From Octopus sinensis (taxonomy: Eukaryota): a DNA stretch of 64,000 nt. How positions within the stretch are numbered: the stretch's first letter is position 1; the number at the start of each line of letters is the position of its first letter. The stretch lies in NCBI RefSeq assembly GCF_006345805.1, contig NC_043020.1:23188001-23252000 (forward strand), written 5' to 3'. A program made the translations under genes and the position numbers. Under the pieces are notes generated by a model. That model did not search any database. It was not told the origin of the DNA and was given only the letters and a program-made list of their open reading frames with translations. This document shows, in pieces, positions 1-64,000 of this stretch.

Positions 1-12
1 ATATATATACAC

Positions 13-43
<31 letters not shown>

Positions 44-516
44 CACATATGTATACACATACGCGCGCGCATGTGTGTGTGTGTGTGTGCGCGCGTGCGC
101 GCGTGCAGGAATTCAGTTGTCATTGCGTGTTTAGATTTTCAATAATCCTTATAGATATCCAGGAAATTTACACAAATGTTTTATAGAACCTGAATCTCCG
201 TTTTATTTGTCGGTAGATAGGCAGAATCGTAAGAGCATCGAGAAATATAAAAATTAGGAATGAAAAATTAAAAAAAAGGAAAGAAACATTTGCAGTATTT
301 CTTCTGACTCTTTACGTTCTGAGTTCAAATACTGCTGGGTGTCAACTTTGCCTTTCATCCTTTCGGGATTAATAAAATAGAGTATTCTTTTCTACTCTAG
401 ACATTTTTGGGGAGAGGCCAGTCGATTAGATCGATTAGTTCGACCCCAGTACGGATGAAAGGCAAAGTCGACCTCGGCGGAATTTGAACTTAGAACGCAG
501 CGGCAGAAGAAATACC

Positions 517-1339
517 AATTTCTTTATTGCCCCTCAACAAAAATATTTAGGACTCCCCCCCCCTACATCCATGATTTCTGGGAGTTGTTCTATAAATTTT
601 TTGGTCAGTAGTATGAGGTTAAGCGTTTGACCAGTCTAATAGGTATTCTCTGTGACGGTAGCCTGCAGGAGGTTAATATTATCTTCCCTGTTTGCCAGGA
701 CTGCCGCCATCAAGCACATAGGGTTAACTCCGGGTGGAATTCTTGGTATTCTCACTTTTGATGTTCTCTTTCCCATGTAAATTGGGATTAATATTGTCTT
801 TCAACTCTAAAGATTTTATAGAATGTTTTTGTGCCGTTTCTGCTTTCTTGAACCTCACCACGATGGTTCCAAACTTCGTCCCTCTGGCTAGATATGTAAT
901 ATCCTGCCAGGTGGGTTTTAGACTATTTTCAATTTTTTGCTCACATATCTTATATATTTTACGAGCTTTTAAGCAGAATGTCTTAAAAATAATAATTTTC
1001 TTTTTTTCCTCCGTTAATTCTTCTGGTATTTCCACTTTTACTACTCCATCTCGTTCTGTTATCATATCTTTGTATTTTAGTAATTCTTTTTTGTCAGTTG
1101 ACAGCTATCGCGTTCCACTACCAGCTGCTGACGCAAAACTTTTCCTTTCTTCATTTCGGATAGTCTTTTCTTCTGTCTTTCTTTTGGTGTTCGTAACTTT
1201 TCCTCCACAGGTGAAAACCACAAATAGCCTTCGAAAGAAAACTATACAATTTTTTCAACAATAAGTCCAACAATAACCACAAGAGATATAACAATTAACA
1301 GAAACTTACGAACACACTCCAATAATAAATTTTCAATAA
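517..1339 (-). mobile_element. Internally deleted Tx1-clade LINE (5'UTR + ORF1 N-terminal part joined to 3' tail) inserted in SINE-A
   Basis: ORF 724-1065 (IIFKTFC...IENSLKPTWQDITYLARGTKFGTIVVRF) aligns by eye with ORF1 at 34641 (VVFKTFC...IEKCLSPIWKDIVYVARGRAYGTVDVRF). Ends GGGCAATAAAGAAAT. Flanked on the minus strand by GGTATTT(TGT)TCGTCTG (1340-1356) and GGTATTTCTTCTG (504-516). Confidence 0.8.
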
Positions 1340-1356
1340 CAGACGAACAAAATACC

Positions 1357-1587
1357 TATATTTCTTTACTACCCACAGAGGGCTAAACACAGAAGCGACG
1401 AACAAGGACAGACAAACGGATTAAGTCATATCCACCTCAGTACGTAACTGGTACTTATTTAATCGACCCAGAAAGGATGAAAAGCAAAGTCGACCTCGGT
1501 GGAATTTGAACTCAGAATGCAGCTGCGGACGAAATACCGCTAAGCATTTCGCCCGGCGTGTTAACGTTTCTGCCAGCTCGCCGCCTT
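1357..1587 (-). mobile_element. tRNA-derived SINE-A with Tx1-like tail
   Basis: Head GGCGGCGAGCTGGCAGAAACGTT, B-box-like GAGTTCAAATTCC, central GAGGTCGACTTTGCTTTTCATCCTTTC, tail TTTGTCTGTCCTTG...GGGTAGTAAAGAAATA. Confidence 0.85.
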
Positions 1588-1879
1588 GGGACCTTGACTA
1601 AATCTCGCCCGCTCCAAGAATGTCGGCTCTTCTCTTTAAATTAGAATGAGAATATTTAATATCATTAAAAGAAGTTTGCTCCTCAACTGCGTTGATTTCG
1701 GTTTGATCTCGCTGCTTCTTAATTTGAGCATTTTTTCCCGTATTTAAGTACATTAACTTAATTACTCTTTGGGTAAAAAATTCGTTTTGCAACCACGTGG
1801 TTCCGAGGTCAGGTTCACTGCATGGCATCTTCCGCAAGTGTGTTATACTATAGCACTGGGTTGAAAAAATATATATATA

Positions 1880-2045
1880 TTTGAAATTTTATACTTATAT
1901 CTCTTTGTCTATTTACCTTTACTGTATATTTTGTATAATGCCTTTACTGATATGTAATGGTGTAATAAAGTATTGATTGGGTATCATCTGATAGTTGATG
2001 TTTTATTGATTTAAGTATGTTTCTCCATTTTCTAATTTTGTAGTA
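1880..2045 (+). mobile_element. 3'-terminal fragment of the Penelope-like family seen at 14550-14726
   Basis: Similar to 14550-14726 (ATATGTAATGGTG...TTTCTCCATT.TCTAATTTTGTA); followed by (TA)n. Confidence 0.7.
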
Positions 2046-2070
2046 TATATATATATATATATATATATAT

Positions 2071-2293
2071 AAGAGGGATGACCACTATGCTAGAAGTAGA
2101 CCCGCTATGGTCTTACCACGAAGAAAGGAATGTTCTCAAGAAAATTTAGTAAACGTCAGAACGTAGGTCGACCTCGGCGCTAACGTTCTAGCGTTAGCTA
2201 AATTTTCTTGAGAACATTCCTTTCTTAGTGGTAAGACGATAGCGGATCTACTTCTAGCATAAGGGTTGTCCTCGCCGTGGTCATCCTTCTTAT
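2071..2293. repeat. Fold-back (MITE-like) hairpin in (TA)n
   Basis: TATGCTAGAAGTAGACCCGCTAT...GAAAGGAATGTTCTCAAGAAAATTTAG is the reverse complement of CTAAATTTTCTTGAGAACATTCCTTTC...ATAGCGGATCTACTTCTAGCATA. Confidence 0.8.
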
Positions 2294-2399
2294 ATGTATG
2301 TAATATTATTTTCTGAATCTTCAGATTTTCTTTATGCTAGACCACTGGTTTTAAATTGATATTAATCAAATTAATATTTAATTTTTCACCCTTATTATT

Positions 2400-2484
<85 letters not shown>

Positions 2485-2489
2485 TATGT

Positions 2490-3150
2490 ACTATTTTGCA
2501 GGATTCCTGATGTGAAATCGTGTGTTGAAACAAATATTGCTATATTTGGGGATGCTCCTCTTTTTGCTACATTTTGGTGTGTATCCTTATTTTCACATGC
2601 ATTTGTGTCTATATCTGTGTCTGAATGCGTGAGCGCGTGTGTGCGTGCGTGTCTGTGTTTAGTATGTATGTTTTGTGTGCATGTGTAGGGGTTTGTTTTG
2701 TTTACTACACCGTTTGTATCCGTATTTATTCATTTATTATTGGTTTATTTACCCATTTATTTATTTTTTCACATTCCATCCTTAGTATGTGTAAGTGTGT
2801 CTTGAGCATGTGAATATGGGTTTATGTGTTATACTGCTTGTATCTGTGTCTTTTTCTCTTCTCTCATTAGTCGTCAGGTTGCGCAGTGTGGTGGAGTGTT
2901 TTCTGTTGAGGTTCAGTTTGTCTATTACTCCCTGTGTGATCTGTGTAATAATGTTTAAGTATCGTGCTTACTGTATGTGTTGATAATATCTTAACATCTA
3001 TGCTATTAACCGAGTCTTCATGTTCTTATTGAGCATGTTGGATGAGCACTGACGAGAATTTGTCTTCCTTTAACTCCCACCAGTAATCGTCTATCCGTTC
3101 ACTTATGCTACGTGTTATCTCCGAAATATATGTTGGTACGGAAACAGGAA
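2490..3150 (-). mobile_element. Degenerate Penelope-like fragment (GIY-YIG C-terminal half + 3'UTR)
   Basis: TYISEITRSISERIDDY...SSVLIQH resembles the YIGETxRxLxxRxxEH motif. The 3' part matches 55950-55995 (TGTTTCAACACACGA.TTCACAT). Confidence 0.45.
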
Positions 3151-3717
3151 AACAGCACAGATGTCTTTCATCTTCCGGGATCGATAAAATAAGTACTAGT
3201 TGAGCACTGAGGTCGATGGCCTTTCGCCGAAAGTTTACTAAAAGGTGGCAAGCTGGCAGAATTGTTAGCACGTCAACCAGATGCTTAGCTACATTTCGTC
3301 CATCTTTACGTTCTGCGTCCAAGTTCCACTGGGTTCGGATTTGCCTTCCACCTGACCGGGGTAGATAAAATAGGTACCTATTGAGCATTGGAGTCAATGT
3401 GATTGACTTAACCCCTACGCAAAGCTGCAACCCTTATGCCAAATTTTGAAACCGATGTTAAAAAAATTCCTACAAAAAATATATGGCAAGAAAGCCGCCA
3501 CCATCTTCTAAAAATGAGGTATAGTTGATTAAATAAAGTTTCGTAAAATCTATACATTGGTGTTGAGTATGAAATTGATCGTAGATAGGATAGCGTCTGG
3601 CAATGCAGTCTACCGTGTCTAATTCGTATCACACTTAACAACAACACCAAGAATATGGGCAACGATAAGAACAAGTTCAACAATAACTCCATTGATAATG
3701 CATACGACAAAGAAAAC

Positions 3718-3718
3718 G

Positions 3719-3790
<72 letters not shown>

Positions 3791-4439
3791 TAATGGTGAT
3801 AATGATGATGATGATTTTGGGAAGAAGATGTAAAAGCAAAATGAAGAAGCAAAAGAAAGGAAGAAGAAGAAGAAGAAAGAAGAAGAAGAAGAAGAAAGAA
3901 GAAGAAGAAGAAGAAGAAGAAGAAGAAGAAGGAGGAGAAGATATGTCTGCTGATATTCCAAGCTAAATCATTATATTTTCAATTCTACTCTCTTATATAT
4001 ATCTCACCTTTTCCGTGACATGATGAGAAAAAGAAAGAAAGAAAAACAAAAACAAAGATGAAGAAGAAAATTCTAAAAGGAAAAAAGAAAAGCAAAAAGA
4101 AAAACAACAATAATATTGAATTGTAATCAGTTTTCCTGAAGCTACAATCATCATCGTCATCACCAGCACCAGCAGCAGTACCATTACCATCATCATCGTC
4201 ATCATGACTGTCACCATCAATATCGATTTTCAACCTCTTCCTCCCCCTCATTATCATCATCATTACCACCACCACTTCTCCTATCATCATCACCATCAAT
4301 TTTTACCATATCATCATCACCATCATCATCATCATCACCGTTATCATCACCGTCATCATCATCATCATCGTCGTCGTCGTCGTCACCATCAGCAGCACCA
4401 CCACTACCACCACCTCCGCCACTATCATCATCATCATTG

Positions 4440-4477
<38 letters not shown>

Positions 4478-4636
4478 GTCATCATCGTCGTCGTTTCCAT
4501 TAGCACCACCACCACCACCGCTGCCACCACCACTATCATCATCATCGTCATCACCATCATCCATCATCATCGTCGTCCTCGTCGTCGTCACCATCAAAAC
4601 CACCACCACCACCACAACTATCATCATTGTCATCAC

Positions 4637-4689
<53 letters not shown>

Positions 4690-4885
4690 CCATCAGCACC
4701 TTCATCTCCACCACCACCACCACCACTACCACTATCATCATCGTCGTCATCGTCATCATTGTTATCATCATCATCATCTCCATCCTCATCACATCTACCT
4801 ACATCATCATTATTACCACTACCACCGCAACCACCACCATCACCATCATCATTGTCACCAGCTACCTACCCTCCACCACCACCAC
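3718..4885. repeat. Compound trinucleotide microsatellites (AAT)n, (GAA)n, (CAT/CAC)n
   Basis: Seen directly; explains the poly-N/E/H/S ORFs. Confidence 0.95.
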
Positions 4886-5295
4886 GTTTTACGCCCCACC
4901 AATAACTTACAAACAGAATGATATTAATTTTGGCAGCAATTTCTCGATGTAAGACTTCGCTTTCGTATAATGAAACTCTTCAAGTAGCTATTAAAATGGC
5001 ATTAAAGAAGCGATGTTACGGATGAAGGAAGTTAAACGCCAGAAAAGTTATAAAACGTGTTTTTCGCGCTACTTGCAATAAGTGCTTTAACGGTGCGTTG
5101 AACAAAGTGTTGGCGGAACAGAGTAGTTAAAAGTATTCAATGCTTTGCGGCATGGAACGTGAGTTCAAATGGAACCGCGGCCTTTTTAATATTTTCCCGT
5201 TTATTTCTTTACTTGGCTTAAATCGTTTGAATCCACGATTACGCTTTAGCGGGAACGATCTTATTTGATTAACGCTCATAGAAGGAAAGGAATGT

Positions 5296-6205
5296 GATGG
5301 TTGAGTGGTTGACACGTTAGACATAATGCTTATCGGTATTTCGTCTGCGTTACGTTGTGAGTTCAAATTCCGCCGAGGTCGACTTTGCCTTTCATCCTTT
5401 CGGGTTCGATAAAATAAGTACCAGTTACGCACTGGGGTCGATGCAATCGACTTAATACCTATGTCTGTCCTTGTTTGTCCCCGCTGTGTTTAGCCCCTTG
5501 TGGGTAATAAAGAAATAGGTATTTCGGCTGTGTTTACGTTCTGGGTTCATATTCCACCGAGGCTGACTTTGCCTTTTACCGTTTCGAGGGCGATAAAATA
5601 AGTACTAGTAAAACACTGGGTTTAATGTAATCGTCTAGTCCATACCCAACATTAGTAGAAAGAACTTTTAATATTTAACCCTGGCGAAATGCTTAGCGGT
5701 ATTTCGTCTGCCGTTACGTTCTGAGTTCAAATTCCGCCGAGGTCGACTTTGCCTTTCATCCTTTCGGGGTCGATAAATTAAGTACCAGTTACGCACTGGG
5801 TCCATATAATCGACTTAATCTGTTTGTCTATCCTTGTTTGTCTTCTCTGTGCTTAGCCCCTTGTGGGTAGTAAAGAAATAAGTATTTCGTCTTGTCTTTA
5901 TGTTCTGAGTTCAAATTCCGCCGAGGTCGACTTTGCCTTTCATCCTTTCAGGGTCGATAAATTAAGTACCAGTTACGCACTGGGGTAGATATAATCGACT
6001 TAGTCCGGTTGTCTGTCCTTGTTTGTCTTCTCTGTGCTTAGCCCTTTGTGGGTAGTAAAGAAATAAGTATTTCGTCTTGTCTTTGTGTTCTGAGTTCAAA
6101 TTCCACCGAGGTCGACTTTGCCTTTGAACTAAGAACGTAAATACAAGACGAAATACTGCTAAGCATTTCGCCCGGCGCGCTAACGTTTCTGCCAGCTCGT
6201 CGCCT
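5296..6205 (+). mobile_element. Nested SINE-A arrays (Tx1-tailed units, one native-tail unit) ending in an inverted SINE-A head
   Basis: Units restart at (G/A)GTATTTCG after AAAGAAATA at ~5518, ~5881 and ~6066. 6123-6205 is an inverted head. Confidence 0.85.
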
Positions 6206-6829
6206 TGATCTAACTTCTGTGAGTTCAACGACCAAATCACAAGGCTACGTGCCTATATATTAAAACACATTTGCGAATTTTCTAGAGAAACACAGATGCT
6301 TTTTGTCACATAAAATCTAAGCGGCAATGCATCATAAGGGGATTATTTATTCATGAAATTAAAATTCAAACGAAAATCTCAAAAACCAAAAGGGAAAATA
6401 CCATTATATTTTCACAATTATATTTTTTCCTCTGTTCTTTAATGAAACAAAGCATAATAGCAATAATTAATATTGCTGTCATAATTAATTTGTTTATTTA
6501 ATTACTTCTTATATGTCTTTTGTATAAATTTTTTATGGTGTAATAAAAGTGGCAATTTAATGTGAACTGTATGTCACATTTGAAACAGGGCGTGTCCGAG
6601 ATTGGGCTAATTAACGATCCTGAATAATTTCAAAGTTAATTGTGTGTGTGTGTGTGGTTAAGGAGGTTATTTTGTAATCACTCAGTTCCAGGGTTCAGTT
6701 CCACTCCGCGGCACCTGTGCAAATGTCTTCTGCTACCGTTCGGAATGCCTTTTTAATGAATTTAGTGGACGGAAACTAGGTGGAAGCCCGTCGTATATAT
6801 AAATGAAGACAGACGGATAAACAGATAGA

Positions 6830-6980
6830 TTAACATATAAACAGATAGACAGAAAGACAGACAGACAGACAGATAGATAAATAGATGCATAGAATGACAG
6901 ACAGAACGATAGATAGGTAGATAGATAGATAGACAGACAGATAGGTGGACAGACAGACAGATATATATATATAGAGAGAG

Positions 6981-7023
<43 letters not shown>

Positions 7024-7067
7024 CAGACGGGGGATAGATAGACAAACAGACAGATAGATAGATAGAT
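6830..7067. repeat. (GATA/GACA)n compound microsatellite
   Basis: Seen directly. Confidence 0.95.
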
Positions 7068-7140
7068 ATGTTTCTTTATTAGCCACACAGGGCTGCACAC
7101 AGATAGAACAAATTACAAGGTAGAGCTTTTCTTTTGAAGG

Positions 7141-7174
<34 letters not shown>

Positions 7175-8409
7175 AAGGGGGAGGTTCGATCAAAAGGGAT
7201 CGTAAAAGGAGAGAAAGAGGACAAAAATAAGGGGGGTTAAAAAAAAAAAAAAAAAAAAAGGGGGGGAGAGGAAAAAAAAATGATCAATAGGGATCGTTAT
7301 CACAGAAATGTCAATATGAAGTGTAAAGGGGAGGACAGGTGAGGTTTACCCGTGGAAAGAAAAGCCTGCGGAAAAGACCACGGTAACCTCGGTCAATGAA
7401 GTCACATTTTATATTTCTTTTTTTTTTTTTTTTTTTTTTTTGCAAATAAGCAACTCTCTGTTTTCGATTTCTGGGTTCATAGGACTATGCTCAAGGTGGC
7501 TTCGTCATTCATACGTGCCATTCTTGCTACATTCACCCATCTTTTTTTAAAACATTCGCTAGACAAAACTTGCCTCTCTACTCTCACTTTCCTTTTCAAG
7601 TGGTACTTGAAGAAGTTGATGAGAGATTGACCAGAGAGGAAAGTGTTTGTCACCAATCCTTTCAGACGCGTCCACCAGATACATTCTTTCGCCATAGCCA
7701 CAAGGATGATGAAAATAGCTCTTCCTTCCCGTTTGAAGGAAGGAGGCGTGACAATATTGACGATAGACTCAGCTGATAAACCGACTCGCCCCACACGTGA
7801 CAGCAGTTGTTCGACATAAGCCCACAGGTCGGAAATTGTTGGACACTGAACGAGTGCGTGCAGAACGGTTTCGTCGCTCTGACCGCATCTCGGGCAGGTC
7901 GGCCCCGTGTTTCTCGAGCCGTGTCTGTAGAGCTTATCCCGAACGGGTAGCGCTTCTCGGTAGCACTGCCAGGCCAGGGATCTCTGGAAGTTGTCCATGG
8001 GCCCTGGCCCGAAAGTCGTCCCGAACAGGCGGGTCAGGTACTCCTCGTCGACGTCCAGGTTCGCCCCGAGCTCGTCGTCGTACCTCCCCTCCACTAAACC
8101 CCTATAGAATGCTTTGGTTGTGTTGAAGTCACTAAGGTCGACCCAGGACGGCAGAGTTGCTTGAGAGCAACGCGACACTCGCGGTGCCATTCGCCCTTCC
8201 TCGGCCTCTTTTTGATCCACGACTGCAGTTCGGTCATGGAGACGAGCTGCGGGAAAGCGTGCCTCACAAACGGCGACCACACCTGTTCACCGTCGTCTAC
8301 ATAGAGCCAGAGATGTCGCAGTCTCAGCGCGTGTCTGCGCATCATCAACCACGGCATGCCCAGCCCTCCTTTTAACGGGTGTGGACAGCAAATGGATCGC
8401 CTGACCAAG

Positions 8410-8410
<1 letters not shown>
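7068..8410 (-). mobile_element. 5'-truncated Tx1-clade LINE (ORF2 C-terminus + 3'UTR) inserted in (ATCT)n
   Basis: Translation PLKGGLGMPWL...ALRLRHLWLY...LAWQCYREALPVRDKL...CPRCGQSDETVLHALVQC is closely homologous to ORF2 at 38430-39300. Tail GCCCTGTGTGGCTAATAAAGAAAC runs into (ATCT)n; (ATCT)n lies on both sides. Confidence 0.92.
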
Positions 8411-8456
<46 letters not shown>

Positions 8457-8807
8457 CAGACAGACGGGGGATAGATAGACAAACAGAGAGATAGATAGAT
8501 AGATAGATAGATAGACAGACGGGGGATAGATAGACAAACAGACAGATAGATAGATAGATAGATAGATAGATATAGATAGATAGATAAATAGATAGGTAGA
8601 TAGATAGATAGATAGACAGACGGGGGATGATAGACAAACAGATAGATAGATAGATAGATAGATAGATAAATATATAGATAGATAGATAGATAGAGAGATA
8701 GAGAGATAGGTGGACAGACAGACAGCGCGTGTCTGCGCATCATCAACCACGGCATGCCCAGCCCTCCTTTTAACGGGTGTTGACAGCAAATGGATCGCCT
8801 GACCAAG

Positions 8808-8862
<55 letters not shown>

Positions 8863-8894
8863 CAGACAGACGGGGGATAGATAGACAAACAGAG

Positions 8895-8925
<31 letters not shown>

Positions 8926-8953
8926 CAGACGGGGGATAGATAGACAAACAGAC

Positions 8954-8987
<34 letters not shown>

Positions 8988-9050
8988 ATAGATAGGTAGA
9001 TAGATAGATAGATAGACAGACGGGGGATAGATAGACAAACAGATAGATAG

Positions 9051-9081
<31 letters not shown>

Positions 9082-9113
9082 GATAGATAGATAGAGAGAT
9101 AGAGAGATAGGTG

Positions 9114-9125
<12 letters not shown>
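8328..9125. repeat. ~400-bp tandem duplication of the Tx1 5' junction plus (GATA)n array
   Basis: CGCGTGTCTGCGCATCATCAACC...CTGACCAAGA at 8328 and again at 8726, each followed by the same compound GATA pattern. Confidence 0.85.
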
Positions 9126-9151
<26 letters not shown>

Positions 9152-9963
9152 TAGATAGATAGATAGATAAATAGATTTATAAGTAGCGTCGAAAGTTTCC
9201 GTAGAAAGAGAGAAGTGAAAGAAGAGCGCTCTATCAGGTGAAGAGAGCTGAATGTTATTAACATTGTCTACCAGCACAGTTAGTGCTTTAGGTTTCGTAA
9301 TTCCTATTGTTAGACAACTATTTAATGCCCACGTATCATGTGGATTTCTCTTCAGTCGTCTTATCCGGAACTGATGAGAGATCCATAAGACACATAGGCA
9401 GGCTTAGTAGTTGGACGGAAAATACGAAGGCACTTACACAGGCTCGCAACGTCGATCGCTGTCAGAATGCCGGCTCCACGGAGCTGATCTCAGTTGCGTC
9501 CTGTCTGGTGAGAAGCCGGGGGCCGAAGAGAGAGAATAGCGGTGAAGCCCAACTGCTGCTGATGACTGCGCATGCGCATGAGGAGCTTCCGGTAGACCTT
9601 CCGGAAGACTAATCTCTGCGCATGCGGGAATGAAAATTCCAAAATGGCATTTGGAACGAGGCGTCGCTACGCACACAAACACACACGCATATATGTATGT
9701 ATATATATATGCATTAAGATGTAATCTATACTTATATTTATATATATTCTACTTATTATACAACATTACTCTTTTATGTACACTTTTTTATGTACACTCT
9801 TTTATGTACACTGATTTGTTCTGCTTTTTTATGTTTAACCCTACAGTCTCTTATGTGGTGGTTTAATAAAGTATGTGATTGAGTATTATCTGGTAATTGA
9901 TATTTGATTTAGATGTATTTCTCCATTTTCTTATCTTATATTCATATATATATATATAATATA

Positions 9964-10002
<39 letters not shown>

Positions 10003-10217
10003 TAATCGCTACCACACCGGACCGGACAAAATGTTTAGCGGTACTTCGTCTGCCGTTACGTTCTGAGTTCTAATTCCGCCGATGTCCACTTTTCATCTTT
10101 TCAGGTCGATAAATTAAGTATCAATGAAACACTAGGGGCGATGTAATCGACCATCCCCATCCCCCAATTTTTTAGGCTTTGTGCCTATAGCAGAAAGGCT
10201 TATACATTTATATATAT

Positions 10218-10249
<32 letters not shown>

Positions 10250-10251
<2 letters not shown>

Positions 10252-10522
10252 CGTGACCGACCAGACTATCAGATGTTGGTTCACATTGTTTTAGCCTTCA
10301 AATGACGCCACCCCGCTGGCTAAGCGAGCAGGCCAACAGAAGAAAGAGTGAGAGAAAGTTGTGGCGAAAGAGTACACCAGGGATCGCCCCTCCCCTGCCG
10401 GAGCCTCGTGGAGCTTTAGTTGTTTTCGCTCAATAAACACTCACAACGCCCGGTTTGGGAATCTAAACCGCGATCCTACGACCGCGAGTCCGCTGCCCTA
10501 ACCACTGGGCAATTGCGCCTCC
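10250..10522 (-). mobile_element. tRNA(Arg-like)-derived SINE-C
   Basis: Minus strand reads GGAGGCGCAATTGCCCAGTGGTAGGGCAGCGGACTCGCGGTCGTAGGATCGCGGTTTAGATTCCC (A/B boxes, TCG anticodon-like loop). Confidence 0.75.
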
Positions 10523-11467
10523 ACACACACACATACATACATACATACATACATACATACATCTTTTGTTCTCACGTGACCGCTAGCCGCTGTTGAGCGC
10601 TCTTTTCGTTTCAGCAGTCGCAGAAGCAACACGTATTTGTTCGTCTCCCCGCGGCCATTAGGCACAACTTCACAAGCCAGCCCCATACTCAACTCGTCCT
10701 GTCGAAAGACCCTTGTCCTACGTCCTGGTTTTGTTCTGTTGTTTATTTTTTATTTTTACCGTTATTGTTTCTACGTTTTTGTATTCTTATTGGTGTCACG
10801 TATTCTGTATTTTTGTTGTTCGTGTACTTCGTTCGTTTTCTGTCCTCGTGTTGTATACATTCGAAGCTTTCTTCCAGGGGATCTAATGCGCTTGGCTTAG
10901 ATTTCCCTTGGCGGGCTGGCCATATCGGAGCAATCTCAAGATTAATCAGCCGAAATTGCTAAGATGATCTGGTTCTTGACTGATGACTGAGGGCTTCGAA
11001 TGTCCCGTCCTGTGGTTCTTGTGTCGTCTCTGTGGTGTTTCATGTTCTTGTCCATGTCTGTAATTATTTTTACTGTTTACCTATATATATATATATATAT
11101 ATAAAATGAGATAGGGGTTGAAAATTCAACCCACCATGGGATAATATATATCCAATATACTGCTAGATAGGTACCCAACAAAATTAATACATAGATGTTA
11201 AAAATTGTCAAACAATCAGTTCATCTATTGCATTATATGGGTAAAGGTAATAATATTACCTTAAATTAATACTACAAAATTAGAGAATGGAGAAATATAC
11301 TTAAATCAGTAAAACATCAACTATCCGATGATACTCAATCCATACTTTAATACACCATTACATATGAGTAAAGGCAATACATAAAATGAAATGAGATATA
11401 CAGTAATAGTAAAAGATAAAGAGATATAAGTAAAAAATTTTCAAATATAATATGCAAATAAATCAAA

Positions 11468-11577
11468 ACTGACAGCTGTTTCGGCAGTGAGGACAGTCAT
11501 ACCTCATTTAACCTATAAGCCATAAAGGCAGGTATAAATGAGGCATTAACAAGGATGCCCCACGGCCTCTTCAGAGA
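11468..11577 (-). ncRNA. Second copy of the hammerhead ribozyme, in the inverted arm
   Basis: Reverse complement of 14420-14530. Confidence 0.72.
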
Positions 11578-11951
11578 ATTAAATTAAATTTGTTATAATA
11601 GTGAAAAATATTATACAATCATATACATATAAATATAAAAATATAAAAATGTAAAATATAAAAACTTATACATCATAAAGCTACACTTATATAATAATAC
11701 ACATTTGTACAAAAAAGGAAGGTAAACAGAACAAAATAAAACAAAAATATAAATAGTGTATATATTAATATCAATAAGTACCGATATTATACATATTTGG
11801 CTAATAGTTTTTTTTAATATATATAAAAAAAAAAAAAAAAAAAAAAAAAAGGCTAACATATATGGAGATGAAAAATAATAATTAAATCCGTGGTACAGTT
11901 CATAAGATTCTAAAGCTATAAAAGTTAATAAAAATTACTATTATTACACAA

Positions 11952-12281
11952 TTGAGTAGTAGGGTGTATATCGGGGCAACTATGAATAGCATAAAACAAA
12001 GATGGAATTATCACAGATATACTTTTAGGAATAAAAATAGAATGTACTCTACAGGGCTAAGTGCATACATTTGGGAGCTTAAAAATAAGAACTTAGATTT
12101 TAGATTAAACTGGAAAATACTAACTTCAGCACCTGTGTATAATGGAAAAAATAAAAAATGCTCTCTATGTATTAATGAAATTTTCTTCATTATTAAAGCG
12201 GGTCGGCAAATTATTAACAACATTAATGAAAAAAACTCTTTTGTATTCATGGCTACCGTTCACCTTTCTAGATTCAAATAG
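11952..12281 (+). pseudogene. GIY-YIG endonuclease C-terminal fragment of a Penelope-like element
   Basis: VYIGAT...KQRWNYH...STGLSAYIWELK...WKIL...KCSLCINE; a terminal CIH appears after a frameshift near 12240. Confidence 0.85.
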
Positions 12282-13987
12282 AACTTAGCACTTCCACTAT
12301 TATTAATTTTTTAACTCCCTTCTTTAACTAAATATACCTGTGGTCTTCTATATTTCTAATATACAATTTATATATTTTATAATTTTATAATTTTTATAGC
12401 TACATTTGTATAATAATTAATGGATGTGTCTAGTATTATTGGTTTCTTGTTTTTTATATTGTGGTTTTTTGTTTGTTTTTAAGAGAATTGCAATATGACA
12501 TAAAATAACATATTCATTTTGGTACTTGCCTTGTAATGTGATTTTTGAAGTTTTCCAATATTGCATAGTATATTGCATAGTATAATATATATCTTGGGTA
12601 GATACCTAGCTCTGGATAATGTAATGATATTGTATAATATGTAATATATGAGAGCCTTTTGTGAGTTTGGTGGGTTTAGGTTGAGATTATAGGTTTTTTG
12701 TATGTGTTTATTTGGAAGGTTTTTATTGTATATTTGGTCTTTTTGTACTCACCTTAATTTGTATCTTATGCTATTCACTGATAAACCTTTTTCATTTTTT
12801 TCATTTTCTCATTTACATGCATATGCTTTATAATTATTACCAGCCTCTAATATTTAGTTTATATCTATAGTCTCTGGATCTGTACTTTAAACTATCCTTC
12901 CATACATATTTACTTTCAACAATATAACATATATATTCACTCTATTTATATTTTTTATTTATTTTCCATTTTATTGTAATATTATCAATTTTTGCATCTA
13001 GTCTTCTATTTATTATTTATTGCCTATTTAAGTGTAGATGTTTACATACATATCAAGTCATCTAATTTGCTACCTATTTATTTTTTACTTATTTACTTAT
13101 ACTGGGGTAGTTTTATACATACATATCTATCATTTATTTTATTTAATTTTAATAATATATGAATACATATATACTGGTTTGTACTACTTATAATTATGTG
13201 TATAACCGTATTTATTCCTTCGTATTTATTCCTTCTTATTTATTTTATCTCTTTTCATCTTAAGTCTTTATAATATAAAATTTATTTAAAATTTCTGTGA
13301 TGTTCTCATAAGCGTTTACATTAATACTTCCCCTTCTATTCTTTAATGCCTAAACTGGTATATTATGGCACTATATTTATTAAGTTAATAAGTGACTTAT
13401 TTATAATTTTAAATTAATATATATTTTATATTTTATATTTTATAATTTAGCGTACTTAAAACCATAACAAACTTACGATAAATCTAACAACCGTATGTTA
13501 CCTCTGCAACAAACCGGTGTTATAAATTTTAAGTTACCCATGAAATAAGTATCTGACTTAGTAACATACTGATATTTAAAAAATATATTTATATCTAAAT
13601 TAATATTTTATGGAAGCATGGATGGTTCTTCTTTTGTTATTGAGGCACAGTTATAATTTTGAAGGACTAAATTGTAGCATAGTTGCTTCCCTTTTTGTTT
13701 ATCTATGTGCTAGTTGTTGCTTGTAATTATGTATGTGTATAAGTGTATGTATATACATATTACTATGTGTGTATGTGCGATTGATCTGTAGATGCGTGTG
13801 TGAATATTGGCGTTCCCTGACTAACCAACCGTATAATTTTCTTTTGTGATTTAAATTTCAAACCAATAGCCAATAGAATTAATCTATATTTTCTTTACCT
13901 AGTGGTCAGCATTTCTTAACTCATAGTTATTTCGATCTTGTAAGGATGGACTTGGTGCTAACTTAACTGTATCTATTTTTTATTATA

Positions 13988-14046
<59 letters not shown>

Positions 14047-14419
14047 TATTATTATTATTATTAATAGTAATTTTTATTACTTTTATAGCTTTAGAATCTT
14101 ATGAACTGTACCACGGATTTAATTATTATTTTTCATCTCCATATATGTTAGCCTTTTTTTTTTTTTTTTTTTTTTTATATATATTAAAAAAACTATTAGC
14201 CAATATGTATAATATCGGTACTTATTGATATTAATATATACACTATTATATATTTTGTTTTATTTTGTTCTGTTTACCTTCCTTTTTTACAAATGTGTAT
14301 TATATTATATAAGTGTAGCTTTATGATGTATAAGTTTTTATATTTTACATTTTATATTTTTATATTTATATGTATATGATTGTATAATATTTTTCACTAT
14401 TATAACAAATTTAATTTAA

Positions 14420-14530
14420 TTCTCTGAAGAGGCCGTGGGCATCCTTGTTAATGCCTCATTTATACCTGCCTTTATGGCTTATAGGTTAAATGAGGTATGA
14501 CTGTCCTCACTGCCGAAACAGCTGTCAGTT
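14420..14530 (+). ncRNA. Type I hammerhead ribozyme (PLE-type) with extended stem II
   Basis: CTGAAGA (14424-14430), GGC...GCC, GAAA (14515-14518), palindromic CAGCTG, GTC cleavage triplet. An inner 12-bp stem ATGCCTCATTTA/TAAATGAGGTAT is present; stem I is short. Confidence 0.75.
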
Positions 14531-15579
14531 TTGATTATTTGCATATTATATTTGAAAATTTTTTACTTATATCTCTTTATCTTTTTACTATTACTGTATA
14601 TCTCATTCATTTTATGTATTGCCTTTACTCATATGTAATGGTGTTATTAAAGTATGGATTGAGTATCATCGGATAGTTGATGTTTTATACTGATTTAAGT
14701 ATATTTCTCCATTCTCTAATTTTGTAATATATATATATATATATATATATGTATTTATCATAGACATATATAATGGGCTTTATACATTTATTTGTGTATT
14801 ATTGATATAAATTTTCAGATATCAATTTTCTGGGTGCGTTCATGGTACAGTATAATCGATGGATTAGTTAATGCCATCGGTAATTAATGATTTGAGTAAT
14901 TGGATATGATAACATCCTCAAACGTCCCTGGTCTAACAATTAGATTAGCGATGATACATATTTAATTTAAATTACAATTGTCATTTTTCTTACTCTAATC
15001 ATAGATCTTTTACTTCTTTCTCTCTCCATATTTTTTGATGCCTAGAAGATATCCATTTATATTATTATTTATTTTCTATATCCGTCCAATTATTTTTCCC
15101 CATTTTATTTACATCGTATTTTACTTACGCTGCTTTGAGTTTCATTGGATTTATATTTCATTTATTTTGATTTGTGTAGGTTTATCTCCTGAAATTAGCG
15201 CTTGTGTAATTTATTATACCACCCTCTTTATGAACCATAGCTTCGTATACCATTTCAGCAATTCCAATGATACATAGTTGTATATTTTAGGTCTTATGTA
15301 GTCTTAGTATTAGAAAACATGTCATATATTTTAATCGTCTATTCATGAATGAATAAATCACCATGGAGAATCAACTGAAATATTACACACTCACACACAT
15401 ACAGACACACTCACATATTTATACATATTTGTATATATACACGTACATATACTATACATATATATATATCTACAAATGAATGACAACCGTTTCGTTTCTA
15501 TATACATACATACATACATACATACATACATACATACATACATACATACATACATACATACATACATAAAAAAATAATA

Positions 15580-16195
15580 AAGGCGCCCTTTTAAAGCCTA
15601 GCCAGGCTCATGGGCCCGGTTTCCCGGTATGTGTTGAAATATCGTTCAACCAATAAAATATCTTTTACAAACGAATCGCGCTCTTCGTCTTGACTGTTTA
15701 CCTTTATGAAGAGTTACGTCAATCCTTTTTAAAATATCGTTATAATTATTATTATCATTATTATTAAGGTGGCGATCGGCAGAATCGTTTGCTCGCCGGG
15801 CAAAAAGCTTAGAGGCATTTCGTCCGTCTTTACATTCTGAGTTCAAATTTCGCCGAGGTCGTCTTTATCTTTCAACCTTTTGGGGTCGATAAAATAAGTA
15901 TCAGTTGAACACTGGGGTTCACGGAATCCACTTATTCCTTCCCCGAACTTGTTGGCCATGGGTCAAAATTTGTAATCATTATCATTAAGATGGCGAGCTG
16001 GCAAAATCCATATCATACCCGTATGTGATTCCCAGCTGGACGGGACGACAGTCTATCGCAGCGTTACTCCTTTTTGCCAGCTGAGGGGACTGAGCAACGT
16101 GAAATGAAGTGTTTTGCTCAAGAACACAACGCGTCGCCTGGTCCAGGAATCGAAACCACAAACTTACGATTATGATGCTGACCCCTTAACCACTG
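15580..16195 (-). mobile_element. CORE-like SINE-D interrupted by a ~390-bp templated insertion
   Basis: 15580-15630 and 16021-16195 match the uninterrupted copy at 24790-25020 (GGGCCCGGTTTCCCGGT...GTATGTG.TTCCCA.CTGGACGG...TTGCTCAAGAACACAACGCGTCGCC). Confidence 0.75.
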
Positions 16196-16257
16196 TACAT
16201 GTGTGAAATGAAAAATATAAAATGGTGACAATTTACTTATCGTACCCTCTGTGTGTG

Positions 16258-16303
<46 letters not shown>

Positions 16304-17374
16304 CGTATGTGCAGGTGCATATATTCTGATATTGTGTTAAGTATTATAACAATATAACTCTCAGTTATATAATAGCAAATACACATGTTTTTCTTCTCAA
16401 AATTGTTTTCCCACTCTATCCAGAAATTTTGATTAATAACAACCAAATTAATATTTCAAACTGAAATTTGAGAATCAAGTAGATTTATTTAAATCCAAAG
16501 CGTAATAATAATCGATGATAAAGTTCGTTGGACGGAGAGAGAGAGAAAGAGAGCGAGAGAGAGGAAGAACAAGAGAAAGCTCTAAGGTATATCACCAAAT
16601 AGAGACACCAATTGCTTTCTCGTGTTAATAACTTCATTTCGAACGAGGAATAGTTCTCCAATTGCTGTTATTACAACTGAAACTAGATCCAAACCACTCT
16701 ACATTATCATATTCATGTACACTTGGAAAACATTTCCGTTTCTAACATCCTAATTGATTGTCAGTTTGTGTAGAGAGACGATTGCAATATTCTAGAATGC
16801 TTCTTATGCTGTTTTCAATTATCGCTCGTATTAAACGCAGCCGACACAAACATATATGCTTGCATACGGAAGGCAACGGAGAAACGAAAAATGGATACGA
16901 AGATATACAATCATAGAACGAAAGAAAGAAAGAGAGAGAGATAGATAGGTAGAGAAAGCGATAGAGAGAGAAGGGGAAACAGAATGAGAGAGTGCCATAC
17001 GTTGTTGTCGTTCTTTGAGCTAACCATGGTTATGTCCCTTTATGATGAAAACGCGACTCGCAACAAATTACTAAGGAGCTATTATAGATGTTATTACTTC
17101 GCTGGCATTTCAAGAACTTTCTTCAGATTTCATAGATATGGTTTTATTCCTTTTGCTCTTTTACTCTTTTACTTGTTTCAGTCATCTGACTGCCGCCATG
17201 CTGGAGCACCGCCGTTAGTCGAGCAAATTGACCACAGGACTTATTCTTTGGAAGCCTAGTACTTATTCCATTGGTCTCTTTTGTCGAACCGCTAAGTTAT
17301 GGGGATACAAACACACCACCATCTGTTGTCAAGCGATGTTGGTGGTACAAACACAGACACACATACATACACAC

Positions 17375-17416
<42 letters not shown>

Positions 17417-17733
17417 GAAATATGTTACAAAAAGAAAATATAAAATACACGTGGAAATGTAAGGGTAAAATATGAAAAATCAACGAAAATGCACATTGTA
17501 AATGAAAAAAAAGCTTTTTATGACAGGTAACGACAAATATATACATTTAGATGGACTGAGGTAGTAATACGAGTCATAAAAGTCATTATTATGAGATGAT
17601 AATAAGATGATAATAAAGTAAGAGAACAAAGCGAACCATGGTTTCCGCAAAAATCTATTCATCGCTTTGAAAACACCGGCTAATACACGTGTCAGGTCTA
17701 GTAGTTTCTGAGAAAAAAGGATTATATATATAT

Positions 17734-17786
<53 letters not shown>

Positions 17787-18095
17787 ATATAATATATATA
17801 TATATATATGACGGGCTTCTTTTAGTTTCCGTCTACCAAATCCACTCACAAGGCTTTGGCCGGCCCAAGGCTATAGTAGAAGACACTTGCCCAAGGAGCC
17901 ACGCAGTGGAACTGAACCCGGAACCATGTGGTTGTTACGAAGCTACATCCTACTATTTATAGATAATTTATATTAAAACTAAATTGCAAAACTAAAATAT
18001 TTGGTTTTCACCGAACACTGGTATAAACCGGAAGACTAAGATGCTAGCATCTCTTAAAGGATTATAGGTCCTTTGCACACACAACCACACACATT

Positions 18096-18126
<31 letters not shown>

Positions 18127-18616
18127 TATATATATTATATATATATATAATATATATGTATATATATATATAAAATGGCTTTTTGCCAAATTTCTTTCTA
18201 TCCACAATATAGGGGCCCTACAAATACGTTTTGGGACTGAAACCGAAACCATTTGGATGTGAAGCGAAACTTCTTAACCACATAGAATGAAATGCAAATT
18301 TGAGCTCGGCGAAATTTGAACTCAAAACGTAAAGACGGACGAATTGTCTCTTACCATTTCGCCCGGTATGCTATGGATTTTGCCAGCTCGCCATCTTAAT
18401 GATAATGATTACAAATTTTGGCCCAAGGACAACAAGTTCGGTGAAGGAGTAAGTGGATTGCGTGAACCCCAGTGTTCAACTGGTACTTATTTCATCGACT
18501 CCGAAAGGATGAAAGATAAAGACGACCTCGGCGAAATTTGAACTCAAAACGTAAGGACTGACGAAATGCCTCTTTGCTTTTTGCCCGTCGGGCAAACGAT
18601 TCTGCCGATCGCCACC

Positions 18617-18669
<53 letters not shown>

Positions 18670-18670
<1 letters not shown>

Positions 18671-19224
18671 GCCCTGATGCAGTACCAGGCAGTGGCTCTC
18701 ATGGCTTCTGATCTTAACTGATTGGAAGTGTTATCATGTACATTGTTTTGCCTTGGTATAAAAGATGGGCTACAGCAAATATTCTGCTCAATACCACAGA
18801 TTTGCTTGTCAGTTGTTTGACCTTAACCAGTTGAGCATGTCCCTTTGTGGCTGACGATATGTGCATCTCTGATCACGAGCAGAAGTAGTGGGGGAGCATC
18901 ATAGCCATGTGTTGAGAGGGATTCTTTGGGGTTTGAATAATTCACCTCTGGAAACATGGGTGGTTCTTTCAACATCCTTAAACGACCCTTATTCAGGGAC
19001 CGTTTGAGCGGGATGGGTTACTCGACCTGAAGAAAATTCTAACTGGGCCCCACCTGCAAGGTCATGTGCTGTTTATCTTGATATGAGATCACCATGTCGT
19101 GCACATATGGTTGTGATGCATGTGCCTGGTGTACCCTTATCAGATGGGTAGTCATGATGGGTATACTGGGCTTCGTATATTGTACCCCAGTGTCACTTTA
19201 ATGGCATGAACTGCTCTCTCACTC
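18670..19224. mobile_element. Unclassified ~555-bp non-coding insertion within (AAT)n
   Basis: (AAT)n on both sides; absent from the inverted paralog at 15630-16020. Confidence 0.75.
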
Positions 19225-19255
<31 letters not shown>

Positions 19256-19879
19256 TTTTAAAAGGATTGACGTAACTCTTCACAAGACGAAGAGCGCGAT
19301 TCGTTTGTAAGATATTTTATTGGTTGAAGGATATTTCGACATTAAGTCTGTCTTTGTCAAGTTCAAAATAAGAAGTGATAAAAAATCAAAATTATAGAAA
19401 TTTAAACGTTAAAGTATGAACGAGAGCAACCAGCGTCCACGCGTTGATGGAAGGACATCATCAGTTTTTAAGTTACAATTTTATAACAGGCGAAAAGAAA
19501 AAGACAGAAAGAAGACGACAGAAAAAAGAGAGGAAAGAAAAAAGAGAAGAAGTATATTTAATCAGACAGTTCTGTATATATTTGATGATATTCTCCTGTC
19601 ATCTTATTCATTCCTCCAGGGCGTGATGTTAATAATCTGCAAGCATATTTCTCCCCATGCATTATGAAAAGTGAAAGCTAAGCAGATTCGGAATATTTTC
19701 TGAGAATATGCACTTTCAAGTCTTCTTCAAAACTGCAGCCGCTTGAAACGAAAAAAATCGACCCCAGGACGTATTTTTGGTAAGCCTAGTACTTATTCTA
19801 TCGGTACTTTTGCCAAACCGCTAGTTTACATGGGCATACACAATCCAACATCGTTTGTCAAGCGATGGTATGTGTGTGG

Positions 19880-20460
<581 letters not shown>

Positions 20461-21126
20461 TATGTGTGAGTGTGTGTATAACTGGTTAAATGTGTTGGCA
20501 ACCATTAGGAGTCATTCGTGACTTTCGGCTGGGTACGTAGTTACACCTATTGACCTCTGATGATATTTCATCTGTTAACTATTGATTTCATGTAGGCCAC
20601 TGTTTATACACATTACCATCTATTTACGTCTGATCTTGTTCATTTGTCAATTCTTGTGCTTCTAGTTCGAAATTTATTTTCAACTTGATTAATGCGATTC
20701 ACTTTTACAGATTTCTATCGCTGTATTATTATAGTGTCATGTAGTTGTATGGAAGAGCTAAGGGGCAGAAAATGTGTGAGTGCTTTCGAAGTTTTAAATA
20801 TATGTTCGATAGGATGAAAAGAAAAAACGAAGGAAGATAAAGAAAAGAACAACAGCTCAACGAATAGACATGCTTTTATGAATTGTTGCAAATGATACGG
20901 CGATGGCAACACCGCAAGGAACGACTTATGAATAGATTCTTAAGAGGCTGGCAGTATTTCAGCTGGATCATCTTCCTGAAAGAAATATGCTGAGCGAGGG
21001 CATTGTGCTCGTGTTGTCATTAACGTCATGGCATCACTTATATCGGCTCCGCCATCATGAATAACCTCCTTTGAGCGCTTGACATCTGATATAGCGAAAA
21101 ACAGTAACTGCACTAGCTCGGTAAAG

Positions 21127-21204
<78 letters not shown>

Positions 21205-21205
<1 letters not shown>

Positions 21206-21373
21206 AATGTCACCGCGTGTGTACCGTTGGCGATTTTTTCCTCTGTCTTTCCTTTGGATCTTTCCTTCTATGTTTCCGACGAAGAGCTTTCCGTCTATCC
21301 TGAGCGTCCAATAATACAATATTTGTTCCACGTCCTCGCGTTGTTGTGTTTTTTTGTGCTTTCTTGTTTGGAT

Positions 21374-21377
<4 letters not shown>
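21205..21377 (+). mobile_element. Short (TA)n-associated repeat family with hammerhead-like motif (also 50992-51197 -, 54985-55160 +)
   Basis: Shared GTGTGTACCGTTGGCGATTTTTT...TTTCCGAC(G)AAGAGCT...CCTGAGCGTC.AATAATAC in three copies. Confidence 0.8.
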
Positions 21378-21416
<39 letters not shown>

Positions 21417-21906
21417 TATGTGTGTGTGTGTGTGTGTATATATAGGCGCAGGCGCGTCTTTATAGGTGCAGGTATGACTTTACAGGCACATGCAGGGTTG
21501 TGTGGTAAGAAGATATATATATATATGCTGAAACAAGTAAAAGAAAGAAAGAAGAAAAATACACACATACGCTTACACAAACATACACATATACACAAAC
21601 ATACACACATACACAAACATACACACATACACAAACATACACACATACACAAACATACACACATACACAAACATACACATATACACAACGTCCCATGTGG
21701 TAGGCTTGAAAACTGCTAAGAAATATCTCTCCTAGCAATCAAGCGAAGCCTGGTTAACGCACAAATACAAAATATATATCCACCAATGCGTTGTGGTCTA
21801 CCTCGTTCTCATTGTATAGTGGCTGTGTGGTAAGACTTCTGCCCCGACATCCGAAACTCTGAGTTTTATTATGGCAACCGACTAAATGTCACATATGTTA
21901 TATATA

Positions 21907-22457
21907 TTGGGTTGTCAGGAAAGTTCGTGCCGATTTTTAAAAGAAAGAAAAAGGTCAATAAATACTTGCCATTACATTTTTAATCAACCAAATATGAACC
22001 ATTTTGTTGCACAATGCGTCTCCATCTTTTCTTTAAATGAAAATACCCTCTTCCCAGAATTGAAGGGGTTTCATGGCGAAGAATTCATCAAGGTATCTTT
22101 TTACGTCATCCAAGAAATTGAAATTTTTACCATTAAGACTATTCTGCAGAGACCTGAATAAGTGGAAATCCGAAGGGGCAATATCTGGTGAATATGGAGG
22201 GTGGGGTAACACATCTCAGCCGAGCTGAAAAAGTTTTATCTGGTTCCCAAATCATCAAGTGCCGAAAATGAACTTTCTTATCTTCCATTTTATAGGGTTA
22301 CAGAATTAAAACAGGTTATAGGAACATAAACCTTCTTCCACGAAAAGATAGCTTAAACTGTGCCCTAAATGGAGGTGTAGTCAAATCCTTATTTTATGAA
22401 CTCAACCATGTTCTAAAATAAGTGGAAAGGTAAGCTACTATAAATCGGACAACCCAA
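21907..22457 (-). mobile_element. Internally deleted mariner (Tc1/mariner) element
   Basis: Termini TTGGGTTGTC / GACAACCCAA with TA on both sides. The minus strand encodes VLPHPPYSPDIAPSDFHLFRSLQN (YSPDL motif). Confidence 0.9.
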
Positions 22458-22679
22458 TATATATAGAGAGAGACAGATGAGTGAAACAAGTAAAAGATAA
22501 ATCAAATAACTCATCTTGATATACAACGCTGCTTTGAATCTCTTTACGTGGAAATGAAGTTTGAAAACATGTCTTTACATAAGGTCATCTTCAAAGAAAA
22601 TTCTTTGTTATAACGTTAAAGAAACAAAACCAAGCATTCGCAACAAGCTGTCTAAAGCATATTACTTCGACTTTTATAT

Positions 22680-22682
22680 TTG

Positions 22683-22723
<41 letters not shown>

Positions 22724-22920
22724 CGTGGTTGTAGTGTGGTGGTGTGGTGGTGGTGGTGGTGGTGGTGGTGGTGATGGTGGTAGTAGTAGTAGTGGTGGAT
22801 TTGGTGGTGGTGGTGGTGGCGGTAGTAGTAGTAGTGGTGGTGGTGGTAGTAGTGGTAGTAGCAGCAGTAGTAGTAGTAGCAGTAGTAGTATTAGTGGTAG
22901 TAGTAGTAGTAGTAGTAGTA

Positions 22921-22960
<40 letters not shown>

Positions 22961-22988
22961 AAGTAGTAGTATACTAGCAGTAGTACTG

Positions 22989-23022
<34 letters not shown>

Positions 23023-23080
23023 TAGTAGTAGTAGTGGTAGTAGTAGTAGTAGTAGTAGTGGTAGTAGTAGTAGTAGCAGG

Positions 23081-23112
<32 letters not shown>

Positions 23113-23125
23113 CAGCAGTAGTAGT
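22680..23125. repeat. (GTA)n/(GTG)n microsatellite
   Basis: Seen directly. Confidence 0.95.
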
Positions 23126-23364
23126 CGAAGCAACACTACTCCGTGCAGCCAAAATACAGCAGTGTCCATATGTAAAAACAAACGCATATAAAAGACTCTG
23201 GATGTCTCTCTGTTTGGTAACTTCCATTATGTCGCAGTTTACTAGAAGAAAAGAAGAAACAAAAAGACGAAAGAAAAATTCAGTAAATCTTGAATTTATG
23301 AAAGATAACCTGAAACGTGGACGTCTTTTGACGAAGTACATTACCGTTGCCAGCTGTTTTATTG

Positions 23365-23415
<51 letters not shown>

Positions 23416-23694
23416 CTTCAGCATATTCTGTTATTTTTACCCTTGATATATGTTTTCAACGTTGAACACAAGCTATTAACTTGGATTCTTTCTGTTAAAA
23501 TTGCTTTCGAAGTACATTTTTTGCAATGCAATATGGTCGGAATTGTCGTGACAGTGTCAGTTTGTTGATGTGCTGTTACGATAAATGAAAACTGTTTGAT
23601 ATATGACGAAAGCGGGGTTATTCACTTTACTGCATTTGCCTCACGTGTCAAACGTTCGCATGGCGTCCCTGCAAAAATATAATTACATATGTAT

Positions 23695-24082
23695 TCTTTT
23701 TTATTCTTTTACCTATTTCAGTCATTTGACTGCGGCCATGCTGGAGCACCGCCTTTAATCGAGCAACTCGACCCCGGGACTTATTCTTTTGTAAGCCCAG
23801 TACTTATTCTATCGGTCTCTTTTGCCGAAACGCTAAGTAACTGGGACACAAACACACCAGCATCGGTTGTCAAGCAATGCTAGGAGGACAAACACAGACA
23901 CAAACACATACATATATACGACGGGCTTCTTTCAGTTTCCGTCTACCAAATTCACTCACAAGGCATTGGTCGGCCCGAGGCTATAGTAGAAGACACTTGC
24001 CCAAGGTGCCACGCAGTGGGACTGAAACCGGAACCATGTGGCTGTTAAACAAGCTACCTACCACACAGCCACTCCTGCGCCT
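23695..24082 (-). mobile_element. Full-length tRNA-derived CORE-like SINE-B
   Basis: Head AGGCGCAGGAGTGGCTGTGTGGT..., B box GTTTCAGTCCC, CORE-like CACCTTGGGCAAGTGTCTT, tail ...GACTGAAA. Other copies at 17155-17935, 31473-31740, 33590-33750, 41530-41760, 47700-48257 and 56880-57282. Confidence 0.88.
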
Positions 24083-24596
24083 ATGTATGCAGTGGTTTTC
24101 AACTATTTTTTGCTTTTATTTATTTATTGACCCCTTCGTTTACTATTTCACTCTGGCGGACCCCATAGCGATTCGATATTTAAAGACTGATCCTAAAGAT
24201 ACACCTTTCAAAATTCCTGTCCATATTTTGTTTTTCACACATTCTCTGAGAGAACGTGTTTTATTGGCCGGAAACAGATTTAAAAACGTAATACGTTAGA
24301 GAACGAAACATAACTGGCTTCTTGCAAGAAATACATCGAAAGCCATTTTTTGACGAGTCTTTAAAACACTTCTGTAGATTTCCAATTAGCTGTTTTGCTT
24401 GCGTAAGCACCAGAAAATCATAGAGGCACCCCGGTTGAGAATTGCTGCTTTAACAGCCGACAATTTAGCCTGAAATTTACCAGATGTAATACCATCGCAC
24501 AAATAAAAATATAAACGTGACCCCTAGTCAATACAAAACCTACAACCACAAATATTTTCCGTTCTCCAAAGAGAATTCTTTTTTAGCCATACATAC

Positions 24597-24686
<90 letters not shown>

Positions 24687-24789
24687 ATATGTATATTAAT
24701 TATAATAAAGGGTTAATTGCAACAAGTTGCTCAAAACCACATACCTAAAATATTAGAAATGGCAGCCAAATAGGTCAAAATATAGATGC

Positions 24790-25020
24790 GCCTTTTTAAA
24801 GACTAGCTCATGGGCCCGGTTTCCCGGTTTCTATGGCGTATGTGTTTCCCAACTGGACGGCACGCCAGTCCATCGCAGCGTTACTCCTTTTTGCTAGCTG
24901 GGTCGACTGGAGCAACGTGAAATGAAGTGTTTTGCTCAAGAACACAACGCGTCGCCCAGCCCATGAACCGAAATCACAATCTTACGATCATGACGCTTGA
25001 CACCCTAACCACTAAGCCAG
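24790..25020 (-). mobile_element. SINE-D (uninterrupted copy)
   Basis: TGGCTTAGTGGTTAGGG A-box head; CORE-like TTCTTGAGCAAAACACTTCATTTCAC. Confidence 0.75.
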
Positions 25021-26015
25021 CCCCACCATATATATATATTTATTTATACATATAATGGAATTATGCTGAGAGTACTGGGTCGATCCTCTTGAATGTAGTG
25101 ATCCTCTAAAATGTGTAGCTTTGCACTTATGTTAGAAATAAATAAGAGGAATAGCAGTTGCTAATTTTCCTTTTGGAATTTCTGGTTTTAGTAAGGTATA
25201 TCAATTATATAGTATCTTCATGTTTCTGTTTGGAATGGCTGTTTGTTATACATCAACACGAACGAGGAAACAAAGGATGGTTCAAGCGCATGCCATTACA
25301 AGTGGCACTTGAAAGAATAATGTATTGATCCTTTCGGTAATCAACTGGTTAATCACCGAAGACAGCACGTGTTAGCTAAATGGAAGAAGGCAATACCGAC
25401 TTGTTTCTGCCGAAAAATACTGTCTAATTAGAAAACAAATAGGAGAAACAGAATGGCGAAAACATCAAAATTACGATCACGAAGCACTGAAAGAAAACAC
25501 GATTTATTGAGTCTAGTTAAAGAATACAACGAACCAGAAGCTAACGGCACACCGCCCCGTGGGGGTTGAATGCGAATGATAATTACATTACTGGAAAAAA
25601 CTGTTTGTTAATATCCCATATGATGATTTCGTTTCCGGCAACAAAGCTTGCAAATAGTCAACTACAACAATGGTATATTGAAATGTTGAGTTCGTATATA
25701 TATATATTTTTTGTTTTTGTTTTTGTCTGCTTGGCTTCCCATCGTTATACAGCTGAAAAGTAAAATTTATTCAAATTTCAAAAATGATAGAAAAGATTTT
25801 CCTCCTTACAACACTATAAGGAAAAAAACAAAATAAAGTTTCCGTGTTCATTTAAATAACATTCAAAATGTTTAATAAAAGAAAAAAAAAACAAAACAAA
25901 GAAAACCAATTTATGAGACAATATTCTTGTTTTCTTCTCTTATTTGTTTCAGTTATTTGACTGCGGTCATGCTGGAGTACCGCCTTTAGTCAAACAAGTC
26001 GACCCCAGGTCAATA

Positions 26016-27078
26016 TATATATCTGAACACTTGTAGAGATGAGCCACATTTGAAATAAAAAATGCAAATTCTCCACTTTATCTTCAAACATTCAGTTTTG
26101 GAGAGAATCCCTTGATGAAGCGTGTGTTTGTTTGTTTGTGTGTGTGTATGTGTGTGTTTGTGTGTGTGTATGTGCGTGTGTGAGTGTGTGTGTTTGGGAA
26201 ATGTTCATGTTTATACTGTGTAACTTCGATCACGCCGCTTTCATATCTTTCACGCCATAAAATCGAACTGACCTTAACTCCTAGAAAGCCCTAAAAGGAA
26301 AAATATGATTGAAAAAAAAAACACCTTACGGAATAGCAGAAACAACAGAAAAATCTTAAAAACACCTCACAAAGGCAGAGTTCAAATCAGAAATTTAATC
26401 AGAATTCTTAGTAAGAGAATGTGGAGATAGGGGATGTGGAACATGCAACAACACGAACAACTTCATATACTTGGAAAGTGGTTCCCACATAAAATTCAAG
26501 AGCGGATCCCTTTTCAAAATAAATGCAAATATGAACAGCAAAATGCAAAACCTCATATACTGCATTGCCATCCTATACTGCAAAGAAATTACAAATAATT
26601 CCTTCTGCCAACGTGCAATAATCCACAGGCAACATATTCGACAAGAGGAATTATGCAAGATTCCATTAAGTATGCATCTGGAAATATGCCAGAGATGGAA
26701 AATTGAAAATTCAAAATTTTTCCCTTTAACAAATGCGCACGGACGATCTGCAATACCGAAAAGCGATGGAACTACGGTTCGTCAAAAAATTCTCTCCAAA
26801 GTTGACTGTTTGAAAGAAAAGCGGAGAGAGTACATTTTGCAAGTATTATATTAATGTCCTCATGTGCAAAAACATGATATTAGAAGAGGCGTGATCGAAG
26901 TTATATGGACATGTTCTCGAACACACACACTCAAACGCGAACACACACAAACCCTCTCTCTCATACACACACACGCTTCATCAAGGGATTCTCTCCAAAA
27001 CTGAATGTTTGAAGGTAAAGTGGAGAATTTGCATTTTTATTCCAAATATGGCTCATCTCTACAAGTGTTCAGATATAT
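26016..27078 (+). mobile_element. Penelope-like fragment (Neptune-type GIY-YIG) with ~220-bp inverted repeats
   Basis: 26016-26247 is inverted relative to 26876-27078. Internal translation ECGDRGCGTC...FKINANMNSKMQNLIYCI...HRQHIRQ fits a Cys linker plus GIY-YIG N-terminus. (TA)n flanks. Confidence 0.75.
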
Positions 27079-27084
27079 ATATAT

Positions 27085-27293
27085 ATTTCTTTATTGCCCA
27101 CAAGGGGCTAGACATAGAAGGGACAAACAAGGACAGACAAAGGGATTAAGTCGATTAGATCGGCCCCAGTGCGTAACTGGTACTTTATTATCGACCCGAA
27201 AGGATGAAAGGCAAAGTCGACCTCGACGGAATTTGAACTCAGAACGTAACGGCAGACATATCGCCCGGCGTGCTAAGTTTCTGCCAGCTCGCC
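27085..27293 (-). mobile_element. Tx1-tailed SINE-A
   Basis: SINE-A body plus TTTGTCTGTCCTTGTTTGTCCC...GCCCCTTGTGGGCAATAAAGAAATA running into (TA)n. Confidence 0.85.
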
Positions 27294-27336
27294 GTTCACA
27301 TATATAATGTGTAACATTGGGATGGCCTAGCTTTAC

Positions 27337-27394
<58 letters not shown>

Positions 27395-27442
27395 TATATA
27401 TATATACATATAATATAGATATAATATATATTATATATATAT

Positions 27443-27836
<394 letters not shown>

Positions 27837-28229
27837 TATTATATGTGTATGTATGTATGTATGTATATATATATATATATTTCATTTTATTTTATTTTTT
27901 TATTAATTGTGAATTTGCAAATATTATACTATGTTTTTCCATGCAGAACTACATTTCATCAAAAAATTCCCACCAAAATGGAATGTTTGGAGGGAGAGAC
28001 AGTACGTTTTGCATTCAAAATATAACTCAAAGAGGAGAAAAAGAAAGAAAGAGGGGGAAAAGAAGGACAGGAGAAGGAGAGAACAAAAACGAAATGATTT
28101 CATGATGTCCAAACCACAGCCTTTTTTTGTTTTGAAGAGGTCACCATCCTTAAACCCATTCCAATAATATGGTAAAGGACTAAATAAATAAATAAACGAA
28201 TGGTGAATAGGAAGGGGGATACCCCTTAT

Positions 28230-28232
28230 ATA

Positions 28233-28308
<76 letters not shown>

Positions 28309-28323
28309 CGTCTACCTACCTAC

Positions 28324-28417
<94 letters not shown>

Positions 28418-29625
28418 GTCTATCTATTTATCTATCTATCAGCCTATCTACCCACATATATTTGTATCGATCCATCTCCATTGTCATGAAAATCACCCTA
28501 AATATAAAAAACAATGTTCTGTTCTAAGCAAGACCCCGCCAAAAACATCTGTTTATATAAATGAACAAGCTGTTTGTACATTCACAAAATTTTATTTGAC
28601 AAGTTCGAGAAACAACGAAAACGTTAATAATAAAGAAGAAATAAAAAGATGTTTTTTCCAAAATTCTGACAACTTTTTCTTAATATTCAATTTCTGTACC
28701 ACACACCTAACACCCTCTTCCTCTCTCTCCTCCTCCTGCCTCTCTCCCCCTCCCTCTCTCTGTCTCGCTATATATTAATATATACATACATTTGTGTGTA
28801 TGTATGTTTCTGTCTGTGTTTCTACCGCACCTCTGCTTGACAACCGGTGTTGGTGTGTTTACGTCCCCATAACTTAATGTTTCGGCAAAAGAGACCGCTA
28901 GAATAAGTATCAAGCTTAAGAAAAGCCAATGTGTTGTGGTCAATACATTCGACTAGATATTCTTCGAGGTGGTGCTCCAGCATGGGCGCAGTCTAATGAG
29001 TGAAACAAGTAAAACATAACCGATAAAAGACATGCAAACCCTCTCGCGTTTCCTTTCTCACTCTCATTCTTTCTCTCTCTCGCTCTCTCTCTCCTTTCAT
29101 TACTCTTTCGTTCATTCTTTCTTTTCTTTCCTTCCTTCTATCTATCTTTCCATCTGTCCCTCGTTTTCTATCCTTCGTTCTTCTTTCCTTCTTTCTTTTC
29201 TTCCGTCTTTCTTTTCCCGACTTTCTTTCTTTCTCTCTCCTCCCTTCTCTCTCTCTCCCTTCTTTACTCTTTCGTTCATTTTTTCTTCTTTTCTTTCCTT
29301 CCTTCTCTCTATCTTTCTTTCTGTCCCCTTTTTTCTATCCTTCGCTCTTCTTTCCTTCTTTCTTTCCCCCTTCTTCCTTCCTTCCTTCTTCCTCTTTCTC
29401 TCTTTCTTTCTCTCTTTCTTTCTCTCTCTCCTCCCATTACTCTTTTGTTCATTCTTTCTTCTTTTCTTTCCTTCCTTCTATCTATCTATCTATCTTTCTG
29501 TTCCCCTTTTTCTATCCTTCTTTCTTTCCTTCTTTCTTCCTCCCTTCTTCCTCCCTTCCTTCTTCCTCTTTCTCTCTTTCTTTCTCTCTCCCCCTCTCTC
29601 TCTCTCTCTTCCTCCCCTCTCTCTC
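28230..29625. repeat. (TATC)n array, SINE-B 3' half (28790-29030) and CT-rich low-complexity tract
   Basis: Seen directly. Confidence 0.9.
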
Positions 29626-29773
29626 ACAGAAAACATCTACGAAATGAAACCCTCAAAATACTTAATCATTATAGAAAGACGTTCTCCTTCCATAATTCTA
29701 TAAATTAATGTAAATATCCTAATAACATACATGTTTTTTTTGTACCTTATGGACAAAGATCGATTATAAATAT

Positions 29774-30007
29774 CTATTTCTTTACTACCCGCAAGGGGCT
29801 AAATATAGAGGGGACAAACAAGGATAGACAAAGGGAGTAAGTCGATTACATCGACCCCAGTGCGAAACTGGTACTTTATTTATCGACCCCGAAAGGATGA
29901 AAGGTAAAGTCGACCTCGGCGGAATTTGAACCCAGAACGTAACGACAGACGAAAAACCGCAAATCATTTCGCCCGGCGCGCTAACGTTTCTGCCAGCTCG
30001 CCGCCTA
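29774..30007 (-). mobile_element. Solo full-length Tx1-tailed SINE-A with 15-bp TSD
   Basis: Perfect flanking repeat ATCGATTATAAATAT at 29759-29773 and 30008-30022. Confidence 0.92.
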
Positions 30008-30480
30008 ATCGATTATAAATATTGATCACTAATTCCTAGTGGTTTAACAACATTTGTATGTTTTATATAGATGTACTACATTCGTCGACAAATATTTCAC
30101 AATGATAAAGACCTCGTTAGGATAAAGTAAGCAATAATTTAACAATAATTTAACGCCATCAATCATTCGTTGAAATATATAATAAACATTTTTGCTCTTA
30201 TGATATCGCATTGTTTTTTGCAGTAGTTTATTTTGTCAGTTTCAGGTCAAATGTCTATTGAATAGAAGTATGTTGTTCGTTAAATTTATAACAATTTTTC
30301 TTCCCCCAGAGTGTTTATATTAAGACAGCTTTGTGCGTTTTGATTCATTAAGTACAGGGGGAGGAAATCTCTCATGAAAAATGCCTTTTATGTTAGAAAT
30401 AGAAATACATACATGATTATTTTGATCCTCGCTGCTTCTTGAGCCGATAGAATATATACATACATACTTACATACATACT

Positions 30481-30521
<41 letters not shown>

Positions 30522-30524
<3 letters not shown>

Positions 30525-31290
30525 TTTTCTGGCCACATTTATAATATCGGGGCTTGCTGCTCTCCACTATAACCTTAATACAACCTCCTTGCTCACCGTT
30601 ATGGTCTCGACCATTCTTTCAACGTCCTCCAGGGCAGCGTGAAGGATTATCTCCAGGATCTGTCGTTGCCAAATCTTCGGTGGCATTCTCGTTATTTGGA
30701 GGACCTCTATCTTCTCTTCTACATCCAGCAGTACTGCAGCCACCAGCCAGGCGACATCTACCTCGGGGGGGGGGGGGGATATAATCCATCCTTACCTTGG
30801 AAGCCCGCCTTCCAAAGTAAGTAGGGAGAAGTATTACCTCGTCCGTTTTCAGGAAGAGCGGGGGGCCACCGAATATTGCCTGGCCTTCTCCTCGGATGCA
30901 AATCGCACCTCCACATTAGCGTATTTTCTAAGTCTTATATATCATTGCCTTTTGTTGCGAGTTATTTATAACTTCACTGGGAGGGGTCGCTTTTACTTCA
31001 TGCCCATCCCTTCGCAAGATTTCCCTATACATGTTCAACTCCGCCTTCTTATCTGTTTTTTCACCAGCCGCAGCAACAAAATTCATTTTTTTTTTTTTCC
31101 ACCTTCATTTTCCCCATCTTCCGGTTTGCAATATTTAAACTTCTCATTAATTCTTCTTCAGATGTCGTTACGTCTGAAGAACTGAAATCTTCATAAATCA
31201 TTAAGACGCAAGCAATGCAAAACAAGGGGTGGGGGTGGGCAGCATTAACAAAACTGCCGTAAGGCAGCAAAAATAAGTGTCTCAAGACAC
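30522..31290 (-). pseudogene. Tx1-clade ORF1 relic (third lineage)
   Basis: Minus strand gives NVEVRFASEEKAR...LKTDEVILLPTYFGRRASKVR...PEVDVAWLVAAVL...KPRYYKCGQKSH, homologous to ORF1 at 34840-35230. Confidence 0.8.
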
Positions 31291-31525
31291 CATATTAATA
31301 ACAAATATAATTCGATTCTTACTTGTACTTACTTGTGGTGACATTCACCTTGGGCGGGTTGAGTCGGCTTCTTCCTTGGAAGAAGTTTCGTGAGAATATG
31401 AGGATTTCACAAGCGGTCCCCAACAATCACGCATATGGAGACATCCTGTTTGCCGCAGATTTTACAGGGAATTAAACACACCAGCATCGGTTGTCAAGCG
31501 ATGTTGAGTGGGGACAAACACGCAT

Positions 31526-31574
<49 letters not shown>

Positions 31575-33119
31575 CGACGGGCTTCTTTCAGTTTCCGTCT
31601 ACCAAATCCACTCACAAGGCTTTGGTCGGCCCGAGACTATAGTAGAAGACACGTGCCCAAGGTGCCACGCAGTGGGACTGAACCCGGAACCATGTGGTTG
31701 GTAATCAAGTTAATTACCACACAGCCACTCCTGCGCCTACTTATTTATTTTTTCTAAAATTTTCGCTGGTCTTGCAACCTTTTCAAATACAAAAACGAAA
31801 TATATATATATGTATATACACATATATACATACATGCGTAGGCAGGCATCTATTTACACTCCAGTGTACACGAATGCACGCGTTGATATATATAAAGGTA
31901 AATAGATGCTCGCCTTTATGCTCGCTTAGATATACATGCACACGAAAATAATAAATGTTACACAAAGAAAGATGGCATCTCGTACATCTGAGTCTTCTAT
32001 TTGTTTCTAAATTTCACGTTTCTCGAGCATTCGCGTTCCTATCCACTTGTTTTATTTTTCTACATTCCTCTCTTCTATGTATATATAACATCGATTGGTT
32101 CACCCATACAAACACAATATCATCCTTCAGTTCCACTGACAAAAAAATTCTATTTATTCGATAAGCTCTTTCTTTTGAACATTTTCAAGAAAGGACCGCT
32201 TCTTTTTTTCTCACAAGTTTGGCATTTCCTATTTATTATTTCTCCAGTGCTTTCATTATAAAGCTGAGTATGTTTATATACTTTTAACGTTCACCGAAGC
32301 ATGCAAAATGTAATATCCACTCAAAGTCCAGCATTAAATACAAAGTTTTTATGAAGTTTTCTGGATTTGTTTCTTCTTTTGTTAAATACTTTAGAGTTCC
32401 TTTAATATTAAAAAAATATGTATTGAAATATTGGCTGTGGTTTCTCCTTGTAAGCACAAGAATATCTACACAGACAAACGCATACATACACAGAGCTATA
32501 TATATATTATACATGCGCACATGTAGATTTAGATATATGTATCTATCAACGAATCTATCCATCTATCTGTCTCCCTGTTTATCTGTTTCTCTATATATCT
32601 CTTCCTCAGTCTGCCTGCCACTCTCTCTCTCTCTAAACACACCCACACGCACACAAACACACATGCACACAAATAGACACACAAAACTCGTTTATAAAAT
32701 TTTAAAATTTCCGTCAGTTTTTGCTGTGAGGAGCTGAAGAGTCGAAACTCAAACGTTTCAGACCCAGTCCTTCACGAAGAGGAAAGAAAACTTGAAAAGA
32801 GATAAATTAAAGAGAGGCAGCAAAGTTTTATATCCTCTAACTTAAAAACACTGGGTGTAAAACACTGTGGCCTTTCGTTCATTTCCCTGCGTTTTATCTT
32901 TGCCCTGGAGAAGGATGGAGAAGGACTATGTCAGGACATCTATTTCCCCACATAATATAAGTCTTGCCGACGCAGAACAAGTCAACCCCATTCGACTCTA
33001 TTTTAATACCGAGTGGTATTAGGGCCACAAACTGGCAGTCGGAGCTCTGGTGAAAATTCTCGGAGTTTCTGTTTCGGCAACCGGCGGCTCCTCGGTCGTT
33101 CTGTCCCTGCGTCTGCGGA

Positions 33120-33302
33120 CAATCTGCGGCAAACAGGATGTCTCTACACTCGGGATTGTTGGGGACCGCTTGTCAAATCCACATATTCCCACGAAACTTC
33201 TTCCATGAATTCTCAATGGCGAATACAATGCCTCGAGGGTGGTGGAAAGAAGCCGACTCAACCCGCCCAGGGTGAATGTCGCCACAAGTACAAGTAAGTA
33301 AG
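33120..33302 (+). mobile_element. Non-LTR retroposon 3' tail ending in (AAGT)n; inverted paralog at 31318-31462
   Basis: AAGAAGCCGACTCAACCCGCCCAGGGTGAATGTCGCCACAAGTACAAGTAAGTA, with a near reverse complement at 31320-31380. Confidence 0.65.
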
Positions 33303-33403
33303 TAGAGTCTGTTTTAAACCGTCCAACACGAAATAACTGTACTCTCCTAGAATCAGTAATCATTACGCACATCCAGTGAAGTTTAAACATAGAAAAGCAG
33401 TAC

Positions 33404-33509
33404 CTTGGCATATCTTTAAAGTATTCGTAACATGGTTGCTGACTTTCTGCTTGGATCATATATACTGAACTATTCCCATCAACTGTTTCACATTTTGAAA
33501 ATGTTGTAA
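33404..33509 (-). CDS. Possible isolated host coding exon (unknown product)
   Basis: Acceptor TAACCTTCCTCAG, open frame TTFSKCETVDGNSSVYMIQAESQQPCYEYFKDMPR, donor AG|GTACTG; non-repetitive. No partner exons found. Confidence 0.2.
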
Positions 33510-33557
33510 CTGAGGAAGGTATTACGTAATATATGTATTTCCTTCTATATATTACGC

Positions 33558-33590
<33 letters not shown>

Positions 33591-34539
33591 CGGCGGGCTT
33601 CTTTCAGTTTCCGTCTACCAAATCCACTCACAAGCCTTTTGTTGGCCCGAGGCTATAGTAGACGACACTTGCCCAAGGTGCCAGGCAGTGGGACTGAACC
33701 CGGAATCATGTGGTTTGGTTAGCAAGCTGCTTACCACACAGCCTCTCCTAAAACCTTTAAGGTGATTCCCTAACACAACCATTGTTCAATAACTACAAAA
33801 ATGAAAGAATAATTTGATTTTGAATTATTTACATTGAACTTAAAGTTACGATATTGCTGTATTCAACTGATCTTAAGATTTGATTCTGTCACTATTGGGG
33901 TGATTGGTGGAACCTTTCCAGATACGTCTGGTGCATAGAAGACCCATTATATATTGGCGTTAACGTAATTAATGTACTGAACTAAATCAGAAAAAAAAAG
34001 AAACAGGCATTAATTAAAATTAAATACATTGTGATGACTGGAATCTAATATCAAAGCTATTAATAGTACTCAAAAATTTCAAGGGAGACAATTTATTTAA
34101 AAATTGATATACAGGTGCAGGAGTGGCTGTGTGGTAAGTAGCTTGCTAACCTCACTGACTGAAGAGTGACTTTGCTTACCGTACTACGGTTTGGACGCAT
34201 TTTCTTCCCGGTAAGAATTTTGCTGTGTTGTTAATTGTTGAATTTCTACTACTGAAAATTTGTCTTTAAACGTTGCTGAACTGTCTTGTTCTCCGGTTTT
34301 ACCGGGGAATAATTGGATAATTTCTTACCGTTGAACTGTTAGCCATTGTGGCTTTTTATTTACGTGACTATATATAGTCCTGCCAGACTATTTTCGTGCC
34401 CCTCCCCCGAATGGGGGTGGGAATTGGAATTTTTGAACTGCTTTTTTGAACTACTTTGGAAGAAAAACTTTCTATAGGTTTCCCAGTTTTGTGGGAACCA
34501 ATACTCGTAATTTTTGTGTTGTCTAATTTCAACAGAATA

Positions 34540-35914
34540 ATGTCTGTTGAAATTATTCACGAAAGTAGTGCTCTTGAGGAGAGCAATGTTAAAAAATTTT
34601 CTGAGGTAGCCGCAACCAGCTCGTCGAGCTATTTAAAAGAATGCAAGAGGAGGGTGGTGATGTTAAAATATCACCCTCCGCCAGTATCGTGGAGACTGAG
34701 AAGCGGACCGTAGTGTTTAAAACTTTCTGTCCACAAAGCAGAAGGTTCAAACACTTTGAAAAAAGCACCATCGAGAAATGCCTGTCCCCGATTTGGAAGG
34801 ACATCGTGTACGTCGCCAGGGGACGGGCATATGGCACTGTGGATGTCCGCTTCTCGGGGGAGAAATGGCCCGCGGGCATTCTGTGAACCCCCTAAAAACC
34901 AAGGAGGTGGTACTTTTCCCAAGCTATAGGGGACGCAGGACGTCCCGGGTCAGGATTGTAGAAGCCCCGCCGGAAGTAGATCCGGTAGAGGTAGTGGCCG
35001 CCCTGTTATATAAAAGGGCGGACAAAATAAAAATACTAGAAGTAACATGCTCTACCCCTCGACTTTGGCTCGGGCGTAACATTAATATATTAATTCAAGG
35101 AACAGCGGAGGACCTGCAGCTCCTTCCTGAGAGGGTGCTCGTGGGCGAGAACGTAGCCCTCAGGGTACAGGTCGAAGGCCGAAAACCCACCTGTTACGCC
35201 TGCGGCAAAAAGGGCCACAATCGTGTAGACTGTCCAGACAAGCAAAAGAAACCGCAGACACCAGGCCCCTCAGATAATAAAAAAGTTCCTACCCTGGCAA
35301 ACACGCCTACCCCTACAAAAACAAAAAATCCCACTCCCGCTGTTACGGTGCCAACCCCAAAACAGACTGAAGAAAAAACCCAGCCCTCGCACTCACAAAC
35401 CCCTACACTATTAAAACCTCCCACCCCACCCCCCTAAAAACTGCGGCGCCTACCGAACAAACCATTGCCACCCCCAGACGATACCATGGAGTATCAGAGG
35501 GGGGATTTACACCAGTTCGTAAAAGAATTCGTGCAGCATCCCCGTCCACATCCCCTACAAAAATAATAAAAACAAAGACACACCACAGACACGGAAAAAA
35601 AAATCCCGCTCAACTGGCCCAGAAAAAGAAGACAAAAAAGAAAATGAACTCATATTAATTGAATTCGACACACAAGACAATACATAAACGATATTGTGGT
35701 TCAGCATCAGTCAGCAAGACTGTACAACAAATACAAAGATCGAAATAGACACGCGTGGATTGCGGAAACAACGTTCAAACAATTAAAAGACAGACACCCA
35801 AACGCCATCCGGCATATCGCGAACTTTCCGGACTATCTGAAGAAAGAGGAGAAAGAAGGGGCCCACAAACGTGTGGCGAGGTCGGCCCCCACCTCTCCAA
35901 CGAAACGTAAGTAG
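34540..35914 (+). pseudogene. Tx1 ORF1 (gag-like, CCHC zinc knuckle), frameshifted
   Basis: CYACGKKGHNRVDC zinc knuckle and Pro/Thr-rich linker; split across several frames. Confidence 0.88.
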
Positions 35915-35931
35915 AACTTTTACTTTTTGTA

Positions 35932-38900
35932 ATGGCTTCGCTTAACCTTGGTTGTTTAAATGTGCGTGGTCTGAGTTCGAAGTGGAAGCAGGCTTGTTTC
36001 CTCGACGACCTCAGATCACATAATATACATGTGATGGTTGCTACAGAGACCAAGCTGGACAGCCTACAAACCTTCTCGCCCCTCCTGAATGGCTACGAGA
36101 AAATCATGTCTCCTGGCCAGACCGGAGGGCGAGGGGGTGTAGTGGTACTGATCCGTAAAGACTTGGCTCTACAGACAAGTACAGTCTATGTAGACCCAGA
36201 AGGTGGGCTGGTCGTCCTTGATGTGACATACAACAGTAAGGCCTTCAGGTTGATCGGACTCTATGCACCTTGTGCTAGAGGCTTCCAAACTGATTTTTAT
36301 CGGCGCCTAGAGGGCTTTCTCGTGACGTCGAAGACTTTAGTGATATTAGGGGACTTTAATGCTATCGTTGACGTACACATCGATAGCGTTGGCTCGATCT
36401 ATAGGAAAGTGAACTCACGTCTCGTGGATCTGCTTAAGCGGTTTCAGCTGGCAGATCGTTACAGACTTGACCATCCGAACGTCCCAGAGTGGACCTGGAT
36501 GAGTGGCGACGGAAGGTTCAAGTCTTATCTAGACAGGATAGTGACAAGAACTAGAGATAAGTCTAGTTTTAGTTGTCCACAGCTCGTCCAGGTGCCCTAT
36601 ACTGACCATAGAATGGTCACGTGTAGACTGGACATAGATAGCACACTTAAGATAGGAACCGGCTACTGGAAGCTGAACAAGTCTATTTTGACACGCGAGG
36701 CATACCGTCCGGATTAAGGTGTTAGTGCAGAGGGCGTTAACCGGAGCCGTGGTTAATAACCGGTGGTGGTTCACCCTCAAAAGAGCCATTCGATTCGAGT
36801 CCATTAGATTTAGTAAACAACTAAGACTAGATAGGGCTAGAATAGAAGGGCAACTAGTTAAGAACTTAGAGGAGGCATTGAGGTTGGGCTCTGCGTCTCA
36901 CATTTTAGCGGCGAGAACGGCATTAGACCGTCACCTCAAACCAACATGAGGGATGTAGAGTCCGGGCTAAAGTACGAGCATTGGGCCGTGAGGGAATTAA
37001 TGTTGCCGGATGGGCCCGTACGATAGAAACACAGCGTGGAAACGATGCCACAATTGGGCCTCTTGTTGATGAAAACGGATGCACGATCAAGAAGCGGGAC
37101 GAGATGTGTGAGGCACTTCACAAGCACTTCGCCGAGTTGTTCGGGAGGTGCGGGACGCTGGATCATGGTGAGGCCCTTAGGGACTTCCTGTCTGGTGGCC
37201 CGCGCCTCTCGACACGAGAGGCTGAGTGCTGTGAAGGGCCAATCACAGCCGAGGAAGTAATCGAGGTGTTGGGCAAGTGCCCCGGGGAGAAGTCGCCGGG
37301 TCTCGATGGTCTGCCCTATGAATTTTATAGAAGTATGCCAGACTTGTTCGGGCACCTGCTGGCTAGCGTTTACGCCAACTGGCAGCAGAATGGGAGAATT
37401 CCCAAGTCTGCGAGCCGGGGGGCGGTGACGTTGATCAGGAAGGACCCGAACAAGGGGGACGAGATAGGGAACTTCAGGCCCATAACTCTGTTGAACACAG
37501 AGTTAAAGATTCTGGCCAAGGTGCTAGCAAAAAGGGGCGCGGGTCGTGGACAAACTTGTCGGGGAAGCGCAAACGTGCGCTATCCCCGGCAGAACGATCC
37601 ACGACAATCTCCACCTTATACGCTACTCCTTAGAGAGGGGGGGGAGCTTTCTGGCGCAGGGGGAGCACTGGTACATTTAGACCAGTCCAAAGCATTTGAT
37701 AGGGTCGACCATCGGTACCTAGCGGCGGTCCTCGGAGAGCTGGCCTAGGCCCGACCTTTCGAGGCTGGATCGCTGCTTTGTATAGCGACATCGAGTCTGT
37801 AGTCAAGGTGAACGGTTCCTTTTCGAAGCCGTTCAGGATCGAGCGTTCAGTTCGTCAAGGGTGTCCCCTGTCCTCGCTACTATACGTATTGGCTCTTGAG
37901 CCTTTGCTGCGGAAGTTGGAGGCACTAGGGGGCGCGCCGCATGATCTATAGTGTGGAAGAGGAGCTACGGCGTATGCGGATGACACCTCCATCATCGTGG
38001 CAGACGAAGGCCAGCTTCCAGTGGTGGAAGAGGCCATCAAAAGCTACGAGGCGGTGGCAGGAGCAAAGGTTAACAAGGACAAGTCGGTCGGTTTGCAACT
38101 CGGCACCTGGAGGGGCAAGCCGATGCCGTCCAATAACGTCGTAGGGCGTTGGACGGAAGGTCCTGTTAAGCTGCTCGGAGTCTGGTTCGGGCCAGACCTC
38201 CAGATTGAGAAAAATTGGAGTGAGGTGGCCAACAAGGTGACCGCTCTAACCCAGACCTGGTCTGGGCGGGCGTTATCCCTGCTAGGGAAGGCGGAGGTGG
38301 TGCAGATGTTTATAGCATCAGTAATCACCTACCGCCTGACCGTGGTGCCTTGCCCCGACTTGTGGCTGAACAAGTTGGAGAGAATCCTTTTCCGATTTTT
38401 GTGGAAAGGAGGAAAGCCACTTGTAAAGCGCTCTGTCTGCTGCCAGAAACCGCTAAAGGGTGGGCTAGGGATGCCTTGGCTGAGGATGCGAAAACTCGCG
38501 TTAAGGTTGAGGCACCTCTGGCTTTACCTGGATGGAGAGCAGGTGTGGTCACCGCACGTCCGGTTCTACCTTCCCCAGTTAACGGACATCGGTGCATGGA
38601 TCAAGCGGAGACCTAAACTGAGTGAATGGCATTTGGAGTGCCGTCAGGCGCTCCAGCTACTATCTCGGGTGGGCAACGCCGGCAACAGGAGTTCCACCAC
38701 GGATTTCTATAGCGGGTTAGTGGAGATTAAGTCCGAAGACGCCTGGGCTACGATGAAAATCAGTTGGTCAACCTATTCCGGAGGACGTTCGGGCCGGGGT
38801 ATCTGGATAATTACCAGAAATCCCTGGCCTGGCAGTGTTTCCGTGCGGCTTTACCTGTTCGCGACAAGCTGTCAAGGCACGGTAGTGCCGTCTCGCCGAC

Positions 38901-39303
38901 ATGCCCGCGATGTGAGCAGGATAGGGAGACCGTCTTGCACGCATTCGTGGAGTGTCCGGAGTTATCGGGACTGATAGCTTTTGTTGAACAACTGTTGTCA
39001 GTGATGGGAAGAGTACAGCTATTAGCTGAGTCTATCATCGAGATTGTGCCGCCCCCTTTTCTTAACAGGGAAAGAAAGGCTTGTTTTTTCTGTGTAGTAG
39101 CCATACTGAAAGAAACAGTATGGAAGACGCGTACGAAAGGTATAGTGACAGGCACCTTTGTCTCCGGCCAGGGGTTGATTAACTTTTTTAGTTACCACCT
39201 CAGTAGCAAAATCAGGCTGGAGAAGAGGTGTATGTCACGAGATATGTTTGTGAAAAGATGGAAGCCTGTGGCATACAAGATGGGTATGTTTGGCACCAGG
39301 TAA
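35932..39303 (+). pseudogene. Tx1 ORF2: APE endonuclease + reverse transcriptase + C-terminal Zn motif, frameshifted
   Basis: LNVRGL, ILGDFNA, SYLDRI, YTDH (APE); KSPGLDGLP, FRPITLLN, LDQSKAFDRV, RQGCPLS, AYADDT (RT); CPRC...HAFVEC. Confidence 0.95.
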
Positions 39304-41928
39304 GTGTGACCGGATCAGAAAGTAAAGGTTCTACCCGGATGGCTGGGTGTCCGTCCTTCGACATGATCATTAATATTTTTAAACATTGCCTTCGTAAAAT
39401 TCATTGTTTATAATCTTATCCGTAATTTCATTCGAAAATTGTAACTGTTAAGCTACTTCACCCTTTATATTTGTCTGTCCTTGTTTGTCCCCTCTTTGTA
39501 AATGCCTAAATGGCAAATTATATGAAATAAAGTAGCTTGTTTACCAACCACATGGTTCCGTGTTCAGTCCCACTGCGTGGTACCTTGGGCAAGTGTCTTC
39601 TACTATAGCCGCAGGCCGACCAATGCCTTGTGAGTGGATTTGGTAGACGGAAACTGAAAAGAAGCCCGTCGTATATATGTATATATATATGCGTGTGTGT
39701 GTTTGTGTGTCTGTGTTTGTGTGTCTGTGTTTGTTTCCCTAGCATTGCTTGACAACCGATGCTGGTGTGTTTATGTCCCCGTTACTTAGCGGTTCGGCAA
39801 AAGAGACCGATAGAATAAGTACTGGGCTTACATAGAATAAGTTCCGGGGTCGAGTTACTCGATTAAAGGCGGTGCTCCAGCATAGGCGCAGTTAAATGAC
39901 TGAAACAAGTAAAAGAGTATAAGAGAGTTGAGAAGAAATATGCGTTTTGGTAGGTTTGTGACAATTCTGAATATGTTTATATATTATTAAACATCTTAAG
40001 CTAAGCATAGTTTAACACTTGTCGGCATAATATTGGTAACTGGAGAGAAAATAGGAGTTTAGTGAATGCACACAGACTGGCGTGATAAATTTTAAAAAGT
40101 GACGGAGGAAAATTCTCAAGTGTTTCTATGGCATAGAAAAGTAGTTTTAAATTGGCTGCTAACACATTTGATTTGGAGACAAAAGTAATTTTTAATTAAT
40201 ATGAATGACCCAGTTAAAAGAAACGAGAAAAAGAATTACATTATCAATCCTGATCACGAAAGGTATGAGGGGTAACTTCAGCATTTAAGTTAATTAATTT
40301 TAATTTAATATAGAAAGCAATGATAAATGAGAGTTTTCACCGCAGATCTCTGTTGTTAATTAGTTAAAATTACACAAATTAACATTTGCATTGAATATAA
40401 TACAGTTAACTAATTCGTAATATTGCAATTAACCTTATCAATGAATTTATACTTCTTCTTAATAAGGTCTTAATAATCAATTCATTAGAATAAAACCTTG
40501 CCAAATAAAAAGGAGACCCTTAAATTACCATATTAAAGAAAATAATCCCAGGTAATGGCCTATAATTAGGAGCTCCCTGGGATCCCAAATATCTGTAAAA
40601 TTATATTTCAAGGTGTCAGCCCCAAATTTCTTGAGCAAAATTATGTATTTACATCATATTTTGCATACAGATGCAATTTTAAATAATCAATTTTCTCTGC
40701 TTCACTAAATTCTTTATGTTATTAATTATATATTTAATTATGTTATCATGTCCACTATTATCAATTCCATACATGCAAACGAAGTCGCTAATGATAATTC
40801 CTGCTTTAGTTAGCTTACATAACTCTGTTGATCCTATCATAACTACCACAATCACATGTAATTTCGTAAGCAATAAGTATCCAATTAAAATAAGGTGCTG
40901 TAATTATTTAATGTATGTTTATTTAGTGTACCGGGCTAAATCAAAATCCCCCAATCGATTCTGAAAATGTGTTAGTACATACATATCCTGAAATAAACTA
41001 CCATGAAATAATTATAGTTACAAGACCAGCAAGAAATAGCAACTAAATCACATACTGCCTTAAAAAGGAAGATATATATTGAATAATATCCTGATCTGAA
41101 ATGATTGAACGAAGAGTGGGACGGTCGTGGTAGGAAAGCCTTTGGTTATATCTCTGTTGAATCAGGGCTCACTTTGGAGAAAAAAATCATCAAAAAGGAG
41201 AAAACAAACAAGCAACTTAAAGCTCCATGGGCTCATCAAACGAAACATGCTCGTTCGGCGTAAGTAACGGAATGGTGGGATTTCAAAATCATTCCTAGAA
41301 ATGGGGATGCTATTGGTCAAGGCAGAAGATTTTAGTTACTAGCCAGAATCAAATGAAATAGCTAAATAGTAAATGAAAATATATATTAGACATTTACTCG
41401 AAACTTATCACATTTTATCATTTTGGCAATATTCAGCGCTATTCTGTGCTAAATATTTCTTTCTTCTAGAAACAAAAGACCTGAACAGTTTTAGGAGAGA
41501 GGGATAGATGATTATATCGAACGCGTGCACGCGCAGGAGTGGCTGTGTGGTAAGTAGCTTGCTTACCAGCCACATGGTTCCGGGTTCTTCTACTAGTAGT
41601 GTCTTCTACTATAGCCTCGGGCCGACCAAAGCCTTGTGAGTGGATTCGGTAGACGGAAACTGAAAGAAGTTCGTTGTATATATGTATATATATATATATA
41701 TATATATGAGTGGGTGTGTATGTGTGTGTCTGTGTTTGTCTCCCCAAACATCGCTTGGCAACAAAGTCTGAAATTTTGTGTGGGGAGGGGGCCAGTCGAT
41801 TACATCGATCCCTGTGTTCAACTGGTACTTATTTCGTCGACCCCGAAGAGATGAAATGTAAAACAGACCGCAACGGGATTGAACTAAAGATCCACGAGAA
41901 ATGCCGTAATATATTGTGTCCAACGTTA

Positions 41929-42531
41929 TCGATTTTGCCAGCACACAATTTTTGTTAAATGATATTCAGAAGAAAGAACCGTATCTTGCTGCTGGGTATT
42001 GAGTACAAAGATAAAGTATGGATCTTTTCGGTTTGAACGGCAGTTTTTTCTAGCGGTATCATATGAAATTGTCACCCATAATTATGACCCTAGAATCGAT
42101 CTATTGCATTTCAATCTGTTTTAGGGTTAGAGTTAGTTAGGGTTAGGGGTGGGGGAAGGGTATCTTTTTCTTCACAAATGTAAATAAACCCAATCTGTTT
42201 CTTAAACGAGGGACATATTCATACGGCACAGAATTTTTTTTACTTCAATAGACGTCAGTGATTGGTTGAAATAACAGAAATTGAAGAAAAAACAACAAAT
42301 ATCTTACAAACTATAGAATTTTCTCAATAAAGCCAAGAGAAAAAGATGTTTTATAAACACATTTTACCAGTATACGAAGTTTTAAAGTGTTTAGTTACGT
42401 GGAAATTATTTTTAAAAACTGCCGTTCAAACCGAAAAGATCCTCGATTTTGCCAGCACACAATTTTTGTTAAATGATATTCAGAAGAAAGAACCGTATCT
42501 TGTTGCTGGGTATAGAGTGCAAAGATAAAGT
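41929..42531. repeat. 89-bp direct repeats (41929-42017, 42443-42531) flanking the TIR element
   Basis: TCGATTTTGCCAGCACAC...AAAGATAAAGT occurs twice with 3 mismatches. Confidence 0.92.
42020..42442. mobile_element. Non-autonomous TIR element (29-bp perfect TIRs) with internal TTAGGG-like repeats
   Basis: GGATCTTTTCGGTTTGAACGGCAGTTTTT (42020-42048) / AAAAACTGCCGTTCAAACCGAAAAGATCC (42414-42442); TTAGGGTTAGAGTTAGTTAGGGTTAGGG at ~42121-42148. Confidence 0.9.
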
Positions 42532-43392
42532 GTAAATTTGGCATAAATAAGTGGTTTCATGATAAGGATAAAATATTTGAAGAAACGTTTTGTGCTGAGA
42601 AGAAATGACCCATTGCAAATCAAATTCTACCGACGCAGATTCTTCGTATTTATTGAAATGTTGACAGATGACGTTTCTACTGGGAGTTCATTTTTTTTGT
42701 GCTTTATGGCTTAAAGGATTGAAAAAAAATAAAACTTCTAGAATAAAAAAGATAGTTTAATAATTCAAATAAAGTACTTTGTTTTTTGATAGGAAGAATA
42801 TCTTAGAAATGCGAAAAAAGACAACGGAAAGCAAAGAAGCAAACAGAATATTTGATTTAAGGGAAAGATACAGGAACTAAATTACTTTATATGCGTTATA
42901 CAGTTTTTCAGAGCATAAAACCTCTCGGAGATATTTTGTTGCTCTGTTTCTTTTTGTAATGTGGCAAATATAAAAACATATGTATAGGAAATATGGCACC
43001 ATACATACTGCAAGATATTCGTGGAATAGGAAAATTACATTAATAAAATAAGTCATTATTAACTTCACATTATTTCAGCAATGTATTTGAGAGGAGAGCT
43101 GGTTGTTAAACAATTCTGTCTTTCTTCTTTTATATATATCAGATTTCGTTCCTATGTAAGAAATCAATGCTAACAACTAGAGTTTTGCTTCGTGCTGCAT
43201 GTATTTGCGTTATTAGTTACGCCGAGCGATTTCAAGTGTTCTCAGAGGAGAATCGTAATTTGCTTCTTGCCTACAAACATAAAATGGGAATGCACGTGCC
43301 GCTTACATGTCTAACATTCGCTGCGTTATCATACGAAAGAAATCTATTTTCCCACAAGACTGAGCTGATTCTATCTATCTATTCATCTCTCT

Positions 43393-43439
<47 letters not shown>

Positions 43440-43479
43440 CCTCTCTCTCTATCTATTTATCTATCTCTCTCTCTCTATC

Positions 43480-43526
<47 letters not shown>

Positions 43527-43530
43527 AATC

Positions 43531-43579
<49 letters not shown>

Positions 43580-43581
43580 CC

Positions 43582-43681
43582 NNNNNNNNNNNNNNNNNNN
43601 NNNNNNNNNNNNNNNNNNNNNNNNNNNNNNNNNNNNNNNNNNNNNNNNNNNNNNNNNNNNNNNNNNNNNNNNNNNNNNNNN
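43582..43681. other. Assembly gap (100 N) within microsatellite
   Basis: Run of N. Confidence 1.
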
Positions 43682-43900
43682 TCTATCTATCTATCTATCT
43701 ATCTGTCTATCTATTCTCTCTATATATATATATATATATATATACATATATATATAATATATATGTTACCCTTCATAAAGACCCTCCATTTTTATATCCA
43801 ATGTACATTTTCTCTTTTTCTTTTTACCTCCCCTATATAGCATATATCTATATCTATATATATATGCATATACATACATATCTATAGCATATATATAATA

Positions 43901-43935
<35 letters not shown>

Positions 43936-44047
43936 ATATATAATATATATACATATATACATGTATATATACGCTTATATATATATACCAATATATATGT
44001 AAATATATAATATATATGTATTATATATATGTATATGAATACATACG

Positions 44048-44079
<32 letters not shown>

Positions 44080-44230
44080 ATTGAGTAGTTGAATGAATTA
44101 TCTTATGGATAATTCGGTTAACCGATACCTGGGTAGCAAATTTCCGTCAGAAAAACATGGTTGAAGCTACATGCCTAGGGCAGAGATCACGTGCTATCGT
44201 GTGGAAATTTGTGTGTTTTTTTTAATACAA

Positions 44231-45171
44231 ATAATGAAAGAATGGAGTTGAACGACGAATTAACAAAATTCCTTTATTTTATTGTCGACATATGTTTCGA
44301 AGGCGGCATATTCCTAATTTCGAAGGAATAAGGGGTGCATTATGCCGCCTTCTTATCAGGAAAAGTAAGGAACTTATGTCAGCATCAAGATGCACAAACA
44401 TTTTTAGATGGCTGCCCACACGGAGCCCATAGCGATAGTGAGTATTTCTTTAAAATATTCGTTATAGGCAGTGACGTCAAAAATGGTTGAATGTAGAAGA
44501 TTTTAGAAGGTTAAAGGGTTCAAAGAAGGTTGGAGGAGAGAGACCTAAGAATAGGAAGGTAAAGGGGTGCAGGTCAAATGAATGGTGATTTTGTTGTTTT
44601 CTTTTGTGAATGTGTGCCTATGTGTGTGTATGTATATAACTGCATTAATGGCTATGTGTGTGTATGTGTGTGCGTGATTGTGTGTGTGGATGGGTAGAAG
44701 CTAAAAATAGACAGTGGTGAAGTGACAGGTTTGTGTCTATGTGTTTGATTGTGCTTACGATAGAGAGAGGGAAGAGAGAGAGAGAGAAAGGAGGGCGAGT
44801 TATAGAGACAAAGGTAAAACACACCTCAATGGGTTGGGTAGTAGTTCTTTAAGAGTATAAAAATTGACTATAGGGGTGATATATAAATGGGACTATATTA
44901 TTAAAATTCAAGGAGGTTATCTATATTAATCATTATTCATATGAGTGAAAAGTGTGTTTTTGCCAGTGCATGCATCTAAAGGATTTCTCGACCATTGTAT
45001 TTATTAAAGGAACTTTGGCGAACAAAATATGGAAAAGTTCGGAATTACATTCGGCATAATGCACCCCTTATTCCTTCGAAATTAGGAATATGCCGCCTTC
45101 GAAACATATGTCGAAAATAAAATAAAGGAATTTTGTTTATTCGACGTTCAACTCCATTCTTTCATTTATTC

Positions 45172-45172
<1 letters not shown>
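44231..45172 (-). mobile_element. Truncated Penelope-like element with inverted pseudo-LTR and hammerhead
   Basis: 44231-44347 is inverted relative to 45052-45172. The minus strand at 44935-45045 gives SELFHILFAKVPLINTMVEKSFRCMHWQK*, resembling a PLE endonuclease C-terminus. Confidence 0.75.
44282..44364 (-). ncRNA. Hammerhead ribozyme relic (core CUGAUAA)
   Basis: TTTTC-CTGATAA-GAAGGCGGCATA...TATGCCGCCTTC-GAAA-CATATG-TC; perfect 12-bp stem II and palindromic stem III. Confidence 0.7.
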
Positions 45173-45224
<52 letters not shown>

Positions 45225-45231
45225 GTATACA

Positions 45232-45720
45232 TCTATCTATATCTATAAAACAGAGAATGTATATCTGTCTGTATATGTGAATCTCCAAAACTCGAGAAGT
45301 ACCAAGCCGATTTTATTCAAATGTTGCACATGCACTACTTGGGGTCCATCGAGTGTCATGGGCCAAAAAACCTTTCAATGTCTTGCTTAATGCGGGCCCG
45401 GAGCAATTTTTACAGTGATTCGGTAGTGTGTGTCAAAAGTGAAAGAATTACATCTATATTGTAATGTGAAATAATATTGTTTCACTTTTAGCTTTCAATT
45501 TTAATTCTAATGTAATCAGAAGATAATATTGTTTTACTTTTATTCTTTTCCTTTTAATTGCAATGTGCTAACATTAGCATCTTATTTTACACATTTGCCG
45601 TTTAATTACCAGTTAATAATTGCTGTAGCAGTTGCAAGTTTCCAGGGTATTTACAGGAGGTTATTAACCCTTAAAATAACTTTTGATACATGTGCTTCAT
45701 CTCTCTATATAAAATTCTTT
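45232..45720 (+). mobile_element. Possible non-autonomous Helitron-like 5' end(s)
   Basis: TCTATATCTATAAAA...TCTGTCTGT...CCGATTTT at ~45236 and TCTCTATATAAAA...GTCTGT at ~45700 resemble invertebrate Helitron 5' ends; no 3' hairpin-CTAG identified. Confidence 0.4.
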
Positions 45721-46298
45721 GTTTGACTGTCTGTTTCCAATGCATTCTCAAATGACGACAACGTCACATTTTCTATGTGAGTGTCTATGTGTGTGTGAGT
45801 GTATGAGTGTGTATGTGTCTGAGTGTGTGTGTTTCCGCGTTGCATATGTGACGACTGACATTCCCTATCCAATCCTAATATACGACGGTACTTGTAGCTT
45901 AGCAATTAATTAATCAACGATTTGCGTAAATCACATGCATCCGGAATTTAATTTACTGATGAGTTCTGTTGAGGTCTCGTTTAGTCCTCCCTGACATTCG
46001 AAATCGAATCTAGAAATTCTCCCTAGACATACAGCCTATTGTTCTGTCAAAGTGGTACGCAGATCTACATGTTTTGCACTTGACTCTTAGCCTTTTCTAT
46101 GCCATGAAATGTTTATTTAGGCATTGTTTAAACGATATATCTCTTTTTTTACCTGGCCGGCATACTTTTAAGTAGAAGCAGTTCCAACCAGACCACTACA
46201 GACATAGAGAGGACGGGAGGGAGCAATCGGGCGTTATGATGACACACACTCGAAAGAATTACTGCTTTCTGATTATATATAATTCTTATTATATTTAT

Positions 46299-47306
46299 AG
46301 GATCTTTGTGGTTTTCGTCACTGCATGTCGAAATTAAAAAAAAATTTTAATGTTTCAAATAGATGTAATTTTTGACGTTGAATTCGTATTTGTTATTCAT
46401 TTATTCCAGATGAATTTAGCGAAAATTTTAAAGGTGTTCAAAATTTGATAATATTCAGAATTATCAGCCAATCAAACAGCGTGTTCGCTGCCTCTTCCAT
46501 CATCAAGGTGTGTGTCGGGCACCGACATATCAAAACATTAAACTAGCTTCAGTTAGCTATCAAAAGCATTAAAGCATTCTTGGGCAAATTAAATATTTGA
46601 AAGCTACGAAGAAACTAACAAGAGTTGCTAGAAATAACAGTCAAAAATTTAAAATATACACGAACAAAGTTAACAGAGAGAACAGTGAAAAAAAAACATT
46701 AAAACATTCGCGAGTAAATTAAATATTTAAATAATACGAGCAAACCAACAGGAGTTGCTAGAAATACTACTCAAAATTTTGCTTAAAACAGACATTTATT
46801 AGTTTAAAAAAATTTCAAGAACGAATGTTTGCAATACCCACTGAGATTTTATAAACTAAATTACCATATCTCATATCTCCTTCTCCACATAAATTCACAA
46901 AGATAAGAGTCAACTATGGAACGGTGTTGCTCACACCGGCGTTTGTTTCCATGCTTTAAAGATGCCCAGGTACTTTCAATTTGTTGAGTGTGAATTCCTT
47001 GTGCCGCATCTTTGGTTACTATAGAAACAGAGTTTTTTGCAATCAGCTATGGAACAAGTGGTGCTGCTTTGCTTTGATTACTATGGAAACAAAGTTCTTC
47101 ACCACGGTGTTGTGTAGAATATTCGCTTCTGATTGGCTAAAATACCCAAATTTTGCAAATTTCAAAGGCTAATAACATTTTAATAATGGATTTATAGGGA
47201 AAATGAATGTCATTTTCATAATTAATATACAAAACTTAATTCATATACAAAATTTTGAAACAAATGGAACAAAATTGCTGGCAGTGGCGAAAACCACAAA
47301 TAACCC
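46299..47306. mobile_element. ~1-kb non-autonomous DNA transposon (unclassified) with internal direct repeat
   Basis: Imperfect TIRs TTTGTGGTTTTCGTCACTGC / GCAGTGGCGAAAACCACAAA; diverged ~90-bp direct repeats at ~46565 and ~46695. Confidence 0.65.
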
Positions 47307-48039
47307 ATTTTTATTACTTACTCTAACAGTAAATCTTAGTGCATTTCGTCCTGTTTCTTTACGTCATACCCCGAAGGAAGAGTCATTCTACTGGCTGAAA
47401 AACTGCGAAAGCGGTGTGATTGACAGGAACGAGGGCTAATAAAAGGTCACTGGGAACTGCAATTAGACGATCACAAAATACTGAACGTACAGCCACTGCA
47501 AGAGCACTCGAAAACGATGACCAACGAACCACTAGTCTGCTGCGTCAACTGTTGCTGTACGAGCTGTAGAGAAACAAGCACTAGCGTAAACGTCGCCGGA
47601 CCGCTGATACTGTGTCAACTGGTGCTGCAGGAACTGCACGAACACACAAATATACACACGCGCACACAGACACACACACCACACACAGACACACACACGA
47701 GACTATAGTAGAAGACACTTGGCCAAGGTGCCACGCAGTGAGACTGAACCCGGAACCGTGTGGTTGGTAAACAAGCTACTTACCACACAGACACTCCTAC
47801 ATATATATATACTCTTTTACTCTTTTACTTTTTTAAGTCATTTGACTCCGGCCATGCTGGAGCACCGCCTTTGATCGAGCAACTCTACCCCAGCACTTAT
47901 TCTTTTGTAAGCCTAGTACTTATTCTGTCGGTCACTTTTGCCGAACCGCTAAGTAACGGGGACATAAACACACCAGCATCGGTTGTCAAGCAATGCTAGG
48001 GGGACAAACACAGACACACAAACACACACACGCATATAT

Positions 48040-48090
<51 letters not shown>

Positions 48091-48294
48091 CACATATTTA
48101 CGACGGGCTTCTTTCAGTTTCAGTCTACCAAATCCACTCATAAGGCTTCGGTCGGCCCGAGGCTATAGTAGAAGACTTGCCCATGGTGCCATGCAGTGGG
48201 ACTGAACCCAGAACCATGTGGTCGGTAAACAATCTACTTACCACGCAGCCACTCCTACACACACACACACACACACGTCTAGAGACATTTATTA

Positions 48295-48515
48295 AGTCAA
48301 TATAGATAACACACGCACTGGTTCAGATCCACTCCTTTATTATTAGTCAATTGTTTAAATATCGAAATCCTTGATCAACTGTTTGTTTAACTTGGTTAAA
48401 CACTAAATCTTTTGTTCAACCGAGTTAAACAAGCAATCGATTAGTAAGTTGCATATTTAACTAACAGGCGAATAATAGACGAGCGGAACTGGACCAGTGC
48501 GTGTCTTATTGATTC
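48295..48515. repeat. Degenerate fold-back hairpin (MITE-like)
   Basis: ACACGCACTGGTTCAGATCCACTC vs GAGCGGAACTGGACCAGTGCGTGT; TGTTTAACTTGGTT vs AACCGAGTTAAACA. Confidence 0.7.
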
Positions 48516-49077
48516 TGTGATTCTGGCATAGTAATGATTCTCCCTAGATACAACAAGATTTGTTACAATGCGCAAATTCACATAAACATTCTTGCAAGCC
48601 ACATCGAAAAACAATATGTACATATATGCGTAGATAAAATACCTGACCGGTAATCAAAGTGATGCGAGTTTGTGTCTCATGGATGGTTGCTGAAATATTC
48701 TTCGCTTTATATGGGTATCTTATCCAATCTCTACATAATCTCTATATAATATACACACACACGCATACACACACACACATATATATATACACACACACAT
48801 ATATATATACATACAAACATACATACATACATACATACATACATACATACATACATACATACATACATACATACATGTGTGTGTATAATACATTAAAAGT
48901 GATCTTGAGTCTTGCTAGCTAGCTTGCAATGTTACCCAGCCAAACTGGCGCATAACTGGAAAATTCTCCGAAAATGACTTAACCTTGAAAAGGAAGAAAC
49001 TCTTACCTTCTTATTAGTCACAGTGATTGATTTGGAAACGAAAAATTACGATTTGGTTTTTACAGGAAATGTTTATA

Positions 49078-50025
49078 TTTTCAATAATAGAAATATTAAA
49101 ATTACTAAGTCTCTCTAAAAGAGAACAACGGCAGCGTTCCCGGAAAATATTAGTTATCGCCATACTAATATGGCATTCTTATAAAAATAAGAATAAAGCT
49201 GTCCGCTTATTAGCTCCATGAGGCCATCGCCTTAAGTTAGCTATTTGATACACAAACTGTATCCATATAACCTTTGAACAAGGGAGGTCAGTCGCTCCAC
49301 ACTACTTGGCCGGCAGCTACAGACGCGTTTCGGGGTATTGCCCCTTTTTAATGCAGCGTAGCCAGACCAGTAGGTGTCGCTTCTGACAATCTCTGTTCAA
49401 AGGTTTTATTTACCTAGCTTCGGTGGAATACATCCACTTGTTTTCAATAGAAATATTAAAATTACTAAGTCTCTCTAAAAGAGAACAACGGCAGCGTTCC
49501 CGGAAAATATTAGTTATCGCTATACTAATATGGCATTCTTATAAAAATAAGAATAAAGCTGTCCGCTTATTAGCTCCATGAGGCCATCGCATGGAGCTAA
49601 TAAGCGGACAGCTTTATTCTTATTTTTATAAGAATGCCATATTAGTATGGCGATAACTAATATTTTCCGGGAACGCTGCCGTTGTTCTCTTTTAGAGAGA
49701 CTTAGTAATTTTAATATTTCTATTATTGAAAACAAGTGGATGTATTCCACCGAAGCTAGGTAAATAAAACCTTTGAACAGAGATTTTCAGAAGCGACACC
49801 TACTGGTCTGGCTACGCTGCATTGAAAAGGGGCAATACCCCGAAACGCGTCTGTAGCTGCCGGCCAAGTAGTGTGGAGCGACTGACCTCCCTTGTTCAAA
49901 GGTTATATGGATACAGTTTGTGTATCAAATAGCTAACTTAAGGCGATGGCCTCATGGAGCTAATAAGCGTAGGCTTTATTCTTATTTTTATAAGAATGCC
50001 ATATTAGTATGGCGATAACTAATAG
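49078..50025. mobile_element. Hammerhead-containing 360-bp repeat in partial tandem plus inverted (palindromic) arrangement; retrozyme/PLE-like
   Basis: AAATATTAAAATTACTAAGT at 49091 and 49451 (period 360). Arms ~49147-49580 and 49590-50024 are near-perfect reverse complements. Confidence 0.88.
49816..49857 (+). ncRNA. Minimal type I hammerhead ribozyme, U3-A8 variant core
   Basis: Stem I GCTGCA/TGTAGC, core TTGAAAA, stem II GGGG/CCCC, GAAA, palindromic CGCG, GTC. Confidence 0.75.
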
Positions 50026-50865
50026 TTTATATTTTCGTTTTTGTTAAACACAAAATTTTAATCATTTACAAATATCTTAAAGTGAATGTAATTTCAAATA
50101 TATGTCTTGTTTGCACAGTATTTACATTTTAGCTCTCTTTAAACAGACAGTATTTTAATGTTTGTTTTTAATTATTTTCAAATGAATACAATTACAAAAA
50201 GTTTTTGGCATATTTTAGAAATATTTTAGAATGAAAAGACCCATTCGTAAAATAGGTTTTTTCATGGACTTTTTCGAGTGCATTCAACCTATCACACCTC
50301 GAAACATTTGGCTGCTATTTCTAACATGGCCTGCTACCATGTAGCAGCTATTCACGATAAAGGACCCTGAATAGCTGTTACGTGTTAGCAGGGCGTCCAA
50401 AGAATAGCAAGTAAATCTTTCTTTTCCTGGGGAGAGGAGCTGTTTTTACGCGTGATTTCGATGTCACATTCGTTGATAGCATACGAAATAACCTGGAAGA
50501 GAAAAATCCCACGAAACAAAACTCCGTTGCTGGGAAACTCAGACTTTCGCGGTGATCCCACGGGTCACGGGTAGCCAAATATATATATATATATATATAT
50601 ATACGTATATATATTATATATACTTCACACACACACACATACAAGGATGGCCATAAGTCGTTTTAGCCATTTCTATATTTTTATTAAAAGTGTGTAAACC
50701 GACTAATAGTGTGTATGTTAGTGTTCGCGCTTATTTGCCTGCGTGTGTGTGTGTGTGTACGTATGTATGTATGTCTCTCTCACTTTGTCCCTTTCACTTT
50801 AGCTCTCTCCCGCTTTCTCTCTCTCTCTGTATATATGCACACACATACACCACCACATATACACA

Positions 50866-50898
<33 letters not shown>

Positions 50899-50934
50899 TA
50901 TATATATAATATATAGATATATTATATATATATA

Positions 50935-50990
<56 letters not shown>

Positions 50991-51225
50991 ATTAATCCAA
51001 ACAAGAAAGCAAAAAAGCACAACAACGCGAGGACGTGAACAAATATAGTATTATTCGACGCTCAGGAAAGAAGGAAAGAAGGAGGGTTTAACGTTTCGAG
51101 TGGAGCTCTTGTCGGAAACATAGGAGAAGGAAGGATCCAGAGAAGGGAAGACAGAGGAAAAAAATCGCCAACGGTACACACGCGGTCACATTTTGAATAT
51201 ATATATATATAATATATATATATAT

Positions 51226-51274
<49 letters not shown>

Positions 51275-51306
51275 CACACACACATATATAATGTGCATAT
51301 TATATA

Positions 51307-51349
<43 letters not shown>

Positions 51350-51884
51350 GGTCGCACACAGATGATTCATGTCCCCAGAACCACGTATCGATCTTGAAAC
51401 ACTAGCGAACAGTATTACCCTAAAAATACAATTTCCCATTAACCCTGAAGACATACGCTACCGACGAACAATAAAACAGTTAGGAGCTACATTATCCGAA
51501 GTACACAAACATTTCTAACAGGAAGTGACAATGACATTAACGAGACATTAACGGGAGCCGAAACACATAAAATATATACCAAGCAACATACTGAGATATA
51601 ACACAACTGATCGACTCCATTCGTTGGAAATGTTCGCTCATTAAATCAGCCTCTAATTTACATACATATGAATTTTATAAATGGTTGTTGGGTCGACCCT
51701 GGTCAGGTTTGAAATATAAATTCGTGAAAGGAATTGAATAAAGTGCAATGCAAACCATAACAACCAAAGGGATAAATAATGACTTATATACGATATGATG
51801 GCTAAATCATCTACAAATGTTGATTTCTAAAATTCAATGAATTATGGTTTTTGGCATAATTTTGTTAATGATAAAAGAGGACAC

Positions 51885-51905
51885 TTATTATTATTGTTGT
51901 TGTTG

Positions 51906-51972
<67 letters not shown>

Positions 51973-52115
51973 CATCATTATTATTATTGTTATTAGTATT
52001 ATTATTATTATTATTATCATTATTATTATTGTTATTATTATTATTATTATTATTAATATTATTGTTATTACTATTATTATTATTATTATTATTATAATTA
52101 TTATTATTGTTGTTG

Positions 52116-52159
<44 letters not shown>

Positions 52160-52204
52160 ATTATTGTTATTACTATTATTTTTATTATTATCATTATTAT
52201 TATG

Positions 52205-52240
<36 letters not shown>

Positions 52241-52411
52241 ATTATTGTTGTTACTATTATTATTATTATTATCATTATTATTATAATTATTATTATTATT
52301 ATTATTATTATTATCATTATTATTATTGTTATTATTATTATTATTATTATTAATATTATTGTTATTACTATTATTATTATTATTATCATTATTATTATGA
52401 TTATTATTATT
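51885..52411. repeat. (ATT)n microsatellite
   Basis: Seen directly. Confidence 0.95.
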
Positions 52412-53004
52412 CTATGTTTGACTTTTGCCTTATGTCTGTACAAGTTGGCTCCAAGTCTCACCCAAAGACCTCAAGAGACAACAGGTTGGAAGTTCTGTGC
52501 CATATATTGGGGGGGGGGGTTGTACTAGTGAGTGTCTAATACATAAAAAAAATAAAGAAATAAAGAAATAAAAAAAAGAAAAGAAAAGAAAAGAAAAAAA
52601 TTAAAATTAAAATTAAAATTTAAAAAAAATATATATATATATATAAAAATAAAAATAAAAGAATTTTGTTTTAAACCTTGGGATTACATAGCGAGTATTT
52701 TGCGTAGGATATGAGCAGTTCCCATGAGCACTATCTTTTGAATTTCTGCCATTTTGGGGTTTCCTGGTATCTGAGTTAGGTAGCAATCAGTCCCTTTCGC
52801 TATCATTCCCAGGGCACCTATGAAAACAGGTATTGTTTTAGTCTTCAGCTTCCACATTTTGCTGATTTCTATTTCAAGATCTTTATATTTGCTCAGTTTT
52901 TGGTAGGTCTTGACAGATACGTTTATATCGATTGGGACAGTCATATCAACGAGGAGGCATGTTCTTTGTCTGAAGTCTTTCAATATGATGTCTGGCCTAT
53001 TTGC
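52412..53004 (-). mobile_element. 5'-truncated R4/Dong-clade non-LTR element (restriction-like endonuclease + 3'UTR) in (TAA)n
   Basis: ANRPDIILKD...LVDMTVP...KLSKYKDL...IPVFIGALG (PD-D/ExK RLE domain); (AAT)n on both sides. Confidence 0.88.
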
Positions 53005-53032
53005 ATTATTATTATTATCATTATTAGTATCC

Positions 53033-53104
<72 letters not shown>

Positions 53105-53114
53105 ATTATTATTA

Positions 53115-53890
53115 AGGCGACGAGTTGTGGCAGAATCGTTAGCACACCGGGCGAAATGTTTAAAGATATTTGGTCTGCCACTACGTTTTGAGTTCAAATT
53201 CTACCGAGGTCGACTCTGCCTTTCAACCTTTCGGGGTTGATTAAATAAGTACCAGTTAGACACTGGTGTCGATGTAATCGACTTAATACATTTAGTCTGT
53301 CCTTCTTTGTCCTCTCTGTGTTTAGACCCTTGTGGGTAATAAAGAAATTGGTATTTCGCCCGTCGCTACGTTCTGTGTTCAAATTCCGCCGAGGTCGACT
53401 TTGCCTTTCATCCTTTCGGCGTCGATTCAATAAGTACCAGTTACGCACTGGGGTCGATATAATTGACTTAATCCGTTTGTCTGTCCTTGTTTGTCTCCCC
53501 TGTGTTTAGCCCCTTGTGGGTAGTAAAGAAATAGGTATTTCGCCTGTCTTTACGTTCTGAGTTCAAATTCCGCCGAGGTCGACTTTGCCTTTCATCCTTT
53601 CGTGGTCGATAAATTAAATACCAGTTACGCACTGGGGTCGATATAATCGACTTAATCCGTTTGTCTGTCCTTGTTTGTCCTCTCTGTGTTTAGCCCCTTG
53701 TGGGTAATAAAGAAATAGGTAGTTCGCCTTGCGCTACGTTATGAGTTCAAATTCCGCCGAGGTCGACTTTTTCTTTCATCCATCCGGCGGTTGATAAATT
53801 AAGTATTAGTTGCGTACTAGGGTCGATCTAATCGACTGGCCCTCTCTCCGCAAAATTTCGAGTTTTATACCTAGAGTATTAAAGAATATT
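53115..53890 (+). mobile_element. SINE-A nested array: three Tx1-tailed units plus a terminal native-tail unit
   Basis: Restarts at GGTA(T/G)TTCG at ~53350, ~53534 and ~53718. The last unit ends GATCTAATCGACTGGCCCTCTC...CTAGAGTA. Confidence 0.9.
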
Positions 53891-53974
53891 GGGTTTTGTA
53901 AGTTGATATTTACCTGGTATTATATATAGAATTAGCTACTTCGAGATCCACTATTATAAAAGTCATGTGTGCAT

Positions 53975-54010
<36 letters not shown>

Positions 54011-55160
54011 AAGAGAAGGGAAGAAAGATATAAAGAAAGAGGGAACGAAAGCAAGAAAGAAAGCGAGAGCGAGAGAGACAATTGTTGTTTGGTGCTGGAG
54101 ACATGAAGTGATAAAACCACGGATAAGTTTGGAAATTTTTCAACATCGCCGCACTGCCTTTTAGAGTGTTGCCTTGGGCATGTAATTCGCTTCAGAAAAT
54201 GCCGGGAGTAAAATACATTCGGAGACCTTAAGACGAACAGGCATTTCAATACATCAGTTGCAAGAAATGAAGTATCAATTCTCATGGTTTTCACCTTCGC
54301 TATACAAATGTACAAAAGGTGACTGTTCAGTCGAGGCCGAGAAGGACTAATACCTGTCCATTAAAAACATTGTCCACTCAGAAAAAGTTATATTATATAT
54401 TTGTGATTCTGTTGGTGATTTATGACCACAGGTTTTGATAAACATACATGTCTGCAGGCAGTGAATATCAAGATCCCTCTATTCGCTTCACTCGTGGTGC
54501 TTTTTCAAGGCGCTCTATTAAATTCTACATAAAAAAAAATGCTTGTATTTTCGAAAATAAAGACTCCTTCCTTTCATTGATGCTTCCATCGGTGGCGATG
54601 ACAAACATTGACTTCTCAAATGACATCCAATATGTCATATGCCCTCAACGAGAACTTTACACAATCTTTTACCTATACACCAATTTTCAGCTGTGTACGA
54701 TTTCGTAAAACAAGTTCGTCATATAATGTACTTACCTTCATGCATACAAACATACGTACATAGAGGTACACACATACATACCTACGTATATACATTACAT
54801 ATACAAGCAGGCATGGTTGTGTGCTAAAAAGCTTGCTTCTGAACCACAGGGTTCCAAGTTCAGCCCTACTGTGTGGCACCTTGCACGGACGTCCCCTACT
54901 GTAGACCCGGGCCGACAAAATGTTCGTGAGCGGATTTTGTCAAAAAGAAAATGAAGCGTAGCCCCTTGTATACAAAATGTATTTCAAAATGTGACCTCGT
55001 GTGTACCGTTGGCGATTTTTTTCCTCTGTCTTCCCTTCTCTGGATCTTTCCTTCTCTTATGTTTCCGACGAAGAGCTCCGTCTTTCCTTCTTTCCTGAGC
55101 GTCCAATAATACTATATTTGTTCCACATCCTCGCGTTGTTGCCTTTTTGTTTGTGCTTTC

Positions 55161-55201
<41 letters not shown>

Positions 55202-55561
55202 TTAGGGAGTAAATCCAAACTTACAGGGAAAAATTAGATTTAGGATTAAATCTAACTTTACAGTATATATATATTAAATTAGAGATAAAACCACTGTTAG
55301 GCAAATCAAACAGTGAAAAACATAAACTAAAAAATAGAAATAGAGTTAATTAATATAATATACAGAATATATAAAATATAAAATTCAAATTTAAATTATT
55401 TAAATTTAAAGTTAAAAATTAAAAAACAAATTTTTATTATTAATTCATACTTATAATTTTTTTTATATATATGTATAAATATTTTTCAGTATTTTTATTT
55501 TTATTTATATTTTTAATTTTATTTTTTATTTATTTAATTATATATTTATATATTTATACAT

Positions 55562-55611
<50 letters not shown>

Positions 55612-56042
55612 GAACAAATTACATGAACATATATAAACAGAAGATACAAATATTACAGGCATCCCCCACATACACACCTAAATACATAAACGCACATAGA
55701 TATAAGCATGCGCAAATGAAGACATACAATAGAAACACAAAATGGCTGACGGTTAGTAAGGAGAGACAACATAATAAGAAGAAAACAAAGGACCACTGAT
55801 GCGGTCACAGGAGTGTGACGAAAGAACTCTGGCCGAAATAAGATTAAGATTAATGTAAAAAATAAATAACACTGAAGCAAAGTAACACCAAATATATAGT
55901 GCGTGTGTTTTTATTGGCTAAACTGGCAAAATGACCATTCCTAAATACAACAATATCTGTTTCAACACACGACTTCACATAAAAAATCTTGCACAACAAA
56001 TATTTAAACGTATATATATATATACATATACACTTATATATA

Positions 56043-56470
56043 CATACGACGGGAAGTCAAAAGATTATCTGCACTTTCATCGTACTTTACCTTTATCATT
56101 ATCAACCAACCTTCTGTTCATGCGTGCTTACAGTTGGTAATATTTTAGTTACGTGATCGAAGTCTGAGCCTGATCGCGCCATTTTCCTTTCTGGTTTTAC
56201 AGTGTATATATGGCCGCTCCGCTAGCGATGTGCAACAAAGAAGAACAAAATTCCGTAATCTCTGGAAAAGTGATGTACGAGCAACAATGTAAGATACAGT
56301 GCTTTGCTGGCCAACAAACTGAAGCCAGTATTTCGTTCCAAACGCCGAAACCTATTGTCTTTGATGTTGCTACATGACAATGCACAACCCAACACGGTCG
56401 CCCGGACTGTTGAAACCATTAACCAAACAGGTTTTGAGGTGCTGGAACAATTTGTCTATAGCCCAGATCT
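56043..56470 (+). mobile_element. Mariner transposase relic
   Basis: LLHDNAQPNTVARTVETINQTGFEVLEQFVYSPDL (HDNA and YSPDL motifs). Confidence 0.8.
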
Positions 56471-57097
56471 ATATATATACTAAATGGATAACCTAAAAAT
56501 ACCTATATGTTCAGCATACCAAACGAAAGGATGTTTTGCATTTTTTGAGAGCCAAGAAATATAAAATCTATTTCTTGCGAGATACTCACTTTTGAAAGAA
56601 AAATAAACTCTTATTAGAAGTGAACGGGGCGCTGAGACAGCATTTAATAGTAATAACGGACAGTCAAGGGGAGTTGCTGTCTTATTTTCTAATAATATTG
56701 ATTATAAGTTACATGACAGTTTCAGAGATGGTAAAGGCAATCTCCTGATGTTAAGTATTGCTATTTGTGAGAGAAGGATAACTTTAGTTAACTTATGTGG
56801 GTGCAAATGCAGAAGAACCGCAGTTTTAAGTTATAGCGATGGATAAAACCAAGACCTTTGGAAACTCCCATTGTATTATACTCTTTACTCTCGTTTACTC
56901 TTTTACCTGTTTCAGTCATTTGACTGCGGCCATGCTGGAGCACCGCCTTTAATCGAGCAACTCTACCCCGGGACTTATTCTTTTGTAAGCCTAGTACTTA
57001 TTCTGCCGAACCGCTAGGTAACGGGGACATTAACACACCAGCATCGGTTGTCAAGCAATGCTACGGGGACAAACACAGACACACAAACACACACACG

Positions 57098-57155
<58 letters not shown>

Positions 57156-57339
57156 TACGACGGGCTTCTTTCAGTTCCGTCTACCAAATCCACTCACAAG
57201 GCTTTGGTCGGCCCTAGGCTATAGTAGAAGACACGGAACCATGTGGTTGGTAAACAAGCTACTTACCACACAGCCACTCCTAAGCCTATAGCAGAGAATT
57301 TTAATCTTTGTCTGCAGTAGTCTTTAGACACTTCCAATT

Positions 57340-57793
57340 ATCAACATATAAACAATCCTAACGCTGGAAAGCAAACGATCAATATGATTGGAGACCTCGA
57401 CATTGTAGATGTTTGGAGAGATCATAACTCTGAAATACAAGGTTATACATAGACACGTTCAAAACCGATTAGACAAGCGAGGCGAGATTTCCTTCTGGTG
57501 ACACATAATTTGTATTCATTTATTTGCCAGTCTTCTATAAAAGTTGGGTACAGATCAGATCACTTTCTTGTAGACATGAAAATAAAAGTTTCCAAGAAAG
57601 ACGTACATAGGCGCAGGAGTGGCTGTGTGGTAAGTAGCTTGTTTACCAACCACATGGTTCCGGGTTCAGTCCCACTGCGTGGCACCTTGGGCAAGTGTCT
57701 TCTACTATAGCCTCGGGCTGACCAAAGCCTTGTGATTGGATTTGGTAGACGGAAACTGAAAGAAGCCCGTCGTATACATATATATATATATTA

Positions 57794-57873
<80 letters not shown>

Positions 57874-59360
57874 GTGTGTGTGTGTGTTGTGTGCTGTGTT
57901 TGTCCCCCCAACATCGCTTGACAACCGATGCTGGTATGTTTACGTCCCCGTTAATTAGCGGTTCGGCAAAAGAACCCGATAGAATAAGTACTATGCTTAC
58001 AAAGAATAAGTCCTGGGGTCGATTTGCTCGACTAAAAGACGGTGCTCCAACATGGCCAAAGTCAAATGACTGAAACAAATAAAAGAGCAAGTAAAAGAGT
58101 ATATTAGAGATTTAATAACTCCTTTTAAGAGATCCAAGGGAACCATTAGTAGTGTTGTCAAGCAAATATGCCTCATCTTTGGAACCTGATAGAGATATTA
58201 GTACAGTTAATAATCCTGAGATTGAATCTATTGTAGTAATCATTTGTTTTTGGAAACTCTAGCAATGGAAATTAGAAGAAAATCTATTTCATATCCTTCA
58301 TTCTCGAAAAAGTCTAGAATAAAAACCGAACAAGATCTACCAGATGATATTAAGCGACTGGAAACCAATTTTGTAGAAATCAAGAAAGTGGAGGAAAAAA
58401 GAGAATAATTAGAAGAGATTCGTAAAGTATAATTAGAAGAGATTCGCCCAAGGATCAAGTGGATAAATGAAGGGGAGAAGTTTAGCCGTTATTTTTGCAA
58501 TTGAGAAAATATGAATTCTGTAAGCAAATGCAGGGCCCACTTAGTGTTAGACAATGGATCGACTGTAGAAAATATAAAGGATATTGTTCTTGAAGTTACT
58601 ATCTTTTTACGAAAGATTTTCCTCCAAGGAGCATGTGCGGAAAGATTGTGACCATAACGAAGCAAGGTTAAAGATAAACAAACCTATTTCTTTCCAACAA
58701 TTAGATAATACAGATACCCGAAGGCTCATGTCTGTTAAGAAAAGTGAAAGCGGTATCACTATGTCTTAAGTACAGTTGATGTTCGTTTAAAATTCAAACA
58801 TAAATGGGAAGAGTGTATGCTTTCTGAACTGAAATGAGAAAAAGTATTTGTACTACGTGTAAAGACGGCAACGGAAACTAAACTGCGGTGGTTTCTCAGT
58901 CCAGAATTATACATATGTTAACAACTAATTCTCTCCTATATAAGATCGGATTAGCCTAAAGCAATCTGTACACATTTTGTCGACGTGAAGAAGAGACAAT
59001 ATCACGCCTAATTTGCTATTGTGAACACGCAGAAGTCTTTTGGAAATGCTTCCTACACCTGCCACTTGAAAAATGCCTACGTGTTCGCAACATAATCTTT
59101 GACCTACAGCATATTATGTTCGGGTGAAGAAAGAATACATATAGAGCTGATATTCTTGACCTGCTAATATTAATAGTAAAACTTTTTCTCTATAAAAGCA
59201 AAGAATCAAAAACCACTCTTAGCCTCAAACATTTTAGACACTTTGTTCAGGACAGGTAACTTATTTAAAAGTCTATATATATAGCTTACAATAAAAGTAA
59301 GCAAGATGAGTTTTATAAAATTTTGATGCTCTACCGTCGGCCTGCACATGTGAAGTAATC
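57340..59360 (+). pseudogene. Old, internally deleted L1/Tx1-group ORF2 relic interrupted by SINE-B
   Basis: DIVDVWRDHN...YRSDH (APE end), WINEGEKFSRYFCN, MLTTNSLLYKIG...FCRREEETI (C-terminal Zn region); many stop codons. Confidence 0.7.
57608..58100 (+). mobile_element. Full-length SINE-B
   Basis: AGGCGCAGGAGTGGCTGTGTGGTAAGTAGCTTG...GTAAAAGAG tail. Confidence 0.9.
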
Positions 59361-59590
59361 TTCTATTGTTGCTTCTTCAGGAGCCACAAGACCATACTAA
59401 AACTACATTAAAATTTCATGAGTGATTGGCGAGTGAATGTATGTAGTAGTGTGTAGTCGTTCTTTATTCAAATTTATTTCATTCTTTCTCTTTTTTTCGC
59501 TTATTTAAGAAAACAGTCCTGTTCTCCACCTATTTCTATACAAGACTTCACAGTCCCTTGGCTGTGCTGTCCTCAGTTACAACAGGGATA

Positions 59591-60350
59591 AAGGCGGCGA
59601 GCTGGCAGAAACGTTAGCACGCCGGGCGAAATGCGTAGCCGTATATCGTCTGCCGTTACGTCCTGAGTTCAAATTCGACATTGGCTTTCATCCTTTCGGG
59701 GTCGATAAATTAAGTACCAGTTTCTCACTGGGGTCGATATAATCGACTTAATCCGTTTGTCTGTCTTTGTTTGTCTCCTCTATGTTTAGCCCCTTGTGGG
59801 TAGTAAAGAAATAGGTATTTCGTCTGTCGTTACGTTCTGAGTTCAAATTCTGCCGAGGTTGACTTTGCCTTTCATCCTTTCGAGGTCGATAAATTAAGTA
59901 CCATTTACGCACTGGGGTCGATGTAATCGACTTAATCCCTTTCCCTGTCCTTGTTTGTGCCTTCTATGTTTAGCCCCTTGTGGGTAGTAAAGAAATAGGT
60001 ATTTCGTCTGTCGTTACGTTCTGAGTTCAAATTCTGCCGAGGTTGACTTTGCCTTTCATCCTTTCGAGGTCGATAAATTAAGTACCATTTACGCACTGGG
60101 GTCGATGTAATCGACTTAATCCCTTTCCCTGTCCTTGTTTGTGCCTTCTATGTTTAGCCCCTTGTGGACAATAAAGAAATAAGAAACTTTAGCACGCCGG
60201 GCAAAATGCATAGTGGTTTTTCGTCTGTCTTTATGTTCTGAGTTCAAATTGCCCCGAGGTCGACTTTGCCTTTCGGAGGCGATGAATTAAGTACCAATTG
60301 CGTACTTGGGTCGATCTAACCGACTGATCCGTTTCCCCAAAAGTTTCGGA
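59591..60350 (+). mobile_element. SINE-A nested array: three Tx1-tailed units plus a terminal native-tail unit
   Basis: Restarts at 59814 and 59997 (GGTATTTCG; two near-identical 183-bp units) and at ~60181 (AGAAACTTTAGCACG). Confidence 0.9.
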
Positions 60351-60668
60351 AAAATACGGTTGAAATCTGAATTATTTTTAATTAAGAAATCAATGTTCAG
60401 TTATTAAGGGAAAAGGTGGAAATAACATATACACGCAGAAAGTAAAATACGCAGATACTTATGAGACCTGGGAATATGCATACTATTAAACCAATTTGAA
60501 TCACAGAAATACAAATAATGAAATGATTAGTCCCATGCGATTTAATTAATCGGAGAGTATAAGAAATTTAAAATAGAGAATAATCTGTGAAATGGGAACA
60601 CCAGCTTCAATGCTTAGCACAGCATGTTAACTAAACGGAATTTTTACAAAAACCTTCATGGATGATAG

Positions 60669-60713
<45 letters not shown>

Positions 60714-61789
60714 TATATATATAACGTGGTGTCTAGGGAAAGTCATGTGCCAAAATATTAAGTCGTACACTGGTTCGATTCCCCCATTTATTAAATATGC
60801 AATATTTTAAAAAATCAAAGCTTTTTCGTTGGTTTATTAAAACCTTCTCAGTGGCTCAGGCGATAGTCGATATTCGAAGGAACCTTGACAAAAAATAAAA
60901 AAAATAATAAGATTATAATGAGAGCAACATCAACACCCTCCGATTGCTGGTTACCCGAGCACATTGTTCTTTATAAGCACCATATTTGAAGCAACAAACC
61001 TCTTACATAGTTCAAAATACCTCATCAATGAGGTAATAAACATCTTACATTTACAACACAAAAGCCATTATGAGGCAGTAAACCTCTTACACAAGTCAAT
61101 TATAAAATCAATGAAACGATACAAATGAGGTACCAAGCCGCTTACTTTAATTAGTTACAAATCTCCAAGCCCAACCAGGCTTCTCGCCTTGGTCAAACAT
61201 CTGGACGGTGTCAAGTCGGGTCACTTTAATACAAAATTAAAAGTGGCCGCAGGGAAGGGGTTCATTATCCTGCACAGATCCGATTCCCATATGACCTCCG
61301 CAGCCACCTGCGAAGGCCAGTCAGTGACCTCCGTGCAGGACAGAATCCCCTCCCTTCGGCCCTTCTTTTTAAGCTTCTTAACAACACCCTCCAATGTCGC
61401 TCCCTTATAGAAGAGGACCACAAATTCCTACTCCATATCATGGGACGGGTCTACAGTTACCACCTTCGATGGCACAATTCCCACCGAAGGTTTGGAAACA
61501 AGCTTCTTACCATACAGCCATGATTGCACTTGTCAAAATATATATTTATTTAAATATATATATATAAATGTAAATGAAGTCTTCTCTCTCTCTCTCTCCT
61601 TACACCGTATTTTTGCCGAGTAATGCTGTTCAATGTGCCGGCGGCATTTGTTCAAGTTACCGTGTTTCAAGCTTGCCTAATCTATGGTTTGTCTCTCTTA
61701 TGAAACAAGTCTACTTTGCATATGGCATAATTACCGATTGATGTGGTACATGTTTACTGACATACATACATTCACCCCCACCACACACA

Positions 61790-61792
61790 CAA

Positions 61793-61867
<75 letters not shown>

Positions 61868-62124
61868 ATGTGTACATAAATATATGTATGTTTATACACA
61901 CACATATATATACTGTATATATATATATAAATATATAGATAAATATATATACATACATATATGTGTGTATGAAATAATGATAATAATGAAATTATTGTAT
62001 ACAGTGCTCATATGCAATATGTATATGTATATAGGTGAATATATGCATATATATATATATAAATATAAATATGTATGTATATATATATATATACATATAT
62101 ATTATGTATAATATACATATATAC

Positions 62125-62155
<31 letters not shown>

Positions 62156-62428
62156 TATATATATTTATATACATACATATATATATATATGATATACATA
62201 ATAAATAAATAATATATATTTTATATTATATTATATATATGTATGTATATATCTATATATATACACACATACTTATGTATATATATACATATATATAAAA
62301 TATTTATATACATACATATATATATAGCATAATATAATATAAATAAATATATATATATATTATTTATATTATATATATGTATACAAATCTATCTATCTAT
62401 ATATATATGTATATGCATACATGAAGTA

Positions 62429-62474
<46 letters not shown>

Positions 62475-62490
62475 TATATTCACCTATATA
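61790..62490. repeat. (CA)n/(TA)n low-complexity tract
   Basis: Seen directly. Confidence 0.95.
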
Positions 62491-62988
62491 CTTATGCATA
62501 CACACATACCCACATGCACAAATATATTAAAAATATGCTAAAAGGACATTCGATAAAGACAAGAGAAAGTTATACTGTATAAGATTATGTCGGCTGATAT
62601 ATAAATTTTGTTGTTTTTTGCTGAAAATGGAACACTAAAAGTAAACGGTTGTTATTTGCTGTTTTCAATTTGATAGAGATAATAGTTTGTGTGGATAGGT
62701 GTAGGAGGAGGAAGGTGGAAGATTTGGAAGATGAGGAGGAGGAGGAGGAAGAAGAAGAAAGCAGCGGAAAGAATTGGTTGGTGTGTGTGGGGTGTAGTGT
62801 CGCGGAAGAAGTTCAAAGTAAAAGGAGACAAAGAGAGAAAAACCGTCTCGAAGAGAAAATTTGAGAGGAAATGAGAAGGGGGAAGGAAATGGAATACGGG
62901 GAAAGGTAAATAAGAGAAAACAGACAGAGAGACTGACAGACACATAGATAGAACTATTGAGACAGATGGGTAGATAGATAGATAGGTA

Positions 62989-63045
<57 letters not shown>

Positions 63046-63451
63046 ATATATGTATGTATGGGAAATCTTTATGAAAATAGACAAAAGACGAAGGCAAGTT
63101 TACGGAAATAAACAAAAGACGAAGGCAGGTGGTATACAAACAAACAATTGTATTAGTATGGCGCTCAGGAATAAATAAAAACAAAAGTCTTTAACGTTTC
63201 GAGCCTACGCTCTTCAACAGAAAATAGACAGAGAAGAAACAGAGAAAGAAGGAAGAGAAAAAAATGCGTGCAGAGGCTAGCGAATCAACATGGCGACAAA
63301 CATATATGTATGTATGTATGTATGTATGCATGTATGTATGTATGTATGTATGTATGTATGTATGTATGTATGTATGTATGTAGTATTATTATTATTAGCA
63401 TTATTATTATTATTATAATTATTACTATTATTACTATTATTATTATTATTA

Positions 63452-63843
63452 TAGGCTGTGTGGTAAGTAGCTTGCTTACCAACCACATGGTTCCGGGTTC
63501 AGTCCCAATACATCTTGGCATCTTGGGCAAGTGTCTTCTGCTATAGCCCCGGGCCGACCAATGCCTTGTGAGTGGATTTGGTAGACGGAAACTGAAAGAA
63601 GCCTGTCGTATATATGTATATATATATATATGTATGTGTTTGTGTTTGTCCCCTCAGCATTGCTTGACAACCGATGCTGGTGTGTTTACGTCCCCGTCAC
63701 TTAGCGGTTCGGCAAAAGACACCGATAGAATAAGTACTGGGCTTACAAAGAATAAGTCCCGGGGTCGATTTGCTCGACTAAAGGCGGTGCTCCAGCATGG
63801 CTGCAGTCAAATGACTGAAACAAGTAAAAGAGTAAAAGAGAGA

Positions 63844-63845
<2 letters not shown>
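63452..63845 (+). mobile_element. SINE-B
   Basis: GGCTGTGTGGTAAGTAGCTTGCTTACC...AGTAAAAGAGTAAAAGAG. Confidence 0.9.
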
Positions 63846-63903
<58 letters not shown>

Positions 63904-64000
63904 GTTATTATTATTGAAATGCTTAGCAGTATTTCACCTGTCGCTACGATCTGAGTTCAAATTCAGCCGAGGTCATCTTTACCTTTCATCCTTACGGGAT

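Follow-up and report, generated by a model that had tools for sequence, protein, structure and literature searches.

Several families of Tx1-group non-LTR retrotransposons prefer other repeats as insertion sites. The available excerpts of Kojima 2015 (PMC4494074) name Mariner, Harbinger and LTR elements, U2 genes and microsatellites as preferred targets of Tx1 families, regard a family as target-specific when >20% of its flanks are of one sequence type, and list no SINE among these targets. They also describe Xenopus Tx1L in Tx1D, Keno in U2, Kibi and Koshi in microsatellites, and crocodilian Tx1-Mar with SINEU-3, in which tandem SINEs sandwich a duplication and the preference covers 13-90% of copies, depending on the family.

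Octopus genomes carry tRNA-derived SINEs termed OK, OR1, and OR2 (Ohshima and Okada 1994, cited in PMC4758252, itself available as excerpts). In the excerpts of PMC13282606, 13 recently active L1-Tx1 families and a SINE share of ~12% of the genome are reported for O. vulgaris, with nothing on the target sites of those families. The partner LINEs and nesting of octopus SINEs are little described in such excerpts. We found no SINE-targeting Tx1 and no octopus SINE arrays in the literature, although Repbase or primary papers may hold them, and neither a SINE-head target nor a self-targeting SINE appears in the excerpts of PMC13282606, PMC8967140, PMC4758252, and PMC9004415.

Here, we analyze a 64,000-nt stretch of the Octopus sinensis genome (the window), in which a LINE-derived insert lies within a SINE that we call SINE-A. 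SINE-A and a second family, SINE-B, probably belong to the octopus SINEs already described. Since transposon-targeting Tx1 elements are described in the excerpts of Kojima 2015 (PMC4494074), this kind of system is already known. As with Tx1-Mar and SINEU-3 in those excerpts, a Tx1-group LINE and a partner SINE appear at a common site within a different repeat, a duplication is enclosed by tandem SINE copies, and the preference is partial. However, Tx1-Mar elements target Mariner, a DNA transposon, and their SINEU partners have snRNA heads and poly(A), whereas the octopus target is the SINE's own head and the 3' tail is shared. As for Tx1L, Keno, Kibi, and Koshi, the group is of the APE type, each family preferring a repeat, and relatives in the window lie in (TATC)n much as Kibi and Koshi lie in (TC)n/(TTC)n, a likeness in the kind of site.

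Structure of the locus

The features of the locus and of its relatives in the window are collected in Table 1. An initial annotation had proposed, for the minus strand, the order tailed SINE-A, motif, Tx1 5'UTR/ORF1, motif, and rest of SINE-A, and we found this order as written. The first motif copy, within the SINE-A head, reads GGTATTTCGTCCG. Neither ARAGORN nor Rfam gave a match within the window, so that the head of SINE-A is at most putatively tRNA-like. The tailed unit next to the head shares 82-89% identity with 11 further tailed units of the window.

Table 1. Coordinates of the 504-1356 locus and related features in the window
Feature	Position	Strand	Remarks
SINE-A host head with first target-motif copy (1538-1526)	1526..1585	-	tRNA-like A/B-box-like motifs by eye
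Tailed SINE-A unit: body and ~65-nt tail ending AAAGAAATA	1357..1525	-	2 extra letters after the tail
5' junction GGTATTTTGTTCGTCTG	1340..1356	-	17 nt
LINE 5'UTR	1198..1339	-	loose ends at 1198 in X1 and X4
Broken ORF1, two RRM-like domains	529..1198	-	homology to P0001; loose ends at 1198 and 529
16-nt tail GGGCAATAAAGAAATT, common to tailed SINE-A	517..532	-	loose ends at 529 and 532
3' target-motif copy GGTATTTCTTCTG	504..516	-	
Remainder of host SINE-A, untailed end	~395..503	-	internal deletion in body
SINE-A arrays of 184-bp units	5336..6125	+	
LINE c, 5'-truncated related LINE in (TATC)n	7069..8808	-	last bases resemble SINE-A tail
Remnant b, third ORF1 remnant	30520..31083	-	~350 nt downstream of cut SINE-B
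Left target duplication of LINE a	34136..34151	+	right copy 39530-39545, 14/16 equal
LINE a, related full-length LINE in SINE-B head	34152..39529	+	tblastn of ORF1 relatives against the window
SINE-A array with three tailed units, a single head, and a single untailed end	53115..53880	+	units 84-92% alike
SINE-A array	59592..60348	+	a pair of units 98% alike; after the last tail, SINE head at another position

Between the 5' junction and the 16-nt tail lie 807 nt of non-SINE sequence (1339-533), which upholds the earlier argument that tandem duplication cannot account for the insert. A comparison of this part with the window returned no second copy (the self match and one 48-nt match, E 0.04). 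The insert is not, as was also claimed, free of homology to SINEs, since its 3' 16 nt equal the SINE-A tail. The 3' junction is therefore indistinguishable from that of a tailed SINE, and a neighboring tailed SINE, reached by a deletion, could be the source of the 3' motif copy.

The 17 letters of the 5' junction may be read either as a 13-nt duplication with 4 extra letters relative to the 13-nt consensus (three, TGT, had been counted initially) or as a 10-nt duplication followed by the first 7 nt of the element itself. An independent copy from a public run (X3 record 24), in which the ATG side is intact, aligns from 1198 through the motif to 1356 and ends there. As judged from alignment coordinates, not letters, it has 7 extra letters and none missing across 1340-1356. 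Because this copy has the whole junction, a 10-nt duplication plus an element starting with TCGTCTG is favored over the 13-nt reading, and the ~13-nt duplication with inserted TGT that was first proposed may in fact be one of 10 bp. The motif thus occurs on both sides of the insert, with a duplication length of 10 or 13 nt and a 3' copy that is possibly the SINE's.

Single contigs in two of the four public runs span the ORF1/tail/motif junction at single-copy depth. The locus structure is therefore real, and we rejected an assembly artefact. One spanning contig shows 0 differences over 502-667, possibly coming from the window's own sample, and the other 5 over 501-702. Given the single-copy depth, we also rejected a mobile non-autonomous family of the deleted form. 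At position 567, X1 and X4 show the window's letter, whereas X2 (76% read) and X3 do not; the deleted copy may therefore be limited to some lineages, contigs being no proof of absence. The copy at 504-1356 is dead and bears no sign of function.

ORF1 and the family of the insert

A 126-residue frame of the insert is 77% identical to a 371-residue Octopus vulgaris protein (P0001), and we found 67 relatives of this frame at E<=0.001. Among the 11 ORF1 relatives looked up, 10 are Octopus entries. The homology carries on in a second frame (72% to P0001), ends at VLNIFVEG, and altogether covers three frames between ~1198 and 529, interrupted by a stop near 1107 and by frameshifts near 795, 636, and 560. 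The peptide at 724-1065 highlighted by the initial annotation is thus indeed ORF1, but only an internal piece of it.

Missing from the window ORF1 are approximately 42 codons at the start and all sequence from the CCHC knuckle onward. Other copies, represented in public contigs, have these N-terminal codons and extend beyond 529 into the knuckle. Loose ends at 1198 in X1 and X4 lead from 1339-1198 into the ATG and MPKS start of P0001/P0002. Since other copies continue past both 1198 and 529, 1339-1198 is the 5'UTR and the window copy has been internally deleted twice. GGGC (532-529) fits both the ORF1 side and the tail side of the second deletion.

A structural model of P0001 (pLDDT ~90 over residues 80-270) matches tandem-RRM structures at E 2e-4 to 1e-3 with low TM, and a CCHC knuckle follows the RRMs. 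The Atlas look-alikes are CCHC and ZCCHC3-RBD clusters, and zf-CCHC was detected in 4 of 22 relatives at E<0.1. The family therefore has the RRM-plus-CCHC layout of a Tx1 ORF1, the knuckle being deleted in the window copy and present in others. P0001 resembles the type I ORF1 in the excerpts of PMC5203782 in having two RRM-like folds and one CCHC knuckle, while Pfam gave no real match for P0001 or the three window peptides. We rejected the database name "EPM2A-interacting 1-like" as the function of P0001. Two Octopus gene models, P0005 and P0025, fuse ORF1 to host exons (LDL-receptor repeats and a coiled-coil protein, respectively) and are likely annotation joins.

A second homologue search with P0001 as the query returned P0001 alone, and blastx of 149 proteins revealed none that holds translated SINE or 5'UTR sequence. 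Relatives were found neither in viral and metagenome contigs, by protein and SINE pattern, nor in prokaryote genomes, by SINE pattern. The summed depth over the insert is 45-57 times the single-contig depth in all four runs, a rough figure of ~50 copies that counts sequences >=80% alike. Collectively, these data support the view that the insert derives from a multicopy L1/Tx1-group non-LTR retrotransposon, of which it represents the 5'UTR and ORF1.

Related LINEs in the window

LINE a comprises an ORF1 (~34540-35435) with 36-38% identity to the ORF1 of 529-1198, an ORF2 (35932-39303) with frameshifts, and a 3'UTR ending in GAAATA. Its ORF2 matches Exo_endo_phos (8.5e-14), RVT_1 (8e-4, on a fragment), and zf-RVT (1e-9), and its best match among solved structures is human L1 ORF2. 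The combination of APE, RT, and C-terminal zinc motif is accordingly documented for a distant relative, LINE a, and is putative for the insert's own family. No named Tx1 reference occurs among 38 ORF2 relatives, one of which is a "hypothetical protein" of Argonauta hians. ORF1 proteins of the RRM-plus-CCHC type occur in other clades too. We nevertheless consider the insert Tx1-like, because a related ORF1 heads LINE a with its Exo_endo_phos, RVT_1, and zf-RVT domains, and because an RRM-plus-CCHC ORF1 in an animal L1-group element fits Tx1, such animal type I ORF1s being called consistent with the Tx1 clade in the excerpts of Ivancevic 2016 (PMC5203782).

The segment that LINE a splits is uninterrupted in 9 of 11 SINE-B head matches and diverges in one. 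LINE a is separate evidence for a SINE-targeting lineage and represents a candidate second SINE-targeting family (SINE-B head, 16-bp duplication). Its 5'UTR is unrelated to that of the insert and its target is different; the 5'UTRs of the three ORF1 elements show no likeness beyond chance. Remnant b, for which the SINE-B is cut in its distal part, has lost its 3' side and ends in (TA)n, and is weak evidence for SINE targeting.

LINE c is 68-73% identical in DNA to the ORF2 end of LINE a. Its stretch 8808-8722, together with the TATC block, recurs at 8410-8324. The 5'-truncated related LINE ends at 7069-8808 (-) and 20120-20277 (+) lie in (TATC)n/(TATG)n and have similar tails; they make up a candidate microsatellite-targeting family.

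The SINE-A tail and LINE 3' ends

The SINE-A tail matches the LINE a 3'UTR over 27/30 nt, and no shuffle in 1,000 reached this score or that obtained against the last bases of LINE c. Two 5'UTR controls were at chance (887/1000 and 260/1000 shuffles reaching the score); single-letter shuffling of pyrimidine-rich sequence makes this a lenient control. LINE a ends in GAAATA, SINE-A tails in AAAGAAATA, and the insert in AAAGAAATT. Since the tail matches the 3' ends of LINE a and LINE c and the controls do not, we conclude that the SINE-A tail is LINE-type. The sharing, seen with LINE a and LINE c, supports a link between SINE-A and a LINE partner, for which the insert's own family is a candidate.

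The probable target site in SINE-A

There are 15 tail matches in the window, 2 of which are LINE-like ends in microsatellites (7070, 20277). The motif directly follows 10 of the 13 SINE-A-type tail ends. The other three comprise two solo full-length SINEs (29776, 27085), each at an unrelated site with its own duplication, and one tail at another head position (60180). At 60163-60230 (+), the SINE-A tail is followed by a SINE head from ~position 15 and not by the usual motif, reflecting either a second site or a longer duplication. The solo tailed SINE-A at 29775-30022 (-) has a 15/15-nt duplication starting with ATATTT, which resembles the motif start; this duplication at 30 kb and that of LINE a (14/16) are the clear ones.

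The array units are not independent, as the 10 motif-following tails fall in a few arrays and two units are 98% alike. The differences of 7-16% between most units are those expected of separate insertions or of old duplications. Both visible 5' flanks of the family are at the motif (2/2, among ~45-57 copies). In X1, on the most cautious assumption, element contigs reach on average at least 1345, past the border at 1339; this flank-depth test depends on the SINE share and is informative in X1 only, not in X2, X3, and X4. No loose end occurs near 1340-1357 among the 24 listed, which carries no weight since 208 others are unlisted.

Two similar untailed SINE-A-like dimers, each joined by a short ATC-rich spacer, follow (TTA)n at 15762-15960 (+) and 18150-18620 (-), and were probably moved by a different LINE. 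In addition, an ORF piece (RPDIILKDF..CLLVDMTVP) at 52687-53193 (-) adjoins the 53-kb SINE array; we take it to resemble the restriction-type endonuclease end of another LINE group.

Discussion

We propose that 504-1356, a dead copy with two internal deletions, probably stems from a Tx1-like LINE family of Octopus with a preference, though not an absolute one, for a site in the SINE-A head. The SINE-A-targeting Tx1 lineage put forward initially thus gains from the L1/Tx1-group 5'UTR/ORF1 and from a second copy starting at the motif (X3 record 24), and loses the two arguments corrected above.

An unlikely alternative is that these LINEs have a loose liking for purine-purine-TATTT-like or simple-repeat sites, that SINE-A is hit through its abundance, and that the arrays grew mainly by tandem duplication or unequal exchange. 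SINE-A and SINE-B indeed take up 14% of the window, the duplication of the solo SINE at 29775-30006 starts with ATATTT, another solo copy has landed in a TA repeat, (TATC)n/(TATG)n surrounds the ends of related LINEs (7069, 20277), and two array units are 98% alike. However, site and strand match exactly at the locus, for which the chance of a 5' end <=5 nt from a same-strand motif copy is ~0.0014 (a rough, post hoc figure for one case), and the second copy likewise begins at the motif. LINE a also lies in a SINE head, and the arrays consist of one head, one untailed end, and diverged middle units.

Two further readings concern single junctions. The second deletion could have started in ORF1, removed the LINE end, and stopped within the tail of a tailed SINE lying downstream, so that the locus would have one LINE junction, while the LINE may nonetheless have targeted the site. 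We consider this rather improbable: the 16-nt tail is indistinguishable from SINE tails, tailed units do stack at the motif site, and the X2 and X4 loose ends at 532 are SINE-tail-like, but one more insertion would be required and the ends of related LINEs are of this kind too. Moreover, the X1 loose end at 532 is T-rich, unlike a SINE tail, and possibly LINE 3'UTR (4 contigs, agreement 0.7; a hint only). At the other end, the LINE might carry SINE-A as its own 5' head, so that the upstream motif is inherited and not a target. At least TCGTCTG seems common to copies, and snRNA-headed Tx1 elements (some Tx1-Mar with U1/U2 heads) appear in the excerpts of Kojima 2015 (PMC4494074). A mere head, however, cannot explain why SINE-A resumes after the 3' end exactly where the head stopped, and only 28 of ~350 element-contig depth units in X1 reach 1357, which makes this reading very improbable.

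For a LINE family preferring the SINE-A head, the following course may be envisaged on top of what was observed directly, namely the parts of the locus and its two deletions, the ORF1 family, tens of related copies, and the tail common to SINE-A and related LINE 3' ends. The APE endonuclease of the LINE would nick at the 5' border of GGTATTT, and target-primed reverse transcription would start on RNA ending in AAUAAAGAAAU, with no poly(A), 10-13 nt of target being duplicated upon insertion. Later deletions at short shared sequences (the GGGC at 532-529 and, presumably, one at 1198) would have spared the 5'UTR, some of ORF1, and the final 16 nt. Tailed SINE-A, with its LINE-type tail, may use the same machinery and insert into other SINE-A copies, nesting in its own kind because its head holds the target. 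Head-less 184-bp units could then arise where the cDNA pairs with the homologous head upstream.

A broader model, whose chances we hold to be even, is that Octopus Tx1-like LINEs have split into families aiming at different SINE heads and that SINE-A took the tail of its LINE. The resulting self-inserting loop would build the 184-bp arrays by retrotransposition and offer both LINE and SINE a landing site that is safe and renewable and that may lend them a promoter upstream. If true, targeting of a partner SINE by its LINE would account for head-less SINE arrays, which would then be products of insertion, and SINE counts and ages would be biased. It would also add a new target class for Tx1 endonucleases, and families targeting SINE-A, SINE-B, and TATC repeats within one genome would provide a set for studying how the specificity of APE endonucleases changes.

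What the first reader, a model, noticed from the sequence alone, without database searches (positions are those of the whole stretch)
39468..39529. The Tx1 3'UTR shares its end with the SINE-A alternative tail
Seen: the full Tx1 ends TTTGTCTGTCCTTGTTTGTCCCCTCT...GCCTAAATGGC...GAAATA. Its first 21 nt are identical to the SINE tail at ~53660. The (ATCT)n-inserted Tx1 ends GCCCTGTGTGGCTAATAAAGAAAC and the deleted Tx1 at 517 ends GGGCAATAAAGAAAT. All share a small GCC/GGC-type hairpin end plus an A-rich GAAA terminus. Inference: Tx1 is the partner LINE and the hairpin is its RT recognition signal. L1-group elements are usually regarded as poly(A)-recognising, so a stringent Tx1-SINE pair would be notable.
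Basis: partly seen in the sequence, partly recalled or inferred. Interest (0 to 1): 0.8.

Follow-up and report, generated by a model that had tools for sequence, protein, structure and literature searches.

The report
Octopus SINE borrows a Tx1 tail
A very common short jumping element in this octopus-like genome ends in a roughly 65-base tail matching the ends of a group of site-specific long jumping elements and shares one exact landing site with one family of them, so it was likely copied by that family's enzyme and not by the neighbouring element first proposed.

Summary
The 21-nt match is real (39470-39490 = 53660-53680). It is 26 nt against another SINE subfamily and is inherited in the Tx1-A lineage, so it is not low-complexity noise. 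It covers only the first half of the SINE tail. The last 35 nt (hairpin and terminus) match a different family, Tx1-C/C3 (32/35), represented in the window by the deleted copy at 517-1341. Tx1-C ends sit at one site inside the SINE's own head (29/30). About 43% of alt-tail SINE copies sit at that same site, and the two have similar ages (~90% pairwise). Tx1-A is younger, targets a different SINE, and no alt-tail SINE sits at its exact junction genome-wide. The Tx1-like families sampled end without poly(A), in a 4-bp stem-loop with compensatory pairs between lineages; folding support is moderate. Dispersed SINE copies have 10-23 bp TSDs. Verdict: a tail-sharing, probably stringent Tx1-like LINE/SINE pair, with Tx1-C the likelier partner and a tail that looks chimeric. 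Tx1-clade membership and RT recognition are inferred, not tested. This scan reported similar pairs before on other DNA of this and other genomes. New variant of a known kind.

The parts
34151..39529 (+). Tx1-A, full-length Tx1-like LINE: ORF1 (gag-like, CCHC knuckle) from about 34540, ORF2 (APE-RT-zf) 35932-39303, broken here by frameshifts and stops, 3'UTR 39304-39529
   Evidence: open-frame relative L191 has EN, RT and zf-RVT, and zf-CCHC in ORF1; best PDB match human L1 ORF2p E 2.5e-65 vs R2 6e-20
34113..34150 (+). 5' part of the SINE-B head; 34136-34150 is the upstream copy of the target sequence
39530..39670 (+). downstream copy of the target and the rest of the SINE-B copy split by Tx1-A
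39450..39458 (+). 9-nt 3'UTR motif that is the reverse complement of the Tx1-A landing site (39530-39538)
   Evidence: predicted 10-bp helix with read-through; motif variant tracks site variant
39470..39495 (+). segment shared with the first half of the SINE-A alternative tail; kept in older Tx1-A-lineage copies L351 and L359
   Evidence: thousand-fold jump in summed contig depth over 39466-39501 in four public runs
39503..39515 (+). Tx1-A terminal 4-bp stem with 5-nt loop; no poly(A) follows
   Evidence: (pair probabilities 0.89-0.99)
53115..53890 (+). SINE-A array: head, three 184-bp units with the alternative tail (ending 53349, 53533, 53717), last unit with the main tail; each unit restarts at site T1 in the head
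53653..53717 (+). SINE-A alternative tail: first half like Tx1-A, last 35 nt like Tx1-C/C3; stem 53693-53696 with 53702-53705
517..1341 (-). internally deleted Tx1-C copy (5'UTR, part of ORF1, last ~16 nt of the tail), inserted at site T1 between an alt-tail SINE-A copy (1587-1357) and a SINE-A remainder (516-440)
7070..9403 (-). 5'-truncated Tx1-B LINE inserted in an (ATCT)n repeat; same type of terminal stem-loop; 5' limit approximate

Best explanation
The SINE-A alternative tail is homologous to the 3' ends of this genome's Tx1-like LINEs, matches the Tx1-C lineage at its terminus and shares that lineage's landing site, and was likely copied by Tx1-C-type ORF2 protein, which would recognise a predicted terminal stem-loop instead of poly(A). 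Shown: tail homology, shared site T1 in the SINE's own head, long TSDs, no poly(A), similar ages. Inferred steps: (1) a tRNA-headed SINE gained a Tx1 3' end by template switching; the first half resembles the Tx1-A lineage and the second half the Tx1-C lineage, so the tail is either a chimera joined at the motif they share or comes from an older family with both halves; (2) ORF2 binds the two-part stem-loop; (3) its endonuclease nicks site T1, or looser look-alike sites when acting in trans; (4) because the SINE RNA is homologous to the DNA upstream of T1, the cDNA can anneal there, which gives seamless 184-bp arrays. Tx1-A is a relative and probable donor of half the tail, not the mobiliser.
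For: Last 35 nt of the SINE tail vs C3 copy L343: 32/35 identical, same loop (alignment); distal-half scores C/C3 43-58, C2 36-48, Tx1-A 14. Tx1-C ends: 29 of 30 at T1, the 30th at T1 after a 5-nt terminal slip of a kind also seen in 2 SINE copies; 25 of 30 have an ORF2 C-terminus upstream. Tx1-C 5' ends: 24 of 28 at T1 by rule, 3 more show the site at the edge of the stretch read. Alt-tail SINEs: 50 of 117 at T1 (after dropping one row that was a Tx1-C end). L037 shows a full-length SINE in T1 with a 15-bp TSD and a Tx1-C at the same site. Dispersed monomers: TSD of 10-23 bp in 43 of 65 vs 3% of mismatched flanks; poly(A) in 0 of 65. Pairwise identity: alt-tail subfamilies 90-95%, Tx1-C 90.6%, top Tx1-A copies 98.7%. 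Adjacent array units are about as different as random units (median 90.6% vs 88.3%; 5 of 54 at 98% or more). ORF1-only elements with unrelated UTRs keep the A-type end and the SINE-B site (28 of 30 A-type ends at the site, of 959 genome-wide), as expected if the end is required in trans.
Against: No family with the whole tail was found. Tx1-C is small (32 exact ends; 252-336 candidates) beside 83,580 exact SINE tails. More than half of the alt-tail copies are not at T1 although Tx1-C is almost always there. Tx1-B, B2 and G ends also score 31-44 on the distal half. RNAalifold finds only 2 consensus pairs (-0.05 kcal/mol), and the hairpin is not the minimum-energy fold in several copies, including SINE copy L115. 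12 of the 29 aligned ends were found with a pattern that contains the stem. Some T1 units may have spread as ready-made dimers. No RNA ends were seen and no assay was done.
Confidence: 0.62

Rival explanations
1. The tail is Tx1-derived, but the main partner is an unsampled or extinct sister family carrying both halves, or several Tx1-like families share the job, each giving one class of landing site (T1, the second head site T2, (TA)n, dispersed).
For: First half matches Tx1-A and second half Tx1-C. SINE subfamilies differ in sites: one has 9 of 11 junctions of the T1 type, another 6 of 37, with 12 at T2 and 9 in (TA)n. Tx1-C is low-copy. Only the best 40 candidates per DNA search were scored.
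Against: Two exclusion patterns (1,410 and 5,411 hits) showed no recurrent non-SINE upstream among the 100 listed each (by eye); 30 of 30 loci were SINE bodies. These exact patterns would also have missed C2/C3, so their power is low.
Confidence: 0.24
2. Tx1-A, the element at 39.5 kb, is the partner LINE.
For: 21-26 nt identity, kept in relatives at about 75-81% ORF2 identity; same last six bases; 35 alt-tail SINEs lie in the SINE-B target region.
Against: 0 at the exact Tx1-A junction. The 35 are offset by 3 nt, are 0.04% of tails, and fit the SINE's general junction preference (my estimate). Hairpin and terminus score at background level. Tx1-A targets SINE-B and its top copies are younger (these were chosen for likeness to the query).
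Confidence: 0.05
3. The alt tail is a passive passenger: one Tx1 end was once captured at T1, and arrays spread by tandem duplication or as multimers through the main tail and another LINE.
For: Arrays usually end in the main tail; most T1 units belong to one subfamily (37 of 51); 5 of 54 adjacent pairs are near-identical.
Against: Monomers that end in the alt tail carry their own 10-23 bp TSDs (43 of 65); main-tail copies are older (80% pairwise); most adjacent units are as different as random ones.
Confidence: 0.08
4. The match is chance similarity of low-complexity pyrimidine/G repeats.
For: The first half is a short imperfect duplication; 0-3 of 11,197 background windows scored as high as the LINE ends and were not inspected.
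Against: z 11-22 against dinucleotide shuffles; control repeat ends score 10-15; reversed-pattern controls give 0 hits; the match is terminal, collinear and comes with a shared site.
Confidence: 0.01

Closest known systems
SINEU with Tx1-Mar LINEs, crocodilians (Kojima 2015, PMC4494074; passages and section 16 read)
   Same: SINE assigned to a Tx1-type partner by a shared target inside another mobile element; tandem stacking; similar ages.
   Different: SINEU ends in poly(A) and no LINE sharing the SINEU-1 3' end was found; the target is a Mariner. Here the tail sequence is shared, there is no poly(A), and the target is the SINE's own head.
Maize ZmSINE2/3 with LINE1-1_ZM; Chlamydomonas SINEX-3_CR with L1-1_CR (Ohshima 2012 PMC3472496, passages; Ohshima 2013 PMC3747384, passages and section 7)
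   Same: L1-group LINE with a conserved 3' hairpin shared with a SINE, read as stringent recognition; these were the only 3 L1-tailed SINEs of 58 pairs.
   Different: Plants and algae; the algal pair ends in poly(A); no target specificity described in the passages read. This case is an animal, target-specific and without poly(A).
Stringent L2/CR1/RTE SINE-LINE pairs, e.g. ZfL2 and UnaL2 stem-loops (Hayashi 2014, PMC4176376, passages)
   Same: Short 3' stem-loop as the presumed ORF2 binding site; SINE borrows the LINE tail.
   Different: Other clades; shown by assay there, only inferred here.
MetaSINE and CORE SINE tail swapping; octopus OK/OR1/OR2 SINEs (PMC4824008 passages and section 9; PMC4758252 passages; the 1994 paper not seen)
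   Same: One SINE body with exchangeable tails.
   Different: Partner LINEs of MetaSINEs were unknown in that paper. Whether SINE-A is a MetaSINE or one of OK/OR1/OR2 is recalled resemblance, not tested.
HAL1 and other ORF1-only non-autonomous LINEs (PMC5786205, passages)
   Same: The ORF1-only elements at the SINE-B site keep the A-type end.
   Different: Here they are target-specific and stacked in tandem.

Membership tests
L1 group of non-LTR retrotransposons | ORF2 with APE endonuclease, RT and C-terminal zinc knuckle, closest to L1 ORF2p | tested here: met
   Pfam EN, RVT_1, zf-RVT; human L1 ORF2p E 2.5e-65 vs R2 6e-20; the PDB search returned only L1 and R2 proteins, so other clades were not compared
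Tx1 clade | RT phylogeny grouping with named Tx1 elements | not tested
   No named Tx1 reference among 120 listed homologs; the tree has no such reference
Tx1 clade | ORF1 with CCHC knuckle (feature recalled) | tested here: met
   zf-CCHC E 2e-05 in L191 ORF1
Tx1 clade | target-sequence preference (PMC4494074) | tested here: met
   Tx1-A in SINE-B, Tx1-B in (ATCT)n (29 of 30 by eye), Tx1-C in SINE-A
Stringent SINE-LINE pair | shared 3'-terminal sequence | tested here: met
   32/35 with C3; 26 nt with Tx1-A
Stringent SINE-LINE pair | conserved stem-loop with compensatory changes | tested here: inconclusive
   87% of cells paired, 10 double changes, 0/500 shuffles; homologous 4/4 stem in 26 of 29 ends vs 8.6% in shuffles; but related rows, 12 rows selected on the stem, and RNAalifold gives 2 pairs
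Stringent SINE-LINE pair | ORF2 requires the tail for retrotransposition | not testable with these tools
   needs an assay
Stringent SINE-LINE pair | overlapping activity and shared integration signature | tested here: met
   about 90% pairwise identity for both; same site, same TSD start, same terminal slip
tRNA-derived SINE (MetaSINE-like) | tRNA head with A and B boxes; Meta domain | tested here: inconclusive
   ARAGORN 0 genes, Rfam no tRNA match; no Meta consensus available to compare; short, non-coding, TSD-flanked, over 83,000 copies
SINEU/Tx1-Mar type | snRNA head and poly(A) tail | tested here: not met
   no Rfam snRNA match; poly(A) in 0 of 65

The most novel reading that the evidence does not exclude
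These octopod Tx1-like LINEs and their passengers use a two-part RNA code at the 3' end: a stem-loop that recruits ORF2 and an upstream motif complementary to the landing site that helps choose or open the target (RNA-assisted targeting by an APE-type LINE). SINE-A built a chimeric tail from two Tx1 lineages, and one subfamily evolved its own complement to its junction, so that it inserts into its own promoter and regenerates transcribable arrays.
Probability: 0.2. Interest if true: 0.85.

Novelty: new variant of a known kind. Interest (0 to 1): 0.62.

Why it matters
A 2012 survey counted only 3 L1-tailed SINEs among 58 pairs, all in plants and algae, and the one Tx1-SINE partnership I found in print (SINEU) rests on shared targets, without a shared tail. 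An animal L1-group radiation with a poly(A)-free, structured, conserved 3' end, with SINE and ORF1-only passengers that keep it, bears on whether poly(A) recognition by mammalian L1 is derived from stringent recognition. It also offers natural swap experiments: sister families with about 50-60% ORF2 identity, different targets and different stems. It explains the 184-bp SINE arrays that are very common in this genome.

Tried and rejected
Tx1-A as mobiliser: rejected. A LINE with the whole SINE tail: sought by two exclusion patterns and by scanning loci for ORF2 C-termini; not found, low power. L105/L141, a candidate LINE end, was a SINE. Partner of the main tail: 71 main-tail ends, 66 with SINE body by rule and the other 5 truncated or degenerate by eye; no partner found; its score against the alt tail is at background (14) although it has a similar small hairpin. 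RNAalifold on the MAFFT alignment gave 2 pairs; MAFFT puts the C-type stems one column out of register. Rfam and ARAGORN found no tRNA in the SINE head. The ESM Atlas gave only CCHC-type clusters for ORF1 and no clade name. Expression: no RNA holder on record; all runs were contigs, so RNA ends could not be seen. 3' ends of CR1, RTE, L2 and R4 families of this genome were not compared directly. Literature: searches found no Tx1-SINE pair with a shared tail and no octopus case; Repbase entries, Ohshima and Okada 1994, Kojima and Fujiwara 2004 and all supplements were not seen and may bear on novelty.

Full report
Setting. The window lies in G000 (2.72 Gb). The closest named homolog of the LINE's RT region is an Argonauta hians protein at 63%, so the host is probably an octopod (inference). 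Names used here: Tx1-A = the element at 34151-39529; Tx1-B = the element ending at 7070 (minus); Tx1-C = the family of the deleted copy at 517-1341 (minus), with older subfamilies C2 and C3; SINE-A = the repeat forming the array at 53115-53890; SINE-B = the repeat split by Tx1-A; T1 = the site in the SINE-A head where array units restart (53350, 53534, 53718); T2 = a second site nearer the start of that head.

The observation. 39470-39490 equals 53660-53680 (21 nt). Against a copy of another SINE subfamily the identity is 26 nt. In four public contig sets the summed depth over 39466-39501 is thousands of times that of the flanks, and one loose end continues into the SINE hairpin. All 30 fetched Tx1-A copies carry the segment, and relatives L351 and L359 (81% and 75% ORF2 identity) keep it with one or two changes while their upstream UTR has diverged. 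It is therefore an inherited feature of the Tx1-A lineage. Scores for the last 70 nt are 50-55 (z 11-13; 0 of 300 shuffles), control repeat ends score 10-15, and the 99.9th background percentile is 28-30. 0-3 of 11,197 background windows scored as high as the LINE ends; they were not inspected and may be degenerate SINE copies.

The match stops before the hairpin. Splitting the SINE tail in two, the first half scores 47-52 with Tx1-A and 15-21 with the C group; the last 36 nt score 14 with Tx1-A, 53-58 with C3, 43-53 with C, 36-48 with C2, 31-41 with B/B2 and 34-44 with a single-copy family G. C3 copy L343 agrees with the SINE in 32 of the last 35 nt, loop included (counted on the sequences). 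By eye, the C-group end also aligns weakly with the start of the SINE tail if the SINE's 10-nt duplication is gapped.

Targets. Tx1-A: 27 of 30 copies run straight into the SINE-B body, two more sit at the same motif with another junction, one at a look-alike site; two 5'-truncated copies show 16-17 bp TSDs. Tx1-B: 29 of 30 in (ATCT)n-like repeats by eye. Tx1-C: 32 exact ends genome-wide, 30 fetched with a pattern that contains no target letters; 29 are at T1 and the 30th is at T1 after a 5-nt slip; 25 have an ORF2 C-terminus upstream. 5' ends: 24 of 28 at T1 by rule. Alt-tail SINEs: 83,580 exact matches, reversed control 0. Of 118 tails from loci not chosen on their downstream flank, one was a Tx1-C end; of the other 117, 50 are at T1, 2 at T1 after a slip, 11 at T2, 12 in (TA)n, 1 in SINE-B and 41 dispersed. 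L037 holds a full-length SINE in T1 with a 15-bp TSD, followed by a Tx1-C at the same site. Genome-wide, 0 alt-tail SINEs sit at the exact Tx1-A junction and 35 sit 3 nt upstream of it; by my rough estimate that is what the SINE's general junction preference would give. Dispersed monomers with an intact head have 10-23 bp TSDs in 43 of 65 cases (3% for mismatched flanks) and no poly(A), so the alt tail is a working 3' end.

Ages and relationships. Median pairwise identity is 90.0-95.3% for three alt-tail subfamilies, 80% for main-tail copies, 90.6% for 22 Tx1-C ends, 86-88% for C2/C3 UTRs and 98.7% for Tx1-A (the Tx1-A set is the best 30 of 835 candidates, so biased young). On about 200 C-terminal ORF2 residues, A, B and the C group are about 50-60% identical; the A lineage (99/99) and the C group (100/100) are separate clades within one clade that includes the Argonauta protein (two rows with under 100 aligned residues left out; rows anchored on the A query).

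Structure. Single-sequence folds give a two-part stem for C, C2, C3, B, G and two of three SINE copies: a lower stem between a conserved pyrimidine-rich motif and the A-rich terminus, and a 4-bp upper stem with a 5-6 nt loop. Tx1-A folds similarly (upper pairs 0.89-0.99). L349, L351, two of three ORF1-only ends, family H and SINE copy L115 prefer other folds, and L359 keeps a shorter stem with no pair above 0.5. On the MAFFT alignment of 29 ends, 87% of cells pair and 10 cells change on both sides (0 of 500 shuffles), but RNAalifold keeps 2 pairs because C-type stems are shifted by one column. Searching the register freely, 28 of 29 ends have a 4/4 stem, 26 of them the homologous one, against 8.6% in shuffles: the outer pair is U-A in the A lineage, A-U in B and G-C or G-U in C and the SINE; the second is G-C versus C-G; the third is U-A in one copy. 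Limits: the rows are related, and 12 were found with a pattern that contains the stem. Covariation amounts to a few independent events.

Other evidence that the end is read in trans. The SINE-B site hosts many ~2-kb elements with an ORF1 related to Tx1-A's (37% identity) and no ORF2 match upstream (0 of 25 rows for family A2 within 1.6 kb), often stacked in tandem. They have unrelated UTRs but the A-type end. A-type ends number 959; 28 of 30 sampled are at the SINE-B site; 4 of these 30 had ORF2 upstream.

39450-39458 is the reverse complement of the Tx1-A landing site and is predicted to form a 10-bp helix with read-through RNA. Among A-type ends, one motif variant goes with one site variant in 6 of 6 and the other in 47 of 49; 22 ends lack the motif and use both sites. 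One young SINE-A subfamily has a perfect complement to its own junction and 9 of 11 junctions of that type, against 6 of 37 for another subfamily. These counts follow lineages and are not independent. No such motif was seen in Tx1-B, and in the C3 copy folded with read-through the predicted pairing was different. In 7 of 11 full-length Tx1-A copies the upstream copy of the target differs from the downstream one, with recurring variants, which suggests that the 5' flank is copied from RNA that starts in the host SINE head.

Mechanism. Shown: homology, shared site, TSDs, no poly(A), overlapping ages. Inferred: tail capture by template switch, ORF2 binding to the stem-loop, nicking at T1 or at looser sites in trans, and 5' joining by annealing to the homologous upstream head, giving seamless 184-bp units. 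Adjacent units are about as different as random ones (median 90.6% vs 88.3%, 54 pairs, about ten of them not like-for-like; 5 pairs at 98% or more), so serial insertion dominates and some tandem duplication also occurs. Against a simple one-to-one pair: Tx1-C is small, half of the SINE copies are off T1, and no family has the whole tail.

Comparison with what is known. Kojima 2015 (PMC4494074; passages, section 16) assigns SINEU to Tx1-Mar by shared target; SINEU has poly(A) and no LINE sharing the SINEU-1 3' end was found. Ohshima 2012 and 2013 (PMC3472496 passages; PMC3747384 passages, section 7) list 3 L1-tailed SINEs of 58, in maize and Chlamydomonas, with a conserved hairpin in maize. Hayashi 2014 (PMC4176376, passages) shows stem-loop recognition for L2; its 'TX1' is a mutant name. 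PMC4824008, PMC4758252, PMC5786205, PMC13282606 and PMC12988792, read as passages or one section, give context on SINE tail swapping, HAL1 and octopus repeats and mention no such pair. Nine searches found none; subscription papers, Repbase and supplements were not seen. Earlier notes of this scan describe like pairs on other DNA; they are not independent evidence.

Verdict. Observation partly confirmed; interpretation right about a Tx1-type tail and likely stringency, wrong about which family. New variant of a known kind; interest 0.62.

Noticed in passing
window 34113-39670; L001-L030, L187-L198: Tx1-A is a young family (835 candidates, top 40 at 98-100%) that inserts at one site in the SINE-B head; L191 has open ORF1 and ORF2 frames.
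   Followed up: yes
L272-L306, L347-L376: A radiation of ~2-kb ORF1-only (HAL1-like) elements stacks in tandem at the SINE-B site and keeps the Tx1-A-type end.
   Followed up: partly
window 39450-39458: The Tx1-A 3'UTR holds the reverse complement of its landing site; variants of the motif track variants of the site across A-type families.
   Followed up: partly
window 53838-53890 and other main-tail copies: The older main tail of SINE-A has a small hairpin with the same 5-nt loop as the alt tail but swapped stem pairs; its partner LINE was not found; 7 of 71 copies sit at head site T2.
   Followed up: partly
L077, L078, L385, L388, L390-L392: A further Tx1-like family (E) follows Tx1-C directly at a variant of site T1; its 3' end was not seen.
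   Followed up: partly
L155:450-690 and L075:512-950: Two more LINE ends of this group (G; H in an (ATT)n repeat), each seen once.
   Followed up: no
window 39520-39529, 7070-7080, 53706-53717: B-, C- and SINE-type ends carry a canonical poly(A)-signal hexamer only about 5 nt from the terminus; cleavage 10-30 nt downstream would fall inside the target, which could explain read-through ends without poly(A).
   Followed up: no
window 6123-6207: Two SINE-A copies meet in opposite orientation here, a truncated head on the minus strand against a plus-strand array.
   Followed up: no
window 4208-4921 (+): A frame with a weak Pfam ABC2_membrane_2 match (E 1.6e-06); probably low-complexity or an exon fragment.
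   Followed up: no
window 49078-50028: Near-identical direct and inverted copies of 87-145 bp close together; possible assembly artefact or young foldback.
   Followed up: no

Follow-up and report, generated by a model that had tools for sequence, protein, structure and literature searches.

The stretch of Octopus sinensis DNA analysed here (the window; 64,000 nucleotides, NCBI RefSeq assembly GCF_006345805.1, contig NC_043020.1, positions 23,188,001 to 23,252,000) contains at 42020–42442 a non-autonomous, TIR-bounded element of 423 bp without assigned strand. Its left TIR (42020–42048, plus strand) is 29 bp long and starts with GGATC, and its right TIR (42414–42442, minus strand) is the perfect complement of the left one over 29 of 29 positions, which gives the element GG...CC termini. 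This agrees with an earlier sequence-only reading of the same DNA, which had described a 423-bp element with perfect 29-bp TIRs and internal TTAGGG repeats. The latter form a telomere-type patch on the plus strand at 42121–42148, with three exact units that start at 42121, 42137 and 42143; the majority letter of the family at 42131 is a G, which produces a fourth unit. The window has two matches to a 24-nt TIR pattern, whereas 100 shuffles gave none, and the DNA of the element has a strong tendency to fold back on itself (DNA fold z = -6.8). The element is not overlapped by any reading frame of at least 120 aa, Rfam returned no match for it, and a search for tRNA genes found none. Neither BLAST nor the TIR pattern scan detected a second copy within the 64 kb, and among inverted repeats of at least 16 bp with an exact TSD of at least 4 bp there were two pairs, none of them GG-ended. 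Being short, TIR-bounded, without a coding frame and present elsewhere as many dispersed copies with the same ends, the element has the properties of a MITE.

The element is flanked on both sides by copies of the same block in direct orientation. BLAST reports a direct repeat of 89 bp (41929–42017 and 42443–42531, E 2e-38), which is the repeat described in the sequence-only reading with three mismatches and a 2-nt gap next to the left TIR. The full repeat is 91 bp long and abuts both TIRs flush, with a left copy at 41929–42019 and a right copy at 42443–42533 (both on the plus strand). What appeared as a 2-nt gap consists of a fourth mismatch plus one match. The four mismatches, given as left and right letters, are C/T at 41989/42503, T/A at 42000/42514, A/G at 42005/42519 and A/G at 42018/42532. 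All of them lie within the last 31 bp and the first 60 bp of the two blocks are identical, a clustering that was noticed post hoc and has a p of about 0.02–0.06. The right-block letters at 42514, 42519 and 42532 are the same in two of the sequencing runs described below (X19 and X20). The two block/TIR junctions share no useful microhomology. The view that the duplication is far longer than an ordinary cut-and-paste TSD is upheld, with 91 bp as the measured length.

To the left of the element lies an older repeat copy on the minus strand (41780–41946, ends approximate), which we take to be a SINE and which is about 70–84% identical to other copies in the window. In an alignment with these copies, the minus-strand SINE continues without interruption over the left edge of the left block; the part of its head at 41929–41941 matches other SINE heads, and the left block edge cuts through this head. 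In the right block the SINE head ends at the TIR. Since the SINE is continuous across the left block edge and stops at the TIR in the right copy, the block is pre-existing target DNA, and the earlier argument that a SINE head cut by the block edge marks the block as target DNA and not as an element LTR stands. Reading the element as a TRIM with the blocks as its LTRs was rejected on the same cut SINE head, on the lack of a visible outer TSD and on depth, with the block at twice the single-copy depth versus an interior that is about 10^5-fold deeper, which makes the block locus-specific. Alignment of the outer left junction against other SINE heads revealed no inserted footprint. A 2-bp gap in the SINE is located 2 bp outside the left block edge and could be an excision footprint, but gaps are also present elsewhere in this copy. 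A SINE-core unit of roughly 184 bp forms tandem arrays at three other places in the window, at 5336–6125, 53167–53837 and 59641–60337.

Several further repeats were seen in the window. A decayed LINE occupies 34760–39303 on the plus strand, with ORF1-like, endonuclease (35911) and reverse-transcriptase frames whose relatives are about 30% identical, and a direct duplication of about 400 bp with 94% identity (8325–9126) lies within an AGAT microsatellite and includes a LINE fragment. The closest named matches to a retroelement frame at 52687–53001 are from Octopus bimaculoides (75–90% identical); one top match is labelled E. coli, which was taken as a mislabel. Inverted structures include a 115-bp pair of 97% identity around about 700 bp at 44233–45166, without a TSD and possibly an inverted retroelement end, and long pairs with AT-rich microsatellite ends at 11269–14730 and 15740–18644 (685 bp at 97% and 280 bp at 92%). 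In the region 49078–50028 a unit of roughly 300 bp is present in nested, near-identical direct and inverted copies (94–100%), and there is a perfect fold-back at 49590. The region resembles a Penelope-type terminal repeat in inverted form that includes a hammerhead-like motif; Rfam gave no match to it at gathering score.

Public sequencing data bear on the reality of the duplication. Contigs or reads of four of 24 candidate runs (X1, X19, X20 and X21) were mapped to a 1341-bp stretch (41760–43100); X1 may be from the source sample, while X20 comes from another organism and another study. In X1 the contig of the left flank stops at 41958, after 30 letters of the block, and the right contig begins at 42473, where 30 letters remain before the first mismatch; these are the breaks expected of a k=31 graph at a true duplication. 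Depth in this run is 37.5 in the left flank, about 40.6 in the left branch, about 79.8 in the shared 60 bp and 39.5 in the right flank (the values for the left branch and the shared part were computed from bin means), and the outer junctions show no fork. The double depth of the shared block with single-depth branches indicates that both copies are present and makes an artefact of merged haplotypes unlikely. In X20 the right contig starts at the same place as in X1, and the depth (about 6.1 versus 5.9) fits the presence of a left branch. The right flank of X20 differs from the window at 6 of 625 positions and the two blocks differ from each other at 4 of 91 (Fisher p = 0.028, a value weakened by the fact that site 42503, one of the four block differences, also varies between organisms). 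By this comparison the 91-bp duplication probably predates the split of the window organism and the organism of X20. In X19 the right junction lies in a contig that passes unbroken through the block, which shows that duplication forks can be missed, and there are no contigs on the left copy or the left flank; this run was counted neither for nor against the duplication. The flanking-duplication structure is real: the sequence-only reading had made its claim depend on support from reads, and the duplication is seen as double depth in X1 and as a fork in X20. As a separate observation, the raw-read run X21 yielded 8 matching reads out of 12,895,792, with neither the element nor the SINE well represented; it carries the same species label as a run that contains 0.78 of the sequence words, possibly a label or filter problem.

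The element family is clearly very abundant. Contigs that match the 1341-bp stretch, SINE matches included, number 38,714 in X1, 22,767 in X19 and 17,881 in X20, and the loose ends of contigs pile up at 42020 and 42442. The summed depth of X1 inside the element is 2.3–6.0 million, compared to 39.5 in the flank; this is similar to the value in the SINE core and is not a copy number. Joints of an element end to an element start were present in 18, 11 and 10 contigs, but an organization in tandem arrays was not adopted as an explanation, since a family of this density should have close neighbours anyway. Among the rows listed, the copy in the window departs from the majority letter of the family at no fewer than 10 of 423 sites (about 2.4%). 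The blocks differ at 4 of 91 positions, or 2.2% per copy, and a comparison of the two divergences gives a Fisher p of 1.0. The match between the divergence of the element and that of each block copy suggests that duplication and insertion are of similar age, with wide limits. A description of a TTAGGG-bearing octopus MITE family was not found in the literature searched, of which Repbase, Dfam and subscription journals were not part.

The flanks of other copies give an indication of what the family normally duplicates. The eight plurality letters before the left TIR are CAATTTTG (211 contigs), AAAATTTG (173) and CAAAATTC (150) in three runs, and the plurality eight letters after the right TIR are CAAAATTT (98 contigs). 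Inspected by eye, these flanks contain a palindrome of an A-tract and a T-tract that is centred 4.5 bp from the element end and has C/G edges, in an AT-rich genome. The palindrome is repeated in direct orientation on both sides of the element, and its presence on both sides would be the signature of an 8-bp target. The agreement with the plurality is only 0.38–0.39 in three runs that share loci and are not independent, the rows by design omit a T adjacent to either TIR as the letter that matches the window, and the evidence comes from the 18 of 1055 loose-end rows listed. In these rows the left and right flanks of single copies are unpaired, and the TSD is deduced from them instead of being read directly. 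On these flank letters, we consider it rather likely that the family normally has a target duplication of 8–9 bp. Loose flanks have a median length of 255 letters in each of the four TIR rows listed, which is probably the upper limit of the measure, and there is a weak indication that the flanks of most other copies run on unbroken for 255 letters or more. If the whole family had 91-bp duplications with 4.4% mismatch, 77% of them would be expected to retain a shared 31-mer and to fork within 91 bp. This expected share falls in older copies, to 41% at 8% mismatch and 26% at 10%, and the mapped contigs may be biased towards such copies, for which the fork test is weak. Plurality flanks would not reveal long duplications made in a minority of insertions.

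Mutator-like elements have GG ends and a TSD of about 9 bp, and the element studied here may belong to that group. Merlin elements are described in PMC8101967 as having conserved 5'-GG termini, TIRs of 24–462 bp, TSDs of 8–9 bp and often internal tandem repeats, and 191 Merlin sequences are given there for Octopus bimaculoides. The octopus element resembles them in its GG...CC ends, in a 29-bp TIR that falls within this range, in the apparent 8-bp target of its family and in its internal short tandem repeats; it differs in that the copy at 42020–42442 has a 91-bp duplication and not an 8–9-bp TSD. It is thus classifiable and is probably a Merlin-like MITE to judge from its termini, TIR and apparent target, presumably mobilized by a Merlin (IS1595-type) transposase. 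No transposase with the TIR of the element was found. TIR scans gave 0 matches in metagenome contigs and 0 in viral contigs, and 13 exact 19-mer TIR matches in prokaryote contigs were taken as chance. The first of the two parts of the Repbase Merlin table (S1 Table of PMC8101967) contains no octopus family, and the 11 matches listed for GGATC and TTAGGG in the supplements of that paper were all unrelated passages.

If 8 bp is the norm, the locus reads as two target sites that are 83 bp apart, of which site 1 adjoins the right TIR and site 2 the left TIR. Site 1 would be 42443–42450 (plus strand), as derived from the apparent 8-bp family target, and the same letters are found at 41929–41936. 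Site 2 would be 42012–42019 (plus strand), which has its counterpart with one mismatch at 42526–42533. Neither 8-mer closely fits the target preference of the family. A mechanism that accounts for this arrangement is hybrid element insertion, and we find belief and doubt evenly balanced for a one-off flanking duplication that arose when hybrid ends were inserted at a distance of 83 bp from the donor site. In this mechanism an ordinary, gene-less cut-and-paste element, served by a Merlin transposase that normally duplicates 8 bp, would initially reside at one of the two 8-bp sites; which of its ends is the original one cannot be told. After replication the transposase would pair the left end of the element on one sister chromatid with the right end of that on the other. 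These hybrid ends would then join the second site, 83 bp off, on an element-free homolog or on a cleanly repaired sister. One product would be flank, block, element, block and flank, and the reciprocal product would be a deletion that was lost. In this scheme the Merlin transposase, the insertion event and an 8-bp target for the family are all inferred.

Flush junctions without microhomology are expected if the transposase made both of them, and the lack of a footprint at the outer left junction fits insertion into a homolog that was never occupied. The mismatches clustered at one end of the block would be explained only loosely, through allelic difference. An empty allele, a single-site allele and the reciprocal deletion were absent among the 15 of 60 joints listed from the four runs. 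The sequence-only reading had named insertion of the two ends into sister chromatids as one of its options, and this comes close to the explanation preferred here. Its first option, an unclassified mechanism with widely staggered nicks, is not supported by family flanks that point to an 8-bp target and mostly run on long and unbroken. It had also held that ordinary flanks at other copies would make the duplication a one-off event; the flanks point to that outcome, though indirectly, as unpaired sequences whose plurality letters agree at 0.38–0.39.

Precedents for hybrid insertion exist in other superfamilies. For the P element, Gray in 1996 and Preston, Sved and Engels in 1996 reportedly described male recombination accompanied by flanking duplications and deletions. 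The octopus locus is similar in that a single element remains, the duplication is flush to its end and there is no footprint. The P-element events were shown in laboratory flies, whereas the octopus case is deduced for a fixed natural allele of a different superfamily, with no reciprocal product observed. A duplication flush with the element end together with one element only, as found here, is what would be expected of hybrid element insertion, a term defined in PMC2775673 and PMC3744419. According to PMC3744419, in maize 3 flush tandem duplications were present among 7611 hAT insertions, with lengths of 116–118, 147–148 and about 1260 bp, which provides a baseline frequency for a process of a similar sort. 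The reversed-ends duplications of Ac/Ds in the same paper share with the octopus block that they are small (116–148 bp), direct and rare and end exactly at the termini. They differ from it in that each maize repeat starts with an element, giving two elements, whereas the octopus locus has only the middle one; a reversed-ends product was rejected for the octopus locus, as no element is present at the left edge of the left block.

Other mechanisms can be considered next to hybrid insertion. It is somewhat unlikely that two members of the family inserted independently at sites 83 bp apart, on different haplotypes or, after a local hop, on sister chromatids, and then underwent unequal crossing-over. 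Such an exchange would yield a chimeric element with exchanged 8-bp TSDs and a duplicated interval, which is exactly the structure observed and again without a footprint. The abundance of the family allows a close double insertion, and exchanged TSDs due to ectopic recombination are documented for Galileo in PMC2775673. However, both insertions must have had the same orientation and co-segregated, and the crossover must have fallen inside 423 bp. The TIRs are identical and there is no sign of a chimera, an observation of little power at about 2% divergence.

A repair or replication accident appears rather unlikely. Here a break at the TIR of an inserted copy, caused by aborted transposition or by a TIR hairpin on single-stranded DNA, would have been repaired by copying 83 bp of the other flank. 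The strong fold-back of the element (z = -6.8) is in line with such a break, and the cluster of mismatches at one block end is what error-prone synthesis might leave, but the template switch must have hit the very end of the TIR with no help from microhomology, and both junctions are precise to the base.

Quite unlikely is that the transposase makes long and variable target duplications in a real share of its insertions, like IS1549 and IS1634. This would be the simplest one-step account of a flush duplication that is as old as the insertion, and a minority mode would escape plurality flanks. IS1549 and IS1634 make direct repeats of 8–514 bp, as stated in PMC2266710, and IS481EU has TSDs of 4, 15 and 25 bp within one family, according to PMC10045372. 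These systems resemble the octopus locus in having a TIR element with an unusually long flush direct repeat; they differ in that the long repeat recurs across copies and in their termini (C... and TNT...AYA), whereas the octopus family gives an 8-bp signal and has a single known long case. Further points against recurrent long duplications are that the family flanks suggest an 8-bp target and are mostly long and unbroken, that a single locus is involved, and that Merlin and IS1595 elements are described with 8–9-bp TSDs in PMC8101967. The wider proposal, by which an animal DDE family, probably Merlin, would recurrently insert its two ends at positions separated by tens to hundreds of bases, besides using its 8-bp target, seems equally doubtful. 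Finally, an assembly artefact in which two haplotypes were merged through the repeat, or a TRIM-like element with the blocks as LTRs, is hardly credible: an assembly gap lies nearby (N run at 43582–43681) and no contig among those listed spans the whole duplication structure, but the single-copy flanks and left branch, the doubled shared part and the unforked outer junctions in X1 argue against both, the same fork in a second organism (X20) against an artefact, and the locus-specific block, the cut SINE head and the missing outer TSD against LTRs.

Most likely, then, the element at this locus is a Merlin-like MITE, ordinary and very abundant, whose flanking duplication is rare but of a type already known. 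As a one-off event it would be a natural fossil of alternative transposition in a mollusc, which is of modest importance, and a caution against taking one long 'TSD' as characteristic of its family. The size of the family makes the rate of flanking-duplication events easy to measure. If it is true that long duplications recur at several percent of copies, animal DNA transposons would have a mode of insertion that is new for them, and the family would provide a large natural data set on a mechanism that is called unexplained in the 2008 IS4 review (PMC2266710). Such a recurrent mode would also be a systematic source of small tandem duplications in octopus genomes.

Follow-up and report, generated by a model that had tools for sequence, protein, structure and literature searches.

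A window of 64,000 nucleotides (64 kb) from Octopus sinensis (contig NC_043020.1, positions 23,188,001 to 23,252,000) was analysed. It contains, at 49083-50024, a single insertion bracketed by a 12-bp direct repeat. We read it, with a probability of about three in four, as a young insertion of a non-autonomous, hammerhead-bearing, retrozyme-like repeat of 363 nt that was integrated in trans by the reverse transcriptase (RT) and the GIY-YIG endonuclease of a Penelope-like element (PLE). Five features of this insertion are directly seen: the duplication of the target site, the head-to-head arms, the extension of the arms beyond one unit length, the one-sided tail and the absence of an ORF.

Structure of the insertion and its surroundings

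The flanking duplication, which the earlier sequence-only reading of the locus had missed, was the only repeat of at least 7 nt in the boundary search, and it sits exactly at the ends of the unit homology (Table 1). In random draws with the composition of the flanks, repeats of at least 12 nt were reached in 4 of 50,000 cases. Because the left copy ends in 5 nt that are shared with the unit, the length of the duplication is 7-12 bp, and these 5 nt may represent a priming microhomology. If they are counted as part of the element, the duplication is reduced to 7 nt, a length that the null reached in 1,006 of the 50,000 draws.

The two arms are placed head-to-head, with their 5' ends meeting centrally in a 10-nt overlap and their 3' ends 65-70 nt apart. 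Inverted arms around a 9-nt loop had been described before, and they were recovered here at 49144-49580 and 49590-50028; the loop consists of unit sequence because the left arm extends 10 nt beyond the right one. This arrangement, inverted copies facing head-to-head across a palindromic junction and enclosed by a single duplication, is the one looked for in a non-autonomous PLE derivative. The period of 360 nt proposed in the sequence-only reading holds as the spacing of a direct repeat on the left arm (49086-49230 versus 49446-49590). However, the alignment of the four overlapping unit copies revealed that 3 nt are missing from the left inner copy and from no other, so the true unit is 363 nt and 360 is a local spacing only. 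The tandem form claimed for the repeat is likewise partial, with 1.4 and 1.2 units in the two arms and one hammerhead in each.

Table 1. Coordinates of the features of the insertion within the 64-kb window.
Feature	Position	Strand	Basis
Left target-site duplication copy, 12 bp	49071..49082	+	Boundary search
Right target-site duplication copy	50025..50036	+	Boundary search
Left arm, 508 nt (1.4 units), hammerhead-sense on minus, 3' end outward	49083..49590	-	
Right arm, 435 nt (1.2 units), hammerhead-sense on plus	49590..50024	+	
One-sided, tail-like 3' extension, left arm only, 65 nt (70 with the microhomology)	49083..49147	-	
Palindrome loop, 9 nt, templated unit sequence, with 1-nt junction microhomology at 49590	49581..49589	.	
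Complete repeat unit of 363 nt (41% GC), non-coding, with a branched self-paired fold	49590..49952	+	
Long imperfect rod prolonging hammerhead helix I	49768..49904	+	z -6.37, 0/200 shuffles; pair probabilities 0.68-1.0
Type I hammerhead, plus copy	49816..49857	+	Descriptor and folding
Hammerhead, minus copy, U3-A8 and G5A (49349), predicted inactive	49316..49357	-	

Over 428 shared aligned positions the arms are about 98% identical and differ by 5 substitutions and 2 gaps, scored as 5 events that include a 3-nt indel; three mismatches falling in the loop were left out of this count. Three of the 5 events could be polarised by a third copy, and each proved private to one copy, which argues for a young insertion. 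A single insertion event is sampled. No further match to the unit was detected elsewhere in the 64-kb window, which thus shows no autonomous partner homologous to it, a point that counts against the preferred reading.

As had been proposed, the repeat is non-coding. Its longest ATG-initiated ORF has 38 aa, and nothing convincing was found when the unit and its flanks were searched for coding potential. An autonomous PLE would harbor an ORF for RT and GIY-YIG endonuclease between its pLTRs, and none is present in the insertion; a profile derived from the best 150 PLE endonuclease relatives (described below) matched one of 2,070 six-frame segments, at a distance of 37 kb. The 23-nt ribozyme pattern had no match in 185,579 prokaryotic genomes, and blastn searches with the unit had none in 50,697 phage and 72,556 plasmid records, negatives that are expected for an animal repeat. 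With Rfam, the whole window gave no match at the gathering score, and none of the 24 weak matches obtained at E<=10 over 48900-50200 was a hammerhead. These weak matches, mostly to miRNA and sRNA hairpin models lying on the palindrome, were discarded as hairpin artefacts.

With a GC content mostly of 25-45%, the window is rich in AT; it has many microsatellites (124 rows) as well as LINE and SINE-like repeats, and has the look of an invertebrate animal genome. A LINE with frameshifts, encoding a zinc-knuckle ORF1, an APE endonuclease and an RT, occupies 34760-39303 (+), and a C-terminal fragment related to it lies at 7477-8286 (-). A SINE-like unit of 184 bp forms head-to-tail arrays of 2.7-4.3 copies each at 5336-6125, 53167-53837 and 59677-60181, within which the type I descriptor found no strict hammerhead motif; we take the SINE-like repeats of the window to be similar to those of Octopus. 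On both sides of the insertion there are imperfect long hairpins (48306-48509 and 50301-50421; 75% and 74% complementary), probably old MITE- or Helitron-like elements. No tRNA genes were found.

The hammerhead and its U3-A8 core

Hammerheads were searched for with a strict type I descriptor, designed post hoc from the motif itself, that required a helix I of at least 6 bp, a helix II of at least 4 bp and any Watson-Crick 3-8 pair. This descriptor produced a single match on both strands of the 64 kb and none in 200 block-wise dinucleotide shuffles, whereas a looser version matched two loci against a shuffle mean of 0.045. The match is the plus copy, for which intact stems and a U3-A8 pair had been claimed from the letters alone. 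Its helix I has 6 bp, its core (49822-49828) carries U3-A8 with all other positions intact, and its helix II, opened by G10.1-C11.1, has 4 bp and a 5-nt loop 2 ending in A; helix III is weak and palindromic (1-2 bp), cleavage is predicted after 49851, and an unpaired U1.7 is found at 49858. The three-helix junction, conserved core and 3-8 Watson-Crick pair that define the class are thus all found in the plus copy, whereas the minus copy falls outside the class through the loss of G5, confirmed here as G5A, and is also matched once the requirement for G5 is relaxed. The helix lengths correspond to the canonical geometry of metazoan hammerheads (PMC4209133), and with the unpaired U1.7 and the terminal A of loop 2 the plus copy carries the residues that would establish the loop 1-loop 2 tertiary contact (PMC11875169).

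A loose U3-A8 hammerhead-like match at 28596-28630 (+), with a helix I of 4 bp, a helix II of 3 bp and a palindromic helix III, is probably due to chance, given the 0.045 matches per shuffle of the loose descriptor. A TATA-like word was noticed by eye around 35 nt upstream of the junction phase.

The geometry of the ribozyme bears on an alternative origin of the insertion, as a 5'-truncated autonomous PLE with a tandem hammerhead 3' end, in which the RT halted before reaching the ORF and which would require no independent non-autonomous family. In both arms, unit n is preceded by unit n-1 and not by ORF sequence. The hammerhead, with its helices of 6 and 4 bp, its U1.7 and no extra base after A9, has the canonical geometry that is tied to short tandem repeats and not to the minimal variants of PLEs (PMC4209133, PMC7229834). 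We therefore consider a truncated PLE unlikely, even though the architecture is PLE-like (PMC3846280), the hammerheads of metazoan PLEs are mostly solitary leftovers of truncated elements (PMC4209133), and tandem hammerheads in axolotl PLEs are mentioned (PMC7229834).

The U3-A8 pair is common to both arms and G5A is private to the left one, implying that the swap predates the insertion and was already present in the template. The variant core proposed earlier has precedents (PMC3088659, PMC4209133) and holds no surprise: U3-A8 is not new among natural hammerheads. Natural U3-A8 covariants have been reported, with a mention of earlier in vitro activity (PMC3088659), and about 1,300 U3-A8 motifs were found in Schistosoma mansoni through the Cercyon PLE, where the minimal motifs are paired on opposite strands, 100-700 bp apart (PMC4209133). 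The S. mansoni(4) row in the supplement of that paper is PLE-associated and has the identical seven core letters. The G5A change abolishes cleavage in another hammerhead (PMC4027429).

The U3-A8 core is probably a functional variant of the family, whose cleavage would require a dimer or the help of a protein. A different explanation is that C3U and G8A are chance changes accumulated in a dead donor copy of a family with a canonical consensus. Such decay would fit the fact that both changes are transitions, that the sample holds only one insertion event and that the left arm has since gained G5A, proof that cores do decay here; yet the plus copy has changed solely at the paired positions 3 and 8, which two random changes among 11-13 conserved positions would meet in about 1 of 55-78 cases (hand arithmetic), even before complementarity is considered, and the same core letters exist as a family in S. 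mansoni (PMC4209133). Decay appears improbable to us, to about the same degree as truncation. Our literature search, which covered text other than figures and had one directly relevant paper outside it, found no U3-A8 retrozyme of canonical geometry, and the C3U and G8A double change had no literature match under those names. A paper on PLE hammerhead variants is said to describe their cleavage as dimers, and may list more cases of U3-A8.

Predicted folds and products of the locus

In a transcript of the right arm, helices I and II are predicted with pairing probabilities of 0.94-0.99, and keeping the core open costs 1.1 kcal/mol. Helix III has a pairing probability of 0.0 in the monomer, and its palindrome can form an intermolecular duplex of -7.5 kcal/mol. 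The circular monomer reaches -118.7 kcal/mol, a value as low as which was found in none of 60 shuffles, and the monomers of the two arms have z scores of -6.8 and -7.8 (0/60 shuffles each), in agreement with the highly self-paired circular fold of retrozymes. The antisense strand folds almost equally (z -6.5 versus -6.8), and the counts of G-U pairs (4 versus 3 and 2 versus 3) favour neither strand; consequently, the fold alone is no sign of selection on one RNA strand.

A transcript of the whole locus is predicted to collapse into one long hairpin (-805.7 kcal/mol) that leaves helices I and II with a probability of 0.0. Read-through would hence generate an RNA hairpin of about 435 bp, in keeping with the long dsRNA envisaged earlier, and would erase the ribozyme fold. 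With a single ribozyme per strand and this fold erased on read-through, no monomer or circle can be released from the locus, and the inserted copy is a dead end, unable to excise a monomer. By definition, an active retrozyme comprises two or more units in head-to-tail succession, all with a complete hammerhead of their own (bioRxiv 10.64898/2026.07.22.740005), and the locus, with its 1.4 and 1.2 units, is accordingly classed as retrozyme-like and not as an active retrozyme. In the same source, 8 of the 9 retrozyme dimers assayed did not cleave.

In its strongest form, the sequence-only reading would make the locus itself a source of a 360-nt circular RNA. The size, GC content and circular fold of the unit do resemble those of retrozymes, but an active locus is very improbable in view of the single hammerhead on each strand, the left one carrying G5A, of the loss of helices I and II in the whole-locus transcript and of the two-ribozyme definition given above. 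Least credible of all is that the palindrome is a fold-back read chimera or an assembly artefact, one of the outcomes by which the sequence-only reading would have been overturned: the arms are nearly identical and the assembly of the window is gapped (100 N at 43582-43681, within microsatellites and 5.4 kb from the insertion), yet the whole structure is bracketed by a direct duplication, the arms differ by 5 events and in their end points, and the right flank is no mirror of the left one (best local match, 20 columns), so the chimera is rejected.

Probable integration by PLE enzymes and relation to known elements

For the preferred reading, integration by the enzymes of a PLE, the following course of events may be envisaged. 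Within an AT-rich target, the enzyme would nick each strand, the nicks being staggered by 7-12 nt, and the 3' end of the top strand would prime RT inside the RNA, around 240 nt downstream of the ribozyme site, possibly helped by 5 complementary bases. The RT would then pass an uncleaved or re-ligated ribozyme site and exceed one unit length. For the second arm there are two possible sources: another round of priming, at the opposite nick and 65 nt earlier on the RNA, to which we give slightly better than even chances, or a fold-back of the first cDNA, which we place slightly below even. Fairly likely, the template was a linear RNA that was transcribed from a tandem donor and whose 5' end lay close to the junction; a circular monomer would be the lesser, though still sizeable, prospect.

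Both arms run through an intact cleavage site and end beyond it, one after 173 nt and the other after about 240 nt. Each crosses the junction sequence once and stops at the second pass, the two stops being no more than 10 nt apart. If there were two primings, this shared stop would point to a linear RNA with a defined 5' end, whereas under fold-back a circle is possible. As predicted for a circular monomer template, none of the differences among the copies distinguishes unit n from unit n+1 in both arms. Tentatively, we entertain a more specific reading, in which the insertion is the fossil of a circular RNA of the retrozyme type that was copied by RT beyond one unit length and was integrated by PLE enzymes, with priming from each of the two strands of the target. 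On this reading the family would be an active, tertiary-stabilised animal hammerhead retrozyme of canonical geometry with a fixed U3-A8 pair.

The link to PLEs fits well with what has been described for these elements. The inverted pLTR overlaps the direct one by 15 bp, duplications are of 8-10 bp, a tail is found on one inverted repeat, head-to-head is the commonest form, and pLTRs suffice for integration in trans (PMC3846280), with PMC8557442 in agreement. At AT-rich DNA, both strands are cut and extended by a PLE protein, which uses uncleaved RNA and begins RT within it, at two sites lying downstream of the hammerhead, and priming requires no homology (PMC11167929); the 5-nt match of the present insertion may therefore be incidental.

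The window also holds an unrelated PLE remnant (11269-14730), with no sequence match to the 363-nt unit. Its inverted outer arms (11269-11946 and 14059-14730) are 97% identical, it has an AT-rich spacer of 1.8 kb, and its 3' end lies in (TA)n. A 119-aa ORF at 11922-12281 is a GIY-YIG-like endonuclease fragment, for which there was no Pfam match and no longer homologue in a word-index search (0/81 candidates); the sole route to its identification was a HMMER library search, which returned 3,146 relatives at E<=0.001. The motif CxxCxxE was present in 144 of the best 150 of these relatives, one example fuses RT motifs to the endonuclease, and a GIY-YIG match, weak and sub-cutoff, was obtained for 2 of 8 relatives scanned. 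The CxxC motif and the (TA)n end of the remnant resemble the Hydra clade as described in PMC8557442. As its inverted arm copies the far 3' end, second priming fits this remnant rather than fold-back. With this remnant, both EN+ PLEs and inverted insertions are documented for this genome. Older 3'-end fragments of the same family, both ending in (TA)n, are found at 1871-2070 and 9848-9988 (85% and 78% identity). By eye, a candidate atypical C3-G8 hammerhead was located in the remnant at 14424-14528 (+), with a mirror near 11470-11575 (-); its helix I would have 2 bp, its helix III is palindromic, a hairpin of about 85 nt prolongs its helix II, its fold gives a z of -2.57 (3/200 shuffles), and it is too long for the descriptor to detect.

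The repeat resembles metazoan non-LTR retrozymes (PMC7229834; PMC7761336; bioRxiv 10.64898/2026.07.22.740005) in its non-coding unit within the 150-450-nt range and below 50% GC, its type I hammerhead of canonical geometry, in which helix III is weak and palindromic, its self-paired fold, its insertion longer than a unit and its duplication, which exceeds the 4 bp of PMC7229834; mussel retrozyme units measure 350-390 nt. Unlike these retrozymes, it is arranged as 1.4 and 1.2 units head-to-head and not as a head-to-tail array, and has one ribozyme per strand with a U3-A8 core. With the pLTRs of EN+ PLEs (Pen2a/Pen3a of Adineta vaga, PMC3846280; Poseidon PAc, PMC11167929; PMC8557442) it shares the head-to-head arrangement, the short junction overlap, a one-sided, tail-like extension, the AT-rich target, the hammerhead upstream of the RT start and the uncleaved template, and its duplication of 7-12 bp compares with 8-10 bp in those elements. 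It differs from EN+ PLEs in lacking an RT/EN ORF, in a repeat that is followed by a further copy of itself, in its longer tail (65-70 versus the reported 30-40 nt) and in its canonical ribozyme, whereas theirs is minimal. The U3-A8 swap is shared with the S. mansoni Cercyon PLE hammerheads (PMC4209133) and with natural covariants (PMC3088659), and the opposite-strand hammerhead pair with the minimal motifs of S. mansoni. The Schistosoma motif has a 3-bp helix I, a 6-bp helix II, an extra base after A9 and no helix III spacer (PMC4209133), in contrast to the 6-bp helix I continued by a long rod, the U1.7 and the loop-2 A of the insertion.

The unit has the make-up of a non-LTR retrozyme and the insertion style of a PLE, and the element is neither an autonomous PLE nor, at this locus, an active retrozyme. 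The earlier assignment to a retrozyme or PLE family is retained as regards unit size, GC content, lack of an ORF, fold, type I hammerhead and PLE-like junction, and is abandoned as regards an active retrozyme at the locus. An inverted retrozyme insertion was not found by title or abstract start among the listed matches of the literature search, which covered text other than figures, nor did octopus retrozymes appear in a title among the listed matches for octopus hammerhead ribozymes.

The overall importance of the finding is modest. Retrozyme-size hammerhead units, U3-A8 cores and head-to-head PLE palindromes have each been published, and the value of the insertion lies in their combination. 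According to the review PMC7761336, animal retrozymes have no motif by which their mobilising partner could be recognised, and more-than-unit cDNAs are predicted; here, more-than-unit arms are combined with a junction, a tail and a duplication in the style of PLEs. For kinetic studies, the family would be a source of a natural ribozyme that combines U3-A8 with full tertiary contacts. If the insertion is indeed the fossil of a circular RNA, it would represent a direct insertion footprint of the partnership between retrozymes and PLEs, which the literature covered backs by co-occurrence and sequence kinship only, and if its end points recur genome-wide, they would offer a simple genomic test of the PLE-driven mobilisation of retrozymes.

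What the first reader, a model, noticed from the sequence alone, without database searches (positions are those of the whole stretch)
53115..53890. A SINE carrying a Tx1-type 3' tail appears to home into its own family, building nested ~183-bp arrays
Seen: SINE-A has two tails. The native tail is ...ATCGACTGGCC(C)TCTCC...CTAGAGTA. The alternative tail is TTTGTCTGTCCTTGTTTGTCC...GCCCCTTGTGGGT(A/G)TAAAGAAATA. In the arrays at 380-1587, 5296-5665, 53115-53890 and 59591-60350, alternative-tail units come first, the next unit restarts almost always at GGTATTTCG between the A and B boxes, and the last unit has a native-type tail. Established: several Tx1-clade LINEs are sequence-specific (Dewa targets tRNA arrays, Keno U2 snRNA, Kibi/Koshi microsatellites), and SINEs borrow LINE 3' ends. 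Inference: a Tx1-tailed SINE-A is mobilised by a Tx1 enzyme that cuts the SINE-A head, so the SINE carries its own target and self-stacks. I do not know of this being described.
Basis: partly seen in the sequence, partly recalled or inferred. Interest (0 to 1): 0.9.

Follow-up and report, generated by a model that had tools for sequence, protein, structure and literature searches.

The report
SINE inserting into its own family
A short jumping element in this octopus-like genome often lands inside older copies of itself at one fixed position, the same position that a related long jumping element cuts, which likely builds thousands of stacked 184-base arrays and would be a self-targeting route from scattered repeats to tandem repeats.

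Summary
Largely confirmed. 53114-53888 is a SINE head, three units with the alternative tail and one native-tailed unit, each restarting at SINE position 50 (GGTATTTCG). Genome-wide, 22,202 of 91,341 exact tails are followed by that site. New evidence: an L1/Tx1-type LINE with a homologous tail splits SINE-A at exactly this site. All 29 LINE 3' ends examined enter at position 50, and 20 of 20 full-length copies carry a 16-bp duplication (positions 50-65) whose first base matches on both sides. The SINE does the same: 13 of 16 rare unresolved junctions show a whole SINE between positions 65 and 50 of another copy. Most events are seamless and add one 184-bp unit, likely because the cDNA anneals to the duplicated sequence, as R2 does. 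Corrections: about two-thirds of tailed copies insert elsewhere; arrays often end in an alternative tail (37 of 70); 17 of 140 neighbours are tandem duplicates; homing depends on subfamily. That this LINE's enzyme moves the SINE is inferred, and the Tx1 label is untested by phylogeny. Not found in the papers searched or in this scan's notes.

The parts
53114..53349 (+). First unit: SINE-A head (A box, 13-bp hairpin 33-62, B box), body and alternative tail ending AAAGAAATT
   Evidence: 7 differences from the majority in positions 1-49, 12 in 66-168
53350..53533 (+). Unit 2: SINE position 50-233, alternative tail
   Evidence: differs from unit 3 at 9 of 103 body positions
53534..53717 (+). Unit 3: position 50-233, alternative tail; youngest-looking (3 differences in 66-168)
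53718..53888 (+). Terminal unit: position 50 to native tail; likely remainder of the original target copy
   Evidence: shares the uncommon C59 (24 of 418 units) with units 2 and 3, inside the duplicated 50-65 zone
516..1358 (-). Internally deleted copy of LINE-A (the SINE-A-targeting L1/Tx1-type LINE), inserted at an array junction with position-50 sequence on both sides
1359..1587 (-). Full-length alternative-tailed SINE-A upstream of the LINE-A remnant
380..515 (-). Native-tailed SINE-A remainder restarting at position 50
5296..5665 (+). Dimer: old head and alternative-tail unit, then native unit from position 50
5680..6125 (+). Second array (two tailed units and a cut third), abutting an inverted SINE-A head at 6123-6206
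59591..60350 (+). Array with a G45/C50 head, two near-identical internal units and a last restart at position 17
29775..30007 (-). Alternative-tailed monomer in unique DNA with a 15-bp target duplication: the tailed SINE is an independent mobile unit
27084..27294 (-). Alternative-tailed monomer followed by (TA)n
34152..39529 (+). LINE-B: related L1/Tx1-type LINE inside the A box of a second SINE (SINE-B), 16-bp duplication at 34136-34151 and 39530-39545; shares 28 of 30 nt with the 5' half of the alternative tail
7069..9400 (-). LINE-C: 3' part of a third related LINE with a similar tail, followed by (TATC)n

Best explanation
The arrays are SINE copies inserted into older copies of the same SINE at position 50, likely by the enzyme of an L1/Tx1-type LINE that cuts that site, with each event likely resolved by homology so that it adds exactly one 184-bp unit. 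SHOWN: LINE-A inserts into pre-existing SINE-A copies with a 16-bp duplication of positions 50-65; whole alternative-tailed SINEs also sit in SINE-A with that duplication; the SINE tail is homologous to LINE-A's tail; and each junction (tail|GGTATTTCG) is again a usable site. INFERRED: LINE-A proteins (probably an older subfamily) bind the SINE RNA by its tail, nick the bottom strand at 49/50 and prime reverse transcription. The top strand is cut after 65. Because the SINE cDNA contains positions 50-65 itself, the 3' overhang anneals to it and second-strand synthesis starts inside the element. The extra head is then trimmed, or exchanged with the target's head. A minority of arrays later grew by unequal crossing-over.
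For: LINE-A: 29 of 29 LINE 3' ends are followed by SINE position 50 (the 30th hit was a SINE; 187 matches genome-wide). 20 of 20 full-length copies have SINE sequence up to about 65 upstream and position 50 downstream. Base 50 matches on both sides in 20 of 20 (11 C/C, 9 G/G; p=6e-6). An older subfamily has its 5' end at the same site in 12 of 14 loci. ORF2 is endonuclease + RT + zf-RVT and ORF1 has a CCHC knuckle. SINE: 71 genome matches of target-then-fresh-head, and 13 of 16 fetched have the full [..50-65][whole SINE][50..] layout, 3 of them a C50 element inside a G50 target. When base 50 after a tail is C, the array head is C50 in 6 of 10 against 13 of 70 (p=0.01). The native-type T65 appears in the first unit of 5 of 33 native-ended arrays against 0 of 88 others. 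Terminal native units are more diverged than first units in 29 of 33 (p=5e-6). 118 of 140 neighbours differ by more than 3%. About 26 arrays against about 8 other GGTAT sites among 98 tails, where background GGTAT is about 3.9 million: my estimate is at least 60-fold enrichment. R2 gives the same mix of seamless 'anneal' and duplicated 'join' junctions (PMC11371274 passages).
Against: About two-thirds of tailed copies are elsewhere, whereas LINE-A is strictly site-specific. The SINE tail most like LINE-A's (CAAT) rarely homes: 382 of 22,202 junctions. Tail followed by C50 is only 243 against 22,202 with G50, though 48 of 100 listed heads are G45/C50 and young LINE-A enters C50 copies in 17 of 29. 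C50 copies are younger (3.0% vs 4.9%, p=0.03), which explains part of this. Sharing of rare variants in the duplicated zone is modest: 24 of 108 at 50-80 against 22 of 357 further on, and 8 of 81 against 13 of 291 with one pair per array. Array heads often come from the incoming element (G45/C50 in 6 of 33 native-ended arrays, 0 of 34 non-alternative monomers), and head divergence does not track the terminal unit (rho 0.07). Within one native subfamily the age gap is not significant (15 arrays, p=0.055). No LINE with exactly the SINE tail was recognised among the 100 of 154 matches listed, judged from 6 upstream bases only.
Confidence: 0.78

Rival explanations
1. Whole multimers are transcribed by read-through from a limited number of master arrays and retroposed as units (dimeric SINE model); homing only seeded the masters.
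For: The majority SINE has no TTTT terminator. Target duplications flank 19 of 37 alternative-ended arrays, similar to 28 of 51 monomers. Heads are often of the incoming type. First units are enriched for one subfamily, and terminals for CAAT tails or one native subfamily.
Against: Flanking duplications are equally expected if a monomer was invaded. Terminal natives are about twice as diverged as first units (0.091 vs 0.049) with no correlation between them. There are many different first/terminal subfamily pairings. Unresolved nested insertions exist at dozens of loci.
Confidence: 0.12
2. Arrays are mainly DNA-level tandem duplications (SINE-derived satellites) made by unequal crossing-over or slippage.
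For: 17 of 140 neighbours differ by at most 1.1%, against 0.1% of 5,000 random pairs. Long arrays of 7-10 units look homogeneous. 65-bp head repeats have also expanded at some join loci.
Against: It cannot put an alternative tail in front of a native unit. Breakpoints are fixed at 50 or 17. 118 of 140 neighbours differ by more than 3%. The four units at 53114-53888 differ at 9-20 of 103 body positions.
Confidence: 0.05
3. The SINE has only a loose GGTAT/TATAT/AGAAA preference, and SINE-A is hit because it is abundant; LINE-A's specificity is unrelated.
For: Duplications in unique DNA start with GGTAT, GATAT, TATAT or AGAAA.
Against: My estimate is at least 60-fold enrichment over background GGTAT, and the nested SINEs share LINE-A's top-strand position (after 65) and 16-bp duplication.
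Confidence: 0.05

Closest known systems
SINEU and Tx1-Mar of crocodilians (Kojima 2015, PMC4494074; passages, abstract and section 16 read)
   Same: SINEs mobilised in trans by target-preferring Tx1 LINEs, sharing their site; specificity weaker in some SINE families (13-23%) than in others (90%); different Tx1 families inferred for different SINEs.
   Different: The target is another element (Mariner-N4), and tandem SINEU-3 copies sandwich a TSD. Here the target lies inside the SINE's own head, so insertions are seamless and regenerate the site.
Target-specific Tx1 LINEs: Tx1L in Tx1D, Keno in U2, Kibi/Koshi in microsatellites (as stated in PMC4494074); Dewa near tRNA genes (recalled, original not seen)
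   Same: Two-ORF APE/RT LINE with one multicopy target and a fixed duplication length.
   Different: The targets here are Pol III-type heads of two SINE families (LINE-A: SINE-A position 50; LINE-B: A box of SINE-B).
R2 'anneal' versus 'join' 5' junctions (PMC11371274; passages read)
   Same: Sequence shared by template and target gives mostly seamless junctions and a minority with the shared part duplicated; the template's 3' tail anneals to the downstream target.
   Different: R2 is an RLE element in rDNA, and the shared sequence was engineered at the template end. Here it is internal to a natural SINE, so annealing drops the head and yields a tandem unit.
Tandem SINE multimers in the bivalve Scapharca broughtonii (PMC11481361; passages) and SINE-derived satellites of squamates (PMC10702118; passages)
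   Same: First unit with a full head, internal units cut at a fixed head position, last unit with a complete tail, one TSD around all.
   Different: The passages read invoke unequal recombination, and 'Tx1' occurs 0 times in either main text. There the internal tails are truncated; here internal units carry a complete, different, LINE-derived tail.

Membership tests
Tx1-clade LINE (LINE-A) | ORF2 with AP-type endonuclease and RT; ORF1 with CCHC knuckle | tested here: met
   PF03372, PF00078, PF13966 (just under its cut-off), PF00098
Tx1-clade LINE (LINE-A) | Belongs to the L1/Tx1 group rather than R2, RTE or CR1 | tested here: met
   best solved match is L1 ORF2p (E 7e-64 over residues 6-868), R2 at 2e-20; RTE and CR1 did not appear among the hits
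Tx1-clade LINE (LINE-A) | RT phylogeny with named Tx1 elements | tested here: inconclusive
   none of 120 listed homologues or 8 clusters carries a Tx1 name; no tree was built
Tx1-clade LINE (LINE-A) | Sequence-specific target with a fixed duplication | tested here: met
   29 of 29 and 20 of 20
tRNA-derived SINE with LINE tail | tRNA-like head with A and B boxes | tested here: inconclusive
   Boxes seen by eye; ARAGORN 0 and Rfam 0 matches
tRNA-derived SINE with LINE tail | High copy number, monomers with target duplications | tested here: met
   91,341 exact tails; duplications in 28 of 51 monomers
tRNA-derived SINE with LINE tail | 3' tail shared with a LINE | tested here: met
   aligns with the tails of LINE-A, B and C (mean column identity 71%); no exact match found
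SINE-derived satellite | Units within an array homogenised, closest to one another | tested here: not met
   17 of 140 neighbours near-identical, 118 differ by more than 3%
Dimeric SINE amplified as a unit | Fixed left/right pairing of equal age | tested here: not met
   unequal, uncorrelated divergence and many pairings; small sample, so a minority of such events is not excluded

The most novel reading that the evidence does not exclude
Target choice is inherited through RNA. With no terminator, each SINE transcript runs into its 3' flank, and that flank pairs with the nicked target. Copies sitting before GGTATTTCG therefore breed copies that home into SINE-A, while other lineages go to AGAAA or TATAT sites. 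The compensatory G45/C50 change in the head hairpin would then be an escape from self-insertion that the young LINE-A subfamily has since caught up with: an arms race between a SINE, its own progeny and its LINE.
Probability: 0.25. Interest if true: 0.9.

Novelty: new variant of a known kind. Interest (0 to 1): 0.74.

Why it matters
It closes a loop not seen in the papers searched: the LINE's safe target is a SINE family, that SINE carries a LINE-like tail, and so it is likely driven into its own copies. This gives a retrotransposition route from interspersed to tandem repeats with fixed breakpoints, and may explain similar SINE multimers in bivalves now put down to recombination. It also offers tens of thousands of natural records of how a LINE 5' junction is resolved (anneal versus join), an open step in non-LTR integration. 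It shows that at least two LINE families here use SINE heads as targets, and it matters for annotating a very abundant repeat in such genomes.

Tried and rejected
ARAGORN and Rfam found no tRNA match for the head. A search for a LINE with exactly the SINE tail gave 154 matches; the 100 listed look mostly like SINE copies with internal duplications, and their flanks were not seen. The simple prediction that neighbours share nearly all variants in positions 50-65 failed: sharing is raised but low. The prediction that the head is as old as the terminal unit was weak (0.095 vs 0.074-0.077, no correlation). Laying four public runs on the array to look for unit-number polymorphism was uninformative, because more than 200,000 family contigs per contig run swamp the locus and no piece spans it. 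Homologue names gave no clade label. This scan's notes held nothing on this genome and one unrelated note elsewhere. Template jumping between native and alternative RNAs was considered and set aside, because it would not give target-matched bases on both sides. Paper searches for prior description; none described this. Kojima and Fujiwara 2004, Ohshima and Okada 1994, Repbase and Dfam were not seen and may hold these families. No supplements were read.

Full report
OBSERVATION. The window is G000:C24:23188001-23252000 in a 2.72-Gb genome. I read it as an octopus from the recalled SINE type and a 62%-identical Argonauta protein; this is inference. 53114-53888 holds a SINE head, three alternative-tailed units and a native-tailed unit, with restarts at SINE position 50; TRF gives period 184. 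The units differ at 9-20 of 103 body positions, so this is not a recent duplication. Units 2-4 share C59, found in 24 of 418 units. Of 12 tails in the window, 8 are followed by position 50, 1 by position 50 plus a LINE remnant, 1 by position 17 and 2 by other DNA.

GENOME-WIDE COUNTS. The exact 24-nt tail occurs 91,341 times, and 22,202 are followed by AGGTATTTCG. Among the first 100 listed (98 distinct contexts, all from the start of C1), 33 restart at position 50, 5 were classed at position 17 (one is in fact unique DNA), 7 at (AT)n, 1 in SINE-B, 11 at other GGTA and 41 other (two of the 41 are SINE-A restarts my rule missed). The tailed SINE is a normal mobile element: 28 of 51 monomers have 9-23 bp duplications. 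In 651 kb, part of it chosen for arrays, 162 of 196 restarts after a tail are at 50/51, 11 at 54-55 (likely alignment trimming), 15 at 17-19 and 8 elsewhere.

A LINE THAT CUTS THE SAME SITE. The insert at window 516-1358 belongs to a LINE family (LINE-A). In 12 of 14 other loci its 5' end lies at SINE-A position 50-65 (two of these loci are near-duplicates). Its tail aligns with the SINE's alternative tail. A tail pattern that stops before the target gave 187 matches; of the first 30, 29 are LINE and all 29 are followed by position 50. Twenty were extended (20 of the 29, chosen mostly among the 99%-identical young copies). All 20 are about 5.35 kb with SINE sequence to about position 65 upstream; 19 follow a head and 1 follows an array junction. 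Base 50 is the same on both sides in 20 of 20 while the heads are diverged, so these are insertions into pre-existing copies with a 16-bp duplication. Positions 57-65 upstream often follow the LINE rather than the target, which suggests a homology-assisted 5' junction (inference). ORF2 has endonuclease, RT and zf-RVT domains and is closest to L1 ORF2p in the PDB. The Tx1 label rests on architecture and target specificity, not on a tree.

THE SINE DOES IT TOO. A pattern for target position 50-62 followed by a fresh head gives 71 matches, some of them tandem runs at one locus. Of 16 single loci fetched, 13 show a whole tailed SINE followed by position 50; 1 is followed by other DNA and 2 lack an intact tail in view. 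In 3 of the 13 a C50 element sits in a G50 target. Such 'join' products are under 1% of junctions, and the rest are seamless. Target-derived bases still show in seamless arrays: C50 after the tail goes with a C50 head in 6 of 10 (11 arrays, one without a head) against 13 of 70, and T65 occurs in 5 of 33 first units of native-ended arrays against 0 of 88. Terminal native units are more diverged than first units in 29 of 33.

MECHANISM. Shown: site, duplication length, tail homology, nested whole copies. Inferred: nick at 49/50, priming on the SINE tail, top cut after 65, annealing of the overhang to the cDNA's own 50-65, and loss or exchange of the surplus head. Later collapse of the two adjacent 65-bp heads by recombination would give the same product and cannot be told apart here. 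Either route explains why heads are often of the incoming type. R2 shows the same anneal/join split (PMC11371274 passages). Position 49/50 is the loop-stem boundary of a predicted 13-bp hairpin. Positions 45 and 50 co-vary as a pair (48 G/C, 51 T/G, 1 T/C among 100 listed of 43,291).

RESULTS AGAINST. Most copies are not in SINE-A. TAAT tails are followed by GGTA in 11 of 13, CAAT tails in 0 of 18. CAAT makes only 382 of 22,202 junctions, though it is the tail most like LINE-A's. C50 targets are rare for the SINE (243) but common for young LINE-A (17 of 29). Age explains part: C50 monomers are younger and CAA tails older. Several partners (LINE-A, B, C) or RNA read-through pairing could explain the rest. 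Rare-variant sharing is only modestly raised near the junction, and 17 of 140 neighbours are near-identical, so tandem duplication adds units. The age gap is not significant within one native subfamily. All SINE samples come from the first 22 Mb of C1 plus the window, except the C50 and join loci.

COMPARISON AND NOVELTY. Closest is SINEU/Tx1-Mar, where the target is another element and tandem copies sandwich a TSD (PMC4494074). Bivalve SINE multimers have a similar layout, discussed as recombination products (PMC11481361), and squamate SINE satellites are treated as tandem repeats (PMC10702118). Passages of PMC13282606, PMC4758252 and PMC3747384 do not describe it. Nine searches found no account of a SINE homing into its own head; subscription papers and Repbase were not covered. 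Verdict: real, a new variant of Tx1-type targeted SINE mobilisation; confidence 0.78, interest 0.74.

Noticed in passing
window 34152-39529 (+); L131-L150, L055: LINE-B is followed by the same A-box site of SINE-B in 21 of 21 3' ends (the query held about 6 nt of target, a mild bias, and one row is the window copy). A tailed SINE-A sits at nearly the same site in L021. A second SINE-targeting LINE family.
   Followed up: partly
window 7069-9400 (-); three more tails: LINE-C with a related tail is followed by (TATC)n in 3 of 4 copies seen: a likely microsatellite-targeting family.
   Followed up: partly
G000:C1:195358956-195359246, C7:15322785-15323080, C18:40399009-40399169, C3430:1377-2207: Tandem runs of the 65-67 bp head (positions 1-65), likely expanded from join-type junctions (coordinates only).
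   Followed up: no
window 60181 and 15 of 196 restarts: Second restart site at SINE position 17 (AGAAACG, in the A box), often after CAAT or CAGT tails; its enzyme is unknown.
   Followed up: partly
window 52684-53000 (-): Open frame resembling the C-terminal restriction-like endonuclease of an R4/NeSL-type element (recalled motif; no Pfam hit), on the opposite strand just upstream of the array and separated by (ATT)n.
   Followed up: no
window 6123-6206, 295-480; L163, L177, L198, L200: Inverted SINE-A copies often abut arrays, forming palindromes.
   Followed up: no
window junctions 53533/53534 and 53717/53718: The tail end GAAATA is the reverse complement of target positions 52-57 (TATTTC), so each junction is a small palindrome mimicking the head hairpin.
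   Followed up: no
L013, L156 (SINE) and L176 (LINE-A): Short slippage duplications at the 3' junction; in L156 and L176 they include the first target base(s), a hint that the RNA extends into the target.
   Followed up: no
window about 43580-43680: Run of N (assembly gap) inside a (TCTA)n tract.
   Followed up: no
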